This document shows positions 1-64,000 of a DNA stretch of 64,000 nucleotides, piece after piece (the first letter of the stretch is position 1; every line of letters begins with the position of its first letter). The notes below the pieces were generated by a model. The model was given only the letters and a program-made list of their open reading frames with translations, was not told the DNA's origin and searched no databases. The position numbers and the translations under genes are program-made. The stretch covers positions 42,921-106,920 of the forward strand of contig CAYGFH010000004.1 in the NCBI GenBank assembly GCA_964349125.1, given 5' to 3'. The DNA is from an uncultured Gammaproteobacteria bacterium. GTDB lineage: Bacteria > Patescibacteriota > Microgenomatia > UBA10105 > UBA927.

Positions 1-47
1 ACCCCATTTCTGGTGGTATAGGTGAATTACAATTCACCACTTTCAAA

Positions 48-1127
48 ATGCAGGCATTTACAAATCAGACTACATCACCACTTACCTGTGGTGGTATCAG
101 AGGAATAATTTGTCCATCCGGATATACATGTAGATACCCAGACGGGTCCACACGACCGCCCTATCCAGATGCTTCAGGAGTCTGTAGGACAGATAATCCC
201 TATCCTACTCCTACCTGTATCCCACAACCCGCGTGTATGGATCCGCTTCCGGGACAACCTGCATGTATGATTAAAATCCCAGAGGGTGGATGGTTGTGTC
301 CGAAGACTCCGACGCCGACTGCACTTCTCACTTGCGGCGGTATCAGAGGAGCAGTATGTCCATCGGGATATTCATGTATCTATTCCAATGGAACTACTCG
401 TCCGCAATATCCTGACGAAAGCGGCAAATGTATACTTCCGACCAAACTATACTCCTGCCAGTCATTATCGACCACACAATCAAGTTATTTTTCAATGTGT
501 GCAAAACAGGGGTATAGCGGCGTGTGTTTCAACAAATATACTGGCGTCTATCAGGGATGCACGAGGACTGGAAGTAATGATTGTACAGTCAATAATACCA
601 ATGCGGCACAAAATATACTTTGTCCCGCTGCAGTAACTCCAACACCCACGTGTATACCGCGTCCTGCATGTATGGATCCCCTCCCGGGACAACCTGCATG
701 TATGATTGATCTTCCTCAAGGTGGTTGGTTGTGTCCTCAAACACCGACACCAACTACTCAGTGCAAAACAGGTATCAATTCATTCTCAGTCAGTCAACCG
801 TGTAAGGATCCTAATACATTCGTGTCCGCAACATATTCTTGTCATGATGGCTACAGCGGCACTGTAGGTGGCGATATCCGCATGTGCCAAACATCAAATG
901 TACTCGCTGAGCTGGCCCAGAAGGCGTGTTCTGGGAGGACATCTTGCACCACTGCTAAGATCGGAGATCTTAACGGGGATAATATAGTAAATCTGTTTGA
1001 CTATAATATTCTTCTAAATAATTTTGGTAAAACTGGAACAGCAGGAATCATCAAAGGAGACCTGAACAAAGATGGTGTTATCAACGTGTTCGATTACAAT
1101 ATACTACTGCGAAATTTTGGTAGATAA
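48..1127 (+). CDS. Cys-rich repeat secreted protein with two C-terminal type-I dockerin repeats (5' end probably cut by window edge; frame is open back to nt 3)
   Basis: Internal duplications: TCGGIRG-x-CPSGY-C-Y--G-TRP-YPD-SG-C twice and TPTCIPxPACMDPLPGQPACMI-P-GGWLCP-TPTPT twice. C-terminal DLNGDNIVNLFDYNILLNNFG and DLNKDGVINVFDYNILLRNFG fit the Ca-binding dockerin repeat pattern. Confidence 0.7.
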   Translation: MQAFTNQTTSPLTCGGIRGIICPSGYTCRYPDGSTRPPYPDASGVCRTDNPYPTPTCIPQPACMDPLPGQPACMIKIPEGGWLCPKTPTPTALLTCGGIRGAVCPSGYSCIYSNGTTRPQYPDESGKCILPTKLYSCQSLSTTQSSYFSMCAKQGYSGVCFNKYTGVYQGCTRTGSNDCTVNNTNAAQNILCPAAVTPTPTCIPRPACMDPLPGQPACMIDLPQGGWLCPQTPTPTTQCKTGINSFSVSQPCKDPNTFVSATYSCHDGYSGTVGGDIRMCQTSNVLAELAQKACSGRTSCTTAKIGDLNGDNIVNLFDYNILLNNFGKTGTAGIIKGDLNKDGVINVFDYNILLRNFGR

Positions 1128-1134
1128 TTCGTTC

Positions 1135-1162
1135 TTGAAATACATATGACTATTGGTATACT
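1135..1162 (+). promoter_or_regulatory. sigma70-like promoter TTGAAA-16-TATACT upstream of the cohesin/dockerin gene
   Basis: -35 ttgaaa 1135-1140, -10 tatact 1157-1162, ATG at 1175 (very short leader). Confidence 0.45.
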
Positions 1163-1174
1163 CAACATATATAT

Positions 1175-2782
1175 ATGAATAATTCTAATACAGTCACATC
1201 GGTATGGAAGAAACTTATTATCCCGTTTTTCCTGCTCGTGGTAGTTGTGCTTGGCATAGTGTACGTGAGAAAACCTCAGGACATTAGAAATAAAGCGGCA
1301 GTTTCAGGTTCATCGATCTCTATGAACCCGAGTACGATAACAGCGCGACCGGGATCTAATTTTTCAGTTGGAGTAGTTTTAAATGCAGGACCCGATAGCG
1401 TGTCCGGTGTAGAACTACATATTGGGTTCGACCCTAGCCTCGTACGAATCAAAGGGTTTACAGCAGGAACGCCGCTTCCTGTTGTTCTCTCTCCCCTTTC
1501 TATCCAATCAGGAACAGCCACAGTTACTCTCGGCGCTCAACCAAATGCTCCGCTAAAAGGGACAGATATCATTGGTCGCTTCACAGTTGAAACACTATCG
1601 AACGGACCGAGTTCTACTATACGTGTATTAAACAGCACCATGGTTGCAGCACTCGAAAAACCGACAAATACCCTTGTTTCATCATCTGGCATCACTATAT
1701 ATTCGACAAACGGGACTGCTTCAGGAACCCCAACTCCAACTCCACATAACTGGTGCGCAGGACCAAATGGGTCTGCATGTGCATGGGATTGCAATAGATG
1801 CACAGCGTCTGGTATTTGCACAAAAATGGGATGTCCTGATGTGACGGGGACATGCCAAAATAACACGTGCGTTAAACCACCTGCCACACCTACACCAACG
1901 CCATACACACAAGCAGGTTGTGTTAGAGGTGGATGTAATGGTGAACTGTGTGTATCTGAAACGGCACGTAATATGAACACCACCTGCGATGTGAAACCTC
2001 AGTATGCGTGTTTCAGAAGCGCTCGCTGTGAAAAACAGTCAAATGGTCAATGCGGATGGACACAAACAAGTGAGCTGAGGCAATGTCTGGAGCAGTATAT
2101 TACTCCTACCCCAACCCCGCCGGTAGGCTGTTTCTACCAGCAAGTTCAGTGTATTCAGGCACCATGTAATCCGATATTAGTTTGTCCGACAAAGACACCA
2201 ACGCCGACAGTATCGCCAACTCCAATTACATCAGGCTCACAGGTTATTGACCTGAGAGTTAAGCTGGCAGGCGTCACAGACGGATCTGCAAACGGCGCAA
2301 AAGTTGGAATCAAGTTTGTGAAACTCGGTGGAGAGACACTGCAATTATCCGGGGCGCTTCCTTTGGTGCATGTCGGAAATGGGATATATAAAGCAGAAGC
2401 AACATTGACCAATTCTCTACCCTTTGGCACGAAATTTAGAATAAAAGTAAAAGGCGAAAAGCACCTTACTTCCGAATTCTGTTTCCAGGTTGGGCAGACC
2501 GGACCCTGTAAGGATAATGAATATATAACCATGCCAAATTTCATTGCTCAGACCTATGGCTTTGATCTGACAGGCATCCCACTCCAACCGGGTGATGTAC
2601 CACCTCAGGATGGTAAAGTTGATGCAACAGATTTCAATGCCATAAAGTCACTCATGTCCAAACTATGCTCAGAGTTGACTGCACAGGACAAACTCAAAGC
2701 CGATTTGGACTATAACGGCTGTATAACTGTCAAAGATATATTCCTGATCAGACAAACATTGGAAACACGATACGATGAATAA
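1175..2782 (+). CDS. Signal-anchored surface protein: N-terminal cohesin-like domain, Cys-rich modules separated by PTPTP linkers, C-terminal dockerin
   Basis: N-terminal hydrophobic helix LIIPFFLLVVVVLGIVYV. Segment GVELHIGFDPSLVRIKGFTAG within a ~140-aa beta-rich domain fits the cohesin pattern. C-terminal DGKVDATDFNAIKSLM...DLDYNGCITVKDIFLIRQTL is a dockerin-like repeat pair. Confidence 0.6.
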   Translation: MNNSNTVTSVWKKLIIPFFLLVVVVLGIVYVRKPQDIRNKAAVSGSSISMNPSTITARPGSNFSVGVVLNAGPDSVSGVELHIGFDPSLVRIKGFTAGTPLPVVLSPLSIQSGTATVTLGAQPNAPLKGTDIIGRFTVETLSNGPSSTIRVLNSTMVAALEKPTNTLVSSSGITIYSTNGTASGTPTPTPHNWCAGPNGSACAWDCNRCTASGICTKMGCPDVTGTCQNNTCVKPPATPTPTPYTQAGCVRGGCNGELCVSETARNMNTTCDVKPQYACFRSARCEKQSNGQCGWTQTSELRQCLEQYITPTPTPPVGCFYQQVQCIQAPCNPILVCPTKTPTPTVSPTPITSGSQVIDLRVKLAGVTDGSANGAKVGIKFVKLGGETLQLSGALPLVHVGNGIYKAEATLTNSLPFGTKFRIKVKGEKHLTSEFCFQVGQTGPCKDNEYITMPNFIAQTYGFDLTGIPLQPGDVPPQDGKVDATDFNAIKSLMSKLCSELTAQDKLKADLDYNGCITVKDIFLIRQTLETRYDE

Positions 2783-3989
2783 AATCCTGCCAAAAACTAT
2801 ATCCTTCGTTGCGATCCTGCTGCTTTTCCTTACAGCTGGTGTATCAAAGGCGTTTGCAACTCCTAGCGTCCAATTTGATAAAACATCTGTCTCTGTTGCA
2901 CAAGATGCCACTTTTCAACTAAAAGTTAACATAAATGTGGATGCGCACACAGTTTTGGGAAGTGATGCTGTTATCAATTACGCCGGAAGCGATCTGGAAG
3001 TAATATCCATAACAAACGGTGGATTTTTTCCCGAATTCAACAGTGCCAATGCTGCATCAGGGAGACTTGAAATTCATGGGTATACATCTTCCACAAATGA
3101 CAGCCGTACAGGAAACGGTATACTTGCCACTATCGTATTTAAGGCAAAAAAAGGAAGCGGAAGCAGCGCTGTAACGTTTGCATGCACAGGATCAGGTAAC
3201 GATACAAATATTTTAACGACAGCAGGACAGAATGTATTGGCGTGCTCACAGACAAATACAGCCGGCATATCATACACAGGTGTCACGAATACCAACACAC
3301 CTACCCCTACAACTGGATCAGGTAATACTCCCACCCCAACACAAAAGCCTTCAGGTAACACTGCTCCGAATTGTTCCAATCTGTATACTGATATATCCTC
3401 TGCTGTGGGAGCACCTCAGACTATCACACTGACCTGCTCCGGTGCTGATCCGGGTGGATATTTGAACGCTGCGGAATTTGTATTTGGAGATGGTACCACC
3501 CAGGTGGTAGAGAAAAATGCAGGGAGCCCGGGCTCCATTGCTACTGCTCATACGTATACAACAATCGGGACACTCGGCGCATCATGCAGAGTCCGCGATA
3601 ACGATGGGATATGGTCAACCATACCCGATTCATGTAAGAAAGTTGTAAGTATAAAACCAGGATCCACCCCCACCCCTACACAAGCAAGATCATATGGAGA
3701 TAAGGGCGTGACCACCACCATCAAGGTAAGCGGGCCAACACCCACACCAACTAGAATTGTTGTGAGTATTATTTCTGACACTCCGGAACCTACCGTTTCG
3801 ATTGATGAAGGCATTGCTGAACCTACGCTATACCCAGAGGAAGAATCTATAGAATCAGACACCACAACTTCGTCCAACAGAATATGGTGGATCGTAGGAG
3901 GCATCATAGCCATATTGCTTGCATTCCTATTACTGCGACGTAAGGGACCACCACCTTCAGGAGGACAAATCCCAATCGCAAATGTATAA
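2775..3989 (+). CDS. Surface protein: signal peptide, cohesin-like domain, PKD-like domain, PT-linkers, C-terminal transmembrane anchor
   Basis: Signal peptide ending VSKAFA. Cohesin-like segment YAGSDLEVISITNGGFFPEF. PKD-like FVFGDGTT...AHTYTTIGTLGASCRVRDNDG. C-terminal TM IWWIVGGIIAILLAFLLL followed by basic residues. 8-nt overlap with the upstream gene suggests an operon. Confidence 0.6.
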   Translation: MNKILPKTISFVAILLLFLTAGVSKAFATPSVQFDKTSVSVAQDATFQLKVNINVDAHTVLGSDAVINYAGSDLEVISITNGGFFPEFNSANAASGRLEIHGYTSSTNDSRTGNGILATIVFKAKKGSGSSAVTFACTGSGNDTNILTTAGQNVLACSQTNTAGISYTGVTNTNTPTPTTGSGNTPTPTQKPSGNTAPNCSNLYTDISSAVGAPQTITLTCSGADPGGYLNAAEFVFGDGTTQVVEKNAGSPGSIATAHTYTTIGTLGASCRVRDNDGIWSTIPDSCKKVVSIKPGSTPTPTQARSYGDKGVTTTIKVSGPTPTPTRIVVSIISDTPEPTVSIDEGIAEPTLYPEEESIESDTTTSSNRIWWIVGGIIAILLAFLLLRRKGPPPSGGQIPIANV

Positions 3990-3996
3990 CGAAGCA

Positions 3997-4377
3997 CTAT
4001 TCTACGAGGATTTTTCGCACAGCGTTGACGTCTTTATCCATTTGAGCTGTGAGTTCGACTACGGAAGAGAATTTGTGGATATCACGTAACCTTTCGACTA
4101 CTTCAACTTCTATGTGGGTCGTGTCGGTATTAGACAGATCCTGACCTTCAAGTCCGAGCAAAAATACCTCGAGACTGGGAGCGGCATCATCAAATGTCGG
4201 GATAGGCCCCCAATGCATGGCGCCTTTAAATCTCAATGAATCTAGAATTATCCAGACCGCGTAGATACCGTGTTCAAGTTCAAAGCGTGCAGGAATGAAC
4301 ATATTTATGGTCGGATACCCCATAAATTTCCCTCTTCCCTTTCCCTTAATTTGGTTTGTAACAAAGCGTATCGTCAT
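3997..4377 (-). CDS. Riboflavin kinase (RibF C-terminal kinase domain only)
   Basis: GKGRGKFMGYPTINM matches the riboflavin kinase GxGRG..GxPTxN motif. Start taken at ATG 4377, which forms an ATGA overlap with the upstream stop. The ORF-track start at 4416 is a TTG. Confidence 0.65.
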   Translation of the reverse strand: MTIRFVTNQIKGKGRGKFMGYPTINMFIPARFELEHGIYAVWIILDSLRFKGAMHWGPIPTFDDAAPSLEVFLLGLEGQDLSNTDTTHIEVEVVERLRDIHKFSSVVELTAQMDKDVNAVRKILVE

Positions 4378-4889
4378 GTTCGTAAATACTTTTTGGGTCT
4401 TCCGAAGCGCAACCAATTTTTATTCACCGCCCCCAACAACCAGAGATCTTCCGCTATATCAAACAAAAAATGCAACACCATAGAGCCAAGCAATACAACT
4501 CCAGCACGGTAATCATACAGATAAAATGCTCCAGCACATGCCGCTAGTGCACCGACAGCGTATACATTATGAAATGTGAGGTTTGTGTTATGTTTATGAC
4601 CCTGCTCTATATAGGTTACAAGCACGTTCCATTCTCTTTTTTTTATAAAGGAAAAAATTGTTTTGGTATACGGATCTTTTTTTCCATATGTGAAGAAATA
4701 GAGGATATGATCAAGATCAGGGAGCATGCTTCCGATGACAGATGCCATGACCCATCGGTAACTCATTTCATCCCATGCGCCCTCAAGTAGCCACGCCCAC
4801 ATGAACCCTAACACTATGTGTATAAACATATGCTTTGCATGCCACAATGTCTTCCCCACACCCCGTAACCGTATCGATATACGTGCCAT
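4374..4889 (-). CDS. Membrane-bound metal-dependent hydrolase-like protein (DUF457/YdjM-like)
   Basis: Multi-helix hydrophobic protein with LPDLDH motif. Confidence 0.4.
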   Translation of the reverse strand: MARISIRLRGVGKTLWHAKHMFIHIVLGFMWAWLLEGAWDEMSYRWVMASVIGSMLPDLDHILYFFTYGKKDPYTKTIFSFIKKREWNVLVTYIEQGHKHNTNLTFHNVYAVGALAACAGAFYLYDYRAGVVLLGSMVLHFLFDIAEDLWLLGAVNKNWLRFGRPKKYLRT

Positions 4890-4997
4890 ATGTAGATAGT
4901 ATCAAATGAAATACAGACCTATCAAGGTGATATCGGACAAACACTCCCTGGTTATTGACGAATGTAGAGGCATCAGGCATAGTAATACACATTACGT

Positions 4998-5714
4998 ATG
5001 AAGCGTCATCTCCCATCTTTTCTTTTACTCTGCTGCTCCCTGCTGTCGTTCGTGGCAATTATACAGGCCGGGACAAGACTCGAACCCATGGAAACCACGC
5101 CACTTGCTGACCGTGAAAGCCTCGCATCACTTATCAGAGGTGAAACCGCTGGTTTTCCGACAGACGAGATTGCTGGGTCATTTCATGGGGAGACAGTCGT
5201 GCCTCCAGTCCCTTCGTCATTTACCCCACTCTCTGAGGTATTAGGACAGGAACACGCACCAGAAAAGAGAATAGAGGTTGATCTGACGACACAAACAACC
5301 TATGCGTATGAAGGTGACAAACTGGTATACGAATTTACCGTGTCCACAGGACTCTGGGGATGGACACCAACTGGTGAATTTACGATTTGGACCAAAGTCA
5401 GGAGCCAACTTATGCAGGGAGGAAGTAAGGAAAAAGGCACATATTATTACCTCCCAAATGTGCCGTATGTTATGTTCTTTTATAATGATGATATTGAAAA
5501 AATGCGTGGATTCAGTTTCCATGGCGCCTATTGGCACAACAACTTTGGGCATCCGATGAGTCATGGGTGCATAAATATGAGAAACGAAGATGCTAAACTG
5601 TTATATGAATGGGCTACGCCAGTGGTAACAAACCCCAATGCATGGTCAACTCCTTCCACTCCTGAAAACCCGGGGACGAAAGTGATTATATATGGGAAAG
5701 CGCCACTGTATTGA
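4998..5714 (+). CDS. L,D-transpeptidase (YkuD domain) with signal peptide
   Basis: Catalytic motif FSFHGAYW...HPMSHGCINMRNEDAKLLYEW (H...SHGC). Confidence 0.8.
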   Translation: MKRHLPSFLLLCCSLLSFVAIIQAGTRLEPMETTPLADRESLASLIRGETAGFPTDEIAGSFHGETVVPPVPSSFTPLSEVLGQEHAPEKRIEVDLTTQTTYAYEGDKLVYEFTVSTGLWGWTPTGEFTIWTKVRSQLMQGGSKEKGTYYYLPNVPYVMFFYNDDIEKMRGFSFHGAYWHNNFGHPMSHGCINMRNEDAKLLYEWATPVVTNPNAWSTPSTPENPGTKVIIYGKAPLY

Positions 5715-5802
5715 TGCTGTTGTCATCCCCGACCCGATCGGGGATCAGTAGATCAAAGTAATTAATTTGATCCTCGCATTCGCAAGGATGACAAGAAAAC
5801 TT

Positions 5803-6684
5803 TTATATCTTCAGCCCTTTGAGGTAGGCCTTAAATTCACCGTTTAGCTCTTTGTGTGTAAGGGCAAATTCTATAACGGTTTTGAGGTATTCCAACTTGT
5901 TTCCTGTATCGTAGTACTTTGCGTTCTCAACCTCACACGCATATACAGGGCGTGTTTTCATAAGGTCTTTTATAGCATCCGTAAGCCAAATCTCGCCGGA
6001 TTTCCCAGGCTTTGTTTTTTCCAGATGCTCAAAGATGTCAGGTGTCAGCACGTAGCACCCATGTGCCGCGAGATTGGACGGTGCCTCATCTGCTTTTGGT
6101 TTTTCGAGAAGGTGATTGATTTGCCAGATATTCTTTTCCACATTAACGGCATCTACAATACCATATCTGGAGACATCCTCTTTAGGGACACGGACGGCTG
6201 AAATAACAGGATCACCATATTTTTCGAACACATCAATGCATTGTTTTGCACGTGGAGGATTGGAATGGATAAATTCATCTCCCCATATGGCGACAAACGG
6301 TTCGTTTCCTATCACCGATTTTGCACATAATACCGGCGTTCCATTACCATATGGTCCTTTTTGACGTATGTATATGAAATTGGCGAGCGCTGCCGTTCGT
6401 TTTACCTCTTCCATGAGCTCATATTTTTTCTGTTCCTCTAGCATTTTGATCAGTTCGTTTGGATTGTCAAAATGATCTTCAATAGCACGTTTATGCCACC
6501 CTGTGACGATAATAATGTCAGTAATTCCTGATGAGACCAATTCCTCTACAACGTACTGTATGACAGGCTTATCCACTATAGGAAGCATTTCCTTTGGCAT
6601 TGCCTTGGTTTGCGGCAAAAATCGTGTTCCGAATCCGGCAGCCGGTATAACTGCCTTCCTAATTTTCGAAGAATGTTTCATCAT
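5803..6684 (-). CDS. galU: UTP--glucose-1-phosphate uridylyltransferase
   Basis: N-terminal KAVIPAAGFGTRFLPQTKAMPKEMLPIVDKPVIQYVVEE is the canonical GalU signature. Confidence 0.85.
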   Translation of the reverse strand: MMKHSSKIRKAVIPAAGFGTRFLPQTKAMPKEMLPIVDKPVIQYVVEELVSSGITDIIIVTGWHKRAIEDHFDNPNELIKMLEEQKKYELMEEVKRTAALANFIYIRQKGPYGNGTPVLCAKSVIGNEPFVAIWGDEFIHSNPPRAKQCIDVFEKYGDPVISAVRVPKEDVSRYGIVDAVNVEKNIWQINHLLEKPKADEAPSNLAAHGCYVLTPDIFEHLEKTKPGKSGEIWLTDAIKDLMKTRPVYACEVENAKYYDTGNKLEYLKTVIEFALTHKELNGEFKAYLKGLKI

Positions 6685-6843
6685 ATTTTATTTGTCACTC
6701 CCGACGTCTATCGGAATCATCGAGCAAAAGATCCTCGATACACTTGGAACAGTAGGAAGCATAGGCTAATTGTATTTCCCTTTCATCCCCTTTGTCAATT
6801 TGATATCATAGACTGATAGAAGTTATCAAAACAATAATAATAT

Positions 6844-8748
6844 ATGTCTCACGATGATCACGGTCATGACAGCGGGCCACCCAAGCCGACTAATCCCTTC
6901 TTTATAATAGGCGTGATTTTATTTGTTGCTTTTTTTGCTTTACAGGTCCCCTCCGGTAAGAAGCCTTCAACAGGAATATCCCCTATATCCCAGCCAAGAA
7001 TAACTCCCACGAGAACCCAAGGCATACCAATTAAAGAAGAAGGTCCCACATACCAAAAATCCATATTAAATGAAGGAATGACCCCACCACCTGAAGCTGT
7101 TGTGACGCCTCAAGTCGCCGGAATCGCCCCCTGGGGGTATAAAATTCAATTCATGAACGCTGTATCCTCAGTGTTAAAAGAAGTAGAAGGAGTTTCGCAT
7201 CAGCAAAAATATACCATAAAAACACCAAATCTTGGTCCGGAGGCATATCAGATAGAAGAGGCGGGAGTCAGACTTACACCGAAAGAAATACAGGATTCAA
7301 ACTTACGCCTTATTACCTACCTTCAAAATTTAACCGCCAACCATACACAATGTTTTTACGATGAAGAAAATGGGTTCGAACATCATCCTGACGTTGGTAT
7401 ATTTAAAGCCGCTGCTCTCCGATGGCATTATGCGCGCGGTGGGTCAAAAATCCTACAGTCAACGATATCAACGGGACAACTGCCACTCGAGGGGTACGAT
7501 TTGTTCAATACACTGCCTGATGAGAAAGTAACGCCTGATAATGGCCTGGCATGCTACACACAGCACGAAGGAAAGTTCACGGGATTATATGAGCTAAGCA
7601 CGGGCGATGAAGAGTACGATGGAGCAAGCCACCCGCCAGCAACATGGACACCTGACCTGTTTTGCCCAAATGAGACACTCAAATACTTGGAATGCCTTGC
7701 TGAACAAGCCAGATGCAATGCGGCAACGAGGGCAAAAAATAAAAATAACGACTGCAGCGCAGACTACTGCTCACTTGTGTGCAGCGGTGATGCCCATACG
7801 GTGTATAGCACGAATCTGCCAGGCGCCATGAAAGAGAAGGATATTACGGATAATATCGGATATCTGCAACCGGGCAATCCGCAAGGATATACCTACACGC
7901 AGTTTGACGATGCATTCAACTTTAACAAAGAACACGGCATAAACGAACAAGGCCAAACAAATGAACTTATGATATTTTCAGGTGACATTCTTACAGAAAA
8001 ATCTGTGTATGCAGAACTTGCTCGTATTAAGGAACATATCCATGCATTCCAATGTGTACTCCTCCCAAAAGAAGCTCAAGACCCAAATGTACCATGCCCT
8101 ACTCCCGAGCCTGAGCAATCACTCGCCGGAATTCGCAATGAGGCTGATGCAGTCGAAGATCGAGAGCCCGCACAGTGCAGTGCCGGTAAGCCGATAAGCA
8201 ACGCAGTTTCACGGGGGGGTCTAGATGCCGCAATCACAGAGGCAGCAGCCTGGGCAAAAATACCGGCGTGTGTTTTGAGGGGTATAGCATTTATTGAAGG
8301 AGCAACCATTGAGATGGAAAAACCAGCATGTATACCAAACCAGTGTGGAGCAGCCGGGCCCTTTCAGATTAGTATTGGTCAAGATACCTGCGGCAAGAAG
8401 ACCTGTGATGAGTGTGGTCCAAATTGGAAAGGTCGAGCATGTAATGACGAATCGTGGGCATTAAAAAAAGCAGGCGGAACTGTTGCCGATGCGTGTAATA
8501 TTAAAATTGCAGCGAAGGCAGCTGCTGCCATCGTTGACGGAAAAGCAAATGGATTCGGTGTACCGTTCACTCACAATACATCTAGCTCAATTGCATCGCA
8601 AAAACGAACGATTATCACAGCAGCCGACGCGTACTACGGTGTGACCTCACCAATAGAACGCCTTGGTGGTCTCTCGTACGGCGAATATGTGTATAAAACC
8701 TGTGATCCATCGTATACCTCGCATGTTGAACATGGATTCCCGTATTAA
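6844..8748 (+). CDS. Membrane-anchored extracytoplasmic protein with Cys-rich C-terminal region resembling a lytic transglycosylase (SLT-like) domain
   Basis: N-terminal TM FFIIGVILFVAFFAL. C-terminal GIAFIEGAT...QCGAAGPFQI resembles the SLT catalytic E...AGAxGLMQ pattern. The rest has no recognisable motifs. Confidence 0.4.
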   Translation: MSHDDHGHDSGPPKPTNPFFIIGVILFVAFFALQVPSGKKPSTGISPISQPRITPTRTQGIPIKEEGPTYQKSILNEGMTPPPEAVVTPQVAGIAPWGYKIQFMNAVSSVLKEVEGVSHQQKYTIKTPNLGPEAYQIEEAGVRLTPKEIQDSNLRLITYLQNLTANHTQCFYDEENGFEHHPDVGIFKAAALRWHYARGGSKILQSTISTGQLPLEGYDLFNTLPDEKVTPDNGLACYTQHEGKFTGLYELSTGDEEYDGASHPPATWTPDLFCPNETLKYLECLAEQARCNAATRAKNKNNDCSADYCSLVCSGDAHTVYSTNLPGAMKEKDITDNIGYLQPGNPQGYTYTQFDDAFNFNKEHGINEQGQTNELMIFSGDILTEKSVYAELARIKEHIHAFQCVLLPKEAQDPNVPCPTPEPEQSLAGIRNEADAVEDREPAQCSAGKPISNAVSRGGLDAAITEAAAWAKIPACVLRGIAFIEGATIEMEKPACIPNQCGAAGPFQISIGQDTCGKKTCDECGPNWKGRACNDESWALKKAGGTVADACNIKIAAKAAAAIVDGKANGFGVPFTHNTSSSIASQKRTIITAADAYYGVTSPIERLGGLSYGEYVYKTCDPSYTSHVEHGFPY

Positions 8749-8807
8749 TTATTGACGTTCTGGTGGCGGTATTTACAAATCTGTTTATATTTGATATAGT
8801 ACCTATA

Positions 8808-8829
8808 TCCCCGGGAGGGGGTTTTTGTT
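8808..8829 (+). terminator. Weak rho-independent terminator after the 634-aa gene
   Basis: cccc-ggga-gggg hairpin followed by gtttttgtt. Confidence 0.35.
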
Positions 8830-8853
8830 AGTTATTTTCATGTGTTACAGGTC

Positions 8854-8882
8854 TTGGCGATATGCGACAACTTCGGTATAAT
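8854..8882 (+). promoter_or_regulatory. Promoter TTGGCG-17-TATAAT for leaderless secE
   Basis: -10 tataat 8877-8882 ends 6 nt before the secE ATG at 8889, implying a leaderless transcript. Confidence 0.45.
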
Positions 8883-8888
8883 ACAAGT

Positions 8889-9122
8889 ATGGAAAAGCCA
8901 ACAATACCGAAAGTGCAAAGTATCTCTGAACGACTCGGACGAAATGGACCAGTTACCTTTTTTCAGGAGGTTGTATCGGAACTCAAGAAAGTAACGTGGC
9001 CAAGTCGCGATGAAACAATGAAATTAACTGCTGTCGTTATTGCTCTTTCTGTCATTGTCGGTGTATTTATCGGCGGATTGGATGCAATACTAGTACAGGC
9101 ACAAAAAATGGTATTCAAATAA
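8889..9122 (+). CDS. secE: Preprotein translocase subunit SecE
   Basis: ELKKVTWPSRDET followed by a single TM helix (LTAVVIALSVIVGVFIGGLDAIL) is the SecE signature. The ORF-track start at 8862 is preceded by no promoter, and the -10 box lies inside it. Confidence 0.8.
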   Translation: MEKPTIPKVQSISERLGRNGPVTFFQEVVSELKKVTWPSRDETMKLTAVVIALSVIVGVFIGGLDAILVQAQKMVFK

Positions 9123-9202
9123 CGATACTGAATATTGGATTTTACGATGATTGAGGAAATCCGAACGTCGATAATCCACGATTTAGCATCAACTATTATA
9201 GT

Positions 9203-9829
9203 ATGACAGATCAACAGACAACCAAAAAGGAAGCACAATCAGAAGGATATGTCCATCCAAGTGCACCTCCTGTTTCCGAAAGTACAACTCCACGGGTAGC
9301 CCCATCGAACGCGAAATGGTATGTGGTTCATACATATTCAGGACATGAAAATAAAGTATCAGCAAATTTAAAACAGCGTATAGAGACCATGAAATTGCAA
9401 GATAAAATTTTCGATATCGTCGTGCCAACTCGCAATATCGTAACGGTTAAACATGGTAAAAAAGAAGAGCAAAAAGAAAAAATCTTTCCCGGATATATTC
9501 TGGTAAAGATGCTCCTTGAGGACGATTCCTGGCTGGCAGTCCGAACAACACAAGGCGTGACAGCATTTGTAGGAGTTGGAAACAAACCAACCCCTATCTC
9601 TGAGAGCGAAGTTGCGACGATTTTGAAATTCATGCAACTTGAAGCTCCAAAATACAAAACATCGTTCTCTACAGGCGAAGCAGTTAAGATCGTGGATGGA
9701 CCATTTGCTGATTTCCTTGGTACCATCGATTCTATCGATGAGGAGAAAGGCAAGATCAAAGTTCTCGTATCCATATTCGGAAGAGAAACTCCTGTCGAGT
9801 TAGACTTCTTGCAGGTCTCAAAGCTTTAA
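9203..9829 (+). CDS. nusG: Transcription termination/antitermination factor NusG
   Basis: NGN domain WYVVHTYSGHENKV...IFPGYILVKM and KOW GEAVKIVDGPFADFLGTIDSID. Conserved position after secE. Confidence 0.9.
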   Translation: MTDQQTTKKEAQSEGYVHPSAPPVSESTTPRVAPSNAKWYVVHTYSGHENKVSANLKQRIETMKLQDKIFDIVVPTRNIVTVKHGKKEEQKEKIFPGYILVKMLLEDDSWLAVRTTQGVTAFVGVGNKPTPISESEVATILKFMQLEAPKYKTSFSTGEAVKIVDGPFADFLGTIDSIDEEKGKIKVLVSIFGRETPVELDFLQVSKL

Positions 9830-10255
9830 ATTGGGATTATTCGCATTGCTATTTCACTGTTTTATTCTCCGTAATCGAGCACTGACGTCGCTTTGCGTTC
9901 GCTTGATGTTGATTTCAAACGTAACCCAGTCGCAGTGAGCAGAACTGCTTGCGACACGATTCATAGGCACCCAATATCTCAGATTGCTCAAATTCTGGAT
10001 CGGATTTCATTTAAACAGCTTTGCTTTTCGCGCAGAGTGTATGACGTGATATTACATCATTTAAAACATATACGATAAGAAACGAGGAAACATCTGCAGC
10101 GGAGTCTAACTCACGCGCGTTCTAGTTATAGAGTTATACGACGCTAGTACGGGCTGAATTCACGGCAACGTAATCGAATATTGGATTCTCTCTATCTTTT
10201 GAAACTATCCTAAAAGGATTTCGCTGGGCAACGAGTAAAACAAGGATACGTGCCA

Positions 10256-11476
10256 TTACAGCGATTTGTAGTATACGTAGGCACCAAATCCGACAGCAAC
10301 CAATATCATAATGAAGAGAAGCACTCCAAACCAATTAACTTTTGCACCGGCGATAACATTGAATGTCTGTGTCACCTGTCCCTGTCCATCATCTTTTTTA
10401 GATACTACAACCACATCTTTTTTGCCAGCGCTCAGCGCCTTATCTGGCCTCCAGGTCCACTTACCTGTGGTATCTGCCGTCACGGTACCGCTGATACCGT
10501 CAGGGAATACCGAGATAGTCACGGTGGCTCCAGGCTCTGTCATACCACTAAATGTCGGACGATCGGATGCGTTTCCATTTGTATCTCCAACGGATGATGC
10601 TGTCAGTACTATCTGTCTTCCTGATCCGATAGGATTAAGTTCATTTATGGTTGGGACAACCGAGAGTGATCCACCAGTCGGAGAATCGTTACAGAGACAG
10701 GATATATTTTCCTTACAATACGCATTTCGGCATGTTTTCCCTAAACCTAATACACCACCACCGGCGCATACTAAACCACCGGGGCATTCACTATCATTTG
10801 AACAGGATTTATTGCAATAATTAAGCACATAAACGGTTGGTGTCGGTGAGGATGTCATAAATACTGTCGGCTTTGGTGTCGCAGTATTGTACGAGACGCG
10901 GGTTGGCGTCGGCGTCTTCGTAGGTGTTTTTGTTGGTGTGCTCGAAGATGTCGGATACGGTGTGTATGTGGGATATGGTGTATATGTTGGCTGCACTGTC
11001 GGCACCGATGTTGGAGTATTTGATACTGCAGTTGTAGGTACAGGGCTGTTCGTAGGATATATACATGATCCCCAATATTCCCCGTTTGCGCATGCTGTCA
11101 TGTTTGTCGTCCACTGAGCTCCAGCAGATGGGCAGCAATATTTCTGACCACCACATAATCCTATTCTCCCTGCAGAATTACATAGTTGGACATCACCATC
11201 TGGCTCTGCTGGGCAATTCGTAACATTCACTATCTGCCAATACCCTCCGGATTGGCATTGATTACAGCTTGCAGAATTACAGGAAGCAGCTTTTTGCCGA
11301 TTATCTGTTGAACGACCAGCAGCCATTAGCAGTACAACAAGGGCAATCAGTAATCCAAATAATCCAATAAGTGCACCCAAATTTGGCCAAAGAACCGCAG
11401 AAGTGGAACGCGAAGAACGTACTCCGCGGGATACTTTTTTCTTTTTCGTTGATATTTTATTACTATACTTTGCCAT
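10256..11476 (-). CDS. Doubly anchored Cys-rich surface protein with PT/YTPYPT linkers and Ig-like domain
   Basis: N-terminal K/R-rich tail plus TM (LGALIGLFGLLIALVVLLMAA). Cys-rich modules, YTPYPTYTPYPT and TPTKTPTKTPTPT linkers. C-terminal TM FGVLLFIMILVAVGFGAYVYY. ATG at 11476 preferred over the GTG at 11491. Confidence 0.6.
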   Translation of the reverse strand: MAKYSNKISTKKKKVSRGVRSSRSTSAVLWPNLGALIGLFGLLIALVVLLMAAGRSTDNRQKAASCNSASCNQCQSGGYWQIVNVTNCPAEPDGDVQLCNSAGRIGLCGGQKYCCPSAGAQWTTNMTACANGEYWGSCIYPTNSPVPTTAVSNTPTSVPTVQPTYTPYPTYTPYPTSSSTPTKTPTKTPTPTRVSYNTATPKPTVFMTSSPTPTVYVLNYCNKSCSNDSECPGGLVCAGGGVLGLGKTCRNAYCKENISCLCNDSPTGGSLSVVPTINELNPIGSGRQIVLTASSVGDTNGNASDRPTFSGMTEPGATVTISVFPDGISGTVTADTTGKWTWRPDKALSAGKKDVVVVSKKDDGQGQVTQTFNVIAGAKVNWFGVLLFIMILVAVGFGAYVYYKSL

Positions 11477-11573
11477 CAATTCCGGTGACACGCTCTATGC
11501 ATCAGCCACCATATCTATAATCACGCAACTGCGTCAGAATTTCAAGTGTGGAAATTAGCCGTGAGAAGCATCT

Positions 11574-11602
11574 CTTGTCACACTCTGTAACTTCTGGTAT
11601 AC
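11574..11602 (+). promoter_or_regulatory. Strong sigma70-like promoter TTGTCA-17-TATACT for the rplK-rplA operon
   Basis: -35 11574-11579 and -10 11597-11602, about 145-nt leader before rplK. Confidence 0.55.
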
Positions 11603-11749
11603 TCACAGGTACTTCGTTCCGATATAGTATGTCGCGGATGAGGAAGAAACCCGATTGAGTGTTTCGAAAAACTGTATACCTTCTTCTCTATAATATAGTA
11701 TAGAAAGATACGTTCCTCTTTTTTTCGATCCCCTCTTTCAGATACTACT

Positions 11750-12178
11750 ATGGCAGCAAAAAAAGTTAAAACAATCATAAAAATCAATCTTAAAGCGGGC
11801 GAAGCAACCGCAGCGCCTCCAGTCGGGCCGGCTCTCGGACAGCATGGACTTCCTATCATGGAGTTCGTGAAAGCCTACAATGAGAGAACAGCAAAACTCA
11901 AAGGTCAGACCATCCCAGCGGTTATTACCGTATTTGAAGACCGGACCTTTACGTTTATCACCAAGCTCCCTCCTGTATCAGCCATGATCATCAAAACCCT
12001 CGGTATTGCCAAGGGTGGCGGCAAAGCAGGACGTGAGTCAGCGGGTAAACTTTCCAAGGATCAGGTTCGACAGATTGCCACAGACAAGTTGCCGGATATG
12101 AACGCAAACGATGTGGAAGCCGCAATTAAAGTAGTAAGTGGAACTGCCCGAAGTATGGGCGTTGAGGTGGAGGCATAA
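11750..12178 (+). CDS. rplK: 50S ribosomal protein L11
   Basis: MAAKKVKTIIKINLKAGEATAAPPVGPALGQHGLPIMEFVKAYN is canonical L11. Confidence 0.95.
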   Translation: MAAKKVKTIIKINLKAGEATAAPPVGPALGQHGLPIMEFVKAYNERTAKLKGQTIPAVITVFEDRTFTFITKLPPVSAMIIKTLGIAKGGGKAGRESAGKLSKDQVRQIATDKLPDMNANDVEAAIKVVSGTARSMGVEVEA

Positions 12179-12179
12179 T

Positions 12180-12989
12180 ATGGGAAAAATTCGTGTCGCT
12201 AAACTAGGTGATGAATCAGCAGAAAAAGAGCAGAAAAGAAAAGCTGAAGCCCGTCGCCAAACAAAAGAGTCAAAAAAAATAAAAACTGACGAGTCAGAGA
12301 CTGAAACTACAGCTGTTGTATCTGAAGTTTCCGAAAAATCTGAACCACAATCAAAAAAGAAAAAGGAAACAAACATCAAGGCAAAAGGCCATTCAAAAAA
12401 ATATATTGAGATGTCCTCTTTGGTTGATAAACAAAAGATTTATAGTATTTCTGAGGCTGTATCACTGGTAAAGCAGACCAGTCTCACAACTTTTGACGGT
12501 ACAGTTGAACTCCATATAAATGTGAACCCACAGACTCTGGGAGATAAGAAAGATCTGCGTGGCAGCGTGACGCTTCCCCACGGTACAGGAAAGCAAATCC
12601 GTGTGGTTATAGCTGATGAAGCGATTATTGCTGAGATAGAGGCCGGGAAAATTAATTTTGATATTCTCGTGGCGCACCCAAGCATGATGCCGAAGCTGGC
12701 AAAGGTAGCCAAAGTGTTGGGTCCGAAAGGACTTATGCCGAATCCTAAAAACGGTACGGTCTCCCCTGACCCTGAAAAACGTGTGAAGGATCTCTCAAAC
12801 GGCCAGGTAAACTTTAAAACAGAACCTGACAACCCAATTGTCCATATGATCGTTGGGAAAGTATCATTTGATGATGCGAAACTTGCTGAAAATGTCAAAG
12901 CAGTATTTGCTGCAATTGGCACAAGTAAGATCATCAGAACAACCATAACAGCAACCATGGGACCAGGTGTCAAAGTTGCAACCTCGTAG
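12180..12989 (+). CDS. rplA: 50S ribosomal protein L1 with ~65-aa Lys/Glu/Ser-rich N-terminal extension
   Basis: Core TLPHGTGKQIRVV...VLGPKGLMPNPKNGTV is canonical L1. ATG 12180 follows the SD ggaggtggagg. The ORF-track GTG start at 12138 overlaps rplK and is rejected. Confidence 0.9.
   Translation: MGKIRVAKLGDESAEKEQKRKAEARRQTKESKKIKTDESETETTAVVSEVSEKSEPQSKKKKETNIKAKGHSKKYIEMSSLVDKQKIYSISEAVSLVKQTSLTTFDGTVELHINVNPQTLGDKKDLRGSVTLPHGTGKQIRVVIADEAIIAEIEAGKINFDILVAHPSMMPKLAKVAKVLGPKGLMPNPKNGTVSPDPEKRVKDLSNGQVNFKTEPDNPIVHMIVGKVSFDDAKLAENVKAVFAAIGTSKIIRTTITATMGPGVKVATS
12935..12988 (+). repeat. Direct repeat copy 1 (intact 3' end of rplA) bounding an inserted element
   Basis: 54 bp, 50/54 identical to 16471-16524. 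Confidence 0.85.
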
Positions 12990-13002
12990 TATTTCGTACC
13001 AT

Positions 13003-13031
13003 TTGCGTTACTTAGTCCTATAGTTTATAAT
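13003..13031 (+). promoter_or_regulatory. Possible promoter TTGCGT-17-TATAAT for leaderless ATPase gene
   Basis: Perfect -10 at 13026-13031, 7 nt before ATG 13039; -35 is weak. Confidence 0.3.
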
Positions 13032-13038
13032 TGCGCGC

Positions 13039-16000
13039 ATGAGTCGCGAAATGATGTCTCCGTTGGCCGGTTCCATTATGATTGATGGGGTCGATCCCTT
13101 TTTACCTCCAGAAAGCATGGAGCACATGCAATTTGATGATGCTATTTTACGTCGCCAAAGAATTATATTTTCATCAGAAATCGTACCGAGTATTCAAATA
13201 TTCTTATCTGGGGGCACAAACGAAGAAAGACAAGACGCTTATGCAAAACTGTCGTTCGCATTATGGGGTATATATAGATTAAAAAATATTCAAACGGAAT
13301 CTGAATATCCGTGGGAACAGTCTTGGCTTGCCTCTCAGGGACAATCAGAATGGACACCGAATCTGATAGAAAAGTCCCCTTCACAATATGAAATGGCACA
13401 TACCTATTTTTCAAACCTACTGATACCAGCAGATGTATTGGACAGTATGGATTTGCTTCACCTTTCCCAAAAAGAACATTCAGGAATACAGGGGGTTAAA
13501 AAAATCATACATGACAGCACATCACAATTTTTAGCAAGTTTACCGACCGACGCAATGATTACATTTGGCATGGAAGCATTGTCAACTACATTCGCCAATT
13601 CCAATGACTCAATCAGAACAATTGTCACGTCAGCCTTATATCCCCTGATAACCCAATACAAAGCGCAACACTCCAGTGTTGTGTATCATTTCGCTAATCA
13701 GATGCGGGTTGCACGCGAATATGTCACCTCGGTACTTAAAAACTTTTTCGACTCACCCCTGCGCCAACAGTTACTGTCAGAGACGATGAATATACATGAT
13801 CTTGATGCCGCTCATGTTGTAAGCAGTGGATTGTCTGCTGCACTTGACGAGCACGCGTTTACTACTGGATTGCTTCAGTTTAAAAGCACGGTACACGGTC
13901 AAAAAAATGGGGGCATTCTCGCATCTGCTGCATTTTTGACTCCTTTCCCCTTTTTCTATACACAGGCTAGTACCCGCATCGGAGAGCTACTTCGCACACG
14001 TATTGCGTCCAGAAACATTCACGAAATCGCGCCGTCACTTACCGAAAAACACGCCAGAGTCCGCGAAGCGGCATATGCATATCTAAACTTACCTGAATCT
14101 GCAGACATTGCAGAAATACAAAAAGCAGAAGCTAAAATAATTGAGGCAGGCAATACACGGAACCTCTCGCTACTTAGAACGAATCAGCAAACATCTAAAG
14201 ATCGCGCCTGGTTTAAAAGCCTACCGTCGAGCATAGCGTTATTATTGTCCGCTACACGAAATGACGAGCTCATCCAATATGTAACCCCTGTCGCACTTAC
14301 AAGCGGCTCTATGCTAACGGCAATAGGTGACAGCACATCAATGCTCGTTATGCGAAGTATAAACCGAGCGGATACCGATGCCGCCTACACGACCGTCCGA
14401 CAAGCACTTACTCATCTCACAAAACGATTTGGAGAGTTACACCTACCACCTCCCGGGACTGATTATGGTCCATTACCCAATCGAATAACTGTGACCATAA
14501 ATCGCACGAAAAACGGTCAGTTGCCAGTGTTTTCTCAATTACAGTTAGATCCGGGTATAACCGTGTTGACAGGAGAAACCGGTAAAGGAAAATCCACCGT
14601 GATGGATATCATTCACGGAATACACGCACTCGGAAACTACGCCACCATAAACGCTGCCGATATGAATGATATTAGAAATTTCTACGCGTATGACCGTTGG
14701 CAACGTCGTGTAAAGACGGTCTCGGTCAACTTCTCTTTCGGCAGCACACTATCGAGTGAAATCACTCGAAAAATAGTAGCTGGAGAACATGATGGTATTC
14801 AACGAACGATCAATGACTTATTAAGTGACGAACATTCTAATCATCAATATTTGTCACATCTGCTTGACTTATTGACTGATCCGTTAAAAAATCATGAACT
14901 TGCAACCGTACTAGAATCCTGGAAGCAGTCATTATCAACAGAAACGCATACAGAACAGACTCAACCGCTCATAGCCGCGCTTAATGCAGTAATTAAGCAA
15001 TATTTTTCTCAATTCTTTGACGCGAATGAACATGATCGTATAGATCAATTCATGACGACAACCTTTTCAACGAACATGGCAGCTTCTACCGGACAACGAG
15101 CACGAATTGGCCTCGCATTATCGCTTATGTCAGATGCCGATATGTATTTATTCGATGAGATTTCAGGAAACCTAGATACCAAAACCACCGTAAAAATTGC
15201 AGATATACTTCTACAATTCATTGCATCACATAAACAATCGAAATTTATACTTTCTATTCATGATCCAATATTTCTTAATAAAATTTGGGCGTTTGGACCA
15301 CAAAGAATATACGACTTTGATACCTCATCTGTTTGGGAAAACTCTACTGATGTTGAAAATTTTGTGGATACAATACAAAGCAGGATACTACAGACGGAGC
15401 AGGCACAGTCATTTACAGCTGAATCTGCACATGAGTTACTACAGGCACTTTCACATCATCTTGACGCATGGGATAAGGAGAGTCTCAATGAATACACCCT
15501 CGAACAATTAATACATACGGTTGATATTGTACGGGTTATGTTATCAAAGACGAATATGCATGTATTACAGCATAATATCAACCCATCCGCTCGATTTGAT
15601 GAGTATTTTGATAGTGTGATTGCCCCGATTCACAAAACGCTATATCGCATCGCGGACACAGTATTTACTAAGCGCATTTGGGAACTGCTCAAGAATAATA
15701 ATACAATGCCCTGGTATACACTCAATCAAATTCACAAGCTCGTATGGCAAATGAATCAAATTGGACTGATCTCAAAAGGCATCATTCCTGAATCAACAAG
15801 AACGGCTCGAGATTATTCTAAAGATGCATTTTTTAATTGGCAGGACTATGTTCGTGGTAAACGAGTCATGGTAAAAGATTTTACAGGACTCGCTAACCAT
15901 AAATACCAGGTAAAATCACTATTTGCAGATACAACATTTGAAAGAAATATTCGACATCTTCGTATAAATCATCTTGCAAAAATATTTTCCGACTTCAGAT

Positions 16001-16407
16001 CTACACCATCATATATCACACAGACTGTTTCTACAAAACTGTTACGAAGTGATTTGCTGTCCGGATTACTTTCAGGTAGCGCAGTATCCAATCAATCGAA
16101 CTACGGAATGGATATATTAGGTCAAAGAGTGTCGAGACTGGTGGCTCACTTACTCATGGAAGTGAAGACCAATCCTGTGTTTGCCGAGGAGACCGAACGC
16201 ATTATACGTAACATTACGACAGAGATCTTGCCGGATTTTTTGAAGCAGCGGGGTGTAAAAATGACCAACGTATCACAATGGATGTCTCATTGGGTGGCTC
16301 AAAACGATCCTCGCGTTCAGTCTATTTTGTTAACGGAACTGCCGAAATATCCGTCTATAGCACATGAATATATTTCTCTGCTTAAAAAATGTGATCAGAT
16401 ACGATAG
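13039..16407 (+). CDS. Large (1122 aa) soluble protein with central ABC-type ATPase domain (RecF/SMC/AAA_21-like) flanked by ~490-aa N- and ~370-aa C-terminal regions of unknown function
   Basis: Walker A ITVLTGETGKGKSTV, signature-like STGQRARIGLALSL, Walker B/D-loop MYLFDEISGNLD and H-loop FILSIHD in the expected order and spacing; no TM segments. Confidence 0.7.
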   Translation: MSREMMSPLAGSIMIDGVDPFLPPESMEHMQFDDAILRRQRIIFSSEIVPSIQIFLSGGTNEERQDAYAKLSFALWGIYRLKNIQTESEYPWEQSWLASQGQSEWTPNLIEKSPSQYEMAHTYFSNLLIPADVLDSMDLLHLSQKEHSGIQGVKKIIHDSTSQFLASLPTDAMITFGMEALSTTFANSNDSIRTIVTSALYPLITQYKAQHSSVVYHFANQMRVAREYVTSVLKNFFDSPLRQQLLSETMNIHDLDAAHVVSSGLSAALDEHAFTTGLLQFKSTVHGQKNGGILASAAFLTPFPFFYTQASTRIGELLRTRIASRNIHEIAPSLTEKHARVREAAYAYLNLPESADIAEIQKAEAKIIEAGNTRNLSLLRTNQQTSKDRAWFKSLPSSIALLLSATRNDELIQYVTPVALTSGSMLTAIGDSTSMLVMRSINRADTDAAYTTVRQALTHLTKRFGELHLPPPGTDYGPLPNRITVTINRTKNGQLPVFSQLQLDPGITVLTGETGKGKSTVMDIIHGIHALGNYATINAADMNDIRNFYAYDRWQRRVKTVSVNFSFGSTLSSEITRKIVAGEHDGIQRTINDLLSDEHSNHQYLSHLLDLLTDPLKNHELATVLESWKQSLSTETHTEQTQPLIAALNAVIKQYFSQFFDANEHDRIDQFMTTTFSTNMAASTGQRARIGLALSLMSDADMYLFDEISGNLDTKTTVKIADILLQFIASHKQSKFILSIHDPIFLNKIWAFGPQRIYDFDTSSVWENSTDVENFVDTIQSRILQTEQAQSFTAESAHELLQALSHHLDAWDKESLNEYTLEQLIHTVDIVRVMLSKTNMHVLQHNINPSARFDEYFDSVIAPIHKTLYRIADTVFTKRIWELLKNNNTMPWYTLNQIHKLVWQMNQIGLISKGIIPESTRTARDYSKDAFFNWQDYVRGKRVMVKDFTGLANHKYQVKSLFADTTFERNIRHLRINHLAKIFSDFRSTPSYITQTVSTKLLRSDLLSGLLSGSAVSNQSNYGMDILGQRVSRLVAHLLMEVKTNPVFAEETERIIRNITTEILPDFLKQRGVKMTNVSQWMSHWVAQNDPRVQSILLTELPKYPSIAHEYISLLKKCDQIR

Positions 16408-16470
16408 TTTAAAATCTTTTGGTCCATCTGTCTGTTTCATTTAAAAAACATAAATGTATCTCCGCCGCTT

Positions 16471-16524
16471 CAAAACAACGATAACAGCAACCATGTGAAC
16501 AGGTGTCAAAGTTGCAACCTCGTA
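16471..16524 (+). repeat. Direct repeat copy 2 (degenerate pseudo-copy of rplA 3' end)
   Basis: 54 bp with 4 mismatches to 12935-12988; contains an in-frame TGA. Confidence 0.85.
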
Positions 16525-16568
16525 ACAGTTGACACTGGATCTGCTACAGTAGTGTATACTCATATCGT

Positions 16569-16787
16569 ATGGATATACCAGACTCATCCACAGAGTATCA
16601 AACACCCGTTCCCGATACTACAGTCTCTGCAGAACCTGTTACGGCTCCGTTCCAACTGAGCGAAGAGGAGAGAAAACGCGCAAAAATGATGATGCAATTG
16701 CAGGGAGCACATCAATTTTTCGCTACCATATCCAAAGGCTTACTCAAAATACTGGAAGATCTCTCATCCCACATCCTCAAGAGATAG
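16569..16787 (+). CDS. Small hypothetical protein (72 aa)
   Basis: ORF only; acidic N-terminus and a predicted helix; no motif. Confidence 0.3.
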   Translation: MDIPDSSTEYQTPVPDTTVSAEPVTAPFQLSEEERKRAKMMMQLQGAHQFFATISKGLLKILEDLSSHILKR

Positions 16788-16864
16788 TATCAGGTATCAT
16801 TGACATTTCTCCTGGCCTCTGAGATTCTATAGTGAGTATTAATATTAATATTTTCAGGCTAGCT

Positions 16865-18298
16865 ATGAAAAAAAATTCTATAACACCAATAACACTTATC
16901 GCTATCATCGTTTTGGCCGGAGGGGCCATGTTCCTACTCAATAGCAAACTAAACACGACATCCACCGAAGTTACCAAATCACAAGCATCTATGGCTGTAC
17001 CTAAGATTACTGAGACGTATAGTGATAATTTTAAGACGGAGGCACTCAATCAGAACAAATGGTCTATCAGTAAATCCTCGGACGTTTCAGCAGCACAAAC
17101 AGCAGGTAACAATCTTCGGATACAAATTCCTGAGGGAAATCAATCCGGTAAGCCAAAGACTGCATCGATCTTATTTAAGGAACACATGAAAGATAATGCC
17201 GATTTCAAAGCGATAGCAGTTCTCTATCGCCCAATTGTTACCGGAGCTGGTGGAGCTATTGAAGGATTGAGGTTTACTTCTAAAGGTGGACTAAACGATG
17301 AAGGCGCTTCAATTCGTTGGGTTGTCAATGGTGCTTCGAGTAAGGTTTCGTTTTCTGTTGCGGCCACGGATGGAACGGTTGTCGAAAGAAAATCCGTTGA
17401 TCTTCCGAGTAATGTGGCTATTTTCAGACTTGAACGAGTAAATAAATCGTATAGGGCATCTTATAAACTGGGAAATGATTTAACTTCTGATACTAACTGG
17501 ATTGTCCTAGGTGAAGAAACAAATGCTGCGCTCGGGGCAGACGGGTATGTGAGCCTTTTTGCTCATAACGGTGCCGTAAATAATCAGTTTCCGAAGGTAG
17601 CTGCACGATTTGATACAGTCAGAATCAGCTGGGAAGGAAAAGCTGCTCAGCCTTCTAACCGTATAAGCTATTCTGACGCATTCAGCAATGGGAGTATTGG
17701 TGGCAAATGGAAAGCATCTGCGACAACTGGAACAGCAATTGTTGAAACAGCAACGGATAATCTGTCGATGAATGTAGCTGCTGGAGCCGTGAATACCAAA
17801 CCACGGTCAGGGTGGGTAAAGAGAACTGAGCCGTTAGTCAAAAACAATACGAATTTCGCATTTACTGCTAAACTTTTTAAGCCCGTTGTAAAGGGAGATG
17901 GGTACGGTGTCTCAGCAGTATCGTTCCAGTCTGCAACCGCTGTTGATGACGAATCTGCTGCGGTGCGTTGGGTCGTCTCAAAAAATGAGAATGTAAGTAA
18001 ACTCGTATTCGTGGTAAAAGCACCGGATAATACGCTCCTTGAACGCGCCAGTATAGATATCAAGAATGCAGACCCCAAACGCCTGACTTTGCGTCTTACA
18101 CGAACTGGAGATAAATATTCAGCTGCCTATAGAGTCGGTGATAGCGATACAGACTTTGTATCAATCGGCAAGGAAGAAAACGGCCAGTTGGGGGCAGATG
18201 GACGCATAGTGCTTTCGACCAACAATACCGGTATAGGAAATAAGTATCCTCAGGTAATCGGCCGATTTGATTCTGTTACAGGGTGGGTTGCGAAATAA
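16865..18298 (+). CDS. Secreted/anchored protein with two tandem ~190-aa homologous beta-rich domains
   Basis: Signal anchor ITLIAIIVLAGGAMFLL. Two internal repeats share IRWVV-G/K-S-V-F-V...TDGTV/DNTLLER...FRL/LRLTR...Y-A-YK/RVG-D...LGADG...FP/YPQV.ARFDTV/GRFDSV. ATG 16865 preferred over GTG 16832. Confidence 0.6.
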   Translation: MKKNSITPITLIAIIVLAGGAMFLLNSKLNTTSTEVTKSQASMAVPKITETYSDNFKTEALNQNKWSISKSSDVSAAQTAGNNLRIQIPEGNQSGKPKTASILFKEHMKDNADFKAIAVLYRPIVTGAGGAIEGLRFTSKGGLNDEGASIRWVVNGASSKVSFSVAATDGTVVERKSVDLPSNVAIFRLERVNKSYRASYKLGNDLTSDTNWIVLGEETNAALGADGYVSLFAHNGAVNNQFPKVAARFDTVRISWEGKAAQPSNRISYSDAFSNGSIGGKWKASATTGTAIVETATDNLSMNVAAGAVNTKPRSGWVKRTEPLVKNNTNFAFTAKLFKPVVKGDGYGVSAVSFQSATAVDDESAAVRWVVSKNENVSKLVFVVKAPDNTLLERASIDIKNADPKRLTLRLTRTGDKYSAAYRVGDSDTDFVSIGKEENGQLGADGRIVLSTNNTGIGNKYPQVIGRFDSVTGWVAK

Positions 18299-18299
18299 A

Positions 18300-18678
18300 T
18301 GTCACGAAAGTGGGAAAAGTAACAGAAAGTGCATCTGTACCTGTGGAGTTCAGATTCCCTTCCTCTTGAATGTATAGCCGATTTGCGCTATACTATACTC
18401 ACCCTAAAGATAGTAGGTTTCGCCTGTAAGGCGAATGAATTCGAAAGAGCCTACCGAAGGAACATAAGTAGTTAACGGTTTTTGTTTATAGTTCATAGTG
18501 ATACTATGACCAATGAACAAATAACCCTGAACGAATGTTTCCCGCTTTAGGCGGGATTTTTTGTGAATACTTAGCGAGTTTATTCCTATAAACGAGCTTA
18601 GTATGAACAATCCAGCGTAAGCTGGATACAGCTTGAAATATATCTAGCGAAGCTAGAAACATTATGTAAAGGAGATAT
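18300..18678 (+). promoter_or_regulatory. Structured rplJ 5' leader (L10-leader-like) with internal attenuator hairpin
   Basis: Conserved position upstream of rplJ; hairpins tcgcct-gtaa-ggcga, cccgc-tttag-gcggg plus T-run, and ccagc-gtaa-gctgg. Confidence 0.35.
18538..18563 (+). terminator. Attenuator/terminator hairpin in the rplJ leader
   Basis: cccgc tttag gcggg followed by attttttg, about 115 nt before the rplJ ATG. Confidence 0.45.
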
Positions 18679-19215
18679 ATGGACAAAAAACATGTAACAA
18701 AAGGAACACCGAAGAAAGTGGAAACAGTAGCTGCTCTTACCGATAAAATCGGCAAAACAAAATCAATCGTTATTGCGCAGTACCAGGGTATAAAACATAA
18801 ACAGCTTGAAGAGCTCCGACGTGCGCTTCGAAAAGTGGATGGCGAATTTGTAGTAGCGAAAAACCGCCTGTTCAAAAAGGCGCTTGGAGATCAGGCAGCC
18901 TCTCTGGAAGCACAGCTCGAACAACCAAATGCATTTTTATTTGCATACAAAGATGAAGTATCCCCTCTCAAGGAAATGCTTAAGATGTTCAAAACTCTGG
19001 GCATCGGTAAAGTAAAAGGCGGACTGCTTGGAACCAAAGTGCTCACAGATACTGAAGTAATGACCCTATCAACAGTGGAAAGCAAAGAAGTATTGCTTGG
19101 CAAGCTGGTAAGACAGCTGAATGCGCCTGTACAGGGCCTCCACAGAGCACTTCAATGGAATTTGAATACACTTGTGTGGGTACTTGATGCAGTAAGAAAG
19201 ACAAAGGCAAACTAA
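18679..19215 (+). CDS. rplJ: 50S ribosomal protein L10
   Basis: KSIVIAQYQGIKHKQLEELRRALRKVDGEFVVAKNRLFKKAL is canonical L10. Confidence 0.9.
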   Translation: MDKKHVTKGTPKKVETVAALTDKIGKTKSIVIAQYQGIKHKQLEELRRALRKVDGEFVVAKNRLFKKALGDQAASLEAQLEQPNAFLFAYKDEVSPLKEMLKMFKTLGIGKVKGGLLGTKVLTDTEVMTLSTVESKEVLLGKLVRQLNAPVQGLHRALQWNLNTLVWVLDAVRKTKAN

Positions 19216-19276
19216 TTTTTATTTTACAATTTTCAATTTTTATTGACTATTGTTTTAAGGGAGGTGACAACAAATT

Positions 19277-19663
19277 ATGGCAAAATTAACTAAAGATGAA
19301 ATCATGGCGGCAGTGGAAGAAATGTCCGTATTGGAACTTTCTGAACTCGTCAAAGCTCTTGAAGAAAAATTTGGTGTCTCAGCAGCTCCGGTAGCAGTTG
19401 CAGGTGCCGCACCAGCAGCAGCAGGAAGTGCAGAACCAAAGGAAGAGCAAACCGTGTTTAACGTGGTAATAACAGCAGCCGGTGCAAACAAGATCGGTGC
19501 TATTAAAGCTGTTCGTGAACTCGTTCCAACTCTTGGCTTGCAAGAAGCAAAAGCACTTGTAGAAGCAGCTCCAAAAGAAGTCTTAACAGCTGTAAATAAA
19601 TCAGCAGCAGAAGAGGCAAAGAAAAAACTGGAAGCAGCAGGTGCATCAGTCGAACTCAAGTAA
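19277..19663 (+). CDS. rplL: 50S ribosomal protein L7/L12
   Basis: [34 protein letters not shown], Ala-rich hinge, C-terminal domain ending VELK. Confidence 0.95.
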
Positions 19664-19708
19664 CATTGAATTCGAGTATAGATAACTGAGGTTATGTATT
19701 CACTATTA

Positions 19709-19732
19709 ATCCCCCGCAAGGGGGATTTTTAG
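19709..19732 (+). terminator. Rho-independent terminator after rplL
   Basis: ccccc-gcaa-ggggg hairpin followed by atttttag. Confidence 0.7.
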
Positions 19733-19771
19733 TGGCTGTTGTGTTGTTTGTACGCTATAATACCTCCCACA

Positions 19772-20596
19772 ATGGCAATTGAGAGGGATAGCGGACTACT
19801 TACAGCACCATCGTCAGCGGGGGAAATACATCGAGGCTACATGCTCCCCGGTGAGACAGTGGTAATTGTCGGGCAAGGTCACACTTGTCTGAATGATCAA
19901 ACAGCATTACTGTATTGCTCAATGGCCTATGAAACCCAAGGAGCTGTACTTTTGGTTGATCCGCAGGGACGTAACTTTTCCGATGACCGTACAGTGTTGA
20001 AACGGCGAAATAGCGGGATCATATACGGTGAAGGCGGCGCGCTTGACTATCGTGATGAAATAATTGCGCTCGCACAATTGGGAATGCCACTGATAATACC
20101 CGAGTGGCTTGGGCGCGATAGCACCACTTTTCATATACCCATCGCTAAGTCATCTGTACACAAAATTGTGGACCACAATACCACGGGATTTCTGGCAATA
20201 TGCACGAATGCTGACAGATCTATGCCGGAACCCCATCACAAAAAGGCAGCCGATGTCATTCGCACAGCGCTCAGGGAATATCACCGTGTGCTCATGATAG
20301 GTGGCACCATTATGTACCAGGCAAATATGGAAGTACTCTCCGAAGCGGGAATACTGTCTCCAGAAGGATTTATAGACATAGCAGATACAATGGGGTTTAC
20401 CACATCACAGTACCGTACTGTTGATCGTGTGCAAATCCCAGTCCCTCCGCAACTATCGGCCCGGTTCTCAGAATCGCGGACACGCGGAATCGGGCAGATG
20501 TATTACCATATACAGGATTCATCAAGTGGTAGTTACTTTATAAAAGATGCGATATATACCAGTCCGGATTTTTTTGTCTGTACCAAATCTAGGTAA
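19772..20596 (+). CDS. Hypothetical protein occupying the position where rpoB normally follows rplL
   Basis: ATG 19772 is preceded by tataat at 19756-19761; the ORF-track TTG start at 19739 overlaps the -10. No recognisable motifs. Confidence 0.45.
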   Translation: MAIERDSGLLTAPSSAGEIHRGYMLPGETVVIVGQGHTCLNDQTALLYCSMAYETQGAVLLVDPQGRNFSDDRTVLKRRNSGIIYGEGGALDYRDEIIALAQLGMPLIIPEWLGRDSTTFHIPIAKSSVHKIVDHNTTGFLAICTNADRSMPEPHHKKAADVIRTALREYHRVLMIGGTIMYQANMEVLSEAGILSPEGFIDIADTMGFTTSQYRTVDRVQIPVPPQLSARFSESRTRGIGQMYYHIQDSSSGSYFIKDAIYTSPDFFVCTKSR

Positions 20597-20733
20597 TATC
20601 CCCATTTCTCCCATTTGTTAGCAGCAAACTAGTTGTCCTGCTAACAAAGCATTGTCTTTATTTCCCGCATCACTAACGCTGTTTTAGGCTGTCAAAACGC
20701 GCTCTCTCACGATGACCGCTAATGGCATATATT

Positions 20734-20810
20734 ATCCTGAGAACTATAAGCTGATATCAATTGATATACTCATTTTCCCTTCACCGCATACGCGGTAATA
20801 TTCTCAGGAT
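20734..20810. repeat. 77-bp element with 10-bp terminal inverted repeats (atcctgagaa / ttctcaggat) enclosing a 14-bp perfect palindrome atatcaattgatat
   Basis: Read directly from the sequence in the AT-rich non-coding region 20597-21237. Confidence 0.5.
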
Positions 20811-21237
20811 GGGTGCAATGTCTAAAATCTCTCAATGAATTTGAACAATTGGTACTGAAGACATTCTGTATACACTTCCCCACCATCCTGATAATTTTTT
20901 GCAACAATGACGAATATTTATTACTCTATATGACAATGATTTTATATCTAATTGAATACTTTTATTTTGTTACATGTCTTTATAGAGGATACGCCTCTCT
21001 GTATTGTCGTTTTACTGATGTCGTCGCCGTCATGATCAGCACTCATCAGTGCACTCAAAAATATTTTATAAAATCATTTCTATAAACCATGATTGCGTTT
21101 GATCCCTCTTGACAAGGTTTGATCATGGTTGTATTGTTGTGATTGCTATTGATTACTTTAAATTTTTCTTATAAATTTTAAAGTATGAACTGCCCTACAG
21201 CTTACATACAAAACATTTTGCCCCGGAGGAACTATCT

Positions 21238-21438
21238 ATGTCACTAGGTGATGAATGGCCAGACTTATTAACCGTACGAGAAGTTGCAAAAATACTACGA
21301 GTATCACCTCTTACGATAAAACGATGGGGCAAACGGGGAAAGCTTCCTGCGATCCGAATCAACTCACGCGGAGACCGCAGATATAAGAAAGAAGCTGTGA
21401 TGTGGCTTCTGGGATTACAACAAAAAGGGCAAGTTTAA
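21238..21438 (+). CDS. Excisionase/AlpA-like helix-turn-helix DNA-binding protein
   Basis: LLTVREVAKILRVSPLTIKRWGKRGKLPAIRI matches the phage excisionase-family HTH_17 pattern. Confidence 0.6.
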   Translation: MSLGDEWPDLLTVREVAKILRVSPLTIKRWGKRGKLPAIRINSRGDRRYKKEAVMWLLGLQQKGQV

Positions 21439-21488
21439 GACAGGTTTTGGTTATTAGTTAGATAGTTACTTGGTTATTGGTTGAATCG

Positions 21489-21848
21489 TTATTTAGCCTT
21501 AGAAATACTATTCTTTAGTGCAGTAATAGTTTTTGCCATACTATATATCCTATCGTATAGCTGTGTGAATTTAACCATGTCAACAACCTGTATATTTCGT
21601 GCGATTGTTAGTATTGCAATACATTCATAGCATGATCCTCGGGATATAGATAAAAAATGCGCGAAATCCTTACTCGTTCTTCCGGAACCTTCGGCAATAT
21701 TGAGTGGAATAGAAAGCGCAGCCCGCTGAATCTGATCAACTAGGCTGAATTTATATATCGTTGGCCATTCTTTAGTCAACGTGTACATCGTCGATACAAA
21801 ATCGATTGAATCCTGATAAATTCTAAGCTCATCAAACTTAAACTTCAT
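21489..21848 (-). CDS. Four-helix-bundle protein (23S rRNA intervening-sequence protein family)
   Basis: LRIYQDSIDF...LSIPLNIAEGSGRTSKDFAHFLSISRGSCYECIAIL signature; flanked by inverted tandem-repeat arrays. Confidence 0.75.
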   Translation of the reverse strand: MKFKFDELRIYQDSIDFVSTMYTLTKEWPTIYKFSLVDQIQRAALSIPLNIAEGSGRTSKDFAHFLSISRGSCYECIAILTIARNIQVVDMVKFTQLYDRIYSMAKTITALKNSISKAK

Positions 21849-21908
21849 CAATAACAGTATCTCACAACATATCTAAGTAACCAAGTAACTAACTATCCAA
21901 GTAACTAA

Positions 21909-22724
21909 TTACTCTATAATCGCTTCACCGTGAACGCCTACTTTTTTCATCGGCTTTGCGGTCTGCCATACGTAATCAAATATTTGCGTCTGCATATGTG
22001 CAAGCTCTTTGTTGTGAATCTCTACACAAAATTCTTCGCCCGTGCCATATTGATACATACAATACACATCATTATAAATAAGCACTTCAAATTTCATTGC
22101 CAATAATTTAGGATCAACGTATCGTACAATCCAATACTTCATGAGCTGAGTGACATCTGTATACGGTGAAATGTGTTTCACACCTGTTAGTTGATGAGTT
22201 ATGATACTCCTTTTGACCAATTCCTCCCGTATCGTCTCACTAAAATCCTGAGGTAAAAATACAGACATACTGTCATATTTTTCATAAATTCGTAAAATCC
22301 CATTGGCATTCAGTGAATTCCATGTCACGTGCTTAAGACCATCTATCCCATGATGATAAAATACTTTTGATCTCTCACTCCCCGACCCTATAATTGCTGA
22401 TAATTGGTTAAATAACGATGGCATAGATGCACGAAGATTGTTCACCTGTTGTTCTTTTTCAGTGAGCAATAATTCCAACTGGGTATATGGGGTTGCCTGA
22501 AATTTAAGTCCGGGATGATCTAATTGCTGCGTCACAAGACCTTTCGTTAATAGTTTGTCCAAAAGTCTGTACACACGCGTTCGAGCCATATGAAGATCAC
22601 GACTGATAGCGAGGGCGGATTGTGAGTGTTTTTGAAGCAAATTGAGGTATATTTTTGCTTCTTCAGCTGTTAAACCAAACGAAACAAGAGTCTTCGAAAG
22701 TATGTCTGTTTGATCGGACATCAT
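21909..22724 (-). CDS. TrmB-family transcriptional regulator
   Basis: N-terminal winged HTH GLTAEEAKIYLNLLQKHSQSALAISRDLHMARTRVYRLLDKLLTKGLV plus TrmB-type C-terminal domain. Confidence 0.65.
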   Translation of the reverse strand: MMSDQTDILSKTLVSFGLTAEEAKIYLNLLQKHSQSALAISRDLHMARTRVYRLLDKLLTKGLVTQQLDHPGLKFQATPYTQLELLLTEKEQQVNNLRASMPSLFNQLSAIIGSGSERSKVFYHHGIDGLKHVTWNSLNANGILRIYEKYDSMSVFLPQDFSETIREELVKRSIITHQLTGVKHISPYTDVTQLMKYWIVRYVDPKLLAMKFEVLIYNDVYCMYQYGTGEEFCVEIHNKELAHMQTQIFDYVWQTAKPMKKVGVHGEAIIE

Positions 22725-22726
22725 GT

Positions 22727-22754
22727 TTGTACTATACGTCTATTACCCTATAAT
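22727..22754 (+). promoter_or_regulatory. Promoter TTGTAC-16-TATAAT for leaderless membrane-protein gene, divergent from the TrmB gene
   Basis: -10 22749-22754, ATG at 22763. Confidence 0.45.
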
Positions 22755-22762
22755 TGTCAAAT

Positions 22763-23323
22763 ATGCACAAAACAGTCTTTTTATTATTAAGCACAATCCT
22801 TCCCCTGTGTTCCCCGTACGTGTACGTAAAATCAATTCTGCGAGGCATATCAAAACCACACAGAACCACCCGATTGGTATACCTGATTATTGGCCTTCTT
22901 ACCACGACATCCCTTCTGGCTTCGGGGAATATGACAGCACTTTATATTTCTGCAGCATCCCTCATTCAGTCGATAATCTTATACGGCTTAAGCTTCCGGT
23001 ATGGCATTGGCGGATGGGAAATGTCCAGCATCGTATGTTTAATTTGTGCGCTTACCGGCATTGCAGTATGGCAAATAACAAATAATCCGCTCATTGGATT
23101 ATATAGTGGAATCCTTGCTGATTTATTTGGATCGATACCAACAATTATTAAAACAATAAATGTACCTCATTCTGAAGAGCCGAAATTTTATGCTTTTGAT
23201 GCTCTTGCAGGTTTGTTTAATATTCTTGCCATTCCATCGTACACGTTTCAATCCGTATCCTATCCACTATATCTAGTATCTATTAATATGACCATTGCAC
23301 TACTGGCAGTTCGAAAAAAATAA
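22763..23323 (+). CDS. Polytopic membrane protein (paralog A)
   Basis: About 6 predicted TM helices; homologous to the next gene. ATG 22763 preferred over TTG 22754. Confidence 0.5.
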   Translation: MHKTVFLLLSTILPLCSPYVYVKSILRGISKPHRTTRLVYLIIGLLTTTSLLASGNMTALYISAASLIQSIILYGLSFRYGIGGWEMSSIVCLICALTGIAVWQITNNPLIGLYSGILADLFGSIPTIIKTINVPHSEEPKFYAFDALAGLFNILAIPSYTFQSVSYPLYLVSINMTIALLAVRKK

Positions 23324-23327
23324 TTCT

Positions 23328-23915
23328 ATGCTACAACTCGTCGGATATATTTCTGCAATATTGAGCATCGCAAGTGTAGCTCCGTATATACGTGACATCA
23401 TATCAAGGAAAACGATACCAGAACGCGCATCCTGGTTTATATGGAGCGTGCTTGGAGCTATTATGTTTTTTTCACAACTTTCAAAAGGAGCTAACGAATC
23501 ATTATGGTTTACTGCAGGCCAAACTATTGCGGTCTGTGCTGTATTTTTTCTTTCATTGCATTTTGGAACCGGCGGTTTTATCAGGAGAGATTACTATTCA
23601 TTAACCATTGCAGGTCTAGGTCTTTATCTTTGGTTTATCACCAGTGATGCGCTCTATGCAATGGTGCTCACGATTTTGGTAGATGCATCAGGAGCAATTC
23701 TTACAATCATTAAATCGTACCAAGAACCGGAAACTGAAACGATCAGTACATGGGTCATTTCCGGAACAAGTGGATTGTTCGGGATGCTTGCAGTGGGAGC
23801 GTGGAATCCGATTCTACTTTACTATCCTCTCTATATCGCATGCGTCAACTTCATCATCGCATCTGCAATACTCATGGGAAAATGGAAAAAAGAAACGTTG
23901 CTACACCAACTGTGA
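23328..23915 (+). CDS. Polytopic membrane protein (paralog B)
   Basis: About 6 predicted TM helices; tandem paralog of the previous gene. ATG 23328 lies 4 nt after the previous stop. Confidence 0.5.
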   Translation: MLQLVGYISAILSIASVAPYIRDIISRKTIPERASWFIWSVLGAIMFFSQLSKGANESLWFTAGQTIAVCAVFFLSLHFGTGGFIRRDYYSLTIAGLGLYLWFITSDALYAMVLTILVDASGAILTIIKSYQEPETETISTWVISGTSGLFGMLAVGAWNPILLYYPLYIACVNFIIASAILMGKWKKETLLHQL

Positions 23916-24224
23916 AGCAAAGCGTAAACCGTTTTTTCCAGCGCGTTTAGTATATTCATCACCGAACATGTTCGAACCATCTGGACAAAAAGTGTAATAT
24001 GGGTGGTAAGATCAACAATTATATGGCGTTGTATTGACGGGGCGATTGTACGCCATATAGATTCAGTTCTTTTAAAGGTAGTTTTGATGTAAATTACATC
24101 ATAGTATAAGATAAATACGAATAGATGCCGCCAAACGCAGAGTTTAATCATGTAGTCTTGATATGTATTTAGTGATATATTGATATTCTCTAGTTCGAGG
24201 GTATATTCGAATAAAGTTAAAACT

Positions 24225-24935
24225 ATGAGTGATCTTGATCCGAGCGTTTTTTCTATCCGGGAAACAGTAGAAAAATTCTTTCCACATAAAGTAAAGTATT
24301 TTTCCGAGCTATCAGATGAAGATATCGGTTTTATTACCAGACCCGGATATATTTCACACGCTATAAACCAGACTCATTTACTCACACATGTAACGCGGGG
24401 CAGAATTCAATCATTCGGAGATTCTCTCACCAAAAAATTTTTGCGAGTACATGTAACTGATCTTAGCGGTGAGACACTATTTATTTCAACAAAGTATCCC
24501 GGAATGAGATCAAATACTCTAAACGCTGGCGTTGTATTAACTGAGGATGCTGTACGGAAATCTTCATTACCTGGTATAAAAACAGACCAATTGTTGGATA
24601 TACTTCATCCCCTTATTGAATATCAAACCAATAACAAAGACATCTATTGGAATACTGAACAATTACCAAATGCGGTTACCTCTGGGATGTTAGGTCGATT
24701 ACGAAAATACGGATTTGAGATATTCCTTGAACAGGCTAAGGACAGCTCTGCAGTGGGAAGACTTTTTGCAACTTCACTTCGATATAGAATTGCACATGAA
24801 GGGCTGGATCCCCAATTAGATTTGCACATCGATCCATATCTTGGAGGGTTACTTTCACAACTTCATAACAATATGATTGTTCCCTTTTATCCGGATTTTC
24901 AGAATGATATACAGTTGATTATACTGAATACATGA
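24225..24935 (+). CDS. Hypothetical protein
   Basis: Long ORF with no recognisable motif; ATG 24225 preferred over TTG 24180. Confidence 0.4.
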   Translation: MSDLDPSVFSIRETVEKFFPHKVKYFSELSDEDIGFITRPGYISHAINQTHLLTHVTRGRIQSFGDSLTKKFLRVHVTDLSGETLFISTKYPGMRSNTLNAGVVLTEDAVRKSSLPGIKTDQLLDILHPLIEYQTNNKDIYWNTEQLPNAVTSGMLGRLRKYGFEIFLEQAKDSSAVGRLFATSLRYRIAHEGLDPQLDLHIDPYLGGLLSQLHNNMIVPFYPDFQNDIQLIILNT

Positions 24936-24946
24936 GGGTACCTGAA

Positions 24947-25822
24947 TCAGGGTATTTCAAGAAGTTCTAATGCTGCTTGTTTCGGAGATATGGTGTTGAC
25001 GCTTAACCCTGTCCCCAGCTCAAACCCCGCCCGATGAATGAACCGCGGAATGACGCGAATAAACCAGTGTTCTCCATGAGACACATAATAATTGTATACG
25101 AACGGATCCCTTTGCTCGGGCGTTTTGTGTTCCTGCCGGATATCATGTATGGTACGAAGCCGCTGTAGAGAACGCTGCAGCGCATCTGCAATATGAGGCA
25201 ACTCAGCATCGGTCACTGCTCCAAAATTTGTACTCTCGGATTCGGGAGCGATCCATATCTCATACGGCCACTGGGAAAAATCCGGACAGTAGCTGATAAA
25301 TCCATCTTTGGACTCAATCATATGTTGCACCGGCTCTCGGGAAAGTGAATCCAGCGTGATTTGTTTTGCTACGACCACAAGCTGACTGTGCGGGTGCTCG
25401 AGACTCGCCCCTGCGGTTTTTCCATTGTTACAGAAAATAATGACGTGCCCATCCCCCGCGTGTGCAACATACCGATCCCGATACGCTGTGACAATCCGAG
25501 TTGCTTGTTCCCGAGGCAGTTGGGAGATTTCATGCGTATGATCTGTGCTATGGATAAATACTTCATGCGTGTCCGTAATCGGAAATTTGTTTGGCACTAC
25601 CCTGACTTGCCATCCAGTTTCCTCTTTACCACCCATCCCGATTCTATACACTTCCGGAGGAGTCATGTGTTCATTTCCCGGACAAAAGGGACATACCTTC
25701 GTCCCGACGGACTTTGGGACTTCGCTGTGAGGCGAATCTTTCGTATCAGTAGGGCGATTTGTACGGGTCTCAGCGATTATCACCCACCGCTGTGTTTTGC
25801 TGTCTGGTATATATGTGGCCAT
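24947..25822 (-). CDS. galT: Galactose-1-phosphate uridylyltransferase-like HIT-family nucleotidyltransferase
   Basis: Zn-binding CPFCPGNEH and catalytic HPHSQ (HxHxQ) motifs. Confidence 0.75.
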   Translation of the reverse strand: MATYIPDSKTQRWVIIAETRTNRPTDTKDSPHSEVPKSVGTKVCPFCPGNEHMTPPEVYRIGMGGKEETGWQVRVVPNKFPITDTHEVFIHSTDHTHEISQLPREQATRIVTAYRDRYVAHAGDGHVIIFCNNGKTAGASLEHPHSQLVVVAKQITLDSLSREPVQHMIESKDGFISYCPDFSQWPYEIWIAPESESTNFGAVTDAELPHIADALQRSLQRLRTIHDIRQEHKTPEQRDPFVYNYYVSHGEHWFIRVIPRFIHRAGFELGTGLSVNTISPKQAALELLEIP

Positions 25823-25864
25823 ACATCCACTATACAATACGGTACAGGCAAACGGTGAGGTGAT

Positions 25865-26854
25865 TTATGAGGTGGCTCGAGTACGGGTGAACTGACTCAT
25901 GAGTTCTTTGACTTTTTGTTTGATTTCACGGGTCACTGTCACTTCCACCAAGCCCTCGGTTCCAGAGATTGGAGGAGATCCATAGTACACGACACTCCCG
26001 ATCGGCGCCGCAGCAATAGCCGGCAATACCAATAGATCCTCCTCCCCTTTTACTATCATCGCAAGCCGCCTCCGTAGCGGTATACCTGACTTCCATACGC
26101 CGATAGCTCGTATGGCATCTCTGGAGATGAATCCCGGCCCACTTGATAGATGCACGATCTGGTATTTTTTGGGAAATTTATATGCTGAGAGCGATTGATA
26201 TGGCTTTCTTTCCACATGCAAATCGACAACGATAAGTGATGGTTGCACGCCACAATACAGTATAGTTTCTGTGGTCACATCCCCTACAGCTATAAGTATG
26301 TCATCACGATGGGAGACAATATGAGCTTTACACTCAGCATTTGCGATGATATGACCCAACGGTTTTTGCAATTCAGGACGCAGACTATCAGGCAACAGCA
26401 ATGCCCCGCGGGTATCTATCTGACGATTCCTGATCCGTGTCGACGAAATAGGTTTCCGGTCCTGGGCTTCTATAATATCGATTTCTACTATTGCCAGCGG
26501 CGGGAGTCCCCGTTCGCTGCGGATGGTATTTATCTCCAGAGCTGTGTTTTTATTTTGAGAAGTTACGGCAATAGCATCAAACCCGTCAGGTAACAGTACG
26601 GGTCCCCATTTGTTGTCCAATGAAACCACGCGCACACGATCGGAGTACCCGTTTTTCCGAAGCCATGCAATGAGTGCCCGATATCTGAGGCTAAATGGTG
26701 ACACTCCCAGATCTTTTTTGAACCTGCGGATATATGCTTCGCTGGTAAGCCCTATGGTCACTGTTGTTGCAGACTGAAATGCGCGTGTTAAAAAATGCGC
26801 ATGGCCACTGTGAAGTGTGTCAAATGTTCCGCCAACGACTATATGAGTGTACAT
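25865..26854 (-). CDS. Nucleotidyltransferase (PPAT/cytidylyltransferase-like GGTFDxxHxGH domain) fused to a C-terminal ~170-aa domain, possibly archaeal-type GTP-dependent dephospho-CoA kinase (DUF359-like)
   Basis: HIVVGGTFDTLHSGHAHFL motif; the C-terminal VGDVTTE segment is consistent with DUF359 but unverified. Confidence 0.45.
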   Translation of the reverse strand: MYTHIVVGGTFDTLHSGHAHFLTRAFQSATTVTIGLTSEAYIRRFKKDLGVSPFSLRYRALIAWLRKNGYSDRVRVVSLDNKWGPVLLPDGFDAIAVTSQNKNTALEINTIRSERGLPPLAIVEIDIIEAQDRKPISSTRIRNRQIDTRGALLLPDSLRPELQKPLGHIIANAECKAHIVSHRDDILIAVGDVTTETILYCGVQPSLIVVDLHVERKPYQSLSAYKFPKKYQIVHLSSGPGFISRDAIRAIGVWKSGIPLRRRLAMIVKGEEDLLVLPAIAAAPIGSVVYYGSPPISGTEGLVEVTVTREIKQKVKELMSQFTRTRATS

Positions 26855-26881
26855 GTGCGTAATTATATACAGAGTCTTCTT

Positions 26882-27739
26882 TTACTGCACTATACTTTTC
26901 CAGTCCTCCCAGAATTTTACGGTACCTGCATCTGTCAGCGGATGTGATATGTCATATGTTTCCCATTCGTTATCAAGTGTTACCTCATGATATGGCATTT
27001 CTGTAAGACCCTGGGGGTTATATATATACTCATCCCCAGGCAGGGTAAATCCGGATTCTGCCCACTTTGTAAATACCGTAAACGGTATCGTTACGATGTG
27101 GCTTTTCAGTTTCAGCGCATACAATAAATGATCCATATTTCGTACGCTCGCGGTAATCACCTGCACATGTCCGTCCCCATTTGAGAGCAGGGCGAGTTCG
27201 TTTGAAATAAAATCCATACCCTTTTCCCCGCGATCATCAAACCTTCCTACAAACGGAGAAATAAACACATCATGCGTATGTAATTTCGTTGCGCTATACA
27301 CGGCTGCTGCCTGCTCGAGAGAAAAATTGAGCGTGATATTTATAGCCCCTTCCGTACAGAATTCCGCGGCTGCTGCAACGCCTGCTGTCGTACACGGCAA
27401 TTTGATAATCGCGTTTTGAATCCATGTTTTCCTATCACGCGCTTGTGTAAGCATAGCCTCTTTCGTCATAGTGACAGGATCACCAATAACTTGAATCGAA
27501 ATCTTTCCGTCAGGGATAATGGCGCTCATTTCCTGTACTATTTTTTTGTACTCATCAAATGCTTCCTGCGCTATCACTTTGACGCCTTGACGCCGTGAAG
27601 CTAAGTTTTTCGCTATCAACGATGGATTCGTCGTTTGACCATCAAGACCGTGATACCCGGCTTTTTTAAGGAGTTCGTCAGCTGCTTTTGTTTCTTTTGG
27701 ATCTCCCCCGTCAATATATATTTTTGATGGAAACTGCAT
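26882..27739 (-). CDS. tal: Transaldolase / fructose-6-phosphate aldolase family
   Basis: IYIDGGDPKE...GQTTNPSLIAKN motif. Confidence 0.8.
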   Translation of the reverse strand: MQFPSKIYIDGGDPKETKAADELLKKAGYHGLDGQTTNPSLIAKNLASRRQGVKVIAQEAFDEYKKIVQEMSAIIPDGKISIQVIGDPVTMTKEAMLTQARDRKTWIQNAIIKLPCTTAGVAAAAEFCTEGAINITLNFSLEQAAAVYSATKLHTHDVFISPFVGRFDDRGEKGMDFISNELALLSNGDGHVQVITASVRNMDHLLYALKLKSHIVTIPFTVFTKWAESGFTLPGDEYIYNPQGLTEMPYHEVTLDNEWETYDISHPLTDAGTVKFWEDWKSIVQ

Positions 27740-27786
27740 AGTGTCGCTCCTTTCAAGGCTATGCCTTATATTTTTATACGTGTCAG

Positions 27787-29640
27787 TTATCCTGTATGGA
27801 ATTTCCTGACAGTGCGAACAATCGCTGCTGAATCTATTTCTTCAAATGACAATAGTTCTTTGGCTTTGCCCGATCGTGGTGTTTTAGTCACTGCCAGATG
27901 ATGAATAGGTACTACGGGTGTTTGTGCCAGTGCAGATTGCACAGCTTCACCTAAGCCCCCCTCAGCGTAGTGATCCTCCACCACAATAATCGCCTTGGTT
28001 TCACCAGCTGCCGTACGAAGCGTCATAGCATCTATGGGTTTCACGCTGTAGCAATCTATAACGCGAATACCAATACCTTCTTTTTCCAATACTGACTGTG
28101 CGTCGAGTGCCTCATGCAGCGTCACACCTGCCGCCACCACAGTCACAATCTCGTTTTTCCCAGGGTACACTTTTGATCCACCGATGGTAAATGTATCGTC
28201 TGTGGTGTAAAGGATTTTTGTTTCCGGACGTGATGTCCTGATATAGACTATACCCTTTTGCTGTAGGGCAAGCTCGGCCAGACGCTCTGTAGAAACTGCA
28301 TCTGATGGATACAGGACTGTGGAGCCATGAACTGATCTGAATAATGAAAGATCCTCAAGTCCCATCTGAGACGGACCATCTTCGCCGATTGATACTCCTG
28401 AGTGTGACCCATTAATCAAGATATTGCTTCCCGAGAATGTGGCCATACGAATCTGATCGGCAGCCCGTAAGAGAAAACACGCAAATGAAGCAACCACAGG
28501 ATGGTATCCGCGCGCTGAGAATCCGACGGCAACACCAAGCATATTTTGTTCTGCAATAAACAGTTCGATAAACCGGTCTGGAAATGCAGTACCAAACGAA
28601 TCTATGTACGTGGAATTTTTGGTATCTCCATCTATGGCGACGATATCAGGATGTGATGCACCCAATCGTTTGAGCGCATTACCAAAGGCTTTACGGGTGG
28701 CTGTGGGTTTATCATAAACAAGCTTGTCATCCCCGACCTGATCGGGGATCAATTTCCCGGGCACCTTTAAACCGGGTTCCGGCTCGGGGGCCGGAATGAC
28801 AGTTCCGATTAGACTCGTATCCACTTCTCCCAACTCAGCAATCGCTTTCGGAAGCTCATCCTTCGACAGAGGTTTACCGTGCCATCCCTCTTTGTCTGCA
28901 AGAAATGATATGCCTGCGCCTTTTTGTGTTTTTGCCAATATGACGGTAGGTCTGCCATCGGTTTGTACGACAGTATCAAAGGCTTTTTCAACGACATCCA
29001 ATTCATTCCCATGTTCAATCGTCACCACCCGCCATCCAAATGCGGTAAACCGATTCACAAATACCGAGACGTCATGTCCATACATGGTCGGATCTGATTG
29101 ACCCAACCTGTTTATATCTACGAACAAAAACAGATTATCCACACGTTTGTAACTCGCGGCGGCGGCGGCTTCCCACACTGACCCTTCTGCTATCTCACCA
29201 TCTCCGGCAAGAACAAATACTCTGGGAGTATTATTACCACCAAACTGCATACGCAGTGCCAATGCTTCCCCGAGTCCGATGCTAAGACCCTGTCCTAATG
29301 AGCCGGTTGCGGCCTCGGTATATGCGAACCGCTCGGTTGGATGTCCCTCCAAGACACTGTCAAATGTGCGATATTTCAATAATTCGTCCCGGCTAATGAC
29401 ACCCGCGGCGGCATAGAGTGAATAGTATAGTGGAGACGCGTGTCCCTTACTGAATATGACACGATCGTTACTGGGATTCTTCGGATTGTTCATGTCATAG
29501 CGCAGATGTTTGAAAAACAACACGGTCATCATCTCGACAGCCGAAAGTGATGATGTCGGATGTCCGGATCCCGCTGTAGTCGTTATGGTAAGTATGTCAT
29601 GACGGATACGTTTTGTGAGGTCAAGAAGTTGTGTGTTCAT
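27787..29640 (-). CDS. tkt: Transketolase
   Basis: GSGHPTSSLS, GHASP, TPP-binding GDGE..EG motifs; about 617 aa. Confidence 0.9.
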   Translation of the reverse strand: MNTQLLDLTKRIRHDILTITTTAGSGHPTSSLSAVEMMTVLFFKHLRYDMNNPKNPSNDRVIFSKGHASPLYYSLYAAAGVISRDELLKYRTFDSVLEGHPTERFAYTEAATGSLGQGLSIGLGEALALRMQFGGNNTPRVFVLAGDGEIAEGSVWEAAAAASYKRVDNLFLFVDINRLGQSDPTMYGHDVSVFVNRFTAFGWRVVTIEHGNELDVVEKAFDTVVQTDGRPTVILAKTQKGAGISFLADKEGWHGKPLSKDELPKAIAELGEVDTSLIGTVIPAPEPEPGLKVPGKLIPDQVGDDKLVYDKPTATRKAFGNALKRLGASHPDIVAIDGDTKNSTYIDSFGTAFPDRFIELFIAEQNMLGVAVGFSARGYHPVVASFACFLLRAADQIRMATFSGSNILINGSHSGVSIGEDGPSQMGLEDLSLFRSVHGSTVLYPSDAVSTERLAELALQQKGIVYIRTSRPETKILYTTDDTFTIGGSKVYPGKNEIVTVVAAGVTLHEALDAQSVLEKEGIGIRVIDCYSVKPIDAMTLRTAAGETKAIIVVEDHYAEGGLGEAVQSALAQTPVVPIHHLAVTKTPRSGKAKELLSFEEIDSAAIVRTVRKFHTG

Positions 29641-29748
29641 GGTATCATCATACCCCAACAGATATAACTCCGTCTATATACCCCAGGAGCGCTTGACAAA
29701 ATACTATTCCATACTCCAGACTTAGACTGATTACCCAGGTTGCGGTGT

Positions 29749-31629
29749 ATGAAGAAACGACGAAGATCTATTCAACCAAAACAGAATTACCTTGGATTAC
29801 TCATCCTAGTCGGTATCTTTCCTATACTAATGTATGCAGCGTACAGACAAGTACAAATTCGATCACAGGCCACTGATTCTATCAATATAAATGAAACATA
29901 TGGCCCCGGAGAACTCGATGATATAACGATCATCCCATCTATTTCTATTTCACAAGGTACTCCTATAACAACATTTACAGTATCTGGGAATCGCGCATCG
30001 ACATACACAACGCTTAGCGCAAAGCATTATTACTATTATCAATCCGGTTCTTCCTCGTTTTCCCCCGTCCTATCGACAACACCATTTTCATTTACAAAAA
30101 CAGACGATACTTTTGTGGGCACTATACCAAATCTACGCTCCGGGTGTATCGATTTGTTGTCAGATACTACCTATGTTGCTAGCTTCTGCGTAGCCGTGAC
30201 TTCGCAAAATGGCTCAAACACAAACATGAGTCCACAAATTCCAGACACCCGTTTGCCATACAAATACGTATCGGGCACCTATCAGTGGGGATATTCACGA
30301 CCGGACGGTTGGCTAAGTGGAACACGGTCATACACCGATGCATATAGCATTCTATCCTCCACACTACCGTTTGACAAAACCATCACCCCATATTATGAAA
30401 CTACCGGGAATTTTAATCCGACGAATTATTACTGGACTGATACTATCACGAATGCGGCATATAACTCCCACGCGCTCAATAACATTTATGTAACCTCTGT
30501 CCCAACGATAAACATGACCTGTGCGAATGACTGGGTCATGATGGGTGTTTTTCCACAAATATCTTTTCCAGCGACAGGAACGTTCAGCATGACGAAAGCA
30601 AACTGGATAACGCCCCCGGAATGCGTATTTTACACATATCCCGTAACCCATCCTATTAGTAATTTTTCTGAGCTGCGCAATACATACGTACGGCTTATCC
30701 CATACCAGGGAGTCACACCCACGCCAACTGCTACCCCAAAGCCAACGTCCACTCCCACGCCATCAGCTGTGCCACCCACACCGACACCAACGCCTAAACT
30801 ATATACAATTCGTACACCCAATGGCGGAGAAACATTAATCGTTGGGCAACCATATACCATAAGTTGGACAGGCACGGGGTTAACATCCCTGCGTATTGAT
30901 TTGTATAACTACGTAAATGGAGTATATAAAGGCTTTAGTTATATAGCGCTCGATGTATCAGCTGGAACCGGTTCATACACGTGGATTGCATCGAAAAAAG
31001 GCTACACAGAGGGAGTCTACAAAATCTCAATAAGCGGAACGACATCATCAGGCGCGCAGCAATCTGACCTGTCTGACAGCTATTTTTCTATCGTTGATTC
31101 TCCAAGCTCAACACCATCGCTAACGCCTACAAATTCACCCACCTCAACCGTCACACCGATATCTGCGGCAACGAACACCCCTACCAGCACAGTTACTCCA
31201 ACTTCAACTCCCATCCCAACTGTGAGCTCCACCAAAATACATATATACGCAGCAGGAACACCGTATACTGGTGTGTATCCAACTATGGAGTTACGAATCA
31301 ATGGGCAAACCGTAAAGCGGTTTACAGATATTCGGGGTAACCCTGCACTTCGTTTGTTTACACGATATACGTATACGTTACCCCGAGCACTAGCTCCTCA
31401 AGATGTCTTGCGTGTCCATTATACTAATTCTTCACAAGCTGACGGGAATCTCAAAAGGAAGCTAAGGATCGACCGTGTGGTGATACACAACGTAACCTAC
31501 CAATCTGAAGCATCCACAACATATTCCACCGGCACTTGGTCATCATCAACGAATTCATGCAGTAGGCGCTATGCGAAATCAGAGTGGCTTCACTGTAACG
31601 GATACTTCCAATATACGATTGGATTATAA
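29749..31629 (+). CDS. Signal-anchored surface protein with PT-rich linkers
   Basis: N-terminal KKRRR plus TM. TPTPTATPKPTSTPTPSAVPPTPTPTPK and SPTSTVTP linkers. No catalytic motifs. Confidence 0.55.
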   Translation: MKKRRRSIQPKQNYLGLLILVGIFPILMYAAYRQVQIRSQATDSININETYGPGELDDITIIPSISISQGTPITTFTVSGNRASTYTTLSAKHYYYYQSGSSSFSPVLSTTPFSFTKTDDTFVGTIPNLRSGCIDLLSDTTYVASFCVAVTSQNGSNTNMSPQIPDTRLPYKYVSGTYQWGYSRPDGWLSGTRSYTDAYSILSSTLPFDKTITPYYETTGNFNPTNYYWTDTITNAAYNSHALNNIYVTSVPTINMTCANDWVMMGVFPQISFPATGTFSMTKANWITPPECVFYTYPVTHPISNFSELRNTYVRLIPYQGVTPTPTATPKPTSTPTPSAVPPTPTPTPKLYTIRTPNGGETLIVGQPYTISWTGTGLTSLRIDLYNYVNGVYKGFSYIALDVSAGTGSYTWIASKKGYTEGVYKISISGTTSSGAQQSDLSDSYFSIVDSPSSTPSLTPTNSPTSTVTPISAATNTPTSTVTPTSTPIPTVSSTKIHIYAAGTPYTGVYPTMELRINGQTVKRFTDIRGNPALRLFTRYTYTLPRALAPQDVLRVHYTNSSQADGNLKRKLRIDRVVIHNVTYQSEASTTYSTGTWSSSTNSCSRRYAKSEWLHCNGYFQYTIGL

Positions 31630-31798
31630 ATGCAATCTATTGCATACTCCTAACATCCACACCTTTATTCAGCTTTGACGTCTGCAACGATGTCATCATA
31701 TCTGTTACCTATTGCTGAGATTTTTTACATTTCCGTAAGACACAGATATTGAGAAGTATATCTTGTATATTTATATATATTGTTATACTATTTACAAC

Positions 31799-32176
31799 AT
31801 GAATAATGTCGATATATCAGGCCAAATAAGACTAGATGAGGAAAATAATGTTATCTATATTACATTTGCAGGCCATATTGCTAAAACTGAAATGACCTCT
31901 ATACTAGATCAGGTTACCGCTCTATGCAGGGGATCACAAAGCCAGATAAATGCACTGCATGACTTAACTCACGTATCTCATATTACAATCGACGCACAGA
32001 TACTCTTTGCAGAACACGCACTCTCTCCGACATTCAGAAAACATGCACTTGTGAGTGCTGATTCCCGAATTCAGGAATCCATCGACATCATAATATCTAT
32101 CGCCGAAGATAGGAATGATATTATGAAAGTGTTTACCGACGAGCAAATGGCGCTCGACTGGCTCATCAGTACATAG
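31799..32176 (+). CDS. STAS/SpoIIAA-like small protein
   Basis: About 125 aa; the weak fold-level resemblance is inference only. Confidence 0.3.
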   Translation: MNNVDISGQIRLDEENNVIYITFAGHIAKTEMTSILDQVTALCRGSQSQINALHDLTHVSHITIDAQILFAEHALSPTFRKHALVSADSRIQESIDIIISIAEDRNDIMKVFTDEQMALDWLIST

Positions 32177-32193
32177 TCAGGAACATCCACTTA

Positions 32194-33036
32194 CTAGGAA
32201 AATAGTCTCCAGTAGACAAACAGAAACGGCACAATGAGTCGTGATACCGGCTTCACCACCCGTACATACTGCCTGATTGATTCGATTTGACGTGATGACG
32301 AAGACAGTCCCAGCCAATACCAATACCGCCATATAACCACAGTGGACAGAAGCATAAGCGGTATTGTCCAGGCTGCCCACTGGTACAGTCCAAACACAGT
32401 AGCAAAAAGCAGACCTGCTGCACTAATCCAAAACCCGAGGCGCAAACTTCCATTCATGCCCAATGCTACATGCGTATTGTACAAGCCGCTTTTTTTATCC
32501 GCGGGATAATCTGCTAGTTGGTACGGGAATCCGACACCTGTAATCATCAATCCGTTTATAATGCACAGAGAGACACTAAGCTCCCAAGGAAACGCACCCC
32601 AAATAATCGAGAGCAGTGGAATGAGCCACCACACCGCAATTTGTATAAACAGATCGAAAAAAAATCGCCGTTTGAACCTGAATGGCTCAACAGAATATAG
32701 GATTCCTATACCCCATATAGCAAATCCCCACAAAAAAAATCCGAGCGCATATGCCAACACCAACCCAATAATTGAAAGTGTGCCAAACAGCAACCAAATG
32801 GTTGGAATATCAGCATCCTCAACCCTGACATGATGAAGATTCCAGCTGTACTTATCGGTATCTTTACTGTCGACGAGCTCGTTTACGATGTATGCGGGGA
32901 TTGATAGTATGCAAAATACAATTCCCCACCATACTATTTGCCAATCCGGAATACCGAGGATGATACCACCCGCGATCGCTGCTCCGAACTCTATGTACTG
33001 ATCCTGAAGGCGCATGAGGCGGATATATTTCCACAT
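32194..33036 (-). CDS. UbiA-family prenyltransferase-like membrane protein
   Basis: 8-9 TM helices and an Asp-rich NELVDSKDTD motif resembling NDxxDxxxD. Confidence 0.4.
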   Translation of the reverse strand: MWKYIRLMRLQDQYIEFGAAIAGGIILGIPDWQIVWWGIVFCILSIPAYIVNELVDSKDTDKYSWNLHHVRVEDADIPTIWLLFGTLSIIGLVLAYALGFFLWGFAIWGIGILYSVEPFRFKRRFFFDLFIQIAVWWLIPLLSIIWGAFPWELSVSLCIINGLMITGVGFPYQLADYPADKKSGLYNTHVALGMNGSLRLGFWISAAGLLFATVFGLYQWAAWTIPLMLLSTVVIWRYWYWLGLSSSSRQIESIRQYVRVVKPVSRLIVPFLFVYWRLFS

Positions 33037-33105
33037 AGAAGCAAGATGTAAACAAAGCAAAGCCTTCTCTGCCTTGGATTGTCCAAAAAAGCTTAACTTT
33101 GAATA

Positions 33106-33750
33106 CTAACCAGTTTTTAGCTGTTCCAAAGCCGCTGCAATACCATCGGGATGTTTGAACAAATAGGATGTGGATACCAATCTAGTAGCGCCTGCATCTT
33201 TGGCTATTTTTGCGGATTTATCATTTATCCCGCCATCCACTTCAATCGGAAGATCAGGAAGATTTTCGTGGATTCGTTTAATTTTCTCCACTGTGTCCTG
33301 CATAAATTCCTGCCCGCTGAATCCGGCTTCTATTGTCATAACGAGCACCATATCAACCTGATCCAAAAACGGTTCAATGATCTCAAGCTCCGATGGGCCA
33401 TCGATTGCCAAAGCAACCTCGACATCTTCATACTTTGCTTTATCTAGAAACACCCTTGGATCAATACATTCCACATGAGCAATAATTCGTTTAAATCCGG
33501 CATCAGCCAATGGTTTAATGTATTTTTCCGGATTTGCCACCATGAGATGCGCCTCGAATGAAAGATGCCGCAGCTCAGGGGCGAGGTGTTCAGGACTGAA
33601 CTTTGAGAAATCTACTATAGTCTCATTTGGCACCAATGTGTTATCTGCTATATCCACCTGTACCCAATCCACGTGAGGAGCGACAAGCCGAAGCTTGTTT
33701 TCAATAGTCTCCCATTCTTTTTCTAAAATTCCCGGAATGATGTCTATCAT
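33106..33750 (-). CDS. rpe: Ribulose-phosphate 3-epimerase
   Basis: VQVDIADNTLVPN and HLMV motifs; 214 aa TIM-barrel size. Confidence 0.7.
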   Translation of the reverse strand: MIDIIPGILEKEWETIENKLRLVAPHVDWVQVDIADNTLVPNETIVDFSKFSPEHLAPELRHLSFEAHLMVANPEKYIKPLADAGFKRIIAHVECIDPRVFLDKAKYEDVEVALAIDGPSELEIIEPFLDQVDMVLVMTIEAGFSGQEFMQDTVEKIKRIHENLPDLPIEVDGGINDKSAKIAKDAGATRLVSTSYLFKHPDGIAAALEQLKTG

Positions 33751-33755
33751 ATATT

Positions 33756-33785
33756 CGTTAATCGTTAATCGTTAATCGTTAATCG
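33756..33785. repeat. Tandem heptamer array (cgttaat)x4
   Basis: Perfect 7-bp periodicity; followed by gcgatttacgatt and cgcggttagcggtttgcgag, which recur inverted at 43951-44013. Confidence 0.85.
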
Positions 33786-33833
33786 AACTCACTTTATGCG
33801 ATTTACGATTCGCGGTTAGCGGTTTGCGAGGTT

Positions 33834-34277
33834 TTACACATCTCTCTGTGCAATTTTATTCAATCTCCTATTATGCTTATCCACTGATTCGTATTCAACA
33901 CGGATAAATGCGTCAACAAGCTCTTTTGTTTCGTCGAAATCAGTATAGTCGCTAGAAAGTGCAAGCACATTTATATCATCAGCTTTTCTGTTATGCTTTA
34001 CATCAGCGACATGCACTGCTGTTGTACACCTGACTCCTGCGACTTTATTTGCAGCTATGGTAACTCCGCCACCTGATCCGCATATAACAATACCACGTGA
34101 GCCTTCATCTGAAACAACCTTGTCTGCCACAGCAAACGAGAAATCCGGAAAATCATCTTCAGGGTCGTGTACGGAATTCCCACAATCGATTACCTCATAC
34201 CCCTGCTCACGAAGCCAGACCACCAATCGTTCCTTCAAGTGAAATCCTCTATGGTCTGCTCCAATATAAATTGTCAT
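33834..34277 (-). CDS. rpiB: Ribose-5-phosphate isomerase B
   Basis: MTIYIGADHRGFHLKERL...CGSGGGVTIAANKV is canonical RpiB/LacAB. Confidence 0.85.
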   Translation of the reverse strand: MTIYIGADHRGFHLKERLVVWLREQGYEVIDCGNSVHDPEDDFPDFSFAVADKVVSDEGSRGIVICGSGGGVTIAANKVAGVRCTTAVHVADVKHNRKADDINVLALSSDYTDFDETKELVDAFIRVEYESVDKHNRRLNKIAQRDV

Positions 34278-34349
34278 ATTCTTTTCTCCATTTTAATACC
34301 ACCAATACATCAATAATCTATTAACGCACTGTAAAACACAATAGCGAAT

Positions 34350-35066
34350 TTACCACGTTCTGTCGGTATATACCGCAACTGATCGCATCTGATGGAGTAT
34401 TTGACCTGGGATTTCAGACACATCGTGTGTTTCTGCAAATACCCAATGTACGGGCAATTGCTTACTTTCACCGATCACAAACACAATAGATACATCAACC
34501 TGTAAAAGGAATGGAACCGTTGTTGTGATTCGAAGGGGATAACTATTTTTCTTCCCGGCATCATATCCCACTGCCCATCTGTCCGTTGTCACGAATGAGT
34601 TGGTGAAGAAAGCCGGATTCTCGGGATATGGCATCATGCCTGCGGTGTGGCCATCCAGACCAATGCCCTGAGTAATAACAATTTTCCCCTGCGGGTATTG
34701 TTCTCTCCAATTCTTTAGGGCACGGTCAAAACGCATAGCGGTATCCACAAGGGATTCGTTTAGTAATGGCCGCGTATCGATAGTGTTCATACCATTTGTG
34801 CATGCACCAGCATACCATGGCATACCAGATATCTGCGCAAAATTATTGATATGCGGATCAGTTGAATACCGCTCATCACTCACACCCACTGTCACAGTTG
34901 GCCCAAATAAATCTTCCGAAAGCACTTTTGCAACCTCCAATGGAGATCCACCTGAAAACAGCAATAAGACACCGTCTTTACCCGCCTTGAACACTTCCGT
35001 TGTAACCGCTGTTGCGGCTGACTGTATGAGTGACTGAATACCTGATTCTCTGTGAGGGACTATCAT
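34350..35066 (-). CDS. pgl: 6-phosphogluconolactonase
   Basis: LLFSGGSPL...VGVSDERY motif of the NagB/DevB family; sits in a PPP cluster. Confidence 0.65.
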   Translation of the reverse strand: MIVPHRESGIQSLIQSAATAVTTEVFKAGKDGVLLLFSGGSPLEVAKVLSEDLFGPTVTVGVSDERYSTDPHINNFAQISGMPWYAGACTNGMNTIDTRPLLNESLVDTAMRFDRALKNWREQYPQGKIVITQGIGLDGHTAGMMPYPENPAFFTNSFVTTDRWAVGYDAGKKNSYPLRITTTVPFLLQVDVSIVFVIGESKQLPVHWVFAETHDVSEIPGQILHQMRSVAVYTDRTW

Positions 35067-35074
35067 ACTATGTG

Positions 35075-35992
35075 TTATTTACTCGGTTCTTTATGCCCAC
35101 CGTACCCAGCTCTCAAGGCAGATACTACTTTGCCGGCGAATGTTGGATTTAATCGCGATTTTTCCCGTGCTACTACAGAATCCGAAAGCACAGATGCTTC
35201 GACATCAAATTCTTTTGCCGCTTCAATAGTCCACCCTCCGGTTTGCCCTCCTCCAACCACTCCCGTATAGTCATTCAGACCAGGATCATGTTTCATCGCG
35301 TTGGCAAGAAGCTCCATGAGCCACCCCCGTACCACACTGCCATGGGTCCAGTTCTCTGCCACTTTTGCATGATCAAGGTGATATGGCCCTTTGGAGAGTA
35401 TTTCAAATCCCTCCCCGATAGCCTGATTCATCCCGTACTCAACTCCATTATGCACCATCTTTACGAAATGTCCGCTGCCAGATGGCCCAAAGTGCGCAAA
35501 CCCGCCGGGAGTAGAAGCAGCTTCCCAAAACCATGAAAGGGAATCAACTATATGCTTTTCCCCTCCCACCATAAGGCATGCACCATTCCTGGCCCCTTCA
35601 AGCCCTCCACTGGTACCACAATCGATGAAATGGATACCCTTCTGTCCCAGCTCGCTAGCCCTGCGGACTGAATCTTTATAGTAACAATTACCTCCATCGA
35701 TAATGATGTCGCCTTTTTTCATGCCACCTGCCACTAATTGACCGATCATATCATCCACTGCCTGACCGTTTGGTACCATCAAAAATACCACGCGGGGAGA
35801 ATCCAAGGAACCGACAAGTGAAGGGATATCGTATGCAGGGAGAAACGAAGCACTACTTGCCTCTTTCACGAATCCTTCGGTTACGCCGCGGGTTCTGTTG
35901 TACCCCACAATCGACACATGGTTTTCCAACAAGTGAAGCACCATATTTTTCCCCATGCGACCAAGACCGATAAATCCGAGTTGATGTTTCAT
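35075..35992 (-). CDS. gnd: 6-phosphogluconate dehydrogenase (decarboxylating), short form
   Basis: GFIGLGRMGKNMVLHL NAD(P)-binding Rossmann motif and 6PGD fold. Confidence 0.8.
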   Translation of the reverse strand: MKHQLGFIGLGRMGKNMVLHLLENHVSIVGYNRTRGVTEGFVKEASSASFLPAYDIPSLVGSLDSPRVVFLMVPNGQAVDDMIGQLVAGGMKKGDIIIDGGNCYYKDSVRRASELGQKGIHFIDCGTSGGLEGARNGACLMVGGEKHIVDSLSWFWEAASTPGGFAHFGPSGSGHFVKMVHNGVEYGMNQAIGEGFEILSKGPYHLDHAKVAENWTHGSVVRGWLMELLANAMKHDPGLNDYTGVVGGGQTGGWTIEAAKEFDVEASVLSDSVVAREKSRLNPTFAGKVVSALRAGYGGHKEPSK

Positions 35993-36012
35993 ATATATCT
36001 ATACTACCGTAC

Positions 36013-37161
36013 TTATGACAATTGAGAAAGCAGATCACGTGCCCAATCTGAAGGGTCATCTGTGTGACCCGTATACATCCACTCCCACCTATACCCGACG
36101 TGTTTCCATTCCCGAAGCGATCCGGCAAAGTTTTTGGCGACTGCACGAATCAAATCTGTTTTATCTGAGCGGTTCATGGATACCAATCCTTCTATAAAAC
36201 CTCCGATACGAAATTTTTGCCGGGAAATTATCCCAATCATACGAGACAGCTCATCATCCATTTCGTCAGCCAAGACATCCCGGATCTCACCTTCCAATTG
36301 TGACCCTAATACATCTGAGTCCATGCAGGTACCCATCACCCAGTCTGTTTGTTTTAATTCGATCGCAGGTGATAGGACGGCCTGCTGCACAGTCGCCCAG
36401 GAATCAGTTACCGAGCACTCTTCAAGTAACCGTTCCAGACTCCGTTTAAAGGGAATATTTTTATACACAGTTGAGGCAATTACTATGCCTGCTTCACGAA
36501 ATTCACGAACCACGTCATCGTAGAGTGCTGAACTCTCAGAAAAATCTGTTTCTGCCGCATGTTGAAGCTCTTGCACCCGTTCGGGATGCGGCGTTTTACC
36601 ACGAAGCAGTTCCAACGCATACTTGATCGCGGCCTGCTCGTGAGCCGAATCAACAATATCATCAAGAACTATAACAAGTGACGCTGTTTTATTTTCCGGA
36701 GCCAAAGATCCTTCCATTACCACAGGATTTGCCGTATCTTGGCTGTATCCGCTGATTCTCTTTGCCTCAAGCCGAGAGCGATACTCGAGGCTTGTATCGG
36801 CATCCCACAGCGTTTTAAATGCGGGCAGAATACCATTTAAGAGTCCTATGACGCGTACTGTTGGATCTTCTTCTACAGCAACATATATTGCGGTGAGTAT
36901 GTCATTTTGCGCTTTTTGCGCTTCGTACGCGGTTATCTTGCGCGTAAGCAGTCCTTCCCCATCCCTCAGTGTTGCATCCTGCGCGAGAGCTATGTCAGAT
37001 TGATACATGGATCTACAGAGAAATCCTGACACATCGGATGATATGACAAGCTCAGAAGGGTCCACAGGGCTGAATACCAGTCGTTCAAACTGTGCAGGGG
37101 CAGGGATTCCTGGTGTAGCCAAACGCTCTACGTTGGTTGCAAATTCACGGGATACTACCAT
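36013..37161 (-). CDS. Hypothetical protein in pentose-phosphate cluster
   Basis: Long ORF with no motif. Only its position between gnd and zwf hints at an OpcA-like assembly role, which is speculative. Confidence 0.4.
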   Translation of the reverse strand: MVVSREFATNVERLATPGIPAPAQFERLVFSPVDPSELVISSDVSGFLCRSMYQSDIALAQDATLRDGEGLLTRKITAYEAQKAQNDILTAIYVAVEEDPTVRVIGLLNGILPAFKTLWDADTSLEYRSRLEAKRISGYSQDTANPVVMEGSLAPENKTASLVIVLDDIVDSAHEQAAIKYALELLRGKTPHPERVQELQHAAETDFSESSALYDDVVREFREAGIVIASTVYKNIPFKRSLERLLEECSVTDSWATVQQAVLSPAIELKQTDWVMGTCMDSDVLGSQLEGEIRDVLADEMDDELSRMIGIISRQKFRIGGFIEGLVSMNRSDKTDLIRAVAKNFAGSLREWKHVGYRWEWMYTGHTDDPSDWARDLLSQLS

Positions 37162-37207
37162 ACGGCCATACTATAGGTAGTCACTGATTCCGTCAATATA
37201 CGAGACA

Positions 37208-37238
37208 CAAAAAATCCCGCCCCTCGCGAGGGGCGGGA
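37208..37238 (-). terminator. Rho-independent terminator downstream of the RRM gene (minus strand)
   Basis: cccgcccctcgcgaggggcggg hairpin followed by a T-run on the minus strand. Confidence 0.7.
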
Positions 37239-37268
37239 TAATGTGTACATTCTTAAAACAAAATCAGG

Positions 37269-37664
37269 TTACCAATCTCGGCCACCACGATCGTTTCCAC
37301 CACGGTCTCCACCATGACCGCCACCTCGGCCGCCACGATCTCCACCTCGGAAACCACCACCGCCGCCGCCACGGTATCCACCACCGCCGCCGCCACGGAA
37401 ATTACTATCTCGAGGAGCCTGTGGCTTTGCCTCGTTGACAACGATTACTCGTCCATCAAGTGTTTGATTGTTAAGCGTTTCGATCGCTTTTCGTGCTTCG
37501 TCATCTGATGACATTTCAACGAAAGCAAATCCACGTGATCGCCCTGTGTATCTGTCCATGATAACGGACGCTGATACCACTGTTCCTGCTTGCGCAAAAA
37601 AATCACGAAGCGTTGTGTCTGTGGTGTCCCAAGACAAATTTCCTATAAATAACTTTACTGCCAT
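37269..37664 (-). CDS. RRM-type RNA-binding protein with C-terminal Gly/Arg-rich (RGG) tail
   Basis: RNP-2 LFIGNL and RNP-1 RGFAFVEM, followed by GGGGGGYRGGGGGGFRGGDRGGRGGGHGGDRGG. Confidence 0.85.
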   Translation of the reverse strand: MAVKLFIGNLSWDTTDTTLRDFFAQAGTVVSASVIMDRYTGRSRGFAFVEMSSDDEARKAIETLNNQTLDGRVIVVNEAKPQAPRDSNFRGGGGGGYRGGGGGGFRGGDRGGRGGGHGGDRGGNDRGGRDW

Positions 37665-37834
37665 ACGATGGCCCTCCTATAAACAACTCACCAGCATACA
37701 CCGGCGAACAAATTAATATAGCTGTATTGTACCCTACAATCGTGGAAATAGCAAAGGTTGAGAGGAAAACAGAAAAACCACGCCCACAAATGTACGGACT
37801 GGTATAGCACGCTTTTTCTTAAAACGGCGGTATG

Positions 37835-38149
37835 TTACCGCGATAATTTCGCTCCCAGAGCCTCGTACGCGGTTTCCAATTTCTGGAATGTCTCGTCGCT
37901 TACGGCCTGCTGTGCCCATGCAACAGACAGGAGACTCCGAAGGCCGGCAACAAGGCCCATGGCGTCACGGAGTTTGCTGTCACGATCCCGACGGTCCCGT
38001 CGGGAAACCCCATCTGCGATGGTTGATAATATCTTTAACCCATGGGTTTGTGCTTGTTTGATAACTTCCGCGTCCACTGTGACCTCACAGAGATCCAACA
38101 CAGCGGTGTATGCTTCCTGCCACAGTTTATCATCGTGAAAAGTTGACAT
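37835..38149 (-). CDS. Divergent four-helix-bundle-like protein, GC-rich relative to surroundings
   Basis: LWQEAYTAVLDL...ILSTIADGVSRRD parallels the W-Q helix and IAEG-RR helix of the four-helix-bundle family; call is tentative. Confidence 0.4.
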   Translation of the reverse strand: MSTFHDDKLWQEAYTAVLDLCEVTVDAEVIKQAQTHGLKILSTIADGVSRRDRRDRDSKLRDAMGLVAGLRSLLSVAWAQQAVSDETFQKLETAYEALGAKLSR

Positions 38150-38153
38150 AATA

Positions 38154-38184
38154 TCGTTAACCGTTAATCGCTAATCGTAAAACG
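38154..38184. repeat. Heptamer array cgttaac-cgttaat-cgctaat-cgtaaaa (left flank of four-helix-bundle gene)
   Basis: 7-bp periodic; inverted partner at 38585-38620. Confidence 0.8.
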
Positions 38185-38202
38185 CACAACGGTGTTTTCG
38201 GA

Positions 38203-38583
38203 TTATCGACTACCAGCTCCTCGTTCTTCAATTGATCGTATAAGACCACTAATAATTTGAAATCCACGCTTTACGAGCAACAACATTGAATCAAATTCTG
38301 TTATCGAAATATATCCTAAATCTTTTGATAAAATCAGAAAATTCTCGACTTCAGTATTAGATCCACGCGCTTGATAGTAAAACTTTGTTCTATCGGCAAA
38401 ATGATACCGTCCCCAACCTTCTGCAATATTGACAGTAACTGAGGACGACGCACGACGTAACTGATCTATAATACCAAATTTCTCACTACTGGGAAAGTTT
38501 TTTGTTAATTGATACACATGAAGACATATTTCATGACTCACTTTCCAAGCTTCTAAGTCCGTAAAATGCGTTATAGTATTCAT
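38203..38583 (-). CDS. Four-helix-bundle protein (23S rRNA intervening-sequence protein family)
   Basis: LEAWKVSHEICLHVYQLTKNFP...VTVNIAEGWGRYHFADRTKFYYQARGSNTEVENFLIL. Confidence 0.8.
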   Translation of the reverse strand: MNTITHFTDLEAWKVSHEICLHVYQLTKNFPSSEKFGIIDQLRRASSSVTVNIAEGWGRYHFADRTKFYYQARGSNTEVENFLILSKDLGYISITEFDSMLLLVKRGFQIISGLIRSIEERGAGSR

Positions 38584-38584
38584 A

Positions 38585-38620
38585 ATCGCGATTCACGTTT
38601 AACGATTAGCGTTTAGCGAG
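38585..38620. repeat. Inverted heptamer array (reverse complement reads cgctaaa-cgctaat-cgttaaa-cgtgaat)
   Basis: Inverted partner of 38154-38184, flanking the four-helix-bundle gene. Confidence 0.75.
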
Positions 38621-38623
38621 AAT

Positions 38624-40105
38624 TCACTCTTCATCTAAAAACCAATGTCTGCCATCTTTTTCTATCAAATCCACCGCCTCGGATGGTCCCCATGATCCCT
38701 TCGGATACGTGTGTATGGGTGATTGTCCGTTTTTCCAACCCGTAAGCACACTCGTCACCCACGCCCATGATGCACTTATGGCGTCAGTCCGTGCAAACAA
38801 TGTCTGGTCCCCTCGGATGCAGTCTAACAGGAGCCGTTCGTACGCAGCCGGCTGTATATCACTATGAAATGCTGATGCGTAGGAAAAATCCATTTCCACC
38901 GGGGCAAGTTTCATGCCGAATCCCGGTTTTTTCGCCATGAGCCGAAGGGCTATGCCTTCATCCGGCTCAATACGAATAGCCAAAACATTGCGCATAACTT
39001 CAGCCTCAGGGAAAAGACACACATCCCCTGTACAGACAACCGGTTTTTTATAGTGGATGGATATTTCCGTTACTTTTTTGGGCATGTGCTTGCCTGTACG
39101 AAGATAAAATGGAACGCCGCGCCACCTCTTGTTCTTAAGCATCAGTTTCAGCGCCACAAACGATTCTGTGGAGGATTTGGGATCAACATTTGACTCAGAT
39201 GTGTATCCCTCATATTGTCCGCGGATAACTATATCTGAAAGCTGTGCGGGCGATACTGACTGAATTGCCTGCAGCACCTTAACGCGCTCATCCCGGATCG
39301 ACTGTGCATCAAACGCCCACGGCTGATCCATGGCGATAATCGCAAGCATTTCCAGCATATGGTTTTGTACCACATCGCGGATGGCACCTACCCCATCGTA
39401 AAATTCTCCACGTGTCCCCACTCCTACGGTCTCGGCAAGGGTAATCTGGACGTGGTCTATAAACTCTGCATTCCATGTGGGCTCAAATATACCATTGGCG
39501 AACCGGAGTGAAAGAATATTTTGAATTGTTTCTTTCCCAAGATAATGGTCAATCCGGTAAATTTGACGCTCTTCAAATGTTTTTTCCAGAAGCTTATCGA
39601 GTTTTATGGCTGTATCCAGATCTTTACCAAACGGTTTTTCAATTAGGACTCGTGTATAGAGACTCGTCCCCTGACCACAGCCTTCTGCGAGCTTACTGTT
39701 GCCTAAGTGGGTAAGGATAGTCTCATAGTGTTGCGGTGGTGTGGCTAAGTAGAAAAATCTGGGTACACAGGCCTGTATTTTTGTGTCAAACCCTTCAAGC
39801 AGGTCAGTCAATTTACTGTATAGTTCCCCATCCTCAAAGGCTCCTTGCACGTAGTGCATTTGTTCACAAATACGCTCACACTGTCCAGCATCTACCTTAC
39901 CGGATATCCCCTTCGTCACAGACGCCGCCATAAGTGCGCGGAACTGCTCTGTAGTAATTGCTCGCCGTCCTACTCCAACGATGAAGATATCTTTACTGAC
40001 CTCCCCATTTCGAACAAGATGGTACAACGCAGGCATGAGTTTTCTATCCATCAGGTCACCTGTCGCACCGAAGATAACCATAATGAGTGGGGAGCTTGCT
40101 GTCAT
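38624..40105 (-). CDS. zwf: Glucose-6-phosphate 1-dehydrogenase
   Basis: IFGATGDLMDRKL, RIDHYLGKE and EKPFG motifs. Confidence 0.9.
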   Translation of the reverse strand: MTASSPLIMVIFGATGDLMDRKLMPALYHLVRNGEVSKDIFIVGVGRRAITTEQFRALMAASVTKGISGKVDAGQCERICEQMHYVQGAFEDGELYSKLTDLLEGFDTKIQACVPRFFYLATPPQHYETILTHLGNSKLAEGCGQGTSLYTRVLIEKPFGKDLDTAIKLDKLLEKTFEERQIYRIDHYLGKETIQNILSLRFANGIFEPTWNAEFIDHVQITLAETVGVGTRGEFYDGVGAIRDVVQNHMLEMLAIIAMDQPWAFDAQSIRDERVKVLQAIQSVSPAQLSDIVIRGQYEGYTSESNVDPKSSTESFVALKLMLKNKRWRGVPFYLRTGKHMPKKVTEISIHYKKPVVCTGDVCLFPEAEVMRNVLAIRIEPDEGIALRLMAKKPGFGMKLAPVEMDFSYASAFHSDIQPAAYERLLLDCIRGDQTLFARTDAISASWAWVTSVLTGWKNGQSPIHTYPKGSWGPSEAVDLIEKDGRHWFLDEE

Positions 40106-40175
40106 AGATCCTCATAATACCTAAGTTACAGTGGTCCGGTAAAGAGGGACGTGAACTCAGTGGTTAGGGGTTAGT

Positions 40176-40215
40176 ATAATTATATACGCAATACGCTTTA
40201 CCCTACACCCTTTAC
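40176..40215. repeat. Heptamer-periodic repeat (minus-strand reading gtaaagc gtaaagg gtgtagg gtaaagc)
   Basis: Read from sequence between zwf and the LytR_C gene. Confidence 0.5.
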
Positions 40216-40226
40216 GCTTTACGCGT

Positions 40227-40967
40227 TTATTTTTTATCAGTCCCCAGAATAATGAGGTAATCACCCGAAGGCGTGGCTTCACCGGAGGGCAACGTGGACA
40301 ACTGAATACCCAATTCCTTAGCAAGCCCTGTTGCTTCTTCTTTATGGTTCCCCTTCACATCGATTAGTAGGGTCTTTTCGTAAGTCTTGAGCACCGCATT
40401 ATCTTTTGCAATCACCTCTGCGTTTTGCACTTTTTCTTTGAGCTCAGTTTCATATTTTTTTGTTAATCCAACGAGTGATGTGCCGTTGAGTATCGTAAAT
40501 TTCAAATTCGCAGTTGCAACAGGTGATGACGCCTGAGACTGAGGTTCTGCAGATGCGCTGGCAGTAGGACCGATATTGACAGGGGCCACATCAATGATTT
40601 TATTGATTGATGGACGGTATAATATGGCTTTTTTCGCATTTGCATAGATAAGTACTTTGTCCCCATTTTCGCTTTTGGCAAAAAATGGCTGATTCTTTAA
40701 TTTTTCTTTATCGTTCACCGTGGCTACCGTTGGGGTTTCTTCGCCGGGTAGATTCATAAGCTTGGATACCATAGCCACGAGACTTTTGGCTTCATCTGTT
40801 GCAAATTGCGTGGGATTGGAAAGACGCTGCTGAGCTTTCTGATATTTGCTGTAGAAATATATGGATGGAATGAGAGCCAGAACAATCACCACAATACCAA
40901 TGATTGTTTGTTTATTTAGTTTCGGGATAGAAAATGATGGTACAGGATCAGATGATTCAAGAGACAT
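40227..40967 (-). CDS. Membrane-anchored LytR_C (LytR/CpsA/Psr C-terminal) domain protein
   Basis: N-terminal TM. C-terminal FTILNGTSLVGLTKKYETELKEK...GDYLIILGTD fits the LytR_C pattern. Confidence 0.5.
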   Translation of the reverse strand: MSLESSDPVPSFSIPKLNKQTIIGIVVIVLALIPSIYFYSKYQKAQQRLSNPTQFATDEAKSLVAMVSKLMNLPGEETPTVATVNDKEKLKNQPFFAKSENGDKVLIYANAKKAILYRPSINKIIDVAPVNIGPTASASAEPQSQASSPVATANLKFTILNGTSLVGLTKKYETELKEKVQNAEVIAKDNAVLKTYEKTLLIDVKGNHKEEATGLAKELGIQLSTLPSGEATPSGDYLIILGTDKK

Positions 40968-41065
40968 AATTAATATCTATTATATACAACATTGTCATTC
41001 CTGCGAAAGCGGGAATCTTAACCATTACAGATTCCCGATCAGTGTCGGAGATGACACAAATACTT

Positions 41066-41248
41066 TTAAAATAAAGCGTACATAAACGGCGCTACCGGAG
41101 ATGTTTGTGCAAATACAACAAGAATACCGACCAGAAGGAGCATAACCACAAACGGAATAATCCACCACAATCTGTTTTCCCATAGAAATACCAGAAGTTC
41201 TCTTACCGTACCTGCGCGACTTTCTGCCCCAGCAAACCATTTACCCAT
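41066..41248 (-). CDS. Small single-TM membrane protein
   Basis: 60 aa with one hydrophobic helix; sits immediately downstream of the carbamoyltransferase gene. Confidence 0.5.
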   Translation of the reverse strand: MGKWFAGAESRAGTVRELLVFLWENRLWWIIPFVVMLLLVGILVVFAQTSPVAPFMYALF

Positions 41249-41262
41249 ATATACACCTCACA

Positions 41263-42936
41263 TTATGTATACTTTGTTATCACGTAATTTTCAAGCACAA
41301 GGATATCAAGGCCGCTGCGTAAAAATGTTTTGATAGCATCTTGAGGAGTATTCACAATAGGCTCTCCTTTGAGGTTAAATGACGTATTAAGGAGCACAGG
41401 AACCCCGGTTCTTTTGTAAAAAGCTGTCAATAATCCGGCATACCGTCCCTGATACGTTTTTGCATCGACAATCTGAATTCTACTTGTACCATCATCATGT
41501 ACGATAGCCGGCGCGTGTTTGCGCGCGATAGTCTTTGCCGTAAATGTCCCAAGCATAAATGGGGCGATATCAGAGCTCGTAACCGAAAAATATTTTGAGA
41601 CGTACTTAGAGAGTATAGCCGGAGCAAACGGACGAAATTCCTCTCGGAATTTAATGCTGGCGTTGACAATATCTTTCATTTTCGAATTTCGGGGATCCGC
41701 CAGTATCGATCTGTGACCAAGTGCTCGGGGTCCAAACTCTGCTCTTCCCTCATACCACCCGACAATTTTCCCTTTTGACAGTTCTTTGGCGATATACGAT
41801 ATAAGTTTCCTGTCAGCCAGCCTTTTCTGCCGGAGCGCATGTGATTTTACAGAAGACAAGATATCTTTGATTCGCGGGGCATACCCAAGAAACATATGTT
41901 CCAGCGGATATCTTTTTTTGTTTCCCAATACGTGATGATACGCATACAGTGCCGCCCCTGCTGATGCGCCGTCATCTCCTGCTGCCGGAAATATAAATAC
42001 TCTGTTAAATCCTGTCTTCTTTGTAATCAGTCCATTCACCACACTATTTAGCGCTACTCCACCGCCAAATACAATATTTTTTTCGCGTGTTTCTTTGTGT
42101 ATGTACCGAAGCATTGTGAGTATAACTTCTTCAGTCACTTTCTGAATACTGGCGGCAAGGTCATATTTGCTGCAATCTGCAAAGAGTGATTCAAACTTGT
42201 GCGTGTACATATGCGTGGCACTCCGATGGAATGCAATATAGGATTCGTCAAGCACAATTGACCCATCTGCATACTGTTTATATAGTCGTCCTATTCGCTT
42301 CACATGGATAGGCCTGCCAAAAGCAGCCATTCCCATTACTTTAAATTCACCATCGTTTACTTCGAAGCCTAAATACGCCGTAAATGCGCTGTACAATAAC
42401 CCAATCGAATTTGGGAATCGAAGCTCTTTACGCGGAAGCACGATGTTCTCTTTTGCCGTTCCCCAACTTCCCGTTGACCACTCTCCAACAGCATCAAGCG
42501 TCAAATATGCCGCACGTGCAAATGGGGATGGATAATACGAAGCGGCTGCGTGGCTTACATGCTGTGGTACAAATAAAATGCGGTCCTTGGAAATGCCAAG
42601 GGCATCAATAATGCGTGATTGTATCCAGAGGTTACGCGACATGCTATTTCTCATACCGGAGGCAAATTGTGTTCTGGCGTAGGGATACTCTGAAATTGCC
42701 ATGGTAACAAGTCGTTCAAACTTAATGAGTGGTTTTTCATAAAACACAACGTAATCCAAGTCATTCTTTTTCAGGCCAGCCTGCTGCAAACAACATGAGA
42801 TAGCACACTCAGGAAATGCGCTATCATGCTTTATGCGGCTAAACCTCTCCTCCGCTGAGGCTGCCACAATACGCCCATCTACAATTAGAGATGCGGCAGA
42901 TTCATGATAATAACAGGAGATGCCTAAAATGTTCAT
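41263..42936 (-). CDS. Carbamoyltransferase (NodU/CmcH family)
   Basis: MNILGISCYYHESAASLIVDGRIVAASAEERFSRIKHD N-terminal Kae1-like domain; about 557 aa as expected. Confidence 0.8.
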   Translation of the reverse strand: MNILGISCYYHESAASLIVDGRIVAASAEERFSRIKHDSAFPECAISCCLQQAGLKKNDLDYVVFYEKPLIKFERLVTMAISEYPYARTQFASGMRNSMSRNLWIQSRIIDALGISKDRILFVPQHVSHAAASYYPSPFARAAYLTLDAVGEWSTGSWGTAKENIVLPRKELRFPNSIGLLYSAFTAYLGFEVNDGEFKVMGMAAFGRPIHVKRIGRLYKQYADGSIVLDESYIAFHRSATHMYTHKFESLFADCSKYDLAASIQKVTEEVILTMLRYIHKETREKNIVFGGGVALNSVVNGLITKKTGFNRVFIFPAAGDDGASAGAALYAYHHVLGNKKRYPLEHMFLGYAPRIKDILSSVKSHALRQKRLADRKLISYIAKELSKGKIVGWYEGRAEFGPRALGHRSILADPRNSKMKDIVNASIKFREEFRPFAPAILSKYVSKYFSVTSSDIAPFMLGTFTAKTIARKHAPAIVHDDGTSRIQIVDAKTYQGRYAGLLTAFYKRTGVPVLLNTSFNLKGEPIVNTPQDAIKTFLRSGLDILVLENYVITKYT

Positions 42937-42941
42937 AGTTA

Positions 42942-42976
42942 GGTTGTAGGTTGTAGGTTGTAGGTTGTAGGTTGTA
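42942..42976. repeat. Tandem heptamer array (ggttgta)x5, abutting an inverted ctacNNN array at 42981-43010
   Basis: Perfect 7-bp periodicity. Confidence 0.85.
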
Positions 42977-43012
42977 GATATGCCCTACTCTCTACCCGCT
43001 ACCGCCTACGAA

Positions 43013-43237
43013 CTAGTATTGTTTTCTCAAATCTTCCAGTGTCTCAGATTTATATGGCCATTTGACCCAGCCTGTGTGTGACATTTTTTTGCGAGCAGGG
43101 GCAATTACAAGAATAAGAGGTATGCAAATGATATACAACATGGAGTAGAGTGCTTGAGCTAAGGCGCCAAACACAGCATAATGCATATCACGAAGCGTTT
43201 GGTAATAATGAACATACAGAGAGGGAGATGCTGCCAT
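43013..43237 (-). CDS. Small hypothetical membrane protein
   Basis: 74 aa with one TM helix. Confidence 0.35.
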   Translation of the reverse strand: MAASPSLYVHYYQTLRDMHYAVFGALAQALYSMLYIICIPLILVIAPARKKMSHTGWVKWPYKSETLEDLRKQY

Positions 43238-43273
43238 AAGGCCTCAAGTATACCACGGAGACAGCTCGACCGC

Positions 43274-43945
43274 TTATTTCAAGCCGAGGGTGATACGCGC
43301 AGACACTGAGGATGTGAACGGTTCGGCGGAAATACTACTGACACCGTAATCACGGAGATCACTCAGCAACAAATCCATAGCTTGTTTTGATATATGTTCA
43401 GAGAATTGTACCGCAGACACCTTGATTTTTTTCGCATTCCCAGTTGAAATAATTGTGTACCCTTTTATCCGCAGGAGATCTGCCGTTTTTTGCGCTTTCC
43501 CACTTACACCTGAACCGTTGAGCACTTCAATGGTTATGCTTTGCTTATCGACGGGCGCAGTGGAAGGCGTTGGTGTCACTGCAGCTGTTGGCACAGCTGA
43601 AGCCGTAGTCTTTCCTGACTGAAGATACACAGCATAGAGAGAGAGTGAGCATATGACGATGATACCGGTTACACCCATTCCGATCCTATACAACACGGTA
43701 TTTTTCTTTGCTACTTCCGGCTCTGAAGCATCCTGCGCGAGAATTTCACTATATTCAGTACTCGCGCTAGCAGGTTCAGATAGTTTCTCTGTACTATGCG
43801 CCGGTGCAGGAGACAGCGGCTCTGAGGCTTTGTGTTCTACAACAGACGATACGTGCTCTGTTTCATCTTCAAGAGTCGATACCTGAGCTGCCACAGCAAT
43901 ATGAGGAGTCTTTGAATATGATGCACGCTTCTTTTTGACAGGCAT
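43274..43945 (-). CDS. Membrane-anchored LytR_C domain protein (second copy)
   Basis: Charged N-terminal region, TM, C-terminal ITIEVLNGSGVSGKAQKTADLLRIKGYTI...ARITLG. Confidence 0.5.
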   Translation of the reverse strand: MPVKKKRASYSKTPHIAVAAQVSTLEDETEHVSSVVEHKASEPLSPAPAHSTEKLSEPASASTEYSEILAQDASEPEVAKKNTVLYRIGMGVTGIIVICSLSLYAVYLQSGKTTASAVPTAAVTPTPSTAPVDKQSITIEVLNGSGVSGKAQKTADLLRIKGYTIISTGNAKKIKVSAVQFSEHISKQAMDLLLSDLRDYGVSSISAEPFTSSVSARITLGLK

Positions 43946-43950
43946 TTTTT

Positions 43951-44013
43951 TCGCTAACCGCTAACCGCTACTCGCTAAAAGCGATTTACGATTAACGTTT
44001 TGCGTTTAACGAT
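43951..44013. repeat. Heptamer array cgctaac-cgctaac-cgctact-cgctaaa plus gcgatttacgatt core; inverted relative of 33756-33830
   Basis: Shares gcgatttacgatt and the ttagcgg/cgctaac repeats with the 33.8 kb locus in inverted arrangement. Confidence 0.7.
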
Positions 44014-44016
44014 GTT

Positions 44017-44415
44017 TTATGTACCCGGCACGTCATCCCTGGAATGTGCTGCGATAATTTCTTTTACCATCGCAACAATCTGTTTTGGATCATGTTCGCT
44101 TTTCACTATATATTTCACTGCACCTTTCATGAGTGCTGATTCGGCATCTTTTTCACCAGCGAGGTTTGTGAGCATAATGACCGGAATATGTTTAATATCC
44201 GGATCAGCTTTGATTTTCTCCAATACCTGCAGCCCGTTCATTTTTGGCATCATGACGTCCAATAGGACAACCGTCGGCTTCAATGTTCTTACTTTATCCA
44301 GACCCTCTTCCCCATTAGATGCAGTTGCCACTTCATACTTCTCAAACGTAAAAATTTTCTGATACATCCGCTGCATCAGAGGATCATCTTCGACTATTAA
44401 CAATATTTTCCCCAT
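44017..44415 (-). CDS. Stand-alone response-regulator receiver (CheY-like)
   Basis: LLIVEDD...LLDVMMPKMNG...VIMLTN...K pattern (DD, D, T, K). Confidence 0.85.
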   Translation of the reverse strand: MGKILLIVEDDPLMQRMYQKIFTFEKYEVATASNGEEGLDKVRTLKPTVVLLDVMMPKMNGLQVLEKIKADPDIKHIPVIMLTNLAGEKDAESALMKGAVKYIVKSEHDPKQIVAMVKEIIAAHSRDDVPGT

Positions 44416-44486
44416 ATATATCGCCCCTTTCTCATTCTATGTTACTGTGTTTCCGCATAATGCACAATACGAACAACCACTCGTGA

Positions 44487-46046
44487 CTAGTGAACCTGAT
44501 AAATGATATATTTTGCTAGATAGAGCGCGGGAAAGACTGACAGTAACAGGAGCACTGTTGAGGCGAAATATGTGGCCTGAATAGCTTGTGCTAATATCGC
44601 AAACACATCTGCAATCGGACGACCTACGTACATCATGCCAATAGGATTGCCTGTTGAGTTAACAATGGGCTCATACGCCCCCAAGTATTCCGTGGTATTG
44701 TACACGACAAGCCCCTCAAACCGCTTCCCTTCACCCAACACACGACTGATGATTCCAGCATCCGTCTCTCTCATCCCAACGGGTGCATCCGCAGTTCTCA
44801 TAGATGTAACAGAGAGTCGATCACCCGCAAAAAGGCCACCCTCAAGACCCAGTTCTTTTTTTATCCCCTGGGTTACCGCTGTATCCAACGAATATGCCAA
44901 GAGGATTGATCCTATGGTTGAATTTTCCGATACGATAGGCACCGCTGCAAGCATATAGAGCATGTGACTGGAAATTCCAGGTAATGCAACCATTTCACCG
45001 GATTCACCCCCTATTTTCGCCTGCGATACGATGGCTTGGTATACGTTTGCATCAGAAAATATATGTTCACTATCACTACTGACAAGGATCTTTCCTTGCG
45101 CATTTGTCAACAGTAAACCACGAATCCCCCTACTGATGGTATATTTTTCCAAAATCCGGCTTATTTCTGTGTCGTTTCGCTTTTGAATAGCCTGTATGAG
45201 GGCATCGTCCGCTGCTATAAAACGTGCATCGGCTATAGCTTCACGTTTTTTTGACTCAATGCTGAATGAAAATACCTTTACGCTTTGTGTCACCTGATGT
45301 GAAATTTCCAGCAGCAAACTATTCGAGAGGTGATAGACAAAGAATGTTGTAATAATGAAGGTTACCAATGCGACACTCACAGTAGAAATAAATACCACCT
45401 GCATTTCAAAGCTTTTGAGCAGATACCAAAAAACCCATCGAATAAGCACAATAAATCCAAACAGAAGAATTATATGTTCTGCCCACCAGAACAACCCGAA
45501 CGGCCGTATAAGATCCAGTACATATGCAATCTGTGTGCTCGAAAATATACTTTGAATCGCATGTATAATTTCCGCCACAGTAATGATTGAAAACGATATT
45601 GCAGGGAGCAATAAATGCCACTCCAAACCCTCTGCCACATGCGTGAAATACATAACTGCGACGCTCAGTGAACCCACAGGAACTAAGCTCATCACAGCGT
45701 TTTTAAAAGACGTTGTAAATACACTTACTACGGCGTATGATGGCCTTTTTTGTATAGGGTCAAAGGGAAAACTCAAGAAAATGCACAGATACCCGATAAT
45801 CGGCACTATATAATGGAGTATAGATTTCAATGACTCCCCCTCACCCTCAAGCCCGAATAACGGGAGCGTCATACCCTCAAACAATGAGCTGATTGAGAGA
45901 ATGAACAGACCTGCAATACGCAATTTCAGATATGGATGTTTTTTTGTATACGCGTCCAAGTATAGCCAGCCTGCCGCAAAGTATACTACCGCTCCGAACA
46001 GATGTACTGCGTAATGAAATAGAGAGCTATACAATTGATACCACAT
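44487..46046 (-). CDS. Multi-pass membrane sensor: N-terminal ~7 TM, extracytoplasmic double-Cache-like domain, C-terminal TM, no output domain (paralog A)
   Basis: Hydrophobicity pattern. Cache-like YEPIVNSTGNPIGMMYVGRPIADV. Paralogous to 54524-56104. Confidence 0.55.
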   Translation of the reverse strand: MWYQLYSSLFHYAVHLFGAVVYFAAGWLYLDAYTKKHPYLKLRIAGLFILSISSLFEGMTLPLFGLEGEGESLKSILHYIVPIIGYLCIFLSFPFDPIQKRPSYAVVSVFTTSFKNAVMSLVPVGSLSVAVMYFTHVAEGLEWHLLLPAISFSIITVAEIIHAIQSIFSSTQIAYVLDLIRPFGLFWWAEHIILLFGFIVLIRWVFWYLLKSFEMQVVFISTVSVALVTFIITTFFVYHLSNSLLLEISHQVTQSVKVFSFSIESKKREAIADARFIAADDALIQAIQKRNDTEISRILEKYTISRGIRGLLLTNAQGKILVSSDSEHIFSDANVYQAIVSQAKIGGESGEMVALPGISSHMLYMLAAVPIVSENSTIGSILLAYSLDTAVTQGIKKELGLEGGLFAGDRLSVTSMRTADAPVGMRETDAGIISRVLGEGKRFEGLVVYNTTEYLGAYEPIVNSTGNPIGMMYVGRPIADVFAILAQAIQATYFASTVLLLLSVFPALYLAKYIIYQVH

Positions 46047-46068
46047 ACTCTTTAACTGTACATCATTT

Positions 46069-48498
46069 TTATCTATTTTTTACAATATGTTTTGATCTAA
46101 TAGTTAATTGATCCGAAACTCCTACCGCAAGAGGTCCCAGGTGATATCCTACTTCCTGAGCCAACTCTCCATCAGGATCGCCAATCACCTGAATTGTTGT
46201 TCCCATTTCCTGTTTCCATGCTTTTGCGTATGCATCACTTTCATGCGGTAAAACAACCACGATTGCGGATTGTGATTCCTTCACTCGGCGTTCAAGATTT
46301 TCCAGTATCACATGACTGTCAGGCATCCATGAATTCATAACTATCAGCTCTATTTCTTTCCCAACCATCAATTCAGAAATCCGCTCGGTAAATACGCCCG
46401 ACAATCTCTGTCCTACGATATGTTCGTCAGCGTTCCCGAACACATCGGTTCTGATGGGCTGTGCGTGTACCTGATCATGAAAAGGATTACAAAATGTATA
46501 ATTCCACAGCTGTATACACTGAGCTTTTTTCAGTGTAAACGGAACTGAGACAAACGATGCGTGAGGCACTTCAAATGTGTTTGTATCCGTAGCTGTAAAT
46601 CCGTGGGCGCGAGCCTGCAAGCGGTATGAGCCTCTGGGTAATAAATACGAGTAGCATGTACCATCAGTTTTGATCGGATTATTCTGATCAAATGCGGATG
46701 CATTCCAGAGCGAAAATTTTCGTTGCAATGTATCCATGGCATAAACGGAGACACTCGCGAGTTTGAGAGACTCTCCAGACACACAGGAAGAATTCTGGAT
46801 GTCTAGCTGAAATAATTGTTCTACTGCTTTTGGATTCACACGATCATCCATTTCAATAGAAATACCATACTCAGACGGGTCTACCGGCGTAAAATTTGCT
46901 TGCCACATATCGGCTTTAACAGATCGAGTCATGGGAACACGACTGATTTCACGGCCCAGTCTATCAGTAACTATAATAGTAGCTGTTACCACTCCTCCTG
47001 ACGAAGAGACATATATGGTATACGGATAGTGCGTCAATCCACGGATATGCGATATTGAATCGGGTATGAGGGGTATAGCTCCACTCGCTACGACCACTCC
47101 GGCACTTCGGGGCGCAAATCGATCGATAATTACACGCTTTATCGCACTCACCGTGATATTTCCCACCCCATCAGTTGCACGAATTGCGACACCATATTCC
47201 CCTTCTTTTTTGGCATCCAGCGGATCTACGGAAAACTCCACACCATAGTCCGTCACAAGGCTGGGAATCACTCGCCATGTCGTACCGCCATCATAGGTAT
47301 GCTCTACAGTGGCCACTCCCGAGGGATCCAAAACAGTTCCTCTACTGGTAGGCATTGCTTTCATGACCGGTTGAAATGAAGATGCAAAAAGAATCTGAGG
47401 GCCCGCTCCGTCAAGCACGTATGAGCGTGTGTCACTGAGCCCCACATTTCCGGAATAGTCCATAACTTTCATTTGTACCCGATATGTGCCTGAACGTGTC
47501 GCATGTTTCGGGGTAAATGAAAATTCCAGTGGTTTTGAGGACGTGGTCCCAACTCCTGAAATGCGAGTGTATGCTCCACCATTAACCGCGTAGTATATAT
47601 TTTCTATACCTCCTTCATCACTGGTACGAACCCGGATGTTTGGCGAGGTCTTATATGATTCTTGTGCCAATGGGTACAACACGACAACCGGCTCCGTTTT
47701 GTCCGGTATCGGCGTTGGCGTGGGTGTAGCCCCCGGTCCGGATGTTGGGGTTGGCGTAATCGTCGGTGTTGCAGTCGGTTGCGTGGTGCCAGTCACGAGA
47801 AATGAATTATATGAATTTGCGGTATTCCCGGATCCATCCGCGCTATCTATCTGAAAATAGTAAATAGTATCAGCAACCAACCCTGTCGCTGTCAGGGAAT
47901 GCGACCGTGTAAGGGAAGTTGATTCTTTTGTGCTCCCGTATGCATTGGTTGTCCCGTAGCTCAGTATGCCTGTTGCAGCCTCATCGGTATCCCAGTTGAC
48001 CGTAAATGACGTGTTTGTCGTTGAGAGCGATATGTTTGCAATGATGGGTGATGTTGTGTCCGGAGGATCACCTGATACGGTAAACGACAGGTCACCAGTT
48101 GCCGAAAAAAGCGTATCTCCGGCTGCGGAGTCAGATACTTGGACACTCCAAGGGAGCGATGATTGATCTACTGATCCGGACGTAATATCTATCGTCACTT
48201 CAGTTGAGGCACCACTTGCTAATGTCCTGCCCGTTAATATCACATAATCACTATCCCATGCTACCGTCCATCCGGAGCTCACACCTGTTATTGAAATCGC
48301 ATCAGATGGACGCAAAATCTTTATATATCGGACCGTTTGAGCATCTGTGTTGGTAACGGTTATACTCATCTGGAGACTTGAATTTTTTGTTATTGTATTG
48401 TTTGAAAGCGTTGCCGTGGCCGAAGAAATCGCGGCAAAAACGTGGGGTGGTAGACACACGTATATCAATAAAAAAAAGTATCCAATACCCTTTCTCAT
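46069..48498 (-). CDS. Secreted multi-domain protein: FN3/Big-like repeats, PT linker, CarboxypepD_reg-like domain and C-terminal Cys-less thioredoxin-like fold (paralog A)
   Basis: Signal peptide LPPHVFA. FN3-like SFTVNWDTDEAATGILSYGTT. TPTITPTPTSGPGATPTPTPIP linker. Redoxin-like NSWMPDSH where WCxxC is expected. Confidence 0.6.
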   Translation of the reverse strand: MRKGIGYFFLLIYVCLPPHVFAAISSATATLSNNTITKNSSLQMSITVTNTDAQTVRYIKILRPSDAISITGVSSGWTVAWDSDYVILTGRTLASGASTEVTIDITSGSVDQSSLPWSVQVSDSAAGDTLFSATGDLSFTVSGDPPDTTSPIIANISLSTTNTSFTVNWDTDEAATGILSYGTTNAYGSTKESTSLTRSHSLTATGLVADTIYYFQIDSADGSGNTANSYNSFLVTGTTQPTATPTITPTPTSGPGATPTPTPIPDKTEPVVVLYPLAQESYKTSPNIRVRTSDEGGIENIYYAVNGGAYTRISGVGTTSSKPLEFSFTPKHATRSGTYRVQMKVMDYSGNVGLSDTRSYVLDGAGPQILFASSFQPVMKAMPTSRGTVLDPSGVATVEHTYDGGTTWRVIPSLVTDYGVEFSVDPLDAKKEGEYGVAIRATDGVGNITVSAIKRVIIDRFAPRSAGVVVASGAIPLIPDSISHIRGLTHYPYTIYVSSSGGVVTATIIVTDRLGREISRVPMTRSVKADMWQANFTPVDPSEYGISIEMDDRVNPKAVEQLFQLDIQNSSCVSGESLKLASVSVYAMDTLQRKFSLWNASAFDQNNPIKTDGTCYSYLLPRGSYRLQARAHGFTATDTNTFEVPHASFVSVPFTLKKAQCIQLWNYTFCNPFHDQVHAQPIRTDVFGNADEHIVGQRLSGVFTERISELMVGKEIELIVMNSWMPDSHVILENLERRVKESQSAIVVVLPHESDAYAKAWKQEMGTTIQVIGDPDGELAQEVGYHLGPLAVGVSDQLTIRSKHIVKNR

Positions 48499-51400
48499 AC
48501 CTGTTGTTTCTGCACGGGTACAGTAAAGCAGAATTCTGACCCGACACCCTCTTCGGATTTTTCAAGCCAGATACTCCCACCCATGCCTTCAATAATAAGT
48601 CGGGAAATATATAATCCTAACCCTGTACCCTTCGTTGTGTCTCGCGTAAACAGACTGCTTCCCGCCTGCTGAAACTTTCGAAACAGGAGCGTCTGGTTTT
48701 CTTTCGAAATTCCGCGCCCGCTATCAATTACCATCGTCTTAACCAGAGCATCTTTAATAGAAACCTTGACAACTATATCTCCCGTATCAGTAAATTTAAG
48801 TGCGTTACTAATCAAATTGAGTATCACCTGCTTCGTTCGATCCCTATCTGCATAGACAGCAGGGACATCACAGGTATCGTCAAACCGAACAGTCACGTGT
48901 TTTTCCAGCGCAGAACCTTCAAATTCAGCTACAGATTCTCGTATCAGGTCTTTTAGGTCGAACTCGGATTTTTTGAAGTCGATTTTCCCTTGCTCTATGC
49001 GACTGACATTCAAAAAATCATTCACGATATCAATGAGGCGTAAGCTCGAAGCATGGATATCTGTTATCATCTCTTTCAGATCAGGATCAGTGATTTTATC
49101 TCCATAAAAATCAATAATCATAGACGTGTTTCCGCGAATAGCTGTTAGTGGTGTACGCAGTTCATGTGAAGCGATAGAAAAAAATTCATCTTTGCTTCTC
49201 TCCACCATTTTTGATTCCGTTGTATCCTCAAGTACGAACACCTGACCAATGACTTCTGCACTATCACCCTGTGTGATAATCGGAGCGATGAAGAGTCGCA
49301 CCCACCGAGATTGGTACTGCACAGAGGGAAGCTGTTTTGGTTTTTGTGTCTCTGTACACACTGTTGATTCTCCCAGAATATCTATAATTCCCTCGAACGT
49401 TTTGGCCACATCACCGATAGTCAACTGCTCGGCTGTGACGTTGAGCATTTTTCTGGCAATTGCATTTATAAGCACGACTTTTCCTGACACATCCGTCATG
49501 ACAAACCCAAGGGGTAAGTTTCGAATGGATGCCATAAATCTGGCCTGTTCACGCACGAGGTCCTGAGTGCGCTCTTCCACTTGCTTTTCAATTGTTTCTT
49601 TTACCGCTTTGTCTTTTGATATATCGTGAAATGTTGCTAACGCCCCAATGATCTCATCCCCACGTTTCAGTGGTGTGGTTGAGATAGCCACGGGAATTTT
49701 CCCATTTTTTGACTCCAAGTAGTGATTATCTTCCAATCCGTATGAAACGTGTTCCCCATTGTGCAACGTCCTGTACAGTGGCCGCTGATTCTCCGGCAAA
49801 GGCGTATCTGCATTGTAAATGACTGTTATATCGCTGAGTTTTTTGCCCACTATGTCTTCAATCGGTATTCCCACTAATTCAGAAGCCATTGCGTTGGTAA
49901 GTAACACTTTATACTCTTTGTTTACCACGAACAGTCCTTCACTCATGGATGAAATAATTGCCTGTGCCTTATCCCGTTCATCCTTCATCTGCTCTTCCAG
50001 TTTCCGTTCATCCTCGAGGATATTGAGCATTGCGCTTTTTGTTGATTCAAGTTCCCGGTTTTTTTGCTCAATTGCCCTCTCCGTTTCCTTACGTTCTGTG
50101 ATATCATCTCCCGAACTTATGGCAGATATAATATCTCCTTTGCTATTTCGAAGAACGCTGTTATGCCATGCAATAAGTCGAATCGCACCGTTTTTGGTCA
50201 CAACTGAATTTTCAAAGTAATCCTGGAAAACACTCTTTCCTGACATAATGGAAGTAAAGACTGCGCGAGTCGCCTCCTGATCACTTGTTGGAATCGCTTC
50301 AACAAACCAGTCTTTCCCTATAAGCTCTTCTTTTGTCCTCTCTAAAATTTCGCAGGTTCTTTTATTTACCAGAGTTACCTCACCTTGAGGAGATAATGCT
50401 ATAAACATAACTCCAGCTGAATCAATATATTGCTGCATACGATACCGTTCATCTGCAAGTAAATGTTGTCCATACTCCATCGACTGCAACATGGTATTAA
50501 CTGATTTTACTAGTGAAGAAATCTCATCGGATTGTGTATCCTGTGGAATACGCTCACTTACGATGCCCCGTTTACCGAGAGCAACGATTTGGCCGCTCGC
50601 TGTGACAATCCTGTGAAGCACAATCCGATCAAGAATAAACAAAATAATAAACAGCACAACCACACCAATCACACTTCCGAAAACACCGATATAGGTAACG
50701 ACCTGAACGCCTTGTGCATGGATATCACGAGGAAGTTCCATATGAAAATATAACGCAGGTTTGCCGAAGATATCAGATTCGAAATGGTCTGCTTCCAATG
50801 TGTTTATTGACTCAACTTCTGCATAGCTTTCAGTTCCTTTTGCCAGTTCTTTTTTGATATGTTCGGATACGTTTAACGGGTCAATTACTTGTATTTCGAT
50901 TGGCAATCTCACAATTTCGCCAAATTCCTTGGCATATGTTGTTGAAATTTTACGCAGGAAAATCAGGACGCCTCTTGGGGAGCCCTCAGCACTACTCATG
51001 AGGATTGGCCTCGCACTGAGTATGAATGGAATCCCATTATCGACGACAACACCTGTCAGATGATCATGCTGTTCTCCGAGTTTTTCAAACACATCCCGAT
51101 TTGTAGAAAGCGATCGTAAATATGCCGAAACAGACGCGCTAAGTTCTCCTTCGGGGTCGTATCCTTTTGCATACACTACTTTTTCGCCTGGCTTAGCAAA
51201 GATCATTGCATAGATGTTGAGATTTTCGAATGTAAGGTCCTGCAGATTTGATTCGATAAATTCTGTATTCTGATCTTCAATAAACTGATACGCATCATCC
51301 CATGTGGACCAGTCGGACAACTTGACAGACAGATTGTTTTTTTCGACATCAAACGCCTGACTCACCCGTTCCAGATTGACTCGGGTACGATCCATCTCCA

Positions 51401-51524
51401 GTTCATCGAACCGGCTGAGAAATATTGTGGCTGACGCATATATAGCAGTGACTACAATACAAAGGATTCCAGTCCCTATTAACAATAAGCTTTTTGTTCG
51501 TATAGACATATGTACAGGTATCAC
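48495..51524 (-). CDS. Sensor histidine kinase (periplasmic sensor, TM, multiple PAS, HisKA, HATPase_c)
   Basis: HisKA FFSIASHELRTPLTAIRGN; HATPase G-box GTGLGLYISRLIIEGMGGSIW; PAS-like repeats; two TM segments. ORF-track start is a GTG in a GTGA overlap with the upstream stop. Confidence 0.8.
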   Translation of the reverse strand: MIPVHMSIRTKSLLLIGTGILCIVVTAIYASATIFLSRFDELEMDRTRVNLERVSQAFDVEKNNLSVKLSDWSTWDDAYQFIEDQNTEFIESNLQDLTFENLNIYAMIFAKPGEKVVYAKGYDPEGELSASVSAYLRSLSTNRDVFEKLGEQHDHLTGVVVDNGIPFILSARPILMSSAEGSPRGVLIFLRKISTTYAKEFGEIVRLPIEIQVIDPLNVSEHIKKELAKGTESYAEVESINTLEADHFESDIFGKPALYFHMELPRDIHAQGVQVVTYIGVFGSVIGVVVLFIILFILDRIVLHRIVTASGQIVALGKRGIVSERIPQDTQSDEISSLVKSVNTMLQSMEYGQHLLADERYRMQQYIDSAGVMFIALSPQGEVTLVNKRTCEILERTKEELIGKDWFVEAIPTSDQEATRAVFTSIMSGKSVFQDYFENSVVTKNGAIRLIAWHNSVLRNSKGDIISAISSGDDITERKETERAIEQKNRELESTKSAMLNILEDERKLEEQMKDERDKAQAIISSMSEGLFVVNKEYKVLLTNAMASELVGIPIEDIVGKKLSDITVIYNADTPLPENQRPLYRTLHNGEHVSYGLEDNHYLESKNGKIPVAISTTPLKRGDEIIGALATFHDISKDKAVKETIEKQVEERTQDLVREQARFMASIRNLPLGFVMTDVSGKVVLINAIARKMLNVTAEQLTIGDVAKTFEGIIDILGESTVCTETQKPKQLPSVQYQSRWVRLFIAPIITQGDSAEVIGQVFVLEDTTESKMVERSKDEFFSIASHELRTPLTAIRGNTSMIIDFYGDKITDPDLKEMITDIHASSLRLIDIVNDFLNVSRIEQGKIDFKKSEFDLKDLIRESVAEFEGSALEKHVTVRFDDTCDVPAVYADRDRTKQVILNLISNALKFTDTGDIVVKVSIKDALVKTMVIDSGRGISKENQTLLFRKFQQAGSSLFTRDTTKGTGLGLYISRLIIEGMGGSIWLEKSEEGVGSEFCFTVPVQKQQV

Positions 51525-52477
51525 GCTGCGGATGTACTTTTTTTCAACTGTTCAATTTCTTTTTTAAGCTCCACCATTTTGAGCTCCCGACCAATCATAA
51601 GCTTATTCATATCTGCATACTCATTTGATCGCTTCTCAAATTCTTTTGATTTTTCCTCTAACACGCGGGTCCTCTCTCTGACCTTCCCTTCGAGATCGAG
51701 GTATAACATCTGAAGTTTTCCTGCCATTTCGTTAAACGATTCGCCTAATGTTCCGATCTCATCTTGTGATTTCACAGTTACCCGAGTGTCAAATTTTCCC
51801 AGAGCATACTGATTCACCAATTGCGACAACTCTTGAATCGGCCGTGATATAAATACTGAAATAGTATATGCAAAGAGTAGTGTCATACATATGACGAGTA
51901 TAAATATAGAGCAGATCGCCAATATTACCCTATGGATATATGCGTCCGTCTCTCTGAACTTATACAATACTTGCTTGTTCCCATCTACCATCAAGTTCTG
52001 CAATATTTGTGCAGAGCGTATCACATGTTGATCATGTTCGTTTGCATATACCATCTCAGATCCCTGTGTCTTGCCTTTGCGAGTGGTTGAAAAAATATCC
52101 ATCTCCATGTTCCGCAGACTGATTCCTTCCTGAAGAAACTCGTGAAATATCTTTTTTTCTTTATCGTCAAATAAGTTGGTAATATCAGCTATCTGCTGTT
52201 CATACGATAATTTTGTATCCGTATACACGACATCCCACTTTAAGTCTCCTGATGATGCAAATGAGACTGTCACGTCCACCAGCTTGCGATTTAATGCTTC
52301 AAGAGTTGCAATCTTGCGAAGTTTTTTGGATTGTGTGTCAATCTCTTTAACTGTTTGTCGTATCTCTGCGTACGAATACAACACATACAAACCCGTCGCA
52401 AAAAAAACAATCACGATACATACATATCCGAAAAGGATCTTTGATTGAAGTGATAACCGATTTAATATTTGTTTCAT
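51521..52477 (-). CDS. TM-sensor-TM-HAMP protein ending in a coiled coil, no output domain
   Basis: Two TM helices; HAMP-like IQELSQLVNQYALGKFDTRVTVKSQDEIGTLGESFNEMAGKL; C-terminal MNKLMIGRELKMVELKKEIEQLKK. Confidence 0.6.
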   Translation of the reverse strand: MKQILNRLSLQSKILFGYVCIVIVFFATGLYVLYSYAEIRQTVKEIDTQSKKLRKIATLEALNRKLVDVTVSFASSGDLKWDVVYTDTKLSYEQQIADITNLFDDKEKKIFHEFLQEGISLRNMEMDIFSTTRKGKTQGSEMVYANEHDQHVIRSAQILQNLMVDGNKQVLYKFRETDAYIHRVILAICSIFILVICMTLLFAYTISVFISRPIQELSQLVNQYALGKFDTRVTVKSQDEIGTLGESFNEMAGKLQMLYLDLEGKVRERTRVLEEKSKEFEKRSNEYADMNKLMIGRELKMVELKKEIEQLKKSTSAA

Positions 52478-53259
52478 TTAAACCACTTGTCTTGAATCAG
52501 TTGTAATTCTCCTGTCTCTTTCCAATCGGCGATGAGCTGATTTATAACGGGCTGCAAACGACTGGCCGTACTCGGTAGTGCAATTCCATATGACTCAGTG
52601 GTAAATGGAGTACCAACTATCCTGATTCCACCCGCTTTTTTTGCAAGCTCAACTCCCGCAGGATAATCAATAATGATTCCCTGTATTTTTCCGTTTTTGA
52701 GGTCTATTACCGCTTCATCATAGTCCTTATAATCCACAACGCTTTTGGCGTCAGTTAAAACAAGTGCCTGCTCCTTGCTGGTCGTATCTGCCTGCACCCC
52801 GAGACGTTTACCGTTTATGTCAGATATACTTGTAACCCCAGCTACACCCTCCGGAACGATTAACACTTGTCCTGACGCAAAATATGGGTCAGAAAATAGC
52901 ATGCGTTTTTTGCGTTCCGGAGTAATGCTTACAGATGAAATTACGATATCGACCTCCCCTTGTTCGAGCGCGTCAAAAATAGTGTCAAACGGCGTATTTT
53001 TGAGCTGAAGTGTGACGCCAAGTTTGTCGGCGATAAGCCTGGCTATGTCCGGATCATATCCGACGATCGTCCCATCCGGCAATACGCTTTCAAGTGGTGG
53101 GTATGTTGCATCTAATCCCACAACCAATACCCCCGCTTTTTTAATCCGTGCTATTTCGTCTGACCTCCACCCGGATGGGAGTATGCCGCTATAGATCCCC
53201 GTCACAACCACCGCGACTAGTATGACAGCAAGCACAAACGATTTCCAAAGACTACTCAT
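52474..53259 (-). CDS. Periplasmic solute-binding protein family 3 (amino-acid-type SBP)
   Basis: VGLDATYPPLE...GYDPDIARLIADKLGV...TPERKK..FSDPYF pattern. Confidence 0.75.
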   Translation of the reverse strand: MSSLWKSFVLAVILVAVVVTGIYSGILPSGWRSDEIARIKKAGVLVVGLDATYPPLESVLPDGTIVGYDPDIARLIADKLGVTLQLKNTPFDTIFDALEQGEVDIVISSVSITPERKKRMLFSDPYFASGQVLIVPEGVAGVTSISDINGKRLGVQADTTSKEQALVLTDAKSVVDYKDYDEAVIDLKNGKIQGIIIDYPAGVELAKKAGGIRIVGTPFTTESYGIALPSTASRLQPVINQLIADWKETGELQLIQDKWFK

Positions 53260-54521
53260 ACATCCTCCTTTTTTACGTTTTTTAGGGATTCTATTTCTTT
53301 TTTAAGCTCAATCATTTTGAGCTCCCGACCAACCATGAGTGCGTTCATGCGTTCTGTCTCCAGTGCATGTTGCTGCAATTCTTGTTCAATCTTTTTCTGC
53401 TCCGTAATATCCCGAATGATACCAACAATGATTTTCGCGCCCTTTTTATCTGTGTATATCGTTTTCTTTGTCACAATAGTGTGACGCACACCAGAGGCAT
53501 CGGTAAAGAATTCTTCGTTAGTATTTTCTGATTCACTGGCAAACACTTCCTCATCCTTGGCCCAAAACACATCCGCCTCTTCCTTTGGGAAAAAATCATA
53601 GTCAGATTTCCCTATCAACTCATCCCTCTTACGGCCCATAAATGAACACATAGAATCGTTCAGCAATATATATTTGTGTTGTCTGTCTTTCACGAATATC
53701 GGATCAGCCGCGACATTGATAATATTGCCCAGGTATTCTTCTGACTGAACCATACGCGCTTCAATTGCTTTTCGGTCGGATATATTATCTTTTATGGCGG
53801 CAAAATTCACTATCTCACCGGCTTCATTTAACACAGGTGAAATGGTCGCGAACTCCCAGTACATATCGCCATTTTTCTTCTTATTACACAATTCTCCTCG
53901 CCATGTTTTCTTCTGAGAAATCACTGACCATAAATCCGCATATACCGTGATGTCCGTAACGCCGGATTTCAAAATGCGTGGATTTTTCCCCTTCGCTTCA
54001 TCAAGTGTATATCCTGTGGTTTGTGTAAATGCAGGATTTACATATTCAATTACCCCTTGTGGATCCGTCAATACAATAGACGATGGACTCTGTTCGATAA
54101 TATGCTGAAACTTTCGCAGCATTACTTCAGCCTGAGTATTTTCTGCTTCTATCTTCACCTGGTCAGGTACCACACGTGTGTGAATGAGAATTCCATCTAT
54201 ATTGCTCTCCTCCGGGAGATAACGTGCTGTGCTCTCTATCCATTTCCACGATCCATCTTTGAGTTTAAACCGCACGCGAGCTGTATACGGTTTACTTCTG
54301 TACAACTTCCCTTCTGCTATAAGGGAAACCACCCGGGGCAAATCCGCAGGGTGCAGATATTTCAGAATATTTTGATGAACTAATTCTTCTTTGGTATAGC
54401 CTAAAAGAGGCTCAATAGCAGGTGATTCATACAATATCGTGCCATCTTCTTTCATCAGTGTAACCAGATCAACAGAACACTCTACAAATGCTCTGTACAC
54501 TGATTCCGGAAGGGTATCCAT
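53256..54521 (-). CDS. Cytoplasmic triple-PAS protein ending in a coiled coil, no output domain
   Basis: Three PAS-like repeats; C-terminal MNALMVGRELKMIELKKEIESLKN is near-identical to the C-terminus of the HAMP protein. Confidence 0.65.
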   Translation of the reverse strand: MDTLPESVYRAFVECSVDLVTLMKEDGTILYESPAIEPLLGYTKEELVHQNILKYLHPADLPRVVSLIAEGKLYRSKPYTARVRFKLKDGSWKWIESTARYLPEESNIDGILIHTRVVPDQVKIEAENTQAEVMLRKFQHIIEQSPSSIVLTDPQGVIEYVNPAFTQTTGYTLDEAKGKNPRILKSGVTDITVYADLWSVISQKKTWRGELCNKKKNGDMYWEFATISPVLNEAGEIVNFAAIKDNISDRKAIEARMVQSEEYLGNIINVAADPIFVKDRQHKYILLNDSMCSFMGRKRDELIGKSDYDFFPKEEADVFWAKDEEVFASESENTNEEFFTDASGVRHTIVTKKTIYTDKKGAKIIVGIIRDITEQKKIEQELQQHALETERMNALMVGRELKMIELKKEIESLKNVKKEDV

Positions 54522-54523
54522 AG

Positions 54524-56104
54524 TTATAACTGATCAGCAATATATTTTGAAATATAATACGCAGGAAATACACTGCAAACGAGGAGAACTGCCGTTATAA
54601 GGAATGTGTACTGTATGGATGATCCTGCAGCCTGCAGGATGGCACTCTGTGGGCGACCGACAAATAGCATGCCAACGGGGTTATTATCTACATCTTTCAA
54701 GGGTAAAAATGCCGAGGTATACTGCATGCCTCGCATCGGAAGTGTCCCTGCAAACAATTCTCCTTTTTGCAGAACCTGAGTTGTAACAGACGCATGTTCT
54801 TCTTTCATACCTATCACGCGAGTTATACCATCTGGAGAAACGAACGTTGTTGCCGACACGACAGACCCACCATACACAGATGCATCTAATCCTGTGGTTT
54901 TTTTCATACCATCGACAAATGCCATATCAACGCCTTTCCCTACGACAATAACGCCAATAATCGCTTTGTCTGACCCTCGTATCGGAGCTGTTGCCTGTAT
55001 GGTCAAATCCGGTGCAACGACACCATCTTTTGATACGATCGTGGTCTGAGATTCTCCCAACAAGGCGCGTTTCACCACAGAGTCCTGGAGTACCGAGTCA
55101 CCAACACGATCACGATCCTCGCCGCGCGCGAGCACTTGCCCAGACGTGGATACGATCAATGCATGTGTGAATCGTTTCACCAATAATTCATTTGTAATGA
55201 TATCTCCGAGCGACTTTCTGTCGTTGGTTTCGATCGCGGCAACAAGCACCTGGGATGCAGCTATGGATTGTGCGTCCGCAACCAATTGTTCGCGTTGACT
55301 TCCGAGAGCAAAATCCAGTACTTTTACGTCTGTTTCTATCTGACGAAGTGATTCTGCCTCCATATTGGAAAGCAGCAGTCCCGTAAATGACACAGTGGTT
55401 ATAAGAAAAATCGCCAATATCGTCGTGGTATACACCATGAAAAGTTGCGCTTGGAATTGCTTCAACAGATAGCCAAATACCCACTTACACAGGACGACGG
55501 CACTGGCAATCAACAATACAAGTGAGGCAATCCACACAGGTCCAAAGGGAGCAACGAACTGAAATATTCTCACATTCGTACTGGTTTGAAATAGCGATAG
55601 AAGGCCAACGAGTTCACTCAAACTCAAGATAAAGAAGGACCATGCAAGGGGCTTTAAGTGATCCTCAAGCCCCACAGTGGCCCGCTTCAAATATAAAAAT
55701 CCTACGACAGCAGCTCCTATCGGTCCAAGTACGGGAAGCACAGCGGCACGGGCACCAAGGGCAACGAACCCAGAAGCACGAGTATCTGTTGGCACTTCCT
55801 GAATAGGATCCATTAACAATCCCACGATGAGTGCTGAGTATGCGAATACTCTGACTGTTGCTGCTATCAGTGCTGGTGATATACCAAAGAACAGCGGGGC
55901 TGAAATAATTGTTGTTTCAATAACAACAGCCTCAACGATAAACGATACAGATAAAAGAAAAAACCCAAGAAGTTTTACAGTAACTTTATTTTCACGTTTA
56001 GCAAGCCATGCATCATAATACAGCCAGAATACGCCAAAAAAAACGAGCGCTGTAAACAGATTTACAGCGAAATGTATATTCTCTAACAAAAACGGTATCC
56101 ACAT
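54524..56104 (-). CDS. Multi-pass membrane sensor with extracytoplasmic double-Cache-like domain, no output domain (paralog B)
   Basis: Paralog of 44487-46046; Cache-like NNPVGMLFVGRPQSAILQA. Confidence 0.55.
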   Translation of the reverse strand: MWIPFLLENIHFAVNLFTALVFFGVFWLYYDAWLAKRENKVTVKLLGFFLLSVSFIVEAVVIETTIISAPLFFGISPALIAATVRVFAYSALIVGLLMDPIQEVPTDTRASGFVALGARAAVLPVLGPIGAAVVGFLYLKRATVGLEDHLKPLAWSFFILSLSELVGLLSLFQTSTNVRIFQFVAPFGPVWIASLVLLIASAVVLCKWVFGYLLKQFQAQLFMVYTTTILAIFLITTVSFTGLLLSNMEAESLRQIETDVKVLDFALGSQREQLVADAQSIAASQVLVAAIETNDRKSLGDIITNELLVKRFTHALIVSTSGQVLARGEDRDRVGDSVLQDSVVKRALLGESQTTIVSKDGVVAPDLTIQATAPIRGSDKAIIGVIVVGKGVDMAFVDGMKKTTGLDASVYGGSVVSATTFVSPDGITRVIGMKEEHASVTTQVLQKGELFAGTLPMRGMQYTSAFLPLKDVDNNPVGMLFVGRPQSAILQAAGSSIQYTFLITAVLLVCSVFPAYYISKYIADQL

Positions 56105-56127
56105 AGGCAGGATTTATGAGTATGTAG

Positions 56128-56146
56128 GAGGTAGTGAGTAGTCAGT
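56128..56146. repeat. Heptamer array gtaggag-gtagtga-gtagtca-gtag (left inverted repeat of four-helix-bundle cassette)
   Basis: Reverse-complement partner ctactcactactcactact at 56525-56546. Confidence 0.75.
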
Positions 56147-56155
56147 AGATACAAG

Positions 56156-56524
56156 CTACTTTCTAGGTTCCACCACCTGCAATCTCCGTATCAATACATT
56201 TAGCATTTTCATAATTTCTTCTATGCTTTTGTTCAGTGTATCAAATTGATGCGTGTTAATATAGTCAATGCGTTTTGATATGTATAATTGTGTTTCAAAC
56301 TCTGCTCCTGATCCATATGCCATTCGTAAAAAATGAATATACTCATTAGTATGCCCTCTTCTTTGCCCTTCAGCAATATTTGAAGGAATAGAAACGCAAC
56401 TTCTTCGAATCTGCGAAACTAGACCGTATACTTCAGATTTTGGGAACTTATCGGTAATTGCGTAAACAGACACACATAAATCGATTGATTTCTGCCACAC
56501 GATCAATTCTTTATAGCTTTTCAT
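56156..56524 (-). CDS. Four-helix-bundle protein (23S rRNA intervening-sequence protein family) embedded in the signalling operon
   Basis: YKELIVWQKSIDLCVSVYAITDKFP...VSIPSNIAEGQRRGHTNEYIHFLRMAYGSGAEFETQL. ATG 56524 preferred over GTG 56533. Confidence 0.8.
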   Translation of the reverse strand: MKSYKELIVWQKSIDLCVSVYAITDKFPKSEVYGLVSQIRRSCVSIPSNIAEGQRRGHTNEYIHFLRMAYGSGAEFETQLYISKRIDYINTHQFDTLNKSIEEIMKMLNVLIRRLQVVEPRK

Positions 56525-56546
56525 ACTACTCACTACTCACTACTTA
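56525..56546. repeat. Right inverted repeat (actactcactactcactact) of the four-helix-bundle cassette
   Basis: Reverse complement matches the gtagtga array at 56128-56146. Confidence 0.75.
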
Positions 56547-58774
56547 ACTATCTCCTCCAATATTTCTTCTTTTGTCACAAGGCCGGTTATCACGAATTTT
56601 ATTATTCCTTTTCGATCGACGAATATGTGAGTCGGAGAGGTTCTATACATCACAGAATCAACCAATATCCCATCCGGATCAGCTACTATCCGCACATCGT
56701 ATGAGCCGCGTTTCATAAATGTCGCAACTGACGCAGTACTTTCCTGTGGAACAATCACAATAGTATGCACTGAACTCAGCGTTTTCAACGTATCCAAAAT
56801 GGATATCTGTGGAGATGTGATCGGCGACCATGTGTTTAGAAGTGTAATGAGCGTCGGCTTACCACGAAGATCAAGTGATGAAATAAATTTCCCATCAAAT
56901 GGAAAGCGGAAGTACTGCATTTCTTTGCCTATCACACCTGCATTTTTGACACCGCCCGTATCGTTTAACAGACCCGCGACGCGAATGACAGTGCGCGTTT
57001 CTGAAAAATCAAATAACGGTAGTAACCATCGCCCGATTTGAATACCAAACGCCCTCTCCATCTGAATGTTCTGGGCAATCGGTGAAATGTTGTTTACATC
57101 AAATATATCGCTGATTACCGTTTTATACCCAAATGCTTTCACGCGCACATAATATTTCCCGCTGGGAACGGCAAACCCATACTCGCCTGATTTCCCCGTA
57201 CTAAATGGATTTTTTTGTCCGTATGATTTTCCGTCCCACTGTACAAACTGCGCTGTGGCATTGTCCAACACGAACATAGTCACTTCTGCATGTTCAATAG
57301 GCTTTGCATTTGAATCAAGAATCACACCACCGGACAGAACGGAAACTTGCATAACCTCGGTGACGGTTTTGTTTGCGGCGCCATCAATGGCCACACCAAA
57401 GACCGTATAGGTACCAGCCTGATCAAATCGCATTGCCGCACGCCATAGACCTGTATCAATGTTTTTTTGCGCAGTCATATCTGCTACTTCACCCCGACTG
57501 TTTTCTACTGAGTACTTCACGGATACAGGACCACCAATAATTGACGTGGTAAACACATACTCCATTCCCGAAACCACATGCATATTGCCACCGACAGGTT
57601 CAATAACCTGTGAACCGAATGTGACTATGGTGGCACCTACCTGCGGAGGCATGCGATCAACGGTGTAACTGCCGATTTTTTGCGTGGACGTATTGCCTTT
57701 ACCATCAAGGCTTCTGATAACCAACGCATAACTTCCATCGTCGAATTGATATGGCGTAAAAGTGAATGGTATCGACGTCTTACCGAACGCTCGAATGCCA
57801 TCCACCGGTACGAAGTTGATACCACCATCAAGCGAATACTCCAGAGTGGTAACGCCGCTACCGTCTGTCGCGGTACCGACAATCTCCGGCGGTTCTGTAT
57901 AGATTTTTTCGAACTTCGTCTTTATGCTTATCCGAGGACCAACTCTGTCCGGGATCGGTGTGGGCGTAGGGCTCGCGAAAACAATGCGAACTGTTCCTGT
58001 AGTCGTTGTCGTTGTCGTACTTGACGCCGCGTTTGTTACAAACGTGTTTTCTCCGGAATCTCCTGTGTTACCCGCCGCATCCGTACTTTGGACGGAATAG
58101 TGATACGTAGTCAGTGCGGATAGACTGTCTATGGTGACACTATGACTGGTCGTGAGCGATGTATCTGTTTTTGTGGCACCGTAATCTCCGGTCGTCCCGT
58201 ACTGAACGATAGATGTAGCCGCCTCATCTGTCGTCCACATAATGCGCGCACTCGTGGCGCCAATATCAGTGACTGTCAATGAAGATATAGTCGGTGCACT
58301 TGAATCACCACCACCTCCGGTAATGGAAGTCCCTAGTGATCCGGAACAGGACGTCGCATCCGCACCACCCTCATCGGACGATAATTGTATCCCCCAATTA
58401 GCAGCCCCTGCTGTCACATTACCACTTGTCACCTGGATGGAGAATGAATAGGTTTCTCCTGCATCCACACTTCCACCTGTCATGGTCATTGTAGAAGAAT
58501 CAATCGAGTTGCTCCATCCGGGCGAAGATGGGCTTCCTGCAAACGTAAAGTTTCCCGAAGGTACAGTAAGTTTGATCCAAGATCCTGCTTCGGCATTATC
58601 GGTATTATTTGTGACGCTAAACGTTATAGTGTTTGTAGTTTCCGCGGGAACACTATCCATGTCTACTGTTGCACCACAGGACGAGATGGAGGCAAACACT
58701 GTGTGTGGAGTTATTAAAAACAGCGTGGCACAGAAGGCATATACAATCGTATGGGCAATACGTGGCAGTTTCAT
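56540..58774 (-). CDS. Secreted multi-domain protein: FN3/Big-like repeats, CarboxypepD_reg-like domain and C-terminal Cys-less thioredoxin-like fold (paralog B)
   Basis: Signal peptide MKLPRIAHTIVYAFCATLFLITPHTVFA. FN3-like IMWTTDEAATSIVQYGTT. NTWSPITS where WCxxC is expected. ATG 58774 preferred because the 58816 start leaves no divergent promoter space. Confidence 0.6.
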   Translation of the reverse strand: MKLPRIAHTIVYAFCATLFLITPHTVFASISSCGATVDMDSVPAETTNTITFSVTNNTDNAEAGSWIKLTVPSGNFTFAGSPSSPGWSNSIDSSTMTMTGGSVDAGETYSFSIQVTSGNVTAGAANWGIQLSSDEGGADATSCSGSLGTSITGGGGDSSAPTISSLTVTDIGATSARIMWTTDEAATSIVQYGTTGDYGATKTDTSLTTSHSVTIDSLSALTTYHYSVQSTDAAGNTGDSGENTFVTNAASSTTTTTTTGTVRIVFASPTPTPIPDRVGPRISIKTKFEKIYTEPPEIVGTATDGSGVTTLEYSLDGGINFVPVDGIRAFGKTSIPFTFTPYQFDDGSYALVIRSLDGKGNTSTQKIGSYTVDRMPPQVGATIVTFGSQVIEPVGGNMHVVSGMEYVFTTSIIGGPVSVKYSVENSRGEVADMTAQKNIDTGLWRAAMRFDQAGTYTVFGVAIDGAANKTVTEVMQVSVLSGGVILDSNAKPIEHAEVTMFVLDNATAQFVQWDGKSYGQKNPFSTGKSGEYGFAVPSGKYYVRVKAFGYKTVISDIFDVNNISPIAQNIQMERAFGIQIGRWLLPLFDFSETRTVIRVAGLLNDTGGVKNAGVIGKEMQYFRFPFDGKFISSLDLRGKPTLITLLNTWSPITSPQISILDTLKTLSSVHTIVIVPQESTASVATFMKRGSYDVRIVADPDGILVDSVMYRTSPTHIFVDRKGIIKFVITGLVTKEEILEEIVK

Positions 58775-58814
58775 ATATATAATTTTGCTATCCTTCACTA
58801 TAATAGTAGCATTC

Positions 58815-59969
58815 ATGAAACATTACCATAAGGTCATTCTCCTGTGTATATCGCTTGCCGCTGCGCTATGCATAAGCGAATGGTACATCCGTACACAGTA
58901 CCCTCAACTGACACTCGAGGCGGCGCAAAGCTTTAGCTTTAACTGTTTTGAAGAAGGGGAACATCGCTGGATAAAACTTGCGGCCAATAAGACCTGTGAA
59001 CTTAAATCTGCTTGGAATGCATTCCCTCCGATTGCCATACAAACAAATTCCATAGGACTACGAAATCGGGAAGTTTCTATGCCCAAACCCGCAAATACAA
59101 AACGCATTGTCTTTGTCGGTGATTCATTTACCATGGGGTGGGGCGTCAACGAAGAGGACACGTTCGTACGGACATCTGAGACGCTTCTGAACAAACAGGG
59201 ACTGGCATTCCCAATCGAAACGGTTAATGCCGGATTCTCTGCAGCTGGACCCAGCGGCTACTATATATATCTCAAATATTTCGGATTGGATCTGGATCCT
59301 GATGTTGTTGTGGTCGGTTTTTTTATAGGGAATGATATAACGGGAAGAACCGATGTGGAGTGGATACAAAAAGATGCAAACGGCATGCCCGACGTGGTCC
59401 GGTCAAAAACAACGTATATAGATTGGAACGGTGCACTGAGGTTTAAGGATACTCCGATCCGCTACAGCATGCCGGTCCTGAACAATTCCCACGCATTTCT
59501 GCTTTTGGCAAATACAATCAATCCACTCACCACATCAACAGACCCGTCAAAGGAACTGGTGACATTGACCTCGTGTCTATTTAGACCTGAGTGTCATGAT
59601 CTCGATACGGCAAAATCGGAGGTGAAATTTTTGTTTGAGGGCATACAGGAATTGGTCGAGAGTAAAGGAAAAAAACTTGTTGTGGTCATGATCCCGGATG
59701 ATTACCAATTCAATACGTATCCCGCATTCCGAAGTAAAAAATTATTACCGCTTCTCCCATCGGAGAGAATGCATGTCAACAATGAGTTTGCTTCCTTTTT
59801 TGAAAGTGAAGGTATTGACTACATAGATTTGCTGCCAATCTTTCTGGAACAGGCCAAAGAGCAACTATATATTCCTGATGACGGGCATTGGAACGCTGCA
59901 GGACATGCGTTTGCGGCATCTATCATCAGTGAGAAGCTTGCCAAGATACTGCAAGAAAAGGCACCATGA
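58815..59969 (+). CDS. SGNH/GDSL-like hydrolase (AlgX/DltD-like) membrane-anchored protein
   Basis: IVFVGDSFTMGWGV (block I Ser) and DDGHWNAAGH (DxxH block). Start at ATG 58815; the ORF-track start at 58482 overlaps the upstream gene in antisense. Confidence 0.6.
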   Translation: MKHYHKVILLCISLAAALCISEWYIRTQYPQLTLEAAQSFSFNCFEEGEHRWIKLAANKTCELKSAWNAFPPIAIQTNSIGLRNREVSMPKPANTKRIVFVGDSFTMGWGVNEEDTFVRTSETLLNKQGLAFPIETVNAGFSAAGPSGYYIYLKYFGLDLDPDVVVVGFFIGNDITGRTDVEWIQKDANGMPDVVRSKTTYIDWNGALRFKDTPIRYSMPVLNNSHAFLLLANTINPLTTSTDPSKELVTLTSCLFRPECHDLDTAKSEVKFLFEGIQELVESKGKKLVVVMIPDDYQFNTYPAFRSKKLLPLLPSERMHVNNEFASFFESEGIDYIDLLPIFLEQAKEQLYIPDDGHWNAAGHAFAASIISEKLAKILQEKAP

Positions 59970-61108
59970 AACGCATCATTCTTATCCTCGTTGGTATAGT
60001 GTTCGCGCTTGTGTGCACAGAACTCTGTATCAGGTGGTATGCCCCGCAGTCAGTCTACAGAGCAGGTATGATGGTAGAGAATTGTTACAGATCTGATTCC
60101 ACCCTCTATACCACGCTTAAACCTCTCACCCGCTGCCATAACAGCACCACAAGCCCGGTTCCTGTATACATAAATTCGCTCGGCTTTCGGGATATAAAAG
60201 ACAAACCCATACAAAAGGAAAACGGTGTACCGCGAGTGTTATTTATCGGTGATTCCTATACATTCGGGTATGGTGTTTCCGTGCAAGAATCATTCCCGAG
60301 CTTGACAGAGGCGTATATGAAACGCAGCGGAAAACCGATTGAAATGCTCAACGCAGGAATACCCGGAGTGGGGCCGGATTGGTATTATCTCTTTCTCAAA
60401 CACAAGTCATTTGATTTTGCCCCTGATCTTATTGTGGTAAATATATATCTGGGGAATGACCTGTTTGATCACGCATATTTTGATACAACAACCCGTGACT
60501 CTCAAGGACTGCCAATACAACTGGGAACGAATCAGGAATATGTAGATGCAGATGGCACACGCAGAAGCGCACGTGCGCCATGGCAATATAAAATCCCCTG
60601 GCTTCGCAGTTCTCACCTTTTTCTGCGTATAGCAGGCATACTTGGCCCGCTACCACAGGATACCGGCACTCCCCATGCGATTAACGGATCTGGTTGTCTA
60701 CTGAAGCCTGGATGTACTGCTATTGATACCGATATTCAATCTACTGTGAATCTCTTATCTGAAATGAATAGGATAGCGGGCGAACACAACTCAAAATTTG
60801 TGGTTACTCTCCTTCCGTGGGAGGCCCAGCTATCACGAAAACTTAATGAACAGTCAAAAGGATACCTTATCCCCGCCACTAAAGCACAAAGGCACGCAGT
60901 CTCAGATAAATTAGGGGCACTGCTTGAAAAAAACTCCATAGAGTATGTAGATTTTCTTGATGCGTTTGATGCATATACCGGCACTGAGGCGGTCTACACA
61001 CCGATGGATTATCATTGGAATGCCGTGGGACACACGATAGCTGCCGAATATCTAGGTCCAAAATTGGAGGCTATGTTGTTTCCACCACAAGCGCCGGAAA
61101 CGGAGTAA
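59966..61108 (+). CDS. SGNH/GDSL-like hydrolase (paralog)
   Basis: VLFIGDSYTFGYGV and MDYHWNAVGH motifs; ATGA overlap with the previous gene. Confidence 0.6.
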   Translation: MKRIILILVGIVFALVCTELCIRWYAPQSVYRAGMMVENCYRSDSTLYTTLKPLTRCHNSTTSPVPVYINSLGFRDIKDKPIQKENGVPRVLFIGDSYTFGYGVSVQESFPSLTEAYMKRSGKPIEMLNAGIPGVGPDWYYLFLKHKSFDFAPDLIVVNIYLGNDLFDHAYFDTTTRDSQGLPIQLGTNQEYVDADGTRRSARAPWQYKIPWLRSSHLFLRIAGILGPLPQDTGTPHAINGSGCLLKPGCTAIDTDIQSTVNLLSEMNRIAGEHNSKFVVTLLPWEAQLSRKLNEQSKGYLIPATKAQRHAVSDKLGALLEKNSIEYVDFLDAFDAYTGTEAVYTPMDYHWNAVGHTIAAEYLGPKLEAMLFPPQAPETE

Positions 61109-62261
61109 TGATAGTAGTCCCTGTTTTGAGTGTTTTTTTGAGCGCATCCACTATCACACCTCTGTAGTTCCAGGAAAAAACGATAACAACATCCGGCAGA
61201 TCAATTGCAATACGCGACTGGGCATAAATCGGGATGTTTGTGCCCGGCAGAAATCGTCCCTGTTTTTGCGCTGTAGAATCGACTATGTAGGAAATTTGTT
61301 TCCCGCTAAGCCCCATGTATGAGGTAAATGTGACACTTTTGGCGGGTGCACCGAACCCCACAATCTTTTTTCCGGCATACTTCCCAAGCGTTTTTGCAAA
61401 TTGTTTTTTGTACGCGGCAACCCGCTCGCTAAACCCTGCTATATCCTGTTTTTTTCCGCCCATTGTCTTGGGCTGTGTCTTTGATTGTGACGCATGTACA
61501 AGTTCCACGCGGATGGCGCCACCCTGCACGGAAGACGTCGTTAGAGAAAGAACGGCAAGATGGTGATCTGCCGCAATCCGCTCTAATACACGGGAGGTGA
61601 AATATGAATAATGCTCATGATAAATACTGTCAAATTGACCCTTTGATAGCATCACGTCCGCATCCGCTACCTCGATAACACAGACACCGTTTGGTGATAA
61701 CACGGTCCGTATCCCATCCATGAAATCACCAAGATCAATAATATTGGCAAGCACATGCGTGGCACAAACCACATCACAGTGTCCGTACGTTTTAATAATA
61801 TGTTTTGCAGTATCGAGGGAAAAGAATGTATTGAGGGTTTCGATAACACGTTTGGATGAAAGCCCTGATAATTCGCGCGACGGTTCAACGCCAATGGTCT
61901 GAATTCCTTTTTCATGAAAAAACGATAACAGCGTTCCATCATTACTGCCGATATCCAGTACCCGGCTTTTTTCTGTCAAATGTCGCGATTGAATAAGCAA
62001 CGTGGCGAGCTCTGATAACTCCTGTATAAGTGGTTCTGACGCTCCAGTCACATAGTGATATGTAGAAAATATTTCTGAGGCAGGGATAATCTCATCCAAC
62101 TGCAGTAACCCGCAGGAGTTACATCTCACGAGTCGTAAGGGATACGTTTTTTGCGTTTGAACTTCTTCTTTCGTTGGAAAATAGTTTACCAATGGAATAC
62201 GTCCCACATCCAACACAGGAGTGAGCGAAGATCTACAATAGCGACACGAGGTGATATTCAT
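61071..62261 (-). CDS. SAM-dependent C-methyltransferase with N-terminal Zn-ribbon (TylCIII/NovU-like sugar C-methyltransferase family)
   Basis: CRYC...CNSCGLLQL Zn-ribbon pair and methyltransferase motif I VLDIGSNDGTLL. Confidence 0.65.
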   Translation of the reverse strand: MNITSCRYCRSSLTPVLDVGRIPLVNYFPTKEEVQTQKTYPLRLVRCNSCGLLQLDEIIPASEIFSTYHYVTGASEPLIQELSELATLLIQSRHLTEKSRVLDIGSNDGTLLSFFHEKGIQTIGVEPSRELSGLSSKRVIETLNTFFSLDTAKHIIKTYGHCDVVCATHVLANIIDLGDFMDGIRTVLSPNGVCVIEVADADVMLSKGQFDSIYHEHYSYFTSRVLERIAADHHLAVLSLTTSSVQGGAIRVELVHASQSKTQPKTMGGKKQDIAGFSERVAAYKKQFAKTLGKYAGKKIVGFGAPAKSVTFTSYMGLSGKQISYIVDSTAQKQGRFLPGTNIPIYAQSRIAIDLPDVVIVFSWNYRGVIVDALKKTLKTGTTIITPFPALVVETT

Positions 62262-63826
62262 ATGTGTTTCTTTGCAATGATCAGGCCAATCGGTGATCGT
62301 CCGAGTATAACAAGGACACCTTCAATGAGACAAGAAACAAGTATTGCGAATGCAAAGATGAAAAGTTTCAGAGGGTTTTGTATATTTTTTACCACATCAT
62401 TTGGCGACCAGTGAAGCAGGCTTGCCGCAAAACCGACTATGGCGTATTCCGGCGCCCACACTGGATGCTGCTTTTTTACCTCAAATCCATAAGCCGCAAG
62501 TAACTCCCGCATACCGGCGCCTGAAAAATGCGTTCTGTGTCGGGGAATATCCAGATGATACCAATATCTGCCAAAAAAACGTGATTCCCACGAATCGAAG
62601 CGCGGGTACTCAACAAATATATACCCCCCATTTTTAAGCCACGATGATGCCTTTTGTATAACCTTTTCAGGCTCTTCCATATGCTCCAGACTCTCCCAAA
62701 ACACAACCGCATCCACAGGGTTTTTTACTGTATATGACACTACATTAGTCCGAATGACATCCGGTGACTCCACAGACGCAAACGGCGCTTCCAAAGAAAT
62801 GGTGGTATATGCACCACCCAACGAACGTCCAAATGATCCGTTTCCTGCGCCCACATCCACCACAGCCAAGCCTGTTTGCACGTGATGCGTAAGCCAGCTG
62901 GTCCGCCGGTGTTGGAACACTCCGTACACCCATCGTTTGATCGTGGATATCGCACCGAGATTGTAATATTGCTCCTTATAGTGCTTCGAAAGGTTGATAT
63001 TGCGAGGAGTGGTGAACGCGCATCCGCAGGCATAACACCGATAAACACTATACACAGCATCTATACTATGCACTTTATATGTCGTGATATTCGTTTTGCA
63101 GATGTCACAATACACATCAATCGTTTTGTCAGCAGATTCTTTTCGGGTTTTCTTTAGGAGCACTAAAAATGTCTGCAGTGCGTATATGATGGCTGCTTTG
63201 GGTAATGCGCCACGTTTTATTCCTGTATACGATGTGCTTACCGGCACTTCTTCCACAGTAAACCCATTTCTAATAGCATCCACTATTATCTCAAAGCTAA
63301 ATAAGTAATTATTACTATAGGATTTATATGGCACTTGCTCTACCAGTTGCCTGGTATAGACGCGAAAACCCTGATGCAGATCGCCAATGTGTGTACCCAG
63401 CAAACCCCTATCAATCGTGCTTAACACCTTTGTTCCCACGTTTTTCCATATATACATGCCGCTGTTTGAACCTAAAAATCTATTTCCGAGCACTAAATGT
63501 ACTCCATTTTTCACTTTTGCCAGTGCAGGTATGACTCCATCCGTCTTATACTCCCCGTCGGGATGAATTTCCATGATGATGTCAGCGCCACGAGAGAGAG
63601 CAGTGGAAATACAGAATTTCAGATTGCCCCCGTAGCCTATATTGCGAGGCGTACGAACTACTACAAGCCGTTTATCCTTTTTCGCGGCTTCGTACGTGCC
63701 GTCCCCGGAGCCGTCATCGGAGAGGATAATTGCATCAAAAACCCCTTCTGGCAAGGAATCAACGACACGTTTAAATGTGTTTTTGGCATTGTAGGCGGGA
63801 AGGATGGCTATTATTTTTTGTTTCAT
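62258..63826 (-). CDS. Bifunctional family-2 glycosyltransferase / class-I SAM methyltransferase
   Basis: GT2 IIAILPAYNAKNT...ILSDDGSGDGT. MTase motif I VVDVGAGNGSFG. ATG 63826 preferred; the ORF-track TTG start at 63913 would translate the cloverleaf repeat. Confidence 0.65.
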   Translation of the reverse strand: MKQKIIAILPAYNAKNTFKRVVDSLPEGVFDAIILSDDGSGDGTYEAAKKDKRLVVVRTPRNIGYGGNLKFCISTALSRGADIIMEIHPDGEYKTDGVIPALAKVKNGVHLVLGNRFLGSNSGMYIWKNVGTKVLSTIDRGLLGTHIGDLHQGFRVYTRQLVEQVPYKSYSNNYLFSFEIIVDAIRNGFTVEEVPVSTSYTGIKRGALPKAAIIYALQTFLVLLKKTRKESADKTIDVYCDICKTNITTYKVHSIDAVYSVYRCYACGCAFTTPRNINLSKHYKEQYYNLGAISTIKRWVYGVFQHRRTSWLTHHVQTGLAVVDVGAGNGSFGRSLGGAYTTISLEAPFASVESPDVIRTNVVSYTVKNPVDAVVFWESLEHMEEPEKVIQKASSWLKNGGYIFVEYPRFDSWESRFFGRYWYHLDIPRHRTHFSGAGMRELLAAYGFEVKKQHPVWAPEYAIVGFAASLLHWSPNDVVKNIQNPLKLFIFAFAILVSCLIEGVLVILGRSPIGLIIAKKHI

Positions 63827-63833
63827 ATTTTGA

Positions 63834-63919
63834 TTGTCATTGCGAGGATCCCGATTCAATCGGGAGACGTGGCAATCTCTACAGATTGCTTCGCCGTCAG
63901 AACGGACTCGCAATGACAG
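63834..63919. repeat. Cloverleaf-forming inverted-repeat element (12-bp outer stem enclosing three hairpins) immediately upstream of the glycosyltransferase start
   Basis: Outer stem 63835-63846 pairs with 63907-63918. Hairpins at 63849-63865, 63872-63889 and 63894-63905. Confidence 0.5.
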
Positions 63920-64000
63920 GCTATTTATCTATTTTTCTATATATATACACCATATCTTCCGGTTTAGGATTAAGCTTTGTGAAACTGCGAAGATCCAACT

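Follow-up and report, generated by a model that had tools for sequence, protein, structure and literature searches.

Three genes for small four-helix-bundle proteins in the window--that is, in the whole stretch of 64,000 nucleotides analyzed here--each lie between a tandem-repeat array and its reverse-complement partner, as an earlier note on this DNA had claimed, and on balance each such element is probably a self-contained stem-loop gene cassette of the intervening-sequence (IVS) type, residing in an operon spacer. Because the same layout surrounds most of the sampled relatives of one of these proteins, the genes look like self-contained stem-loop cassettes set between ordinary genes.

Cassettes and their protein family

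Profile matches identify all three open reading frames, which are on the minus strand, as members of PF05635/TIGR02436 (104.7, 112.5 and 139 bits for PF05635, relative to a cutoff of 33.8; 98-135 bits for TIGR02436, relative to a cutoff of 24), and thus uphold their earlier description as four-helix-bundle proteins; they are mutually 30-34% identical. The features of the three cassettes and of a neighboring family gene are:

21849..21908, minus strand: cassette 1, 5' arm (sense), TTAGTTAC/TTGGATAG-type 8-nt units
21489..21848, minus strand: cassette 1 gene, four-helix-bundle protein of 119 aa (PF05635, E = 3.6e-30; TIGR02436)
21439..21488, minus strand: cassette 1, 3' arm, filling the spacer down to the stop of a MerR-like gene
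37835..38149, minus strand: fourth, divergent four-helix-bundle gene, 104 aa, without arms of its own (PF05635, 34.4 bits, just above the cutoff)
38150..38202, minus strand: cassette 2, 3' arm, CGATTAG/CGATTAA/CGGTTAA heptamers, adjoined by the next gene's ATG
38203..38583, minus strand: cassette 2 gene, four-helix-bundle protein of 126 aa (PF05635, E = 1.4e-32)
38584..38623, minus strand: cassette 2, 5' arm, CGCTAAA/CGCTAAT/CGTTAAA heptamers, with the zwf stop codon immediately before it
56105..56155, minus strand: cassette 3, 3' arm, CTACTGA/CTACTCA/CTACCTC heptamers upstream of a Cache sensor gene
56156..56524, minus strand: cassette 3 gene, four-helix-bundle protein of 122 aa (PF05635, E = 8e-41; NF008911 above cutoff)
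56525..56550, minus strand: cassette 3, 5' arm, GTAGTGA heptamers

The 5' arm of cassette 1 spans the entire spacer from the stop codon of a TrmB-like gene to the cassette gene, and the MerR-like gene at the opposite end (21238-21435, plus strand) is convergent with the cassette gene; the 5' arm of cassette 3 extends to the ATG and, at its other end, overlaps the stop codon of a 758-aa gene that lies upstream. Cassette 3 does lie, as had been proposed, inside a signaling operon, namely within a co-directional array of sensor/PAS genes, and its sequence is identical across four independent assemblies, so that it is not an assembly artefact (L001-L003 are the same sequence as the window and hence are uninformative for comparison). 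An Rfam search of the window returned no match, and the cassettes are flanked by protein-coding genes (TrmB, MerR, zwf, an RRM protein, a phosphatase/redoxin protein and the Cache sensor), which agrees with the claim that these genes lie outside rRNA.

Of the 12 relatives that were read, nine (all except L088-L090) have the orthologue of the fourth, armless gene as the next gene after zwf, at a distance of 5-42 nt in eight of these relatives and of 139 nt in L091. The spacer upstream of zwf in L087 was considered as a cassette site and rejected, its contents being a VapBC-like pair. This armless family member, the TAG/CTA core described below, the generality of the arrangement and the gene-less hairpins are all absent from the earlier note.

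Proteins of PF05635/TIGR02436 have been enigmatic since they were first found, in the 1990s, in the 23S rRNA IVSs of Leptospira and Coxiella. The family is very large and spans many phyla, with over 2000 clusters at E < 1e-10 for a single query; viral contigs are nearly devoid of its genes, the one viral locus itself having arms. Only two solved structures are detectable by sequence, 2GSC (E = 9e-22) and 2RLD (E = 3e-7), each with five chains per PDB entry; since 2GSC is also described as a homopentamer (PMC4990558), the cassette proteins are presumed to be pentameric as well. They match Avd profiles weakly (bAvd, NF033474, phrog_3206), scoring 34.3 against NF033474, relative to an equivalog cutoff of 80, and a PADLOC search returned no match.

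Complementarity and folding of the arms

The arms consist of tandem 7-8 nt units (as detected by TRF), and their inverted segments are 78-94% complementary: 23 nt at 87% for cassette 1 (21454-21476 / 21878-21900), 32 nt at 78% for cassette 2 (38154-38185 / 38588-38619) and 18 nt at 94% for cassette 3 (56131-56148 / 56526-56543). Each cassette has a unit of its own, as had been noted, sharing being confined to the cassette 2 subfamily. When all 56 genes of the window are scored for the complementarity of their flanks, the cassette genes rank as the top three (35, 31 and 31; next best 20), where the 99.9th percentile of 3000 random control positions is 24. The suggested RNA folding check likewise comes out in favor of a stem: in both the minimum free energy (MFE) and the centroid fold of each complete cassette the flanks are paired, the arm-arm duplexes being 29, 27 and 17 bp long with energies between -27 and -29 kcal/mol (z from -2.8 to -5.1 relative to shuffled 3' arms). 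The repeats permit several alternative pairing registers, and for the complete 500-nt folds the z-scores are weak, from -0.9 to -1.7. Alignment scores with matched controls replaced a sliding RNA duplex energy across the window, which was not discriminating because GC-rich chance pairs outscore the AT-rich arms; degenerate arrays were missed both by a strict search for tandem arrays and by one for short hairpins.

Survey across phyla

The census of family genes and their flanks that the earlier note called for was carried out on 72-75 relatives of the cassette 3 protein, which are 44-61% identical to it over the matched segment and come from about a dozen phyla. Flank complementarity exceeds the 95th percentile of controls for 61% of these with 70-nt flanks and for 76% with 160-nt flanks, and exceeds the 99th percentile for 50% with 160-nt flanks; a flank score of at least 25 is reached by 51% of family genes versus 3.6% of neighboring genes (p = 5e-18). 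About one quarter of family genes are without significant arms. The enrichment is thus strong across phyla and wider than had been proposed, and, among the genes compared, arrays do not occur equally around unrelated ones.

The surveyed arms are about 30 nt long, with a period of 7 in 30 of 40 (75%) and of 8 in 8 of 40 (20%), and their units mostly have TAG as the core on the 5' side, with CTA as its counterpart on the 3' side. TAG recurring at 7-8 nt spacing is found upstream of the gene at 31 of 79 loci and downstream at 2 of 79, with CTA as the mirror image; because an inverted repeat is symmetric, this apparent 'polarity' of the arms relative to the gene was rejected as a genuine one. Such TAG arrays (118 observed, 6.7 expected) are concentrated 18-fold beside family genes, 65% of them lying within 100 nt of one. 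The paired part of the 5' arm contains 0-6 TAGs (mode 4), with none at all in 13 of the 51 well-armed cassettes; cores of the TAA or TGA type are rare relative to TAG; and the mismatch rate at TAG:CTA columns is 6.6% versus 21% at other columns.

The genes are co-directional with both neighbors at 53 of 68 loci, within spacers of about 50 nt, and promoter-like and terminator-like sites are not in excess at the cassettes. Since T-tracts are absent and the loops are about 360 nt long, a role as terminator or attenuator was rejected. No rRNA was found at some 100 family loci (20 loci checked for rRNA and 105 for rRNA motifs). Arm similarity tracks protein similarity weakly (rho = 0.14), and a distant array has 7-mers in common with the arms of its own locus in 26% of cases, versus 1.3% when the arms are those of other loci. 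The sense strand shows no G:U excess (28 G:U-compatible mismatches, 26 A:C), so that DNA-level or protein-binding roles for the arrays have to be considered, and the duplex energies of the sense strand cannot be told apart from those of the antisense strand (36:42, p = 0.65).

Gain, loss and turnover

Empty sites, which the earlier note had proposed to look for, are found for cassettes 1 and 2 in the syntenic relatives L104 and L103, where arms and gene are absent together and where the flanking coding sequences align up to the stop and start codons at the cassette sites. In L104 a 16-nt spacer stands in place of all of 21439-21908, and cassette 2 (38150-38623) is also missing from L087 and L094. 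Hence the cassettes are gained or lost as whole units--a comparison between species rather than between strains--and, gene and both arms acting as a single unit, the view that these are not ordinary genes holds.

At the same time, cassettes persist vertically over long periods. Cassette 3 has an orthologue at the same position in L084 (72% identity by BLASTP; 68.9% over the global alignment), and in both genomes the arms are complementary while differing from each other in sequence, the L084 stem pairing only at 4-nt cores that are separated by 3x3 loops. Six Flavobacterium species likewise possess orthologous cassettes whose arms are different yet complementary, as do CPR loci with a common downstream gene that starts with 'MQFxVPQF', loci which, going by this shared start, may be read as orthologous. 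In other words, arm units turn over fast while the complementarity of the two arms is maintained. The cassette proteins are under purifying selection, with a dN/dS of about 0.1 (0.09-0.13): 0.09 for the cassette 2 gene relative to its L097 orthologue and 0.13 for the cassette 3 gene relative to L084.

Gene-less hairpins

Hairpins that are built from the same repeat units, but that lack a gene, coexist with the cassettes; these are listed here together with a further period-7 hairpin:

18471..18532, strand not assigned: period-7 hairpin with a 3-nt loop (z about -4, both strands)
33751..33833, minus strand: gene-less heptamer hairpin of the cassette 2 unit family (CGCTAAC.../CGATTAA x4), filling the rpiB-rpe spacer
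42937..43015, minus strand: gene-less hairpin of GTAGnnn / CTACAAC heptamers (z = -3.0)
43946..44016, minus strand: gene-less heptamer hairpin of the cassette 2 unit family, in the response-regulator/LytR_C spacer (z = -4.3)

The hairpin at 42937-43015 forms 4-bp GUAG:CUAC helices with 3x3 internal loops between them. Gene-less hairpins are absent at both orthologous sites that could be compared (in L103 and L104); the rpiB-rpe spacer of these relatives is 2-4 nt long.

Proposed mechanism and alternative explanations

As a stem-loop cassette, each element would have the four-helix-bundle gene in its loop and the two inverted repeat arrays, with their 7-8 nt units, as its stem; it takes up the whole spacer between two host genes, usually in the same orientation as these. 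Given the usual co-orientation, and since no separate promoter or terminator was detected, it is probably transcribed within the host operon. The arms of such a transcript can pair as an imperfect helix of about 17-45 bp, which would join the ends of the cassette and sequester the sequence immediately before the start codon. On the model of the family's cassettes in 23S rRNA, RNase III would be expected to cut this stem, freeing the cassette RNA. The 42937-43015 and L084 stems, with their core-only pairing and 3x3 loops, would be poor RNase III substrates. Because a TAG every 7 or 8 nt puts stop codons in all three frames, and because an inverted repeat keeps its layout when reverse-complemented, so that these stops meet ribosomes coming from either side and on either strand, the TAG spacing may also keep the arms untranslated and free for pairing.

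Several points count against parts of this model: the severing of host operon mRNA that RNase III cleavage would entail; the rarity of TAA and TGA cores, which does not follow from a pure 'any stop codon' rationale; the lack of an RNA-specific signature; the weak whole-fold z-scores; and the quarter or so of family genes without significant arms.

The earlier note also suggested that the cassettes might be mobile, and it is conceivable, if rather unlikely, that they are DNA-level mobile elements of a hairpin type, with the arms as terminal inverted repeats, the protein as a mobility cofactor that recruits host enzymes (as Avd works with a reverse transcriptase) and the gene-less hairpins as non-autonomous, MITE-like derivatives. 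The strand symmetry of arm complementarity would suit such an element, as would the joint gain and loss of arms and gene between species and the lineage specificity of the gene-less hairpins, two of which in the window belong to the cassette 2 unit family. The sharing of 7-mers between distant arrays and same-locus arms (26% versus 1.3%) points the same way, as does the cassette 2 subfamily, which retains CGNTAAN arm units in three unrelated contexts, including Parcubacteria. Other hallmarks of mobility are missing: there is no target-site duplication at the four junctions compared; no near-identical copies were found, paralogues being 30-34% identical; no terminal inverted repeat is common to all copies, the unit differing from cassette to cassette; and no transposase, recombinase or reverse transcriptase adjoins the cassettes in the window. 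Orthologous cassettes, moreover, stay in place between species and at higher ranks even as their arms change, and the correlation between arm and protein similarity is weak (rho = 0.14).

About equally doubtful is the possibility that the arrays are protein-binding sites, the spaced TAG (UAG) cores being putative targets of the presumably ring-shaped protein encoded in the loop, by analogy with TRAP; binding would then lead to autoregulation or to an RNP, with the complementary arm as an anti-site and the gene-less hairpins as targets in trans. That the core is conserved at 7-8 nt spacing while the remaining positions vary freely, that in some stems the cores alone pair, and that gene-less arrays are cognate with the arms of local cassettes are all consistent with binding, as are the 0-6 TAGs (mode 4) per paired 5' arm, set beside a presumed pentamer, and the match between the cassette 2 unit family and its protein subfamily. 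Beyond that one subfamily, however, the protein-unit correlation is weak, 13 of the 51 well-armed cassettes have no TAG in their paired part, and Avd, though it binds nucleic acid, does so with no sequence specificity that we know of. A more speculative combination, no likelier than either of these alternatives, would make the protein and its TAG heptamers a cognate system, in which the pentamer recognizes its own UAG/TAG units in RNA or single-stranded DNA; cassettes and same-unit hairpins might then form a genome-wide post-transcriptional network, or a transposase-less hairpin element spread via an Avd-like cofactor, for which the 23S IVS would be a special landing site.

Heptamer arrays also occur in spacers of the window that lack a family gene, and one might suppose that generic low-complexity heptamer spacers, common in these genomes, flank the family genes by chance. 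This is highly improbable, inasmuch as the three highest of the window's 56 flank scores belong to family genes, high flank scores characterize 51% of family genes versus 3.6% of their neighbors, TAG arrays are concentrated 18-fold beside family genes, and the arrays are missing from the orthologous spacers of relatives.

Significance and comparison with known systems

Most of the sampled free-standing copies of the family keep an IVS-like stem of fast-evolving, complementary TAG heptamers, an arrangement for which a literature search returned no description, heptamers being mentioned only in the Coxiella paper. If this holds genome-wide, rRNA IVSs would be a special form of a more general cassette embedded in operons; the family would acquire a testable cis element (as a site of RNase III cutting, as a target for repeat binding by the protein, or as an insulator with stops in three frames); and annotation would gain a signature for cassettes and their gene-less derivatives. 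It would also bear on the recruitment of Avd-like proteins by DGRs and account for part of the intergenic heptamer repeats in CPR, Bacteroidota and other genomes.

IVSs that contain an open reading frame are located inside helix 25 or 45 of 23S rRNA and occur in Coxiella burnetii (helix 45), Leptospira, Xanthomonas and Brucella. The link that the earlier note drew to them is apt: both kinds of element are about 430-480 nt in total and carry an S23p/PF05635 protein in the loop; the cassettes, too, have terminal inverted repeats that form a long stem around an S23p-family reading frame; and the Coxiella IVS has variable-copy tandem heptamers in the arm of a 28-bp terminal stem, which RNase III cuts at the first repeat (PMC4990558). 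In contrast, the window cassettes lie between protein-coding genes rather than in rRNA, their proteins are under purifying selection while the Coxiella reading frame is decaying, the usual heptamer core is TAG rather than GACAGAT, and RNase III cutting, published for Coxiella, is predicted here by analogy.

Avd, the DGR accessory protein, is itself a pentamer and shares the homologous four-helix-bundle fold, but cassettes have neither an adjacent reverse transcriptase nor a TR/VR repeat pair, and we know of no flanking inverted heptamer arrays around Avd genes in published DGR loci. A DGR role for the cassettes was rejected, the NF033474 score being far below cutoff and a search for TR/VR-like repeats finding none. 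The RNase III processing stems that flank 16S and 23S rRNA and that separate the early mRNAs of phage T7 similarly involve long-range pairing around a gene-sized loop in a longer transcript; these stems, however, are of unique sequence, whereas cassette stems are tandem short repeats and their cleavage is putative. REP/BIME, MITE and cyanobacterial STRR heptamer repeats (the last reportedly described by Mazel in 1990 and by Elhai in 2008) are short, intergenic, palindromic or heptameric and variable among relatives, and the gene-less hairpins resemble them; but cassette repeats share a core of at most 3-4 nt family-wide, have their own unit in each copy and are tied to one specific protein family, and STRR units, to our knowledge, lack TAG. 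TRAP, finally, binds (G/U)AG triplets spaced 5-6 nt apart, so that a ring-shaped oligomer and evenly spaced UAG-containing repeats recur in both systems; this likeness is one of analogy only, since the folds are unrelated, the cassette units recur every 7-8 nt instead of every 5-6 nt, and binding by cassette proteins is hypothetical.

Repeat-flanked four-helix-bundle genes in the window

Three window genes, each on the minus strand, are clear members by profile search of the four-helix-bundle family PF05635/TIGR02436 (the "23S rRNA intervening-sequence", or IVS, proteins). Each is bracketed by tandem arrays of 7-8 nt units (termed here the 5' and 3' arms, in gene sense), one side being the reverse complement of the other. 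Gene and arms together constitute a cassette, and the intergenic spacers are almost wholly taken up by the arms.

Cassettes in the window
21439-21908, gene on minus strand: cassette 1, from the stop of a TrmB-like gene to the stop of a convergent MerR-like gene
38150-38623, gene on minus strand: cassette 2, from the zwf stop to the ATG of a fourth, divergent family member
about 56105-56550, gene on minus strand: cassette 3, between a 758-aa phosphatase/redoxin-like gene and a Cache sensor gene

Both the family assignment and the inverted arrays had been proposed in an earlier note from the DNA alone, and both are borne out. The flanks of each cassette pair in MFE and centroid folds, the arm duplexes of cassettes 1-3 comprising 29, 27 and 17 bp at -27 to -29 kcal/mol. 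When the upstream flank of a gene is scored against the reverse complement of its downstream flank, the cassette genes are the top three of 56 window genes (scores 35, 31 and 31; next best 20), the 99.9th percentile of random positions being 24. Promoter-like or terminator-like sites are not above chance in the three cassettes. Cassette 3 is base-for-base identical across four independent assemblies. Pairwise identity among the three proteins is only 30-34%; they are therefore old paralogues, not recent copies. (The MerR/HTH_17-like gene convergent with cassette 1, at 21238-21435 on the plus strand, encodes 66 aa, below the 80-aa limit of the ORF list, and so was unlisted; its product is 97% identical to the copy in the syntenic relative L104.)

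A census across phyla

Relatives of cassette 3's protein were aligned with it and 80 loci were fetched from species-representative genomes; over the matched segment these proteins share 44-61% identity with cassette 3, so the census covers a single branch of the family. Among the groups represented are Patescibacteria, Bacteroidota, Bacillota, Pseudomonadota, Planctomycetota, Omnitrophota, Ignavibacteria and Acidobacteriota, and no locus lies in rRNA. At 53 of 68 census loci the family gene runs in the direction of both neighbours, and at 61 of 68 in that of the upstream neighbour; the median spacers (51 and 45 nt) are essentially arms alone; co-transcription with the host operon appears likely.

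With 70-nt flanks the median score is 25 for family genes versus 13 for cross-locus control pairs, and 61% of family genes exceed the control 95th percentile; with 160-nt flanks 76% exceed that percentile and 50% the 99th. Scores of at least 25 belong to 51% of family genes; among 306 neighbouring genes the share is 3.6% (p 5e-18), so the equal occurrence around unrelated genes that the note had named as contrary to its proposal is not seen. A chance origin of the arms is excluded.

Viral contigs yielded a single close relative (L106, 2400-2980, from IMG/VR), which has AGTTGCC heptamers upstream and a complementary array downstream. At a Faecalibacter locus (L075), a GGGACTN-type heptamer array of more than 120 nt lies downstream of position 3360, after the family gene, with no matching upstream arm within the 160-nt flank.

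Arm anatomy and a periodic TAG core

Census arms have a median length of 30 nt and a period of 7 in 30 of 40 cassettes, 8 in eight and 9 in two; a period of 6 was found in none. Unit sequence varies by locus, with a recurring core of TAG in the 5' arm and CTA in the 3' arm, the most frequent 4-mers being TTAG and CTAA. At least three TAGs at 7-8 nt spacing occur upstream at 31 of 79 loci versus downstream at 2, and CTA arrays mirror this (25 of 79 downstream versus 5 upstream). Mismatches affect 6.6% of TAG columns versus 21% elsewhere. The 433 kb of census loci contain 118 such TAG arrays, where 6.7 would be expected; the zones within 100 nt of family genes, 3.65% of the sequence, hold 65% of them.

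Because an inverted repeat is identical on both strands, the assignment of TAG and CTA to arms has no polarity with respect to the gene: whichever strand is read, and from whichever side it is entered, TAG comes up every 7-8 nt on the way in, which places a stop codon in all three frames. This three-frame stop may be the property under selection; TAA and TGA cores are much rarer than TAG, however, which argues for a more specific cause than "any stop codon".

Gain, loss and persistence

The transketolase of the window organism is nearest to those of Patescibacteria/Gottesmanbacteria MAGs (57-66% identity to named matches), tentatively placing the organism near this group. Between 48 and 18298 lie six large ORFs (359-1122 aa) without a Pfam match at E 1e-8; the first, 48-1127, has internal 118-nt repeats (203-320 and 638-755). 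Together with the transketolase, these ORFs suggest a CPR genome.

Gene order is kept over 12-17 kb in two relatives, L104 (GCA_964430295.1; transketolase 75% identical) and L103. Cassette 1 is missing from L104 and cassette 2 from both, gene and arms gone together. At these empty sites, whose existence the note had left to be looked for, flanking coding sequences align up to stop and start codons, and the spacers are 16-42 nt of unrelated sequence. A closer relative, L097, retains cassette 2 (83% protein identity). The suggestion of possibly mobile stem-loop cassettes holds insofar as arms and gene are gained and lost as a unit, but shared TIRs are absent and no target-site duplication is visible at the junctions compared.

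The fourth family member reads as follows:
37835-38149, minus strand: divergent four-helix-bundle gene, 104 aa, PF05635 34.4 bits, armless

In 9 of 12 relatives read, the orthologue directly follows zwf, at a distance of 5-42 nt in eight and of 139 nt in L091. The gene has the look of a fixed, perhaps domesticated member of the family, and the insertion of cassette 2 separated it from zwf. The layout differs at three other loci, L088 (2459-2546, 2931-3000), L089 and L090: rather than single arms, two complete TTAATTAG/CTAATTAA hairpins frame a family gene that lies downstream of zwf. Upstream of zwf, the spacer of a relative (L087, 1384-2011) holds another ORF and a VapBC-like pair, whose members are 81 and 132 aa long, the larger being putatively PIN-like from size and sequence; the corresponding window spacer is 121 nt and repeat-rich.

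L084-L086 carry a cassette 3 orthologue (72% local identity by BLASTP, 68.9% global) in a matching gene context, with different arm units: GTAGGTK x6, versus GTAGTGA x3 in the window. An orthologous cassette is present in six Flavobacterium species; its arms (AGTAGCTG, AAGGCACT, AGGTTCA...) differ in sequence while each pair is still complementary, and several CPR loci with differing units share a downstream gene start, MQFxVPQF, which we read as one putative orthologous site. Arm sequence turns over; complementarity, periodicity and core are retained. Values of dN/dS (0.13 for cassette 3 versus L084, 0.09 for cassette 2 versus L097) show clear purifying selection on the proteins, a sign that they matter. 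Cassettes, therefore, come and go as units and can persist long.

Among relatives of cassette 2 in unrelated contexts, the closest (L098, 65%; Parcubacteria loci L099/L100, 66%) have the CGNTAAN/CGATTAA unit family in common with it. When every cross-context pair is considered, more similar proteins have only slightly more similar arms (rho 0.14); co-transfer of arms and gene is therefore clear for this one subfamily and elsewhere is blurred by turnover.

Gene-less hairpins and other repeats

Operon spacers in the window are also filled by hairpins without a family gene, in each of which a loop of 3-13 nt separates a heptamer array from its inverted counterpart.

Gene-less hairpins in the window
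18471-18532: gene-less hairpin
33751-33833: cassette-2 unit family, rpiB-rpe spacer
40106-40226: weak (fold z -0.4)
42937-43015: GTAGnnn/CTACAAC units, like cassette 3 and L084
43946-44016: cassette-2 unit family

Those at 33751-33833 and 43946-44016 are missing from the orthologous L104 spacers, the former also from L103; in the window rpiB and rpe lie 83 nt apart, versus 2-4 nt in these relatives. In the census, 34 TAG arrays are separated from a family gene by more than 150 nt; 9 of them have at least 30% of their 7-mers in common with the arms of their own locus, versus 1.3% reaching this level with arms of other loci.

Two further repeats were seen. A small palindrome, GTCATCCCCGAC-N-GATCGGGGAT, occurs at 5722-5745, 6694-6717, 28726-28749 and 40994-41016 (three copies in spacers, one in the transketolase ORF) and in the L104 gnd-pgl spacer; and 55-nt direct repeats, 93% identical (12934-12988 and 16470-16524), flank ORF 13039-16407, whose 1122-aa product is without a Pfam match.

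Possible mechanisms

By analogy with rRNA intervening sequences, the favoured and somewhat probable reading is that these are IVS-type stem-loop cassettes: the arms would pair within the host operon transcript, the paired arms would probably be processed by RNase III, and the TAG periodicity would keep translating ribosomes off them. The sense strand has no G:U excess (28 versus 26 mismatches), sense and antisense duplexes do not differ in energy, and some stems pair only at cores, all of which counts against an exclusively RNA-level role. The element might also be a DNA-level hairpin, with gene-less derivatives and with the protein as a cofactor like Avd (the four-helix-bundle accessory protein of diversity-generating retroelements, DGRs), though this seems unlikely. 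That the arrays are spaced binding sites for a putative pentamer encoded in the loop is likewise doubtful. Each of these alternatives is compatible with an IVS-type cassette.

Comparison with known systems

Identity of the proteins with DGR Avd is rejected (NF033474 below cutoff; no reverse transcriptase, no TR/VR pair), as is that of the cassettes with transposons or MITEs (no TIRs shared between copies, no target-site duplications). The nearest documented system, built of the same parts, is the ORF-bearing IVS of 23S rRNA. The 428-nt Coxiella IVS encodes an S23p family protein, and its ORF is preceded by GACAGAT tandem heptamers that vary in copy number. RNase III cuts within the 28-bp terminal stem of this IVS, at the first repeat (PMC4990558); CPR rRNA insertions sometimes carry an S23p-type ORF (bioRxiv 10.1101/2024.02.27.582315). 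Membership of the window cassettes in this class fails on location, 23S IVSs residing in rRNA whereas the cassettes occupy operon spacers. In the literature searched, heptamers near family genes are mentioned only for the Coxiella IVS, and no description of inverted TAG-heptamer arrays at free-standing family genes was found; most subscription journals lay beyond the search, so an earlier description is possible. The family and the IVS stem were already known; inverted TAG-heptamer arms around free-standing family genes are apparently new.

Follow-up and report, generated by a model that had tools for sequence, protein, structure and literature searches.

An enlarged copy of a predicted split signalling cluster shared by ultrasmall Patescibacteria

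Periplasmic partner proteins bind the dCache ectodomains of their sensors in the LuxP/LuxQ and TorT/TorS systems. Sensory rhodopsin II, which is polytopic and has no output domain, signals through lateral contact with HtrII, a 2-TM HAMP transducer. Other kinases depend on accessory proteins, including WalK (YycH/YycI or SpdC), BceS (BceAB), and LiaS (LiaF). LapD binds c-di-GMP through a cytoplasmic HAMP-GGDEF-EAL region, while LapG is a protease.

A row of ten intact minus-strand genes (44017-58774 of the window, the whole 64-kb stretch of DNA analysed here) is, as judged from sequence comparison, an enlarged but unbroken version of a conserved signalling cluster found throughout the ultrasmall Patescibacteria (CPR). 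This split signalling cluster of Patescibacteria appears to be undescribed so far. Its predicted invariant core consists of a secreted Ig/FN3 protein of ~750 aa (the exoprotein), a Cache protein of ~530 aa, a kinase, and a 132-aa receiver. The favoured reading, with a probability of about 0.6, is a non-covalently assembled sensor kinase; how its proteins touch, which way the signal runs, and what the receiver acts on are inferred. In the window, the core is elaborated by a duplicated exoprotein/Cache pair, a CHASE4-HAMP-PAS input on the kinase, and triple-PAS, solute-binding, and TM-HAMP inputs.

The cluster resembles LuxP/LuxQ in that the gene for the secreted partner adjoins the receptor gene and is co-conserved with it. 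A model of the Cache ectodomain matches the LuxQ periplasmic domain (3c38) with a TM-score of 0.67 on the target, and pairs of solute-binding and TM-HAMP proteins in the compared loci follow the same logic. However, the partner here combines Ig/FN3 domains with a thioredoxin fold devoid of cysteines and is no periplasmic binding protein, and the Cache protein, which carries seven additional membrane helices, is not fused to a kinase. As with sensory rhodopsin II/HtrII, the Cache protein is polytopic without a cytoplasmic domain, and the window holds a kinase-less 2-TM HAMP protein, but there is no sequence or fold kinship, the stimulus domain is a dCache domain instead of a retinal pocket, and the TM-HAMP protein occurs in just a subset of loci. 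In the WalK, BceS, and LiaS systems, the kinase is under the control of distinct membrane proteins that reach outside the cell and share its operon, as may be the case here; the accessory proteins of the cluster are non-homologous to these, and the exoprotein/Cache pair shows stronger conservation than the input region of the kinase itself.

Gene row in the window

The gene order and domains proposed in a first-pass annotation are borne out by the open reading frames and Pfam matches. In the order of transcription, the ten genes and the next downstream gene are:

56540..58774 (-): exoprotein B (FN3_B), 744 aa; fn3/Pur_ac_phosph_N, Big_13, CarboxypepD_reg, Redoxin (Pfam)
56156..56533 (-): 23S_rRNA_IVP-family four-helix-bundle gene, 125 aa; PF05635 (E 9e-41), TIGR02436
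54524..56104 (-): Cache B, 526 aa; dCache_3 (Pfam)
53256..54521 (-): triple-PAS protein, 421 aa, soluble, without kinase; three PAS (Pfam)
52474..53259 (-): SBP_bac_3 solute-binding protein, 261 aa, membrane-anchored (Pfam)
51521..52477 (-): TM-HAMP transducer-like protein, 318 aa, kinase-less (Pfam)
48495..51524 (-): histidine kinase, 1009 aa; CHASE4, PAS, HisKA, HATPase_c (Pfam)
46069..48498 (-): exoprotein A (FN3_A), 809 aa; signal peptide
44487..46046 (-): Cache A, 519 aa; dCache_3 (Pfam)
44017..44415 (-): CheY-like receiver, 132 aa, single-domain; Response_reg (Pfam)
43274..43945 (-): LytR_C-domain membrane protein, 223 aa

The solute-binding, HAMP, and PAS modules are separate polypeptides, as the annotation had it. 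All ten reading frames of the row are complete and have starts and targeting signals of their own. The 4-nt overlaps claimed for the row are present at four of its nine junctions (PAS/SBP, SBP/HAMP, HAMP/HK with GTGA, and HK/FN3_A); the other five have gaps of 2-71 nt.

The four-helix-bundle gene, which separates the genes of exoprotein B and Cache B, scores above threshold against both PF05635 (138.9 bits) and TIGR02436 (135 bits). Its identification with Avd of diversity-generating retroelements is rejected, with scores of 32.9 bits against a cutoff of 40 (bAvd) and 34.2 against 80 (DivGenRetAVD). At the exoprotein/Cache junction, the gene is missing in the closest relatives (L005, L006) and present in L011, L022, and L039; it is outside the conserved module.

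Proteins of the predicted cluster

The Cache proteins have the following features:

55361-56104 (-): Cache B polytopic membrane domain, unannotated
55649-55693 (-): most conserved loop of Cache B, YLKRATVGLEDHLKP
54629-55357 (-): Cache B dCache ectodomain
54527-54628 (-): Cache B last membrane helix and 6 residues
45606-45650 (-): Cache A loop equivalent to that of Cache B, YFTHVAEGLEWHLLL

The description of these sensors as 7TM proteins holds for the seven helices that precede the ectodomain, but an eighth follows it. They do lack a cytoplasmic output domain, as had been claimed: the protein ends 6 residues past the last helix, and this is true of the family as a whole. A conventional Cache sensor kinase, chemoreceptor, or cyclase is rejected on the same ground, since no cytoplasmic transmitter follows the second membrane helix. 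The claimed duplication of the pair is likewise upheld, in that Cache A and Cache B are paralogs over their full length (29% identity, E 2e-80), as are FN3_A and FN3_B (22-30% identity). By sequence, Cache B is the conserved ortholog and Cache A a diverged paralog that retains the family's invariant residues; their dCache_3 scores are 69.5 and 52.7 bits, respectively (Pfam cutoff 25.7).

An AF2 model of the Cache ectodomain (pLDDT 82.9) contains two PAS-like modules, a long stalk helix (217-282), and a helix at 486-525, and matches the dCache structures of LuxQ, Tlp3, DctB, and KinD in Foldseek. The family has a fixed length of ~530 aa and is confined to Patescibacteria MAGs. A family search returned 260 matches, the best 120 of which are mostly 520-540 aa with 100% coverage. 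A profile of the membrane domain alone found 381 cluster representatives among 1.84 billion proteins; the best 150 of these 381 are nearly all 510-560 aa or fragments, and none adds a second domain type to the Cache architecture.

The membrane domain itself is, on profile and fold comparison, an undescribed family. At E<=1, its sole Pfam match is STING_TM (E 0.095), NCBIfam gives no match, and Foldseek against the PDB gives a best E of 0.17 with TM-scores <=0.45 and no solved fold. HisKA_7TM and other described polytopic sensor membrane domains are rejected for the Cache N-terminus, with no profile or fold match. Its invariant polar residues are H11, D31, E147, and H149. An outward-facing Cache domain is in keeping with the charges found in loops 4 and 6 and at the C-terminus, whereas those of loop 1 (four Lys/Arg) conflict with it, a point against the favoured reading. 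Pro/Ser/Thr-rich inserts in loop 3 suggest that it lies outside, and the orientation of the first three helices is ambiguous by charge. Ectodomain and membrane domain are equally conserved (43% each). This, too, counts against the favoured reading: it points more to a partner that stays the same than to an environmental ligand that varies, and it suits a reversed direction of signalling, discussed below, equally well.

The exoproteins end in a thioredoxin-like domain:

58691-58774 (-): exoprotein B signal peptide
58034-58297 (-): exoprotein B FN3 domain, preceded by an Ig-like domain
56543-56896 (-): exoprotein B thioredoxin-fold domain
56807-56836 (-): exoprotein B CxxC-equivalent site, W-S-P-I-T
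46072-46431 (-): exoprotein A degenerate thioredoxin-like end, site W-M-P-D-S

After its FN3 domain, exoprotein B continues with a Pro/Thr-rich linker, Big_13 Ig repeats, a CarboxypepD_reg domain, and the thioredoxin-fold domain. One hydrophobic segment lies at its N-terminus, and from a start at M15 it matches a 744-aa database entry exactly. Exoprotein A is by sequence a diverged paralog of exoprotein B. The thioredoxin-fold domain of exoprotein B scores 32.9 bits against Redoxin (cutoff 26.6), with weak ResA and StoA matches besides, and an exoprotein homologue at L055 reaches 46.7 bits against AhpC-TSA; in exoprotein A, thioredoxin-fold profiles stay under their thresholds. The domain thus belongs to the same fold family as TlpA, ResA, and StoA, but both active-site cysteines are replaced in 59 of 59 aligned sequences (W-[SAL]-P-x-[ST]), which excludes thiol redox chemistry. 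A thiol-disulfide oxidoreductase of the TlpA/ResA/AhpC-TSA type is rejected accordingly: the fold is there, and the CxxC or peroxidatic Cys is absent.

The kinase and the stand-alone inputs carry the following features:

50892-51356 (-): kinase CHASE4, with a TM helix on either side
49977-50033 (-): kinase linker AMLNILEDERKLEEQ, which sits where split relatives have a tail helix
48510-49193 (-): kinase HisKA-HATPase_c; HisKA 61.7 bits, HATPase_c 84.9 bits (Pfam)
49146-49169 (-): kinase H-box SHELRTPL with the phospho-acceptor His, residues 786-793
53280-53348 (-): C-terminal helix of the triple-PAS protein, MNALMVGRELKMIELKKEIESLK
51710-51850 (-): HAMP domain of the TM-HAMP protein
51542-51610 (-): C-terminal helix of the TM-HAMP protein, MNKLMIGRELKMVELKKEIEQLK

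The kinase runs from TM, CHASE4, and TM through a HAMP-like segment and PAS domains to HisKA-HATPase_c, and its core scores highest against PnpS/WalK/PhoR-type models. The TM-HAMP protein consists of a TM helix, an ectodomain of ~140 aa, a second TM helix, HAMP, a signalling helix, and the shared C-terminal helix. Many stand-alone input proteins across the loci terminate in this common helix, which is the protein end in 19 of 19 occurrences. Its derivation from the kinase DHp helix is rejected, as the tail does not align with the H-box region in hhalign; what did align was just DITExK, the PAS-end motif ahead of the tail (probability 54%). The receiver scores 98.3 bits against Response_reg, and the residues expected of the acidic pocket, the phospho-acceptor Asp, Thr, and Lys can be read from its sequence: D10, D11, D53 (within 44245-44265), T82, and K104. 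It has no output domain and is the sole receiver within the 64-kb window, and the gene row contains no DNA-binding regulator. The first-pass annotation had passed over the cysteine-less thioredoxin-like end of the FN3 proteins, the CHASE4 domain of the kinase, and the C-terminal motif common to the PAS and HAMP proteins.

Conservation across Patescibacteria

Comparison of 62 genome loci shows that the cluster is co-conserved. In 50 of 57 loci, the gene immediately upstream of the Cache gene, and on its strand, is that of the exoprotein; 56 of 57 have one somewhere in the locus. An orthologous kinase core is found in 35 of 44 loci and a receiver ortholog in 36 of 44, the latter at a median identity of 70%. 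The seven loci with a non-adjacent exoprotein gene and the nine of 44 with no orthologous kinase within 10 kb count against the favoured reading. Where present, the kinase's PAS-DHp-catalytic core is orthologous everywhere, with a nearly invariant DHp region and a variable input region. Right after the Cache gene comes a kinase gene in 12 loci, a receiver gene in another 12, and the gene of a kinase-less sensor in 8; among 'unknown' genes at this position, 8 of 10 tested are sensor modules. Variable stand-alone inputs include PAS, CHASE4, FIST, and TM-HAMP proteins and solute-binding proteins of five families. In several lineages, independent duplications have copied the exoprotein/Cache pair as a unit and not gene by gene. 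A relative with a 69%-identical Cache protein has the same split layout, with another solute-binding family and another HAMP-protein ectodomain.

Minimal operons comprise exoprotein, Cache protein, kinase, and receiver. In one (L034), the kinase is a soluble protein of 374 aa whose reading frame overlaps the end of the Cache gene, making the Cache protein the sole membrane and extracellular part there. In another (L055), the kinase has HisKA_7TM and no ectodomain. Linkage to kinase and receiver spans Microgenomates, WWE3, and Saccharibacteria, while other neighbours differ. Flanking genes of a surface-glycan kind include SGNH/AlgX-like genes, GT2-methyltransferases, a carbamoyltransferase, and LytR_C; the LytR_C protein, often next downstream of the receiver, possibly belongs to the module.

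Proposed mechanism and alternatives

In a non-covalently assembled sensor kinase, the exoprotein would bind the Cache ectodomain in LuxP-LuxQ fashion. The change would travel via the two ectodomain-flanking helices to the membrane bundle and the cytoplasmic loop (YL[KR]RATxGLExH), which may make non-covalent contact with either the kinase core or the receiver. Kinase-less inputs might act on the same kinase via their common C-terminal helix. The kinase would phosphorylate the receiver, which would then act on a protein partner. The first-pass annotation raised a host-derived signal as a possibility; nothing in the cluster points for or against one. The window kinase has its own CHASE4 ectodomain, so that a co-sensor is not strictly needed there, a point against this reading.

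Signalling might instead run from the inside out, an unlikely direction in which the inputs would feed the kinase, the phosphorylated receiver would bind the Cache loop, and the ectodomain would serve as an output that captures or releases the exoprotein. The kinase core, receiver, Cache protein, and exoprotein are conserved while the inputs vary widely, the receiver lacks an output domain in a row without a DNA-binding regulator, and many kinases have ectodomains or accessory sensors of their own. The 12 loci with a receiver gene directly after the Cache gene, mostly in Saccharibacteria, have the kinase elsewhere, and conservation is no lower in the ectodomain than in the membrane domain; all of this agrees with an output role. 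LapD and LapG, where the periplasmic Cache-like domain of a membrane protein binds a secreted protein, offer a model, and a comparable control of the exoprotein to regulate surface or attachment properties is similarly doubtful. The Cache proteins here lack a cytoplasmic HAMP-GGDEF-EAL region, however, and the exoprotein lacks a protease domain (Pfam). Solved structural relatives of the ectodomain are all input domains. The kinases of the minimal operons would otherwise be cut off from the outside, so the Cache protein reads more naturally as a sensor.

It is less probable still that the exoprotein/Cache pair has a separate envelope function (such as adhesion, upkeep of the wall or surface layer, or something akin to transport by the membrane domain) and is merely co-transcribed or co-regulated with an ordinary two-component system. 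The four invariant polar residues of the membrane domain might make up an active site or bind a metal, the exoprotein is composed of adhesin-like Ig domains, and surface-glycan genes flank the row. Against this, the membrane domain has no enzyme or transporter fold match, a signalling gene usually comes immediately after the Cache gene, and the linkage to kinase and receiver holds from Microgenomates to WWE3 and Saccharibacteria as other neighbours change.

Highly improbable, and already refuted as far as sequence can refute it, is that one or two large conventional sensor kinases were broken into the present row by frameshift, sequencing error, or pseudogenisation: although its domains are usually fused in one kinase and a related contig (L003) has frameshifted genes and an apparent Cache-PAS fusion, all ten reading frames are complete, each encoding either a protein that begins with a signal peptide or membrane helix or a soluble protein that is complete, lengths are kept in hundreds of homologues across phylum-level lineages, paralogs just 29-30% identical are still intact and both kept in a relative, and independent assemblies show the identical split layout.

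A fused counterpart of split genes is found as well. A stand-alone CHASE4-HAMP-PAS protein of 527 aa from a Gottesmanbacteria MAG is colinear with the first half of the window kinase (residues 6-500; 32% identity, E 2e-83), and its tail falls at the position of the kinase's inter-PAS linker.

The ten-gene row and its conservation

The row was described by the first-pass annotation as secreted proteins, sensors, a kinase and a receiver in a stated order, and this order stands: ten complete open reading frames run head to tail on the minus strand from 58774 to 44017, and Pfam agrees with the domain label given to each of the ten proteins. The start of the first gene, M15 of exoprotein B (coordinate 58774), is backed by an exact 744-aa database match.

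Pfam content of the ten proteins encoded at 58774-44017, minus strand
Exoproteins (two): fn3/Pur_ac_phosph_N and Big_13 Ig-like domains after an N-terminal signal peptide
Small gene: 23S_rRNA_IVP four-helix-bundle protein
Cache proteins (two), about 520 aa: dCache_3
PAS protein: three PAS domains
Solute-binding protein: SBP_bac_3
HAMP protein: two-helix membrane protein with HAMP
Kinase: HisKA and HATPase_c
Receiver: 132 aa

Each exoprotein has one hydrophobic segment at its N-terminus, and the solute-binding protein is anchored; two membrane helices occur in the HAMP protein and two in the kinase, but none in the PAS protein, the receiver or the IVP. Three features had been overlooked: a thioredoxin-fold domain at the end of both exoproteins (Redoxin, above threshold in B), a CHASE4 ectodomain on the kinase (Pfam), and a 23-residue end helix common to the PAS and HAMP proteins, MNxLMxGRELKMxELKKEIExLK. 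Two earlier statements are only partly right. The 4-nt overlaps thought to couple the genes occur at four junctions, but gaps of 2-71 nt separate the rest, and the "double-Cache 7TM sensor" does carry dCache_3 but has seven helices before the ectodomain plus one after it. A promoter and terminator scan of the row found no promoter enrichment and no intergenic terminator, and is uninformative on the operon limits.

The suggestion that these genes are frameshifted or pseudogenized remains of ordinary large kinases is rejected, since they are intact, with their own starts, encode complete polypeptides whose lengths are fixed among homologues, and recur in the same split layout in a relative (loci L004/L005). 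The Cache protein has 260 database relatives, of which the best 120 are nearly all 520-540 aa long at 100% query coverage, and exoprotein relatives are 693-770 aa long. Frameshifting is visible elsewhere, in the 73%-identical relative L003 (JGI contig Ga0393997_0029197, 4906 bp), where the Cache, PAS and CHASE4 genes are affected; the resulting Cache-PAS fusion, P0008, is spurious and is not counted as real. In L003 the PAS protein immediately precedes the CHASE4 kinase, with neither an SBP nor a HAMP gene in between.

A scan of one genome per species yields 62 loci with a full-length Cache gene, and those with informative names belong to Gottesman-, Levy-, Davies-, Woese- and Roizmanbacteria, WWE3 and Saccharibacteria. 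The genes are strongly co-conserved, as counted by tblastn of the window proteins against the loci at thresholds chosen by the author. In 57 loci the sequence reaches far enough upstream of the Cache gene; in 50 of them the exoprotein gene is its immediate upstream neighbour and shares its strand, and in 56 it lies somewhere in the locus. An orthologous kinase core is found in 35/44 loci of at least 15 kb and a receiver at ≥58% identity in 36/44. Against the window proteins, the receivers have a median identity of 70% and the kinase cores one of 56%; the two halves of the Cache protein reach 43% each, and the exoproteins 34-38%. The region of the kinase DHp helix is nearly invariant across loci (ERSKDEFFSIASHELRTPLTAIRGNT...); the kinase input region is polytopic in 16, consists of two helices and an ectodomain in about 18, and is absent in eight. 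Minimal four-gene operons also occur: exoprotein, Cache, HisKA_7TM-PAS kinase and receiver in the Saccharibacteria locus L055, and exoprotein, Cache, 374-aa soluble kinase and receiver in L034, where the kinase reading frame begins within the last part of the Cache gene.

For about twenty loci the source is a third-party assembly whose title reads "uncultured Gammaproteobacteria" or "Pseudomonadales". Such titles accompany a Patescibacteria-type cluster in L005, L007-L009, L011, L013, L015, L028, L033-L035, L038, L039 and others, and look like placeholder or wrong taxonomy labels. They are regarded as unreliable because L005, so titled, shares synteny with the window and encodes a Cache protein of 69% identity.

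The exoprotein/Cache pair and the input proteins

The pair is indeed duplicated in the row. Cache A and Cache B are paralogs (29% identity over their full length), and the two large secreted proteins share 22-30% identity. L004/L005 has the order exoprotein, Cache, PAS, SBP, TM-HAMP, CHASE4 kinase, second exoprotein, second Cache; it differs from the window in that its SBP is of the NMT1 type and its HAMP protein has a dCache_1 ectodomain. Its second pair is orthologous to pair A (Cache 56%, exoprotein 38% identity), so both paralog pairs have been retained since before the two lineages split. Exoprotein and Cache have been copied together on at least three independent occasions (window/L005 lineage, L015/L033, L028). 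The exoprotein A ortholog of L005, the closest relative (18607-20751 in that locus), has no FN3 domain, the alignment skipping from the N-terminal Ig domain to a Pro/Thr linker, which makes FN3 dispensable in this paralog.

At the CxxC position of the exoprotein thioredoxin-like domain, W-[S/A/L]-P-x-[S/T] is found in 59/59 aligned sequences, and cysteine is absent there in all 59. The fold is redox-dead and is retained for another role, presumably binding. No exoprotein-Cache fusion was found among 49 database matches.

The Cache family has a fixed architecture. A profile of the N-terminal membrane domain alone retrieves only 381 cluster representatives among 1.84 billion; of the best 150 of the 381, nearly all measure 510-560 aa or are truncated, and the few that are longer owe their extra length to low-complexity Pro/Ser/Thr/Ala inserts in one loop. 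This domain gives only noise against Pfam at E ≤ 1 and no match to any NCBIfam family, and its model (pLDDT 79) resembles nothing among solved structures beyond generic helical bundles (best E 0.17). Its invariant polar residues are H11, Y29, D31, Y138, E147, H149 and Y212. The most conserved stretch, YL[KR]RATxGLExHLKP, lies between helices 4 and 5. If the Cache domain is outside, loop charges and the Pro-rich inserts put this stretch on the cytoplasmic side, in a topology that is tentative for helices 1-3. The ectodomain model resembles the dCache domains of LuxQ, Tlp3, DctB and KinD. The protein ends six residues past its last helix, so the earlier description of it as lacking an output domain is correct; any signal must exit via intramembrane contact or short cytoplasmic loops.

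Directly after Cache, 12 loci have the kinase gene, 12 the receiver gene, eight a gene for a kinase-less CHASE4, PAS or HAMP protein, and two a second pair. Ten of the 13 "unknown" next genes were scanned, and eight are further sensor modules: NMT1 (three), Phosphonate-bd, SBP_bac_1, FIST, CHASE4 and dCache_1. Solute-binding proteins of five families, differing by lineage, adjoin TM-HAMP proteins. In relaxed form, the tail motif is found at 19 places in the window and the loci, each of them in a kinase-less PAS, HAMP or CHASE4 protein and 5-18 residues from the stop codon. Profile-profile alignment does not support the tail as a degenerate H-box (GRELKM versus SHELRT), a database search with 48 aa of tail returned seven short fragments and is uninformative, and a literature search for the motif string found nothing relevant.

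Fused versions of these genes, sought in relatives at the suggestion of the first-pass annotation, do exist. A stand-alone CHASE4-HAMP-PAS protein (527 aa) of a Gottesmanbacteria MAG is colinear with residues 6-500 of the window kinase (32% identity, E 2e-83), the alignment reaching the start of the stand-alone protein's tail. This colinearity of split and fused forms ties the kinase-less proteins functionally to the kinase. In the fused kinase the inter-PAS linker AMLNILEDERKLEEQ takes up the position of this tail, which is interpreted as a connector helix that must act in trans when the proteins are separate.

Direction of signalling and precedents

One reading, tentative at a probability of about 0.3, is that exoprotein, eight-helix Cache receptor, conserved kinase core and receiver constitute the principal, and in many genomes nearly the only, signalling device of Patescibacteria. 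It would be a sensor kinase assembled non-covalently, to which interchangeable stand-alone sensors, differing by lineage, would dock by a common C-terminal helix, and the whole would report on, or inside-out control, the cell surface with which these episymbionts meet their hosts.

As for how the cluster most likely works, the exoprotein would bind the Cache ectodomain on the LuxP/LuxQ pattern, and the signal would run via the flanking helices into the membrane bundle and its cytoplasmic loop, which would touch the conserved kinase core. Other input proteins would act on the same kinase via the tail helix, and the receiver, once phosphorylated by the kinase, would act on some protein.

The main alternative reverses the direction: variable inputs would feed the kinase and receiver, and the Cache/exoprotein pair would be a conserved surface output, like LapD/LapG. 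Three observations favour this direction: the receiver is itself devoid of an output domain, the receiver gene is often the next one after Cache, and conservation of the Cache ectodomain equals that of the membrane domain.

That a kinase can rely on accessory membrane or periplasmic proteins is well established (for example LuxPQ, TorTS, WalK-YycHI, BceS-BceAB), and sensory rhodopsin II with HtrII is an output-less receptor that signals laterally to a HAMP transducer; systems of this kind are thus already known. What appears to be new is the family of the membrane domain, the exoprotein with its cysteine-less thioredoxin fold, the tail helix and the confinement to Patescibacteria. Neither the membrane domain family, the exoprotein nor the helix matches a curated family, and no description of the module was found in the literature on Patescibacteria or Saccharibacteria with Cache or histidine kinase.

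Patescibacteria account for a large part of bacterial diversity and live attached to other microorganisms, and some Saccharibacteria are now genetically manipulable. The cluster offers unusual and directly testable features, namely a transmitter-less receptor, a secreted, obligate partner whose thioredoxin fold is disabled, an output-less receiver and a docking helix common to interchangeable input proteins; it is also a natural case of sensor, transducer and kinase both split and fused in close relatives. Histidine kinases are scarce in Patescibacteria: per 100 genes there are 0.29 in the group as a whole and 0.16 in Microgenomatia (PMC10805038). That the cluster is kept from Microgenomates to Saccharibacteria despite this scarcity suggests that it likely governs something central.

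Neighbouring features

Different heptamer tandem repeats, perfect or near-perfect, stand just 5' of the start codons of consecutive minus-strand genes.

Heptamer repeats and 23S_rRNA_IVP genes in the window
42940-42977: CAACCTA x5.4, ending 4 nt ahead of the carbamoyltransferase ATG
43952-43978: GTTAGCG x3.9, ending 7 nt ahead of a LytR_C gene
40192-40229: AAGCGTA x5.3, about 90-120 nt upstream of the G6PD gene
56525-56544: GAGTAGT x2.9, covering the exoprotein B stop and the IVP start
56156-56533, minus: 23S_rRNA_IVP gene
38227-38583, minus: 23S_rRNA_IVP gene
21516-21836, minus: 23S_rRNA_IVP gene

An IVP gene also lies at the exoprotein/Cache junction in three more distant loci, L011, L022 and L039 (up to 58% identity, in L022), and is missing there from both closest relatives, a pattern that suggests recurrent insertion at this site or repeated loss.

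A mechanically called 495-aa SGNH/AlgX-like reading frame (58482-59969, plus strand) overlaps the 5' end of exoprotein B on the opposite strand. Its true start is likely MKHYHK at 58815, which would leave just 40 nt of AT-rich sequence between the two divergent genes. At the other end of the window (48-3989, plus strand), one gene encodes a dockerin-like domain (48-1127) and another a cohesin-like one (2775-3989), which suggests a surface assembly of the cohesin-dockerin type in this small genome. The carbamoyltransferase gene, downstream of the receiver, is flanked by two LytR_C-like membrane proteins at 40227-40967 and 43274-43945 (both minus strand), the former with only a weak LytR_C match (E 0.009). 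In several relatives, too, the receiver gene is followed by one of the LytR_C type.
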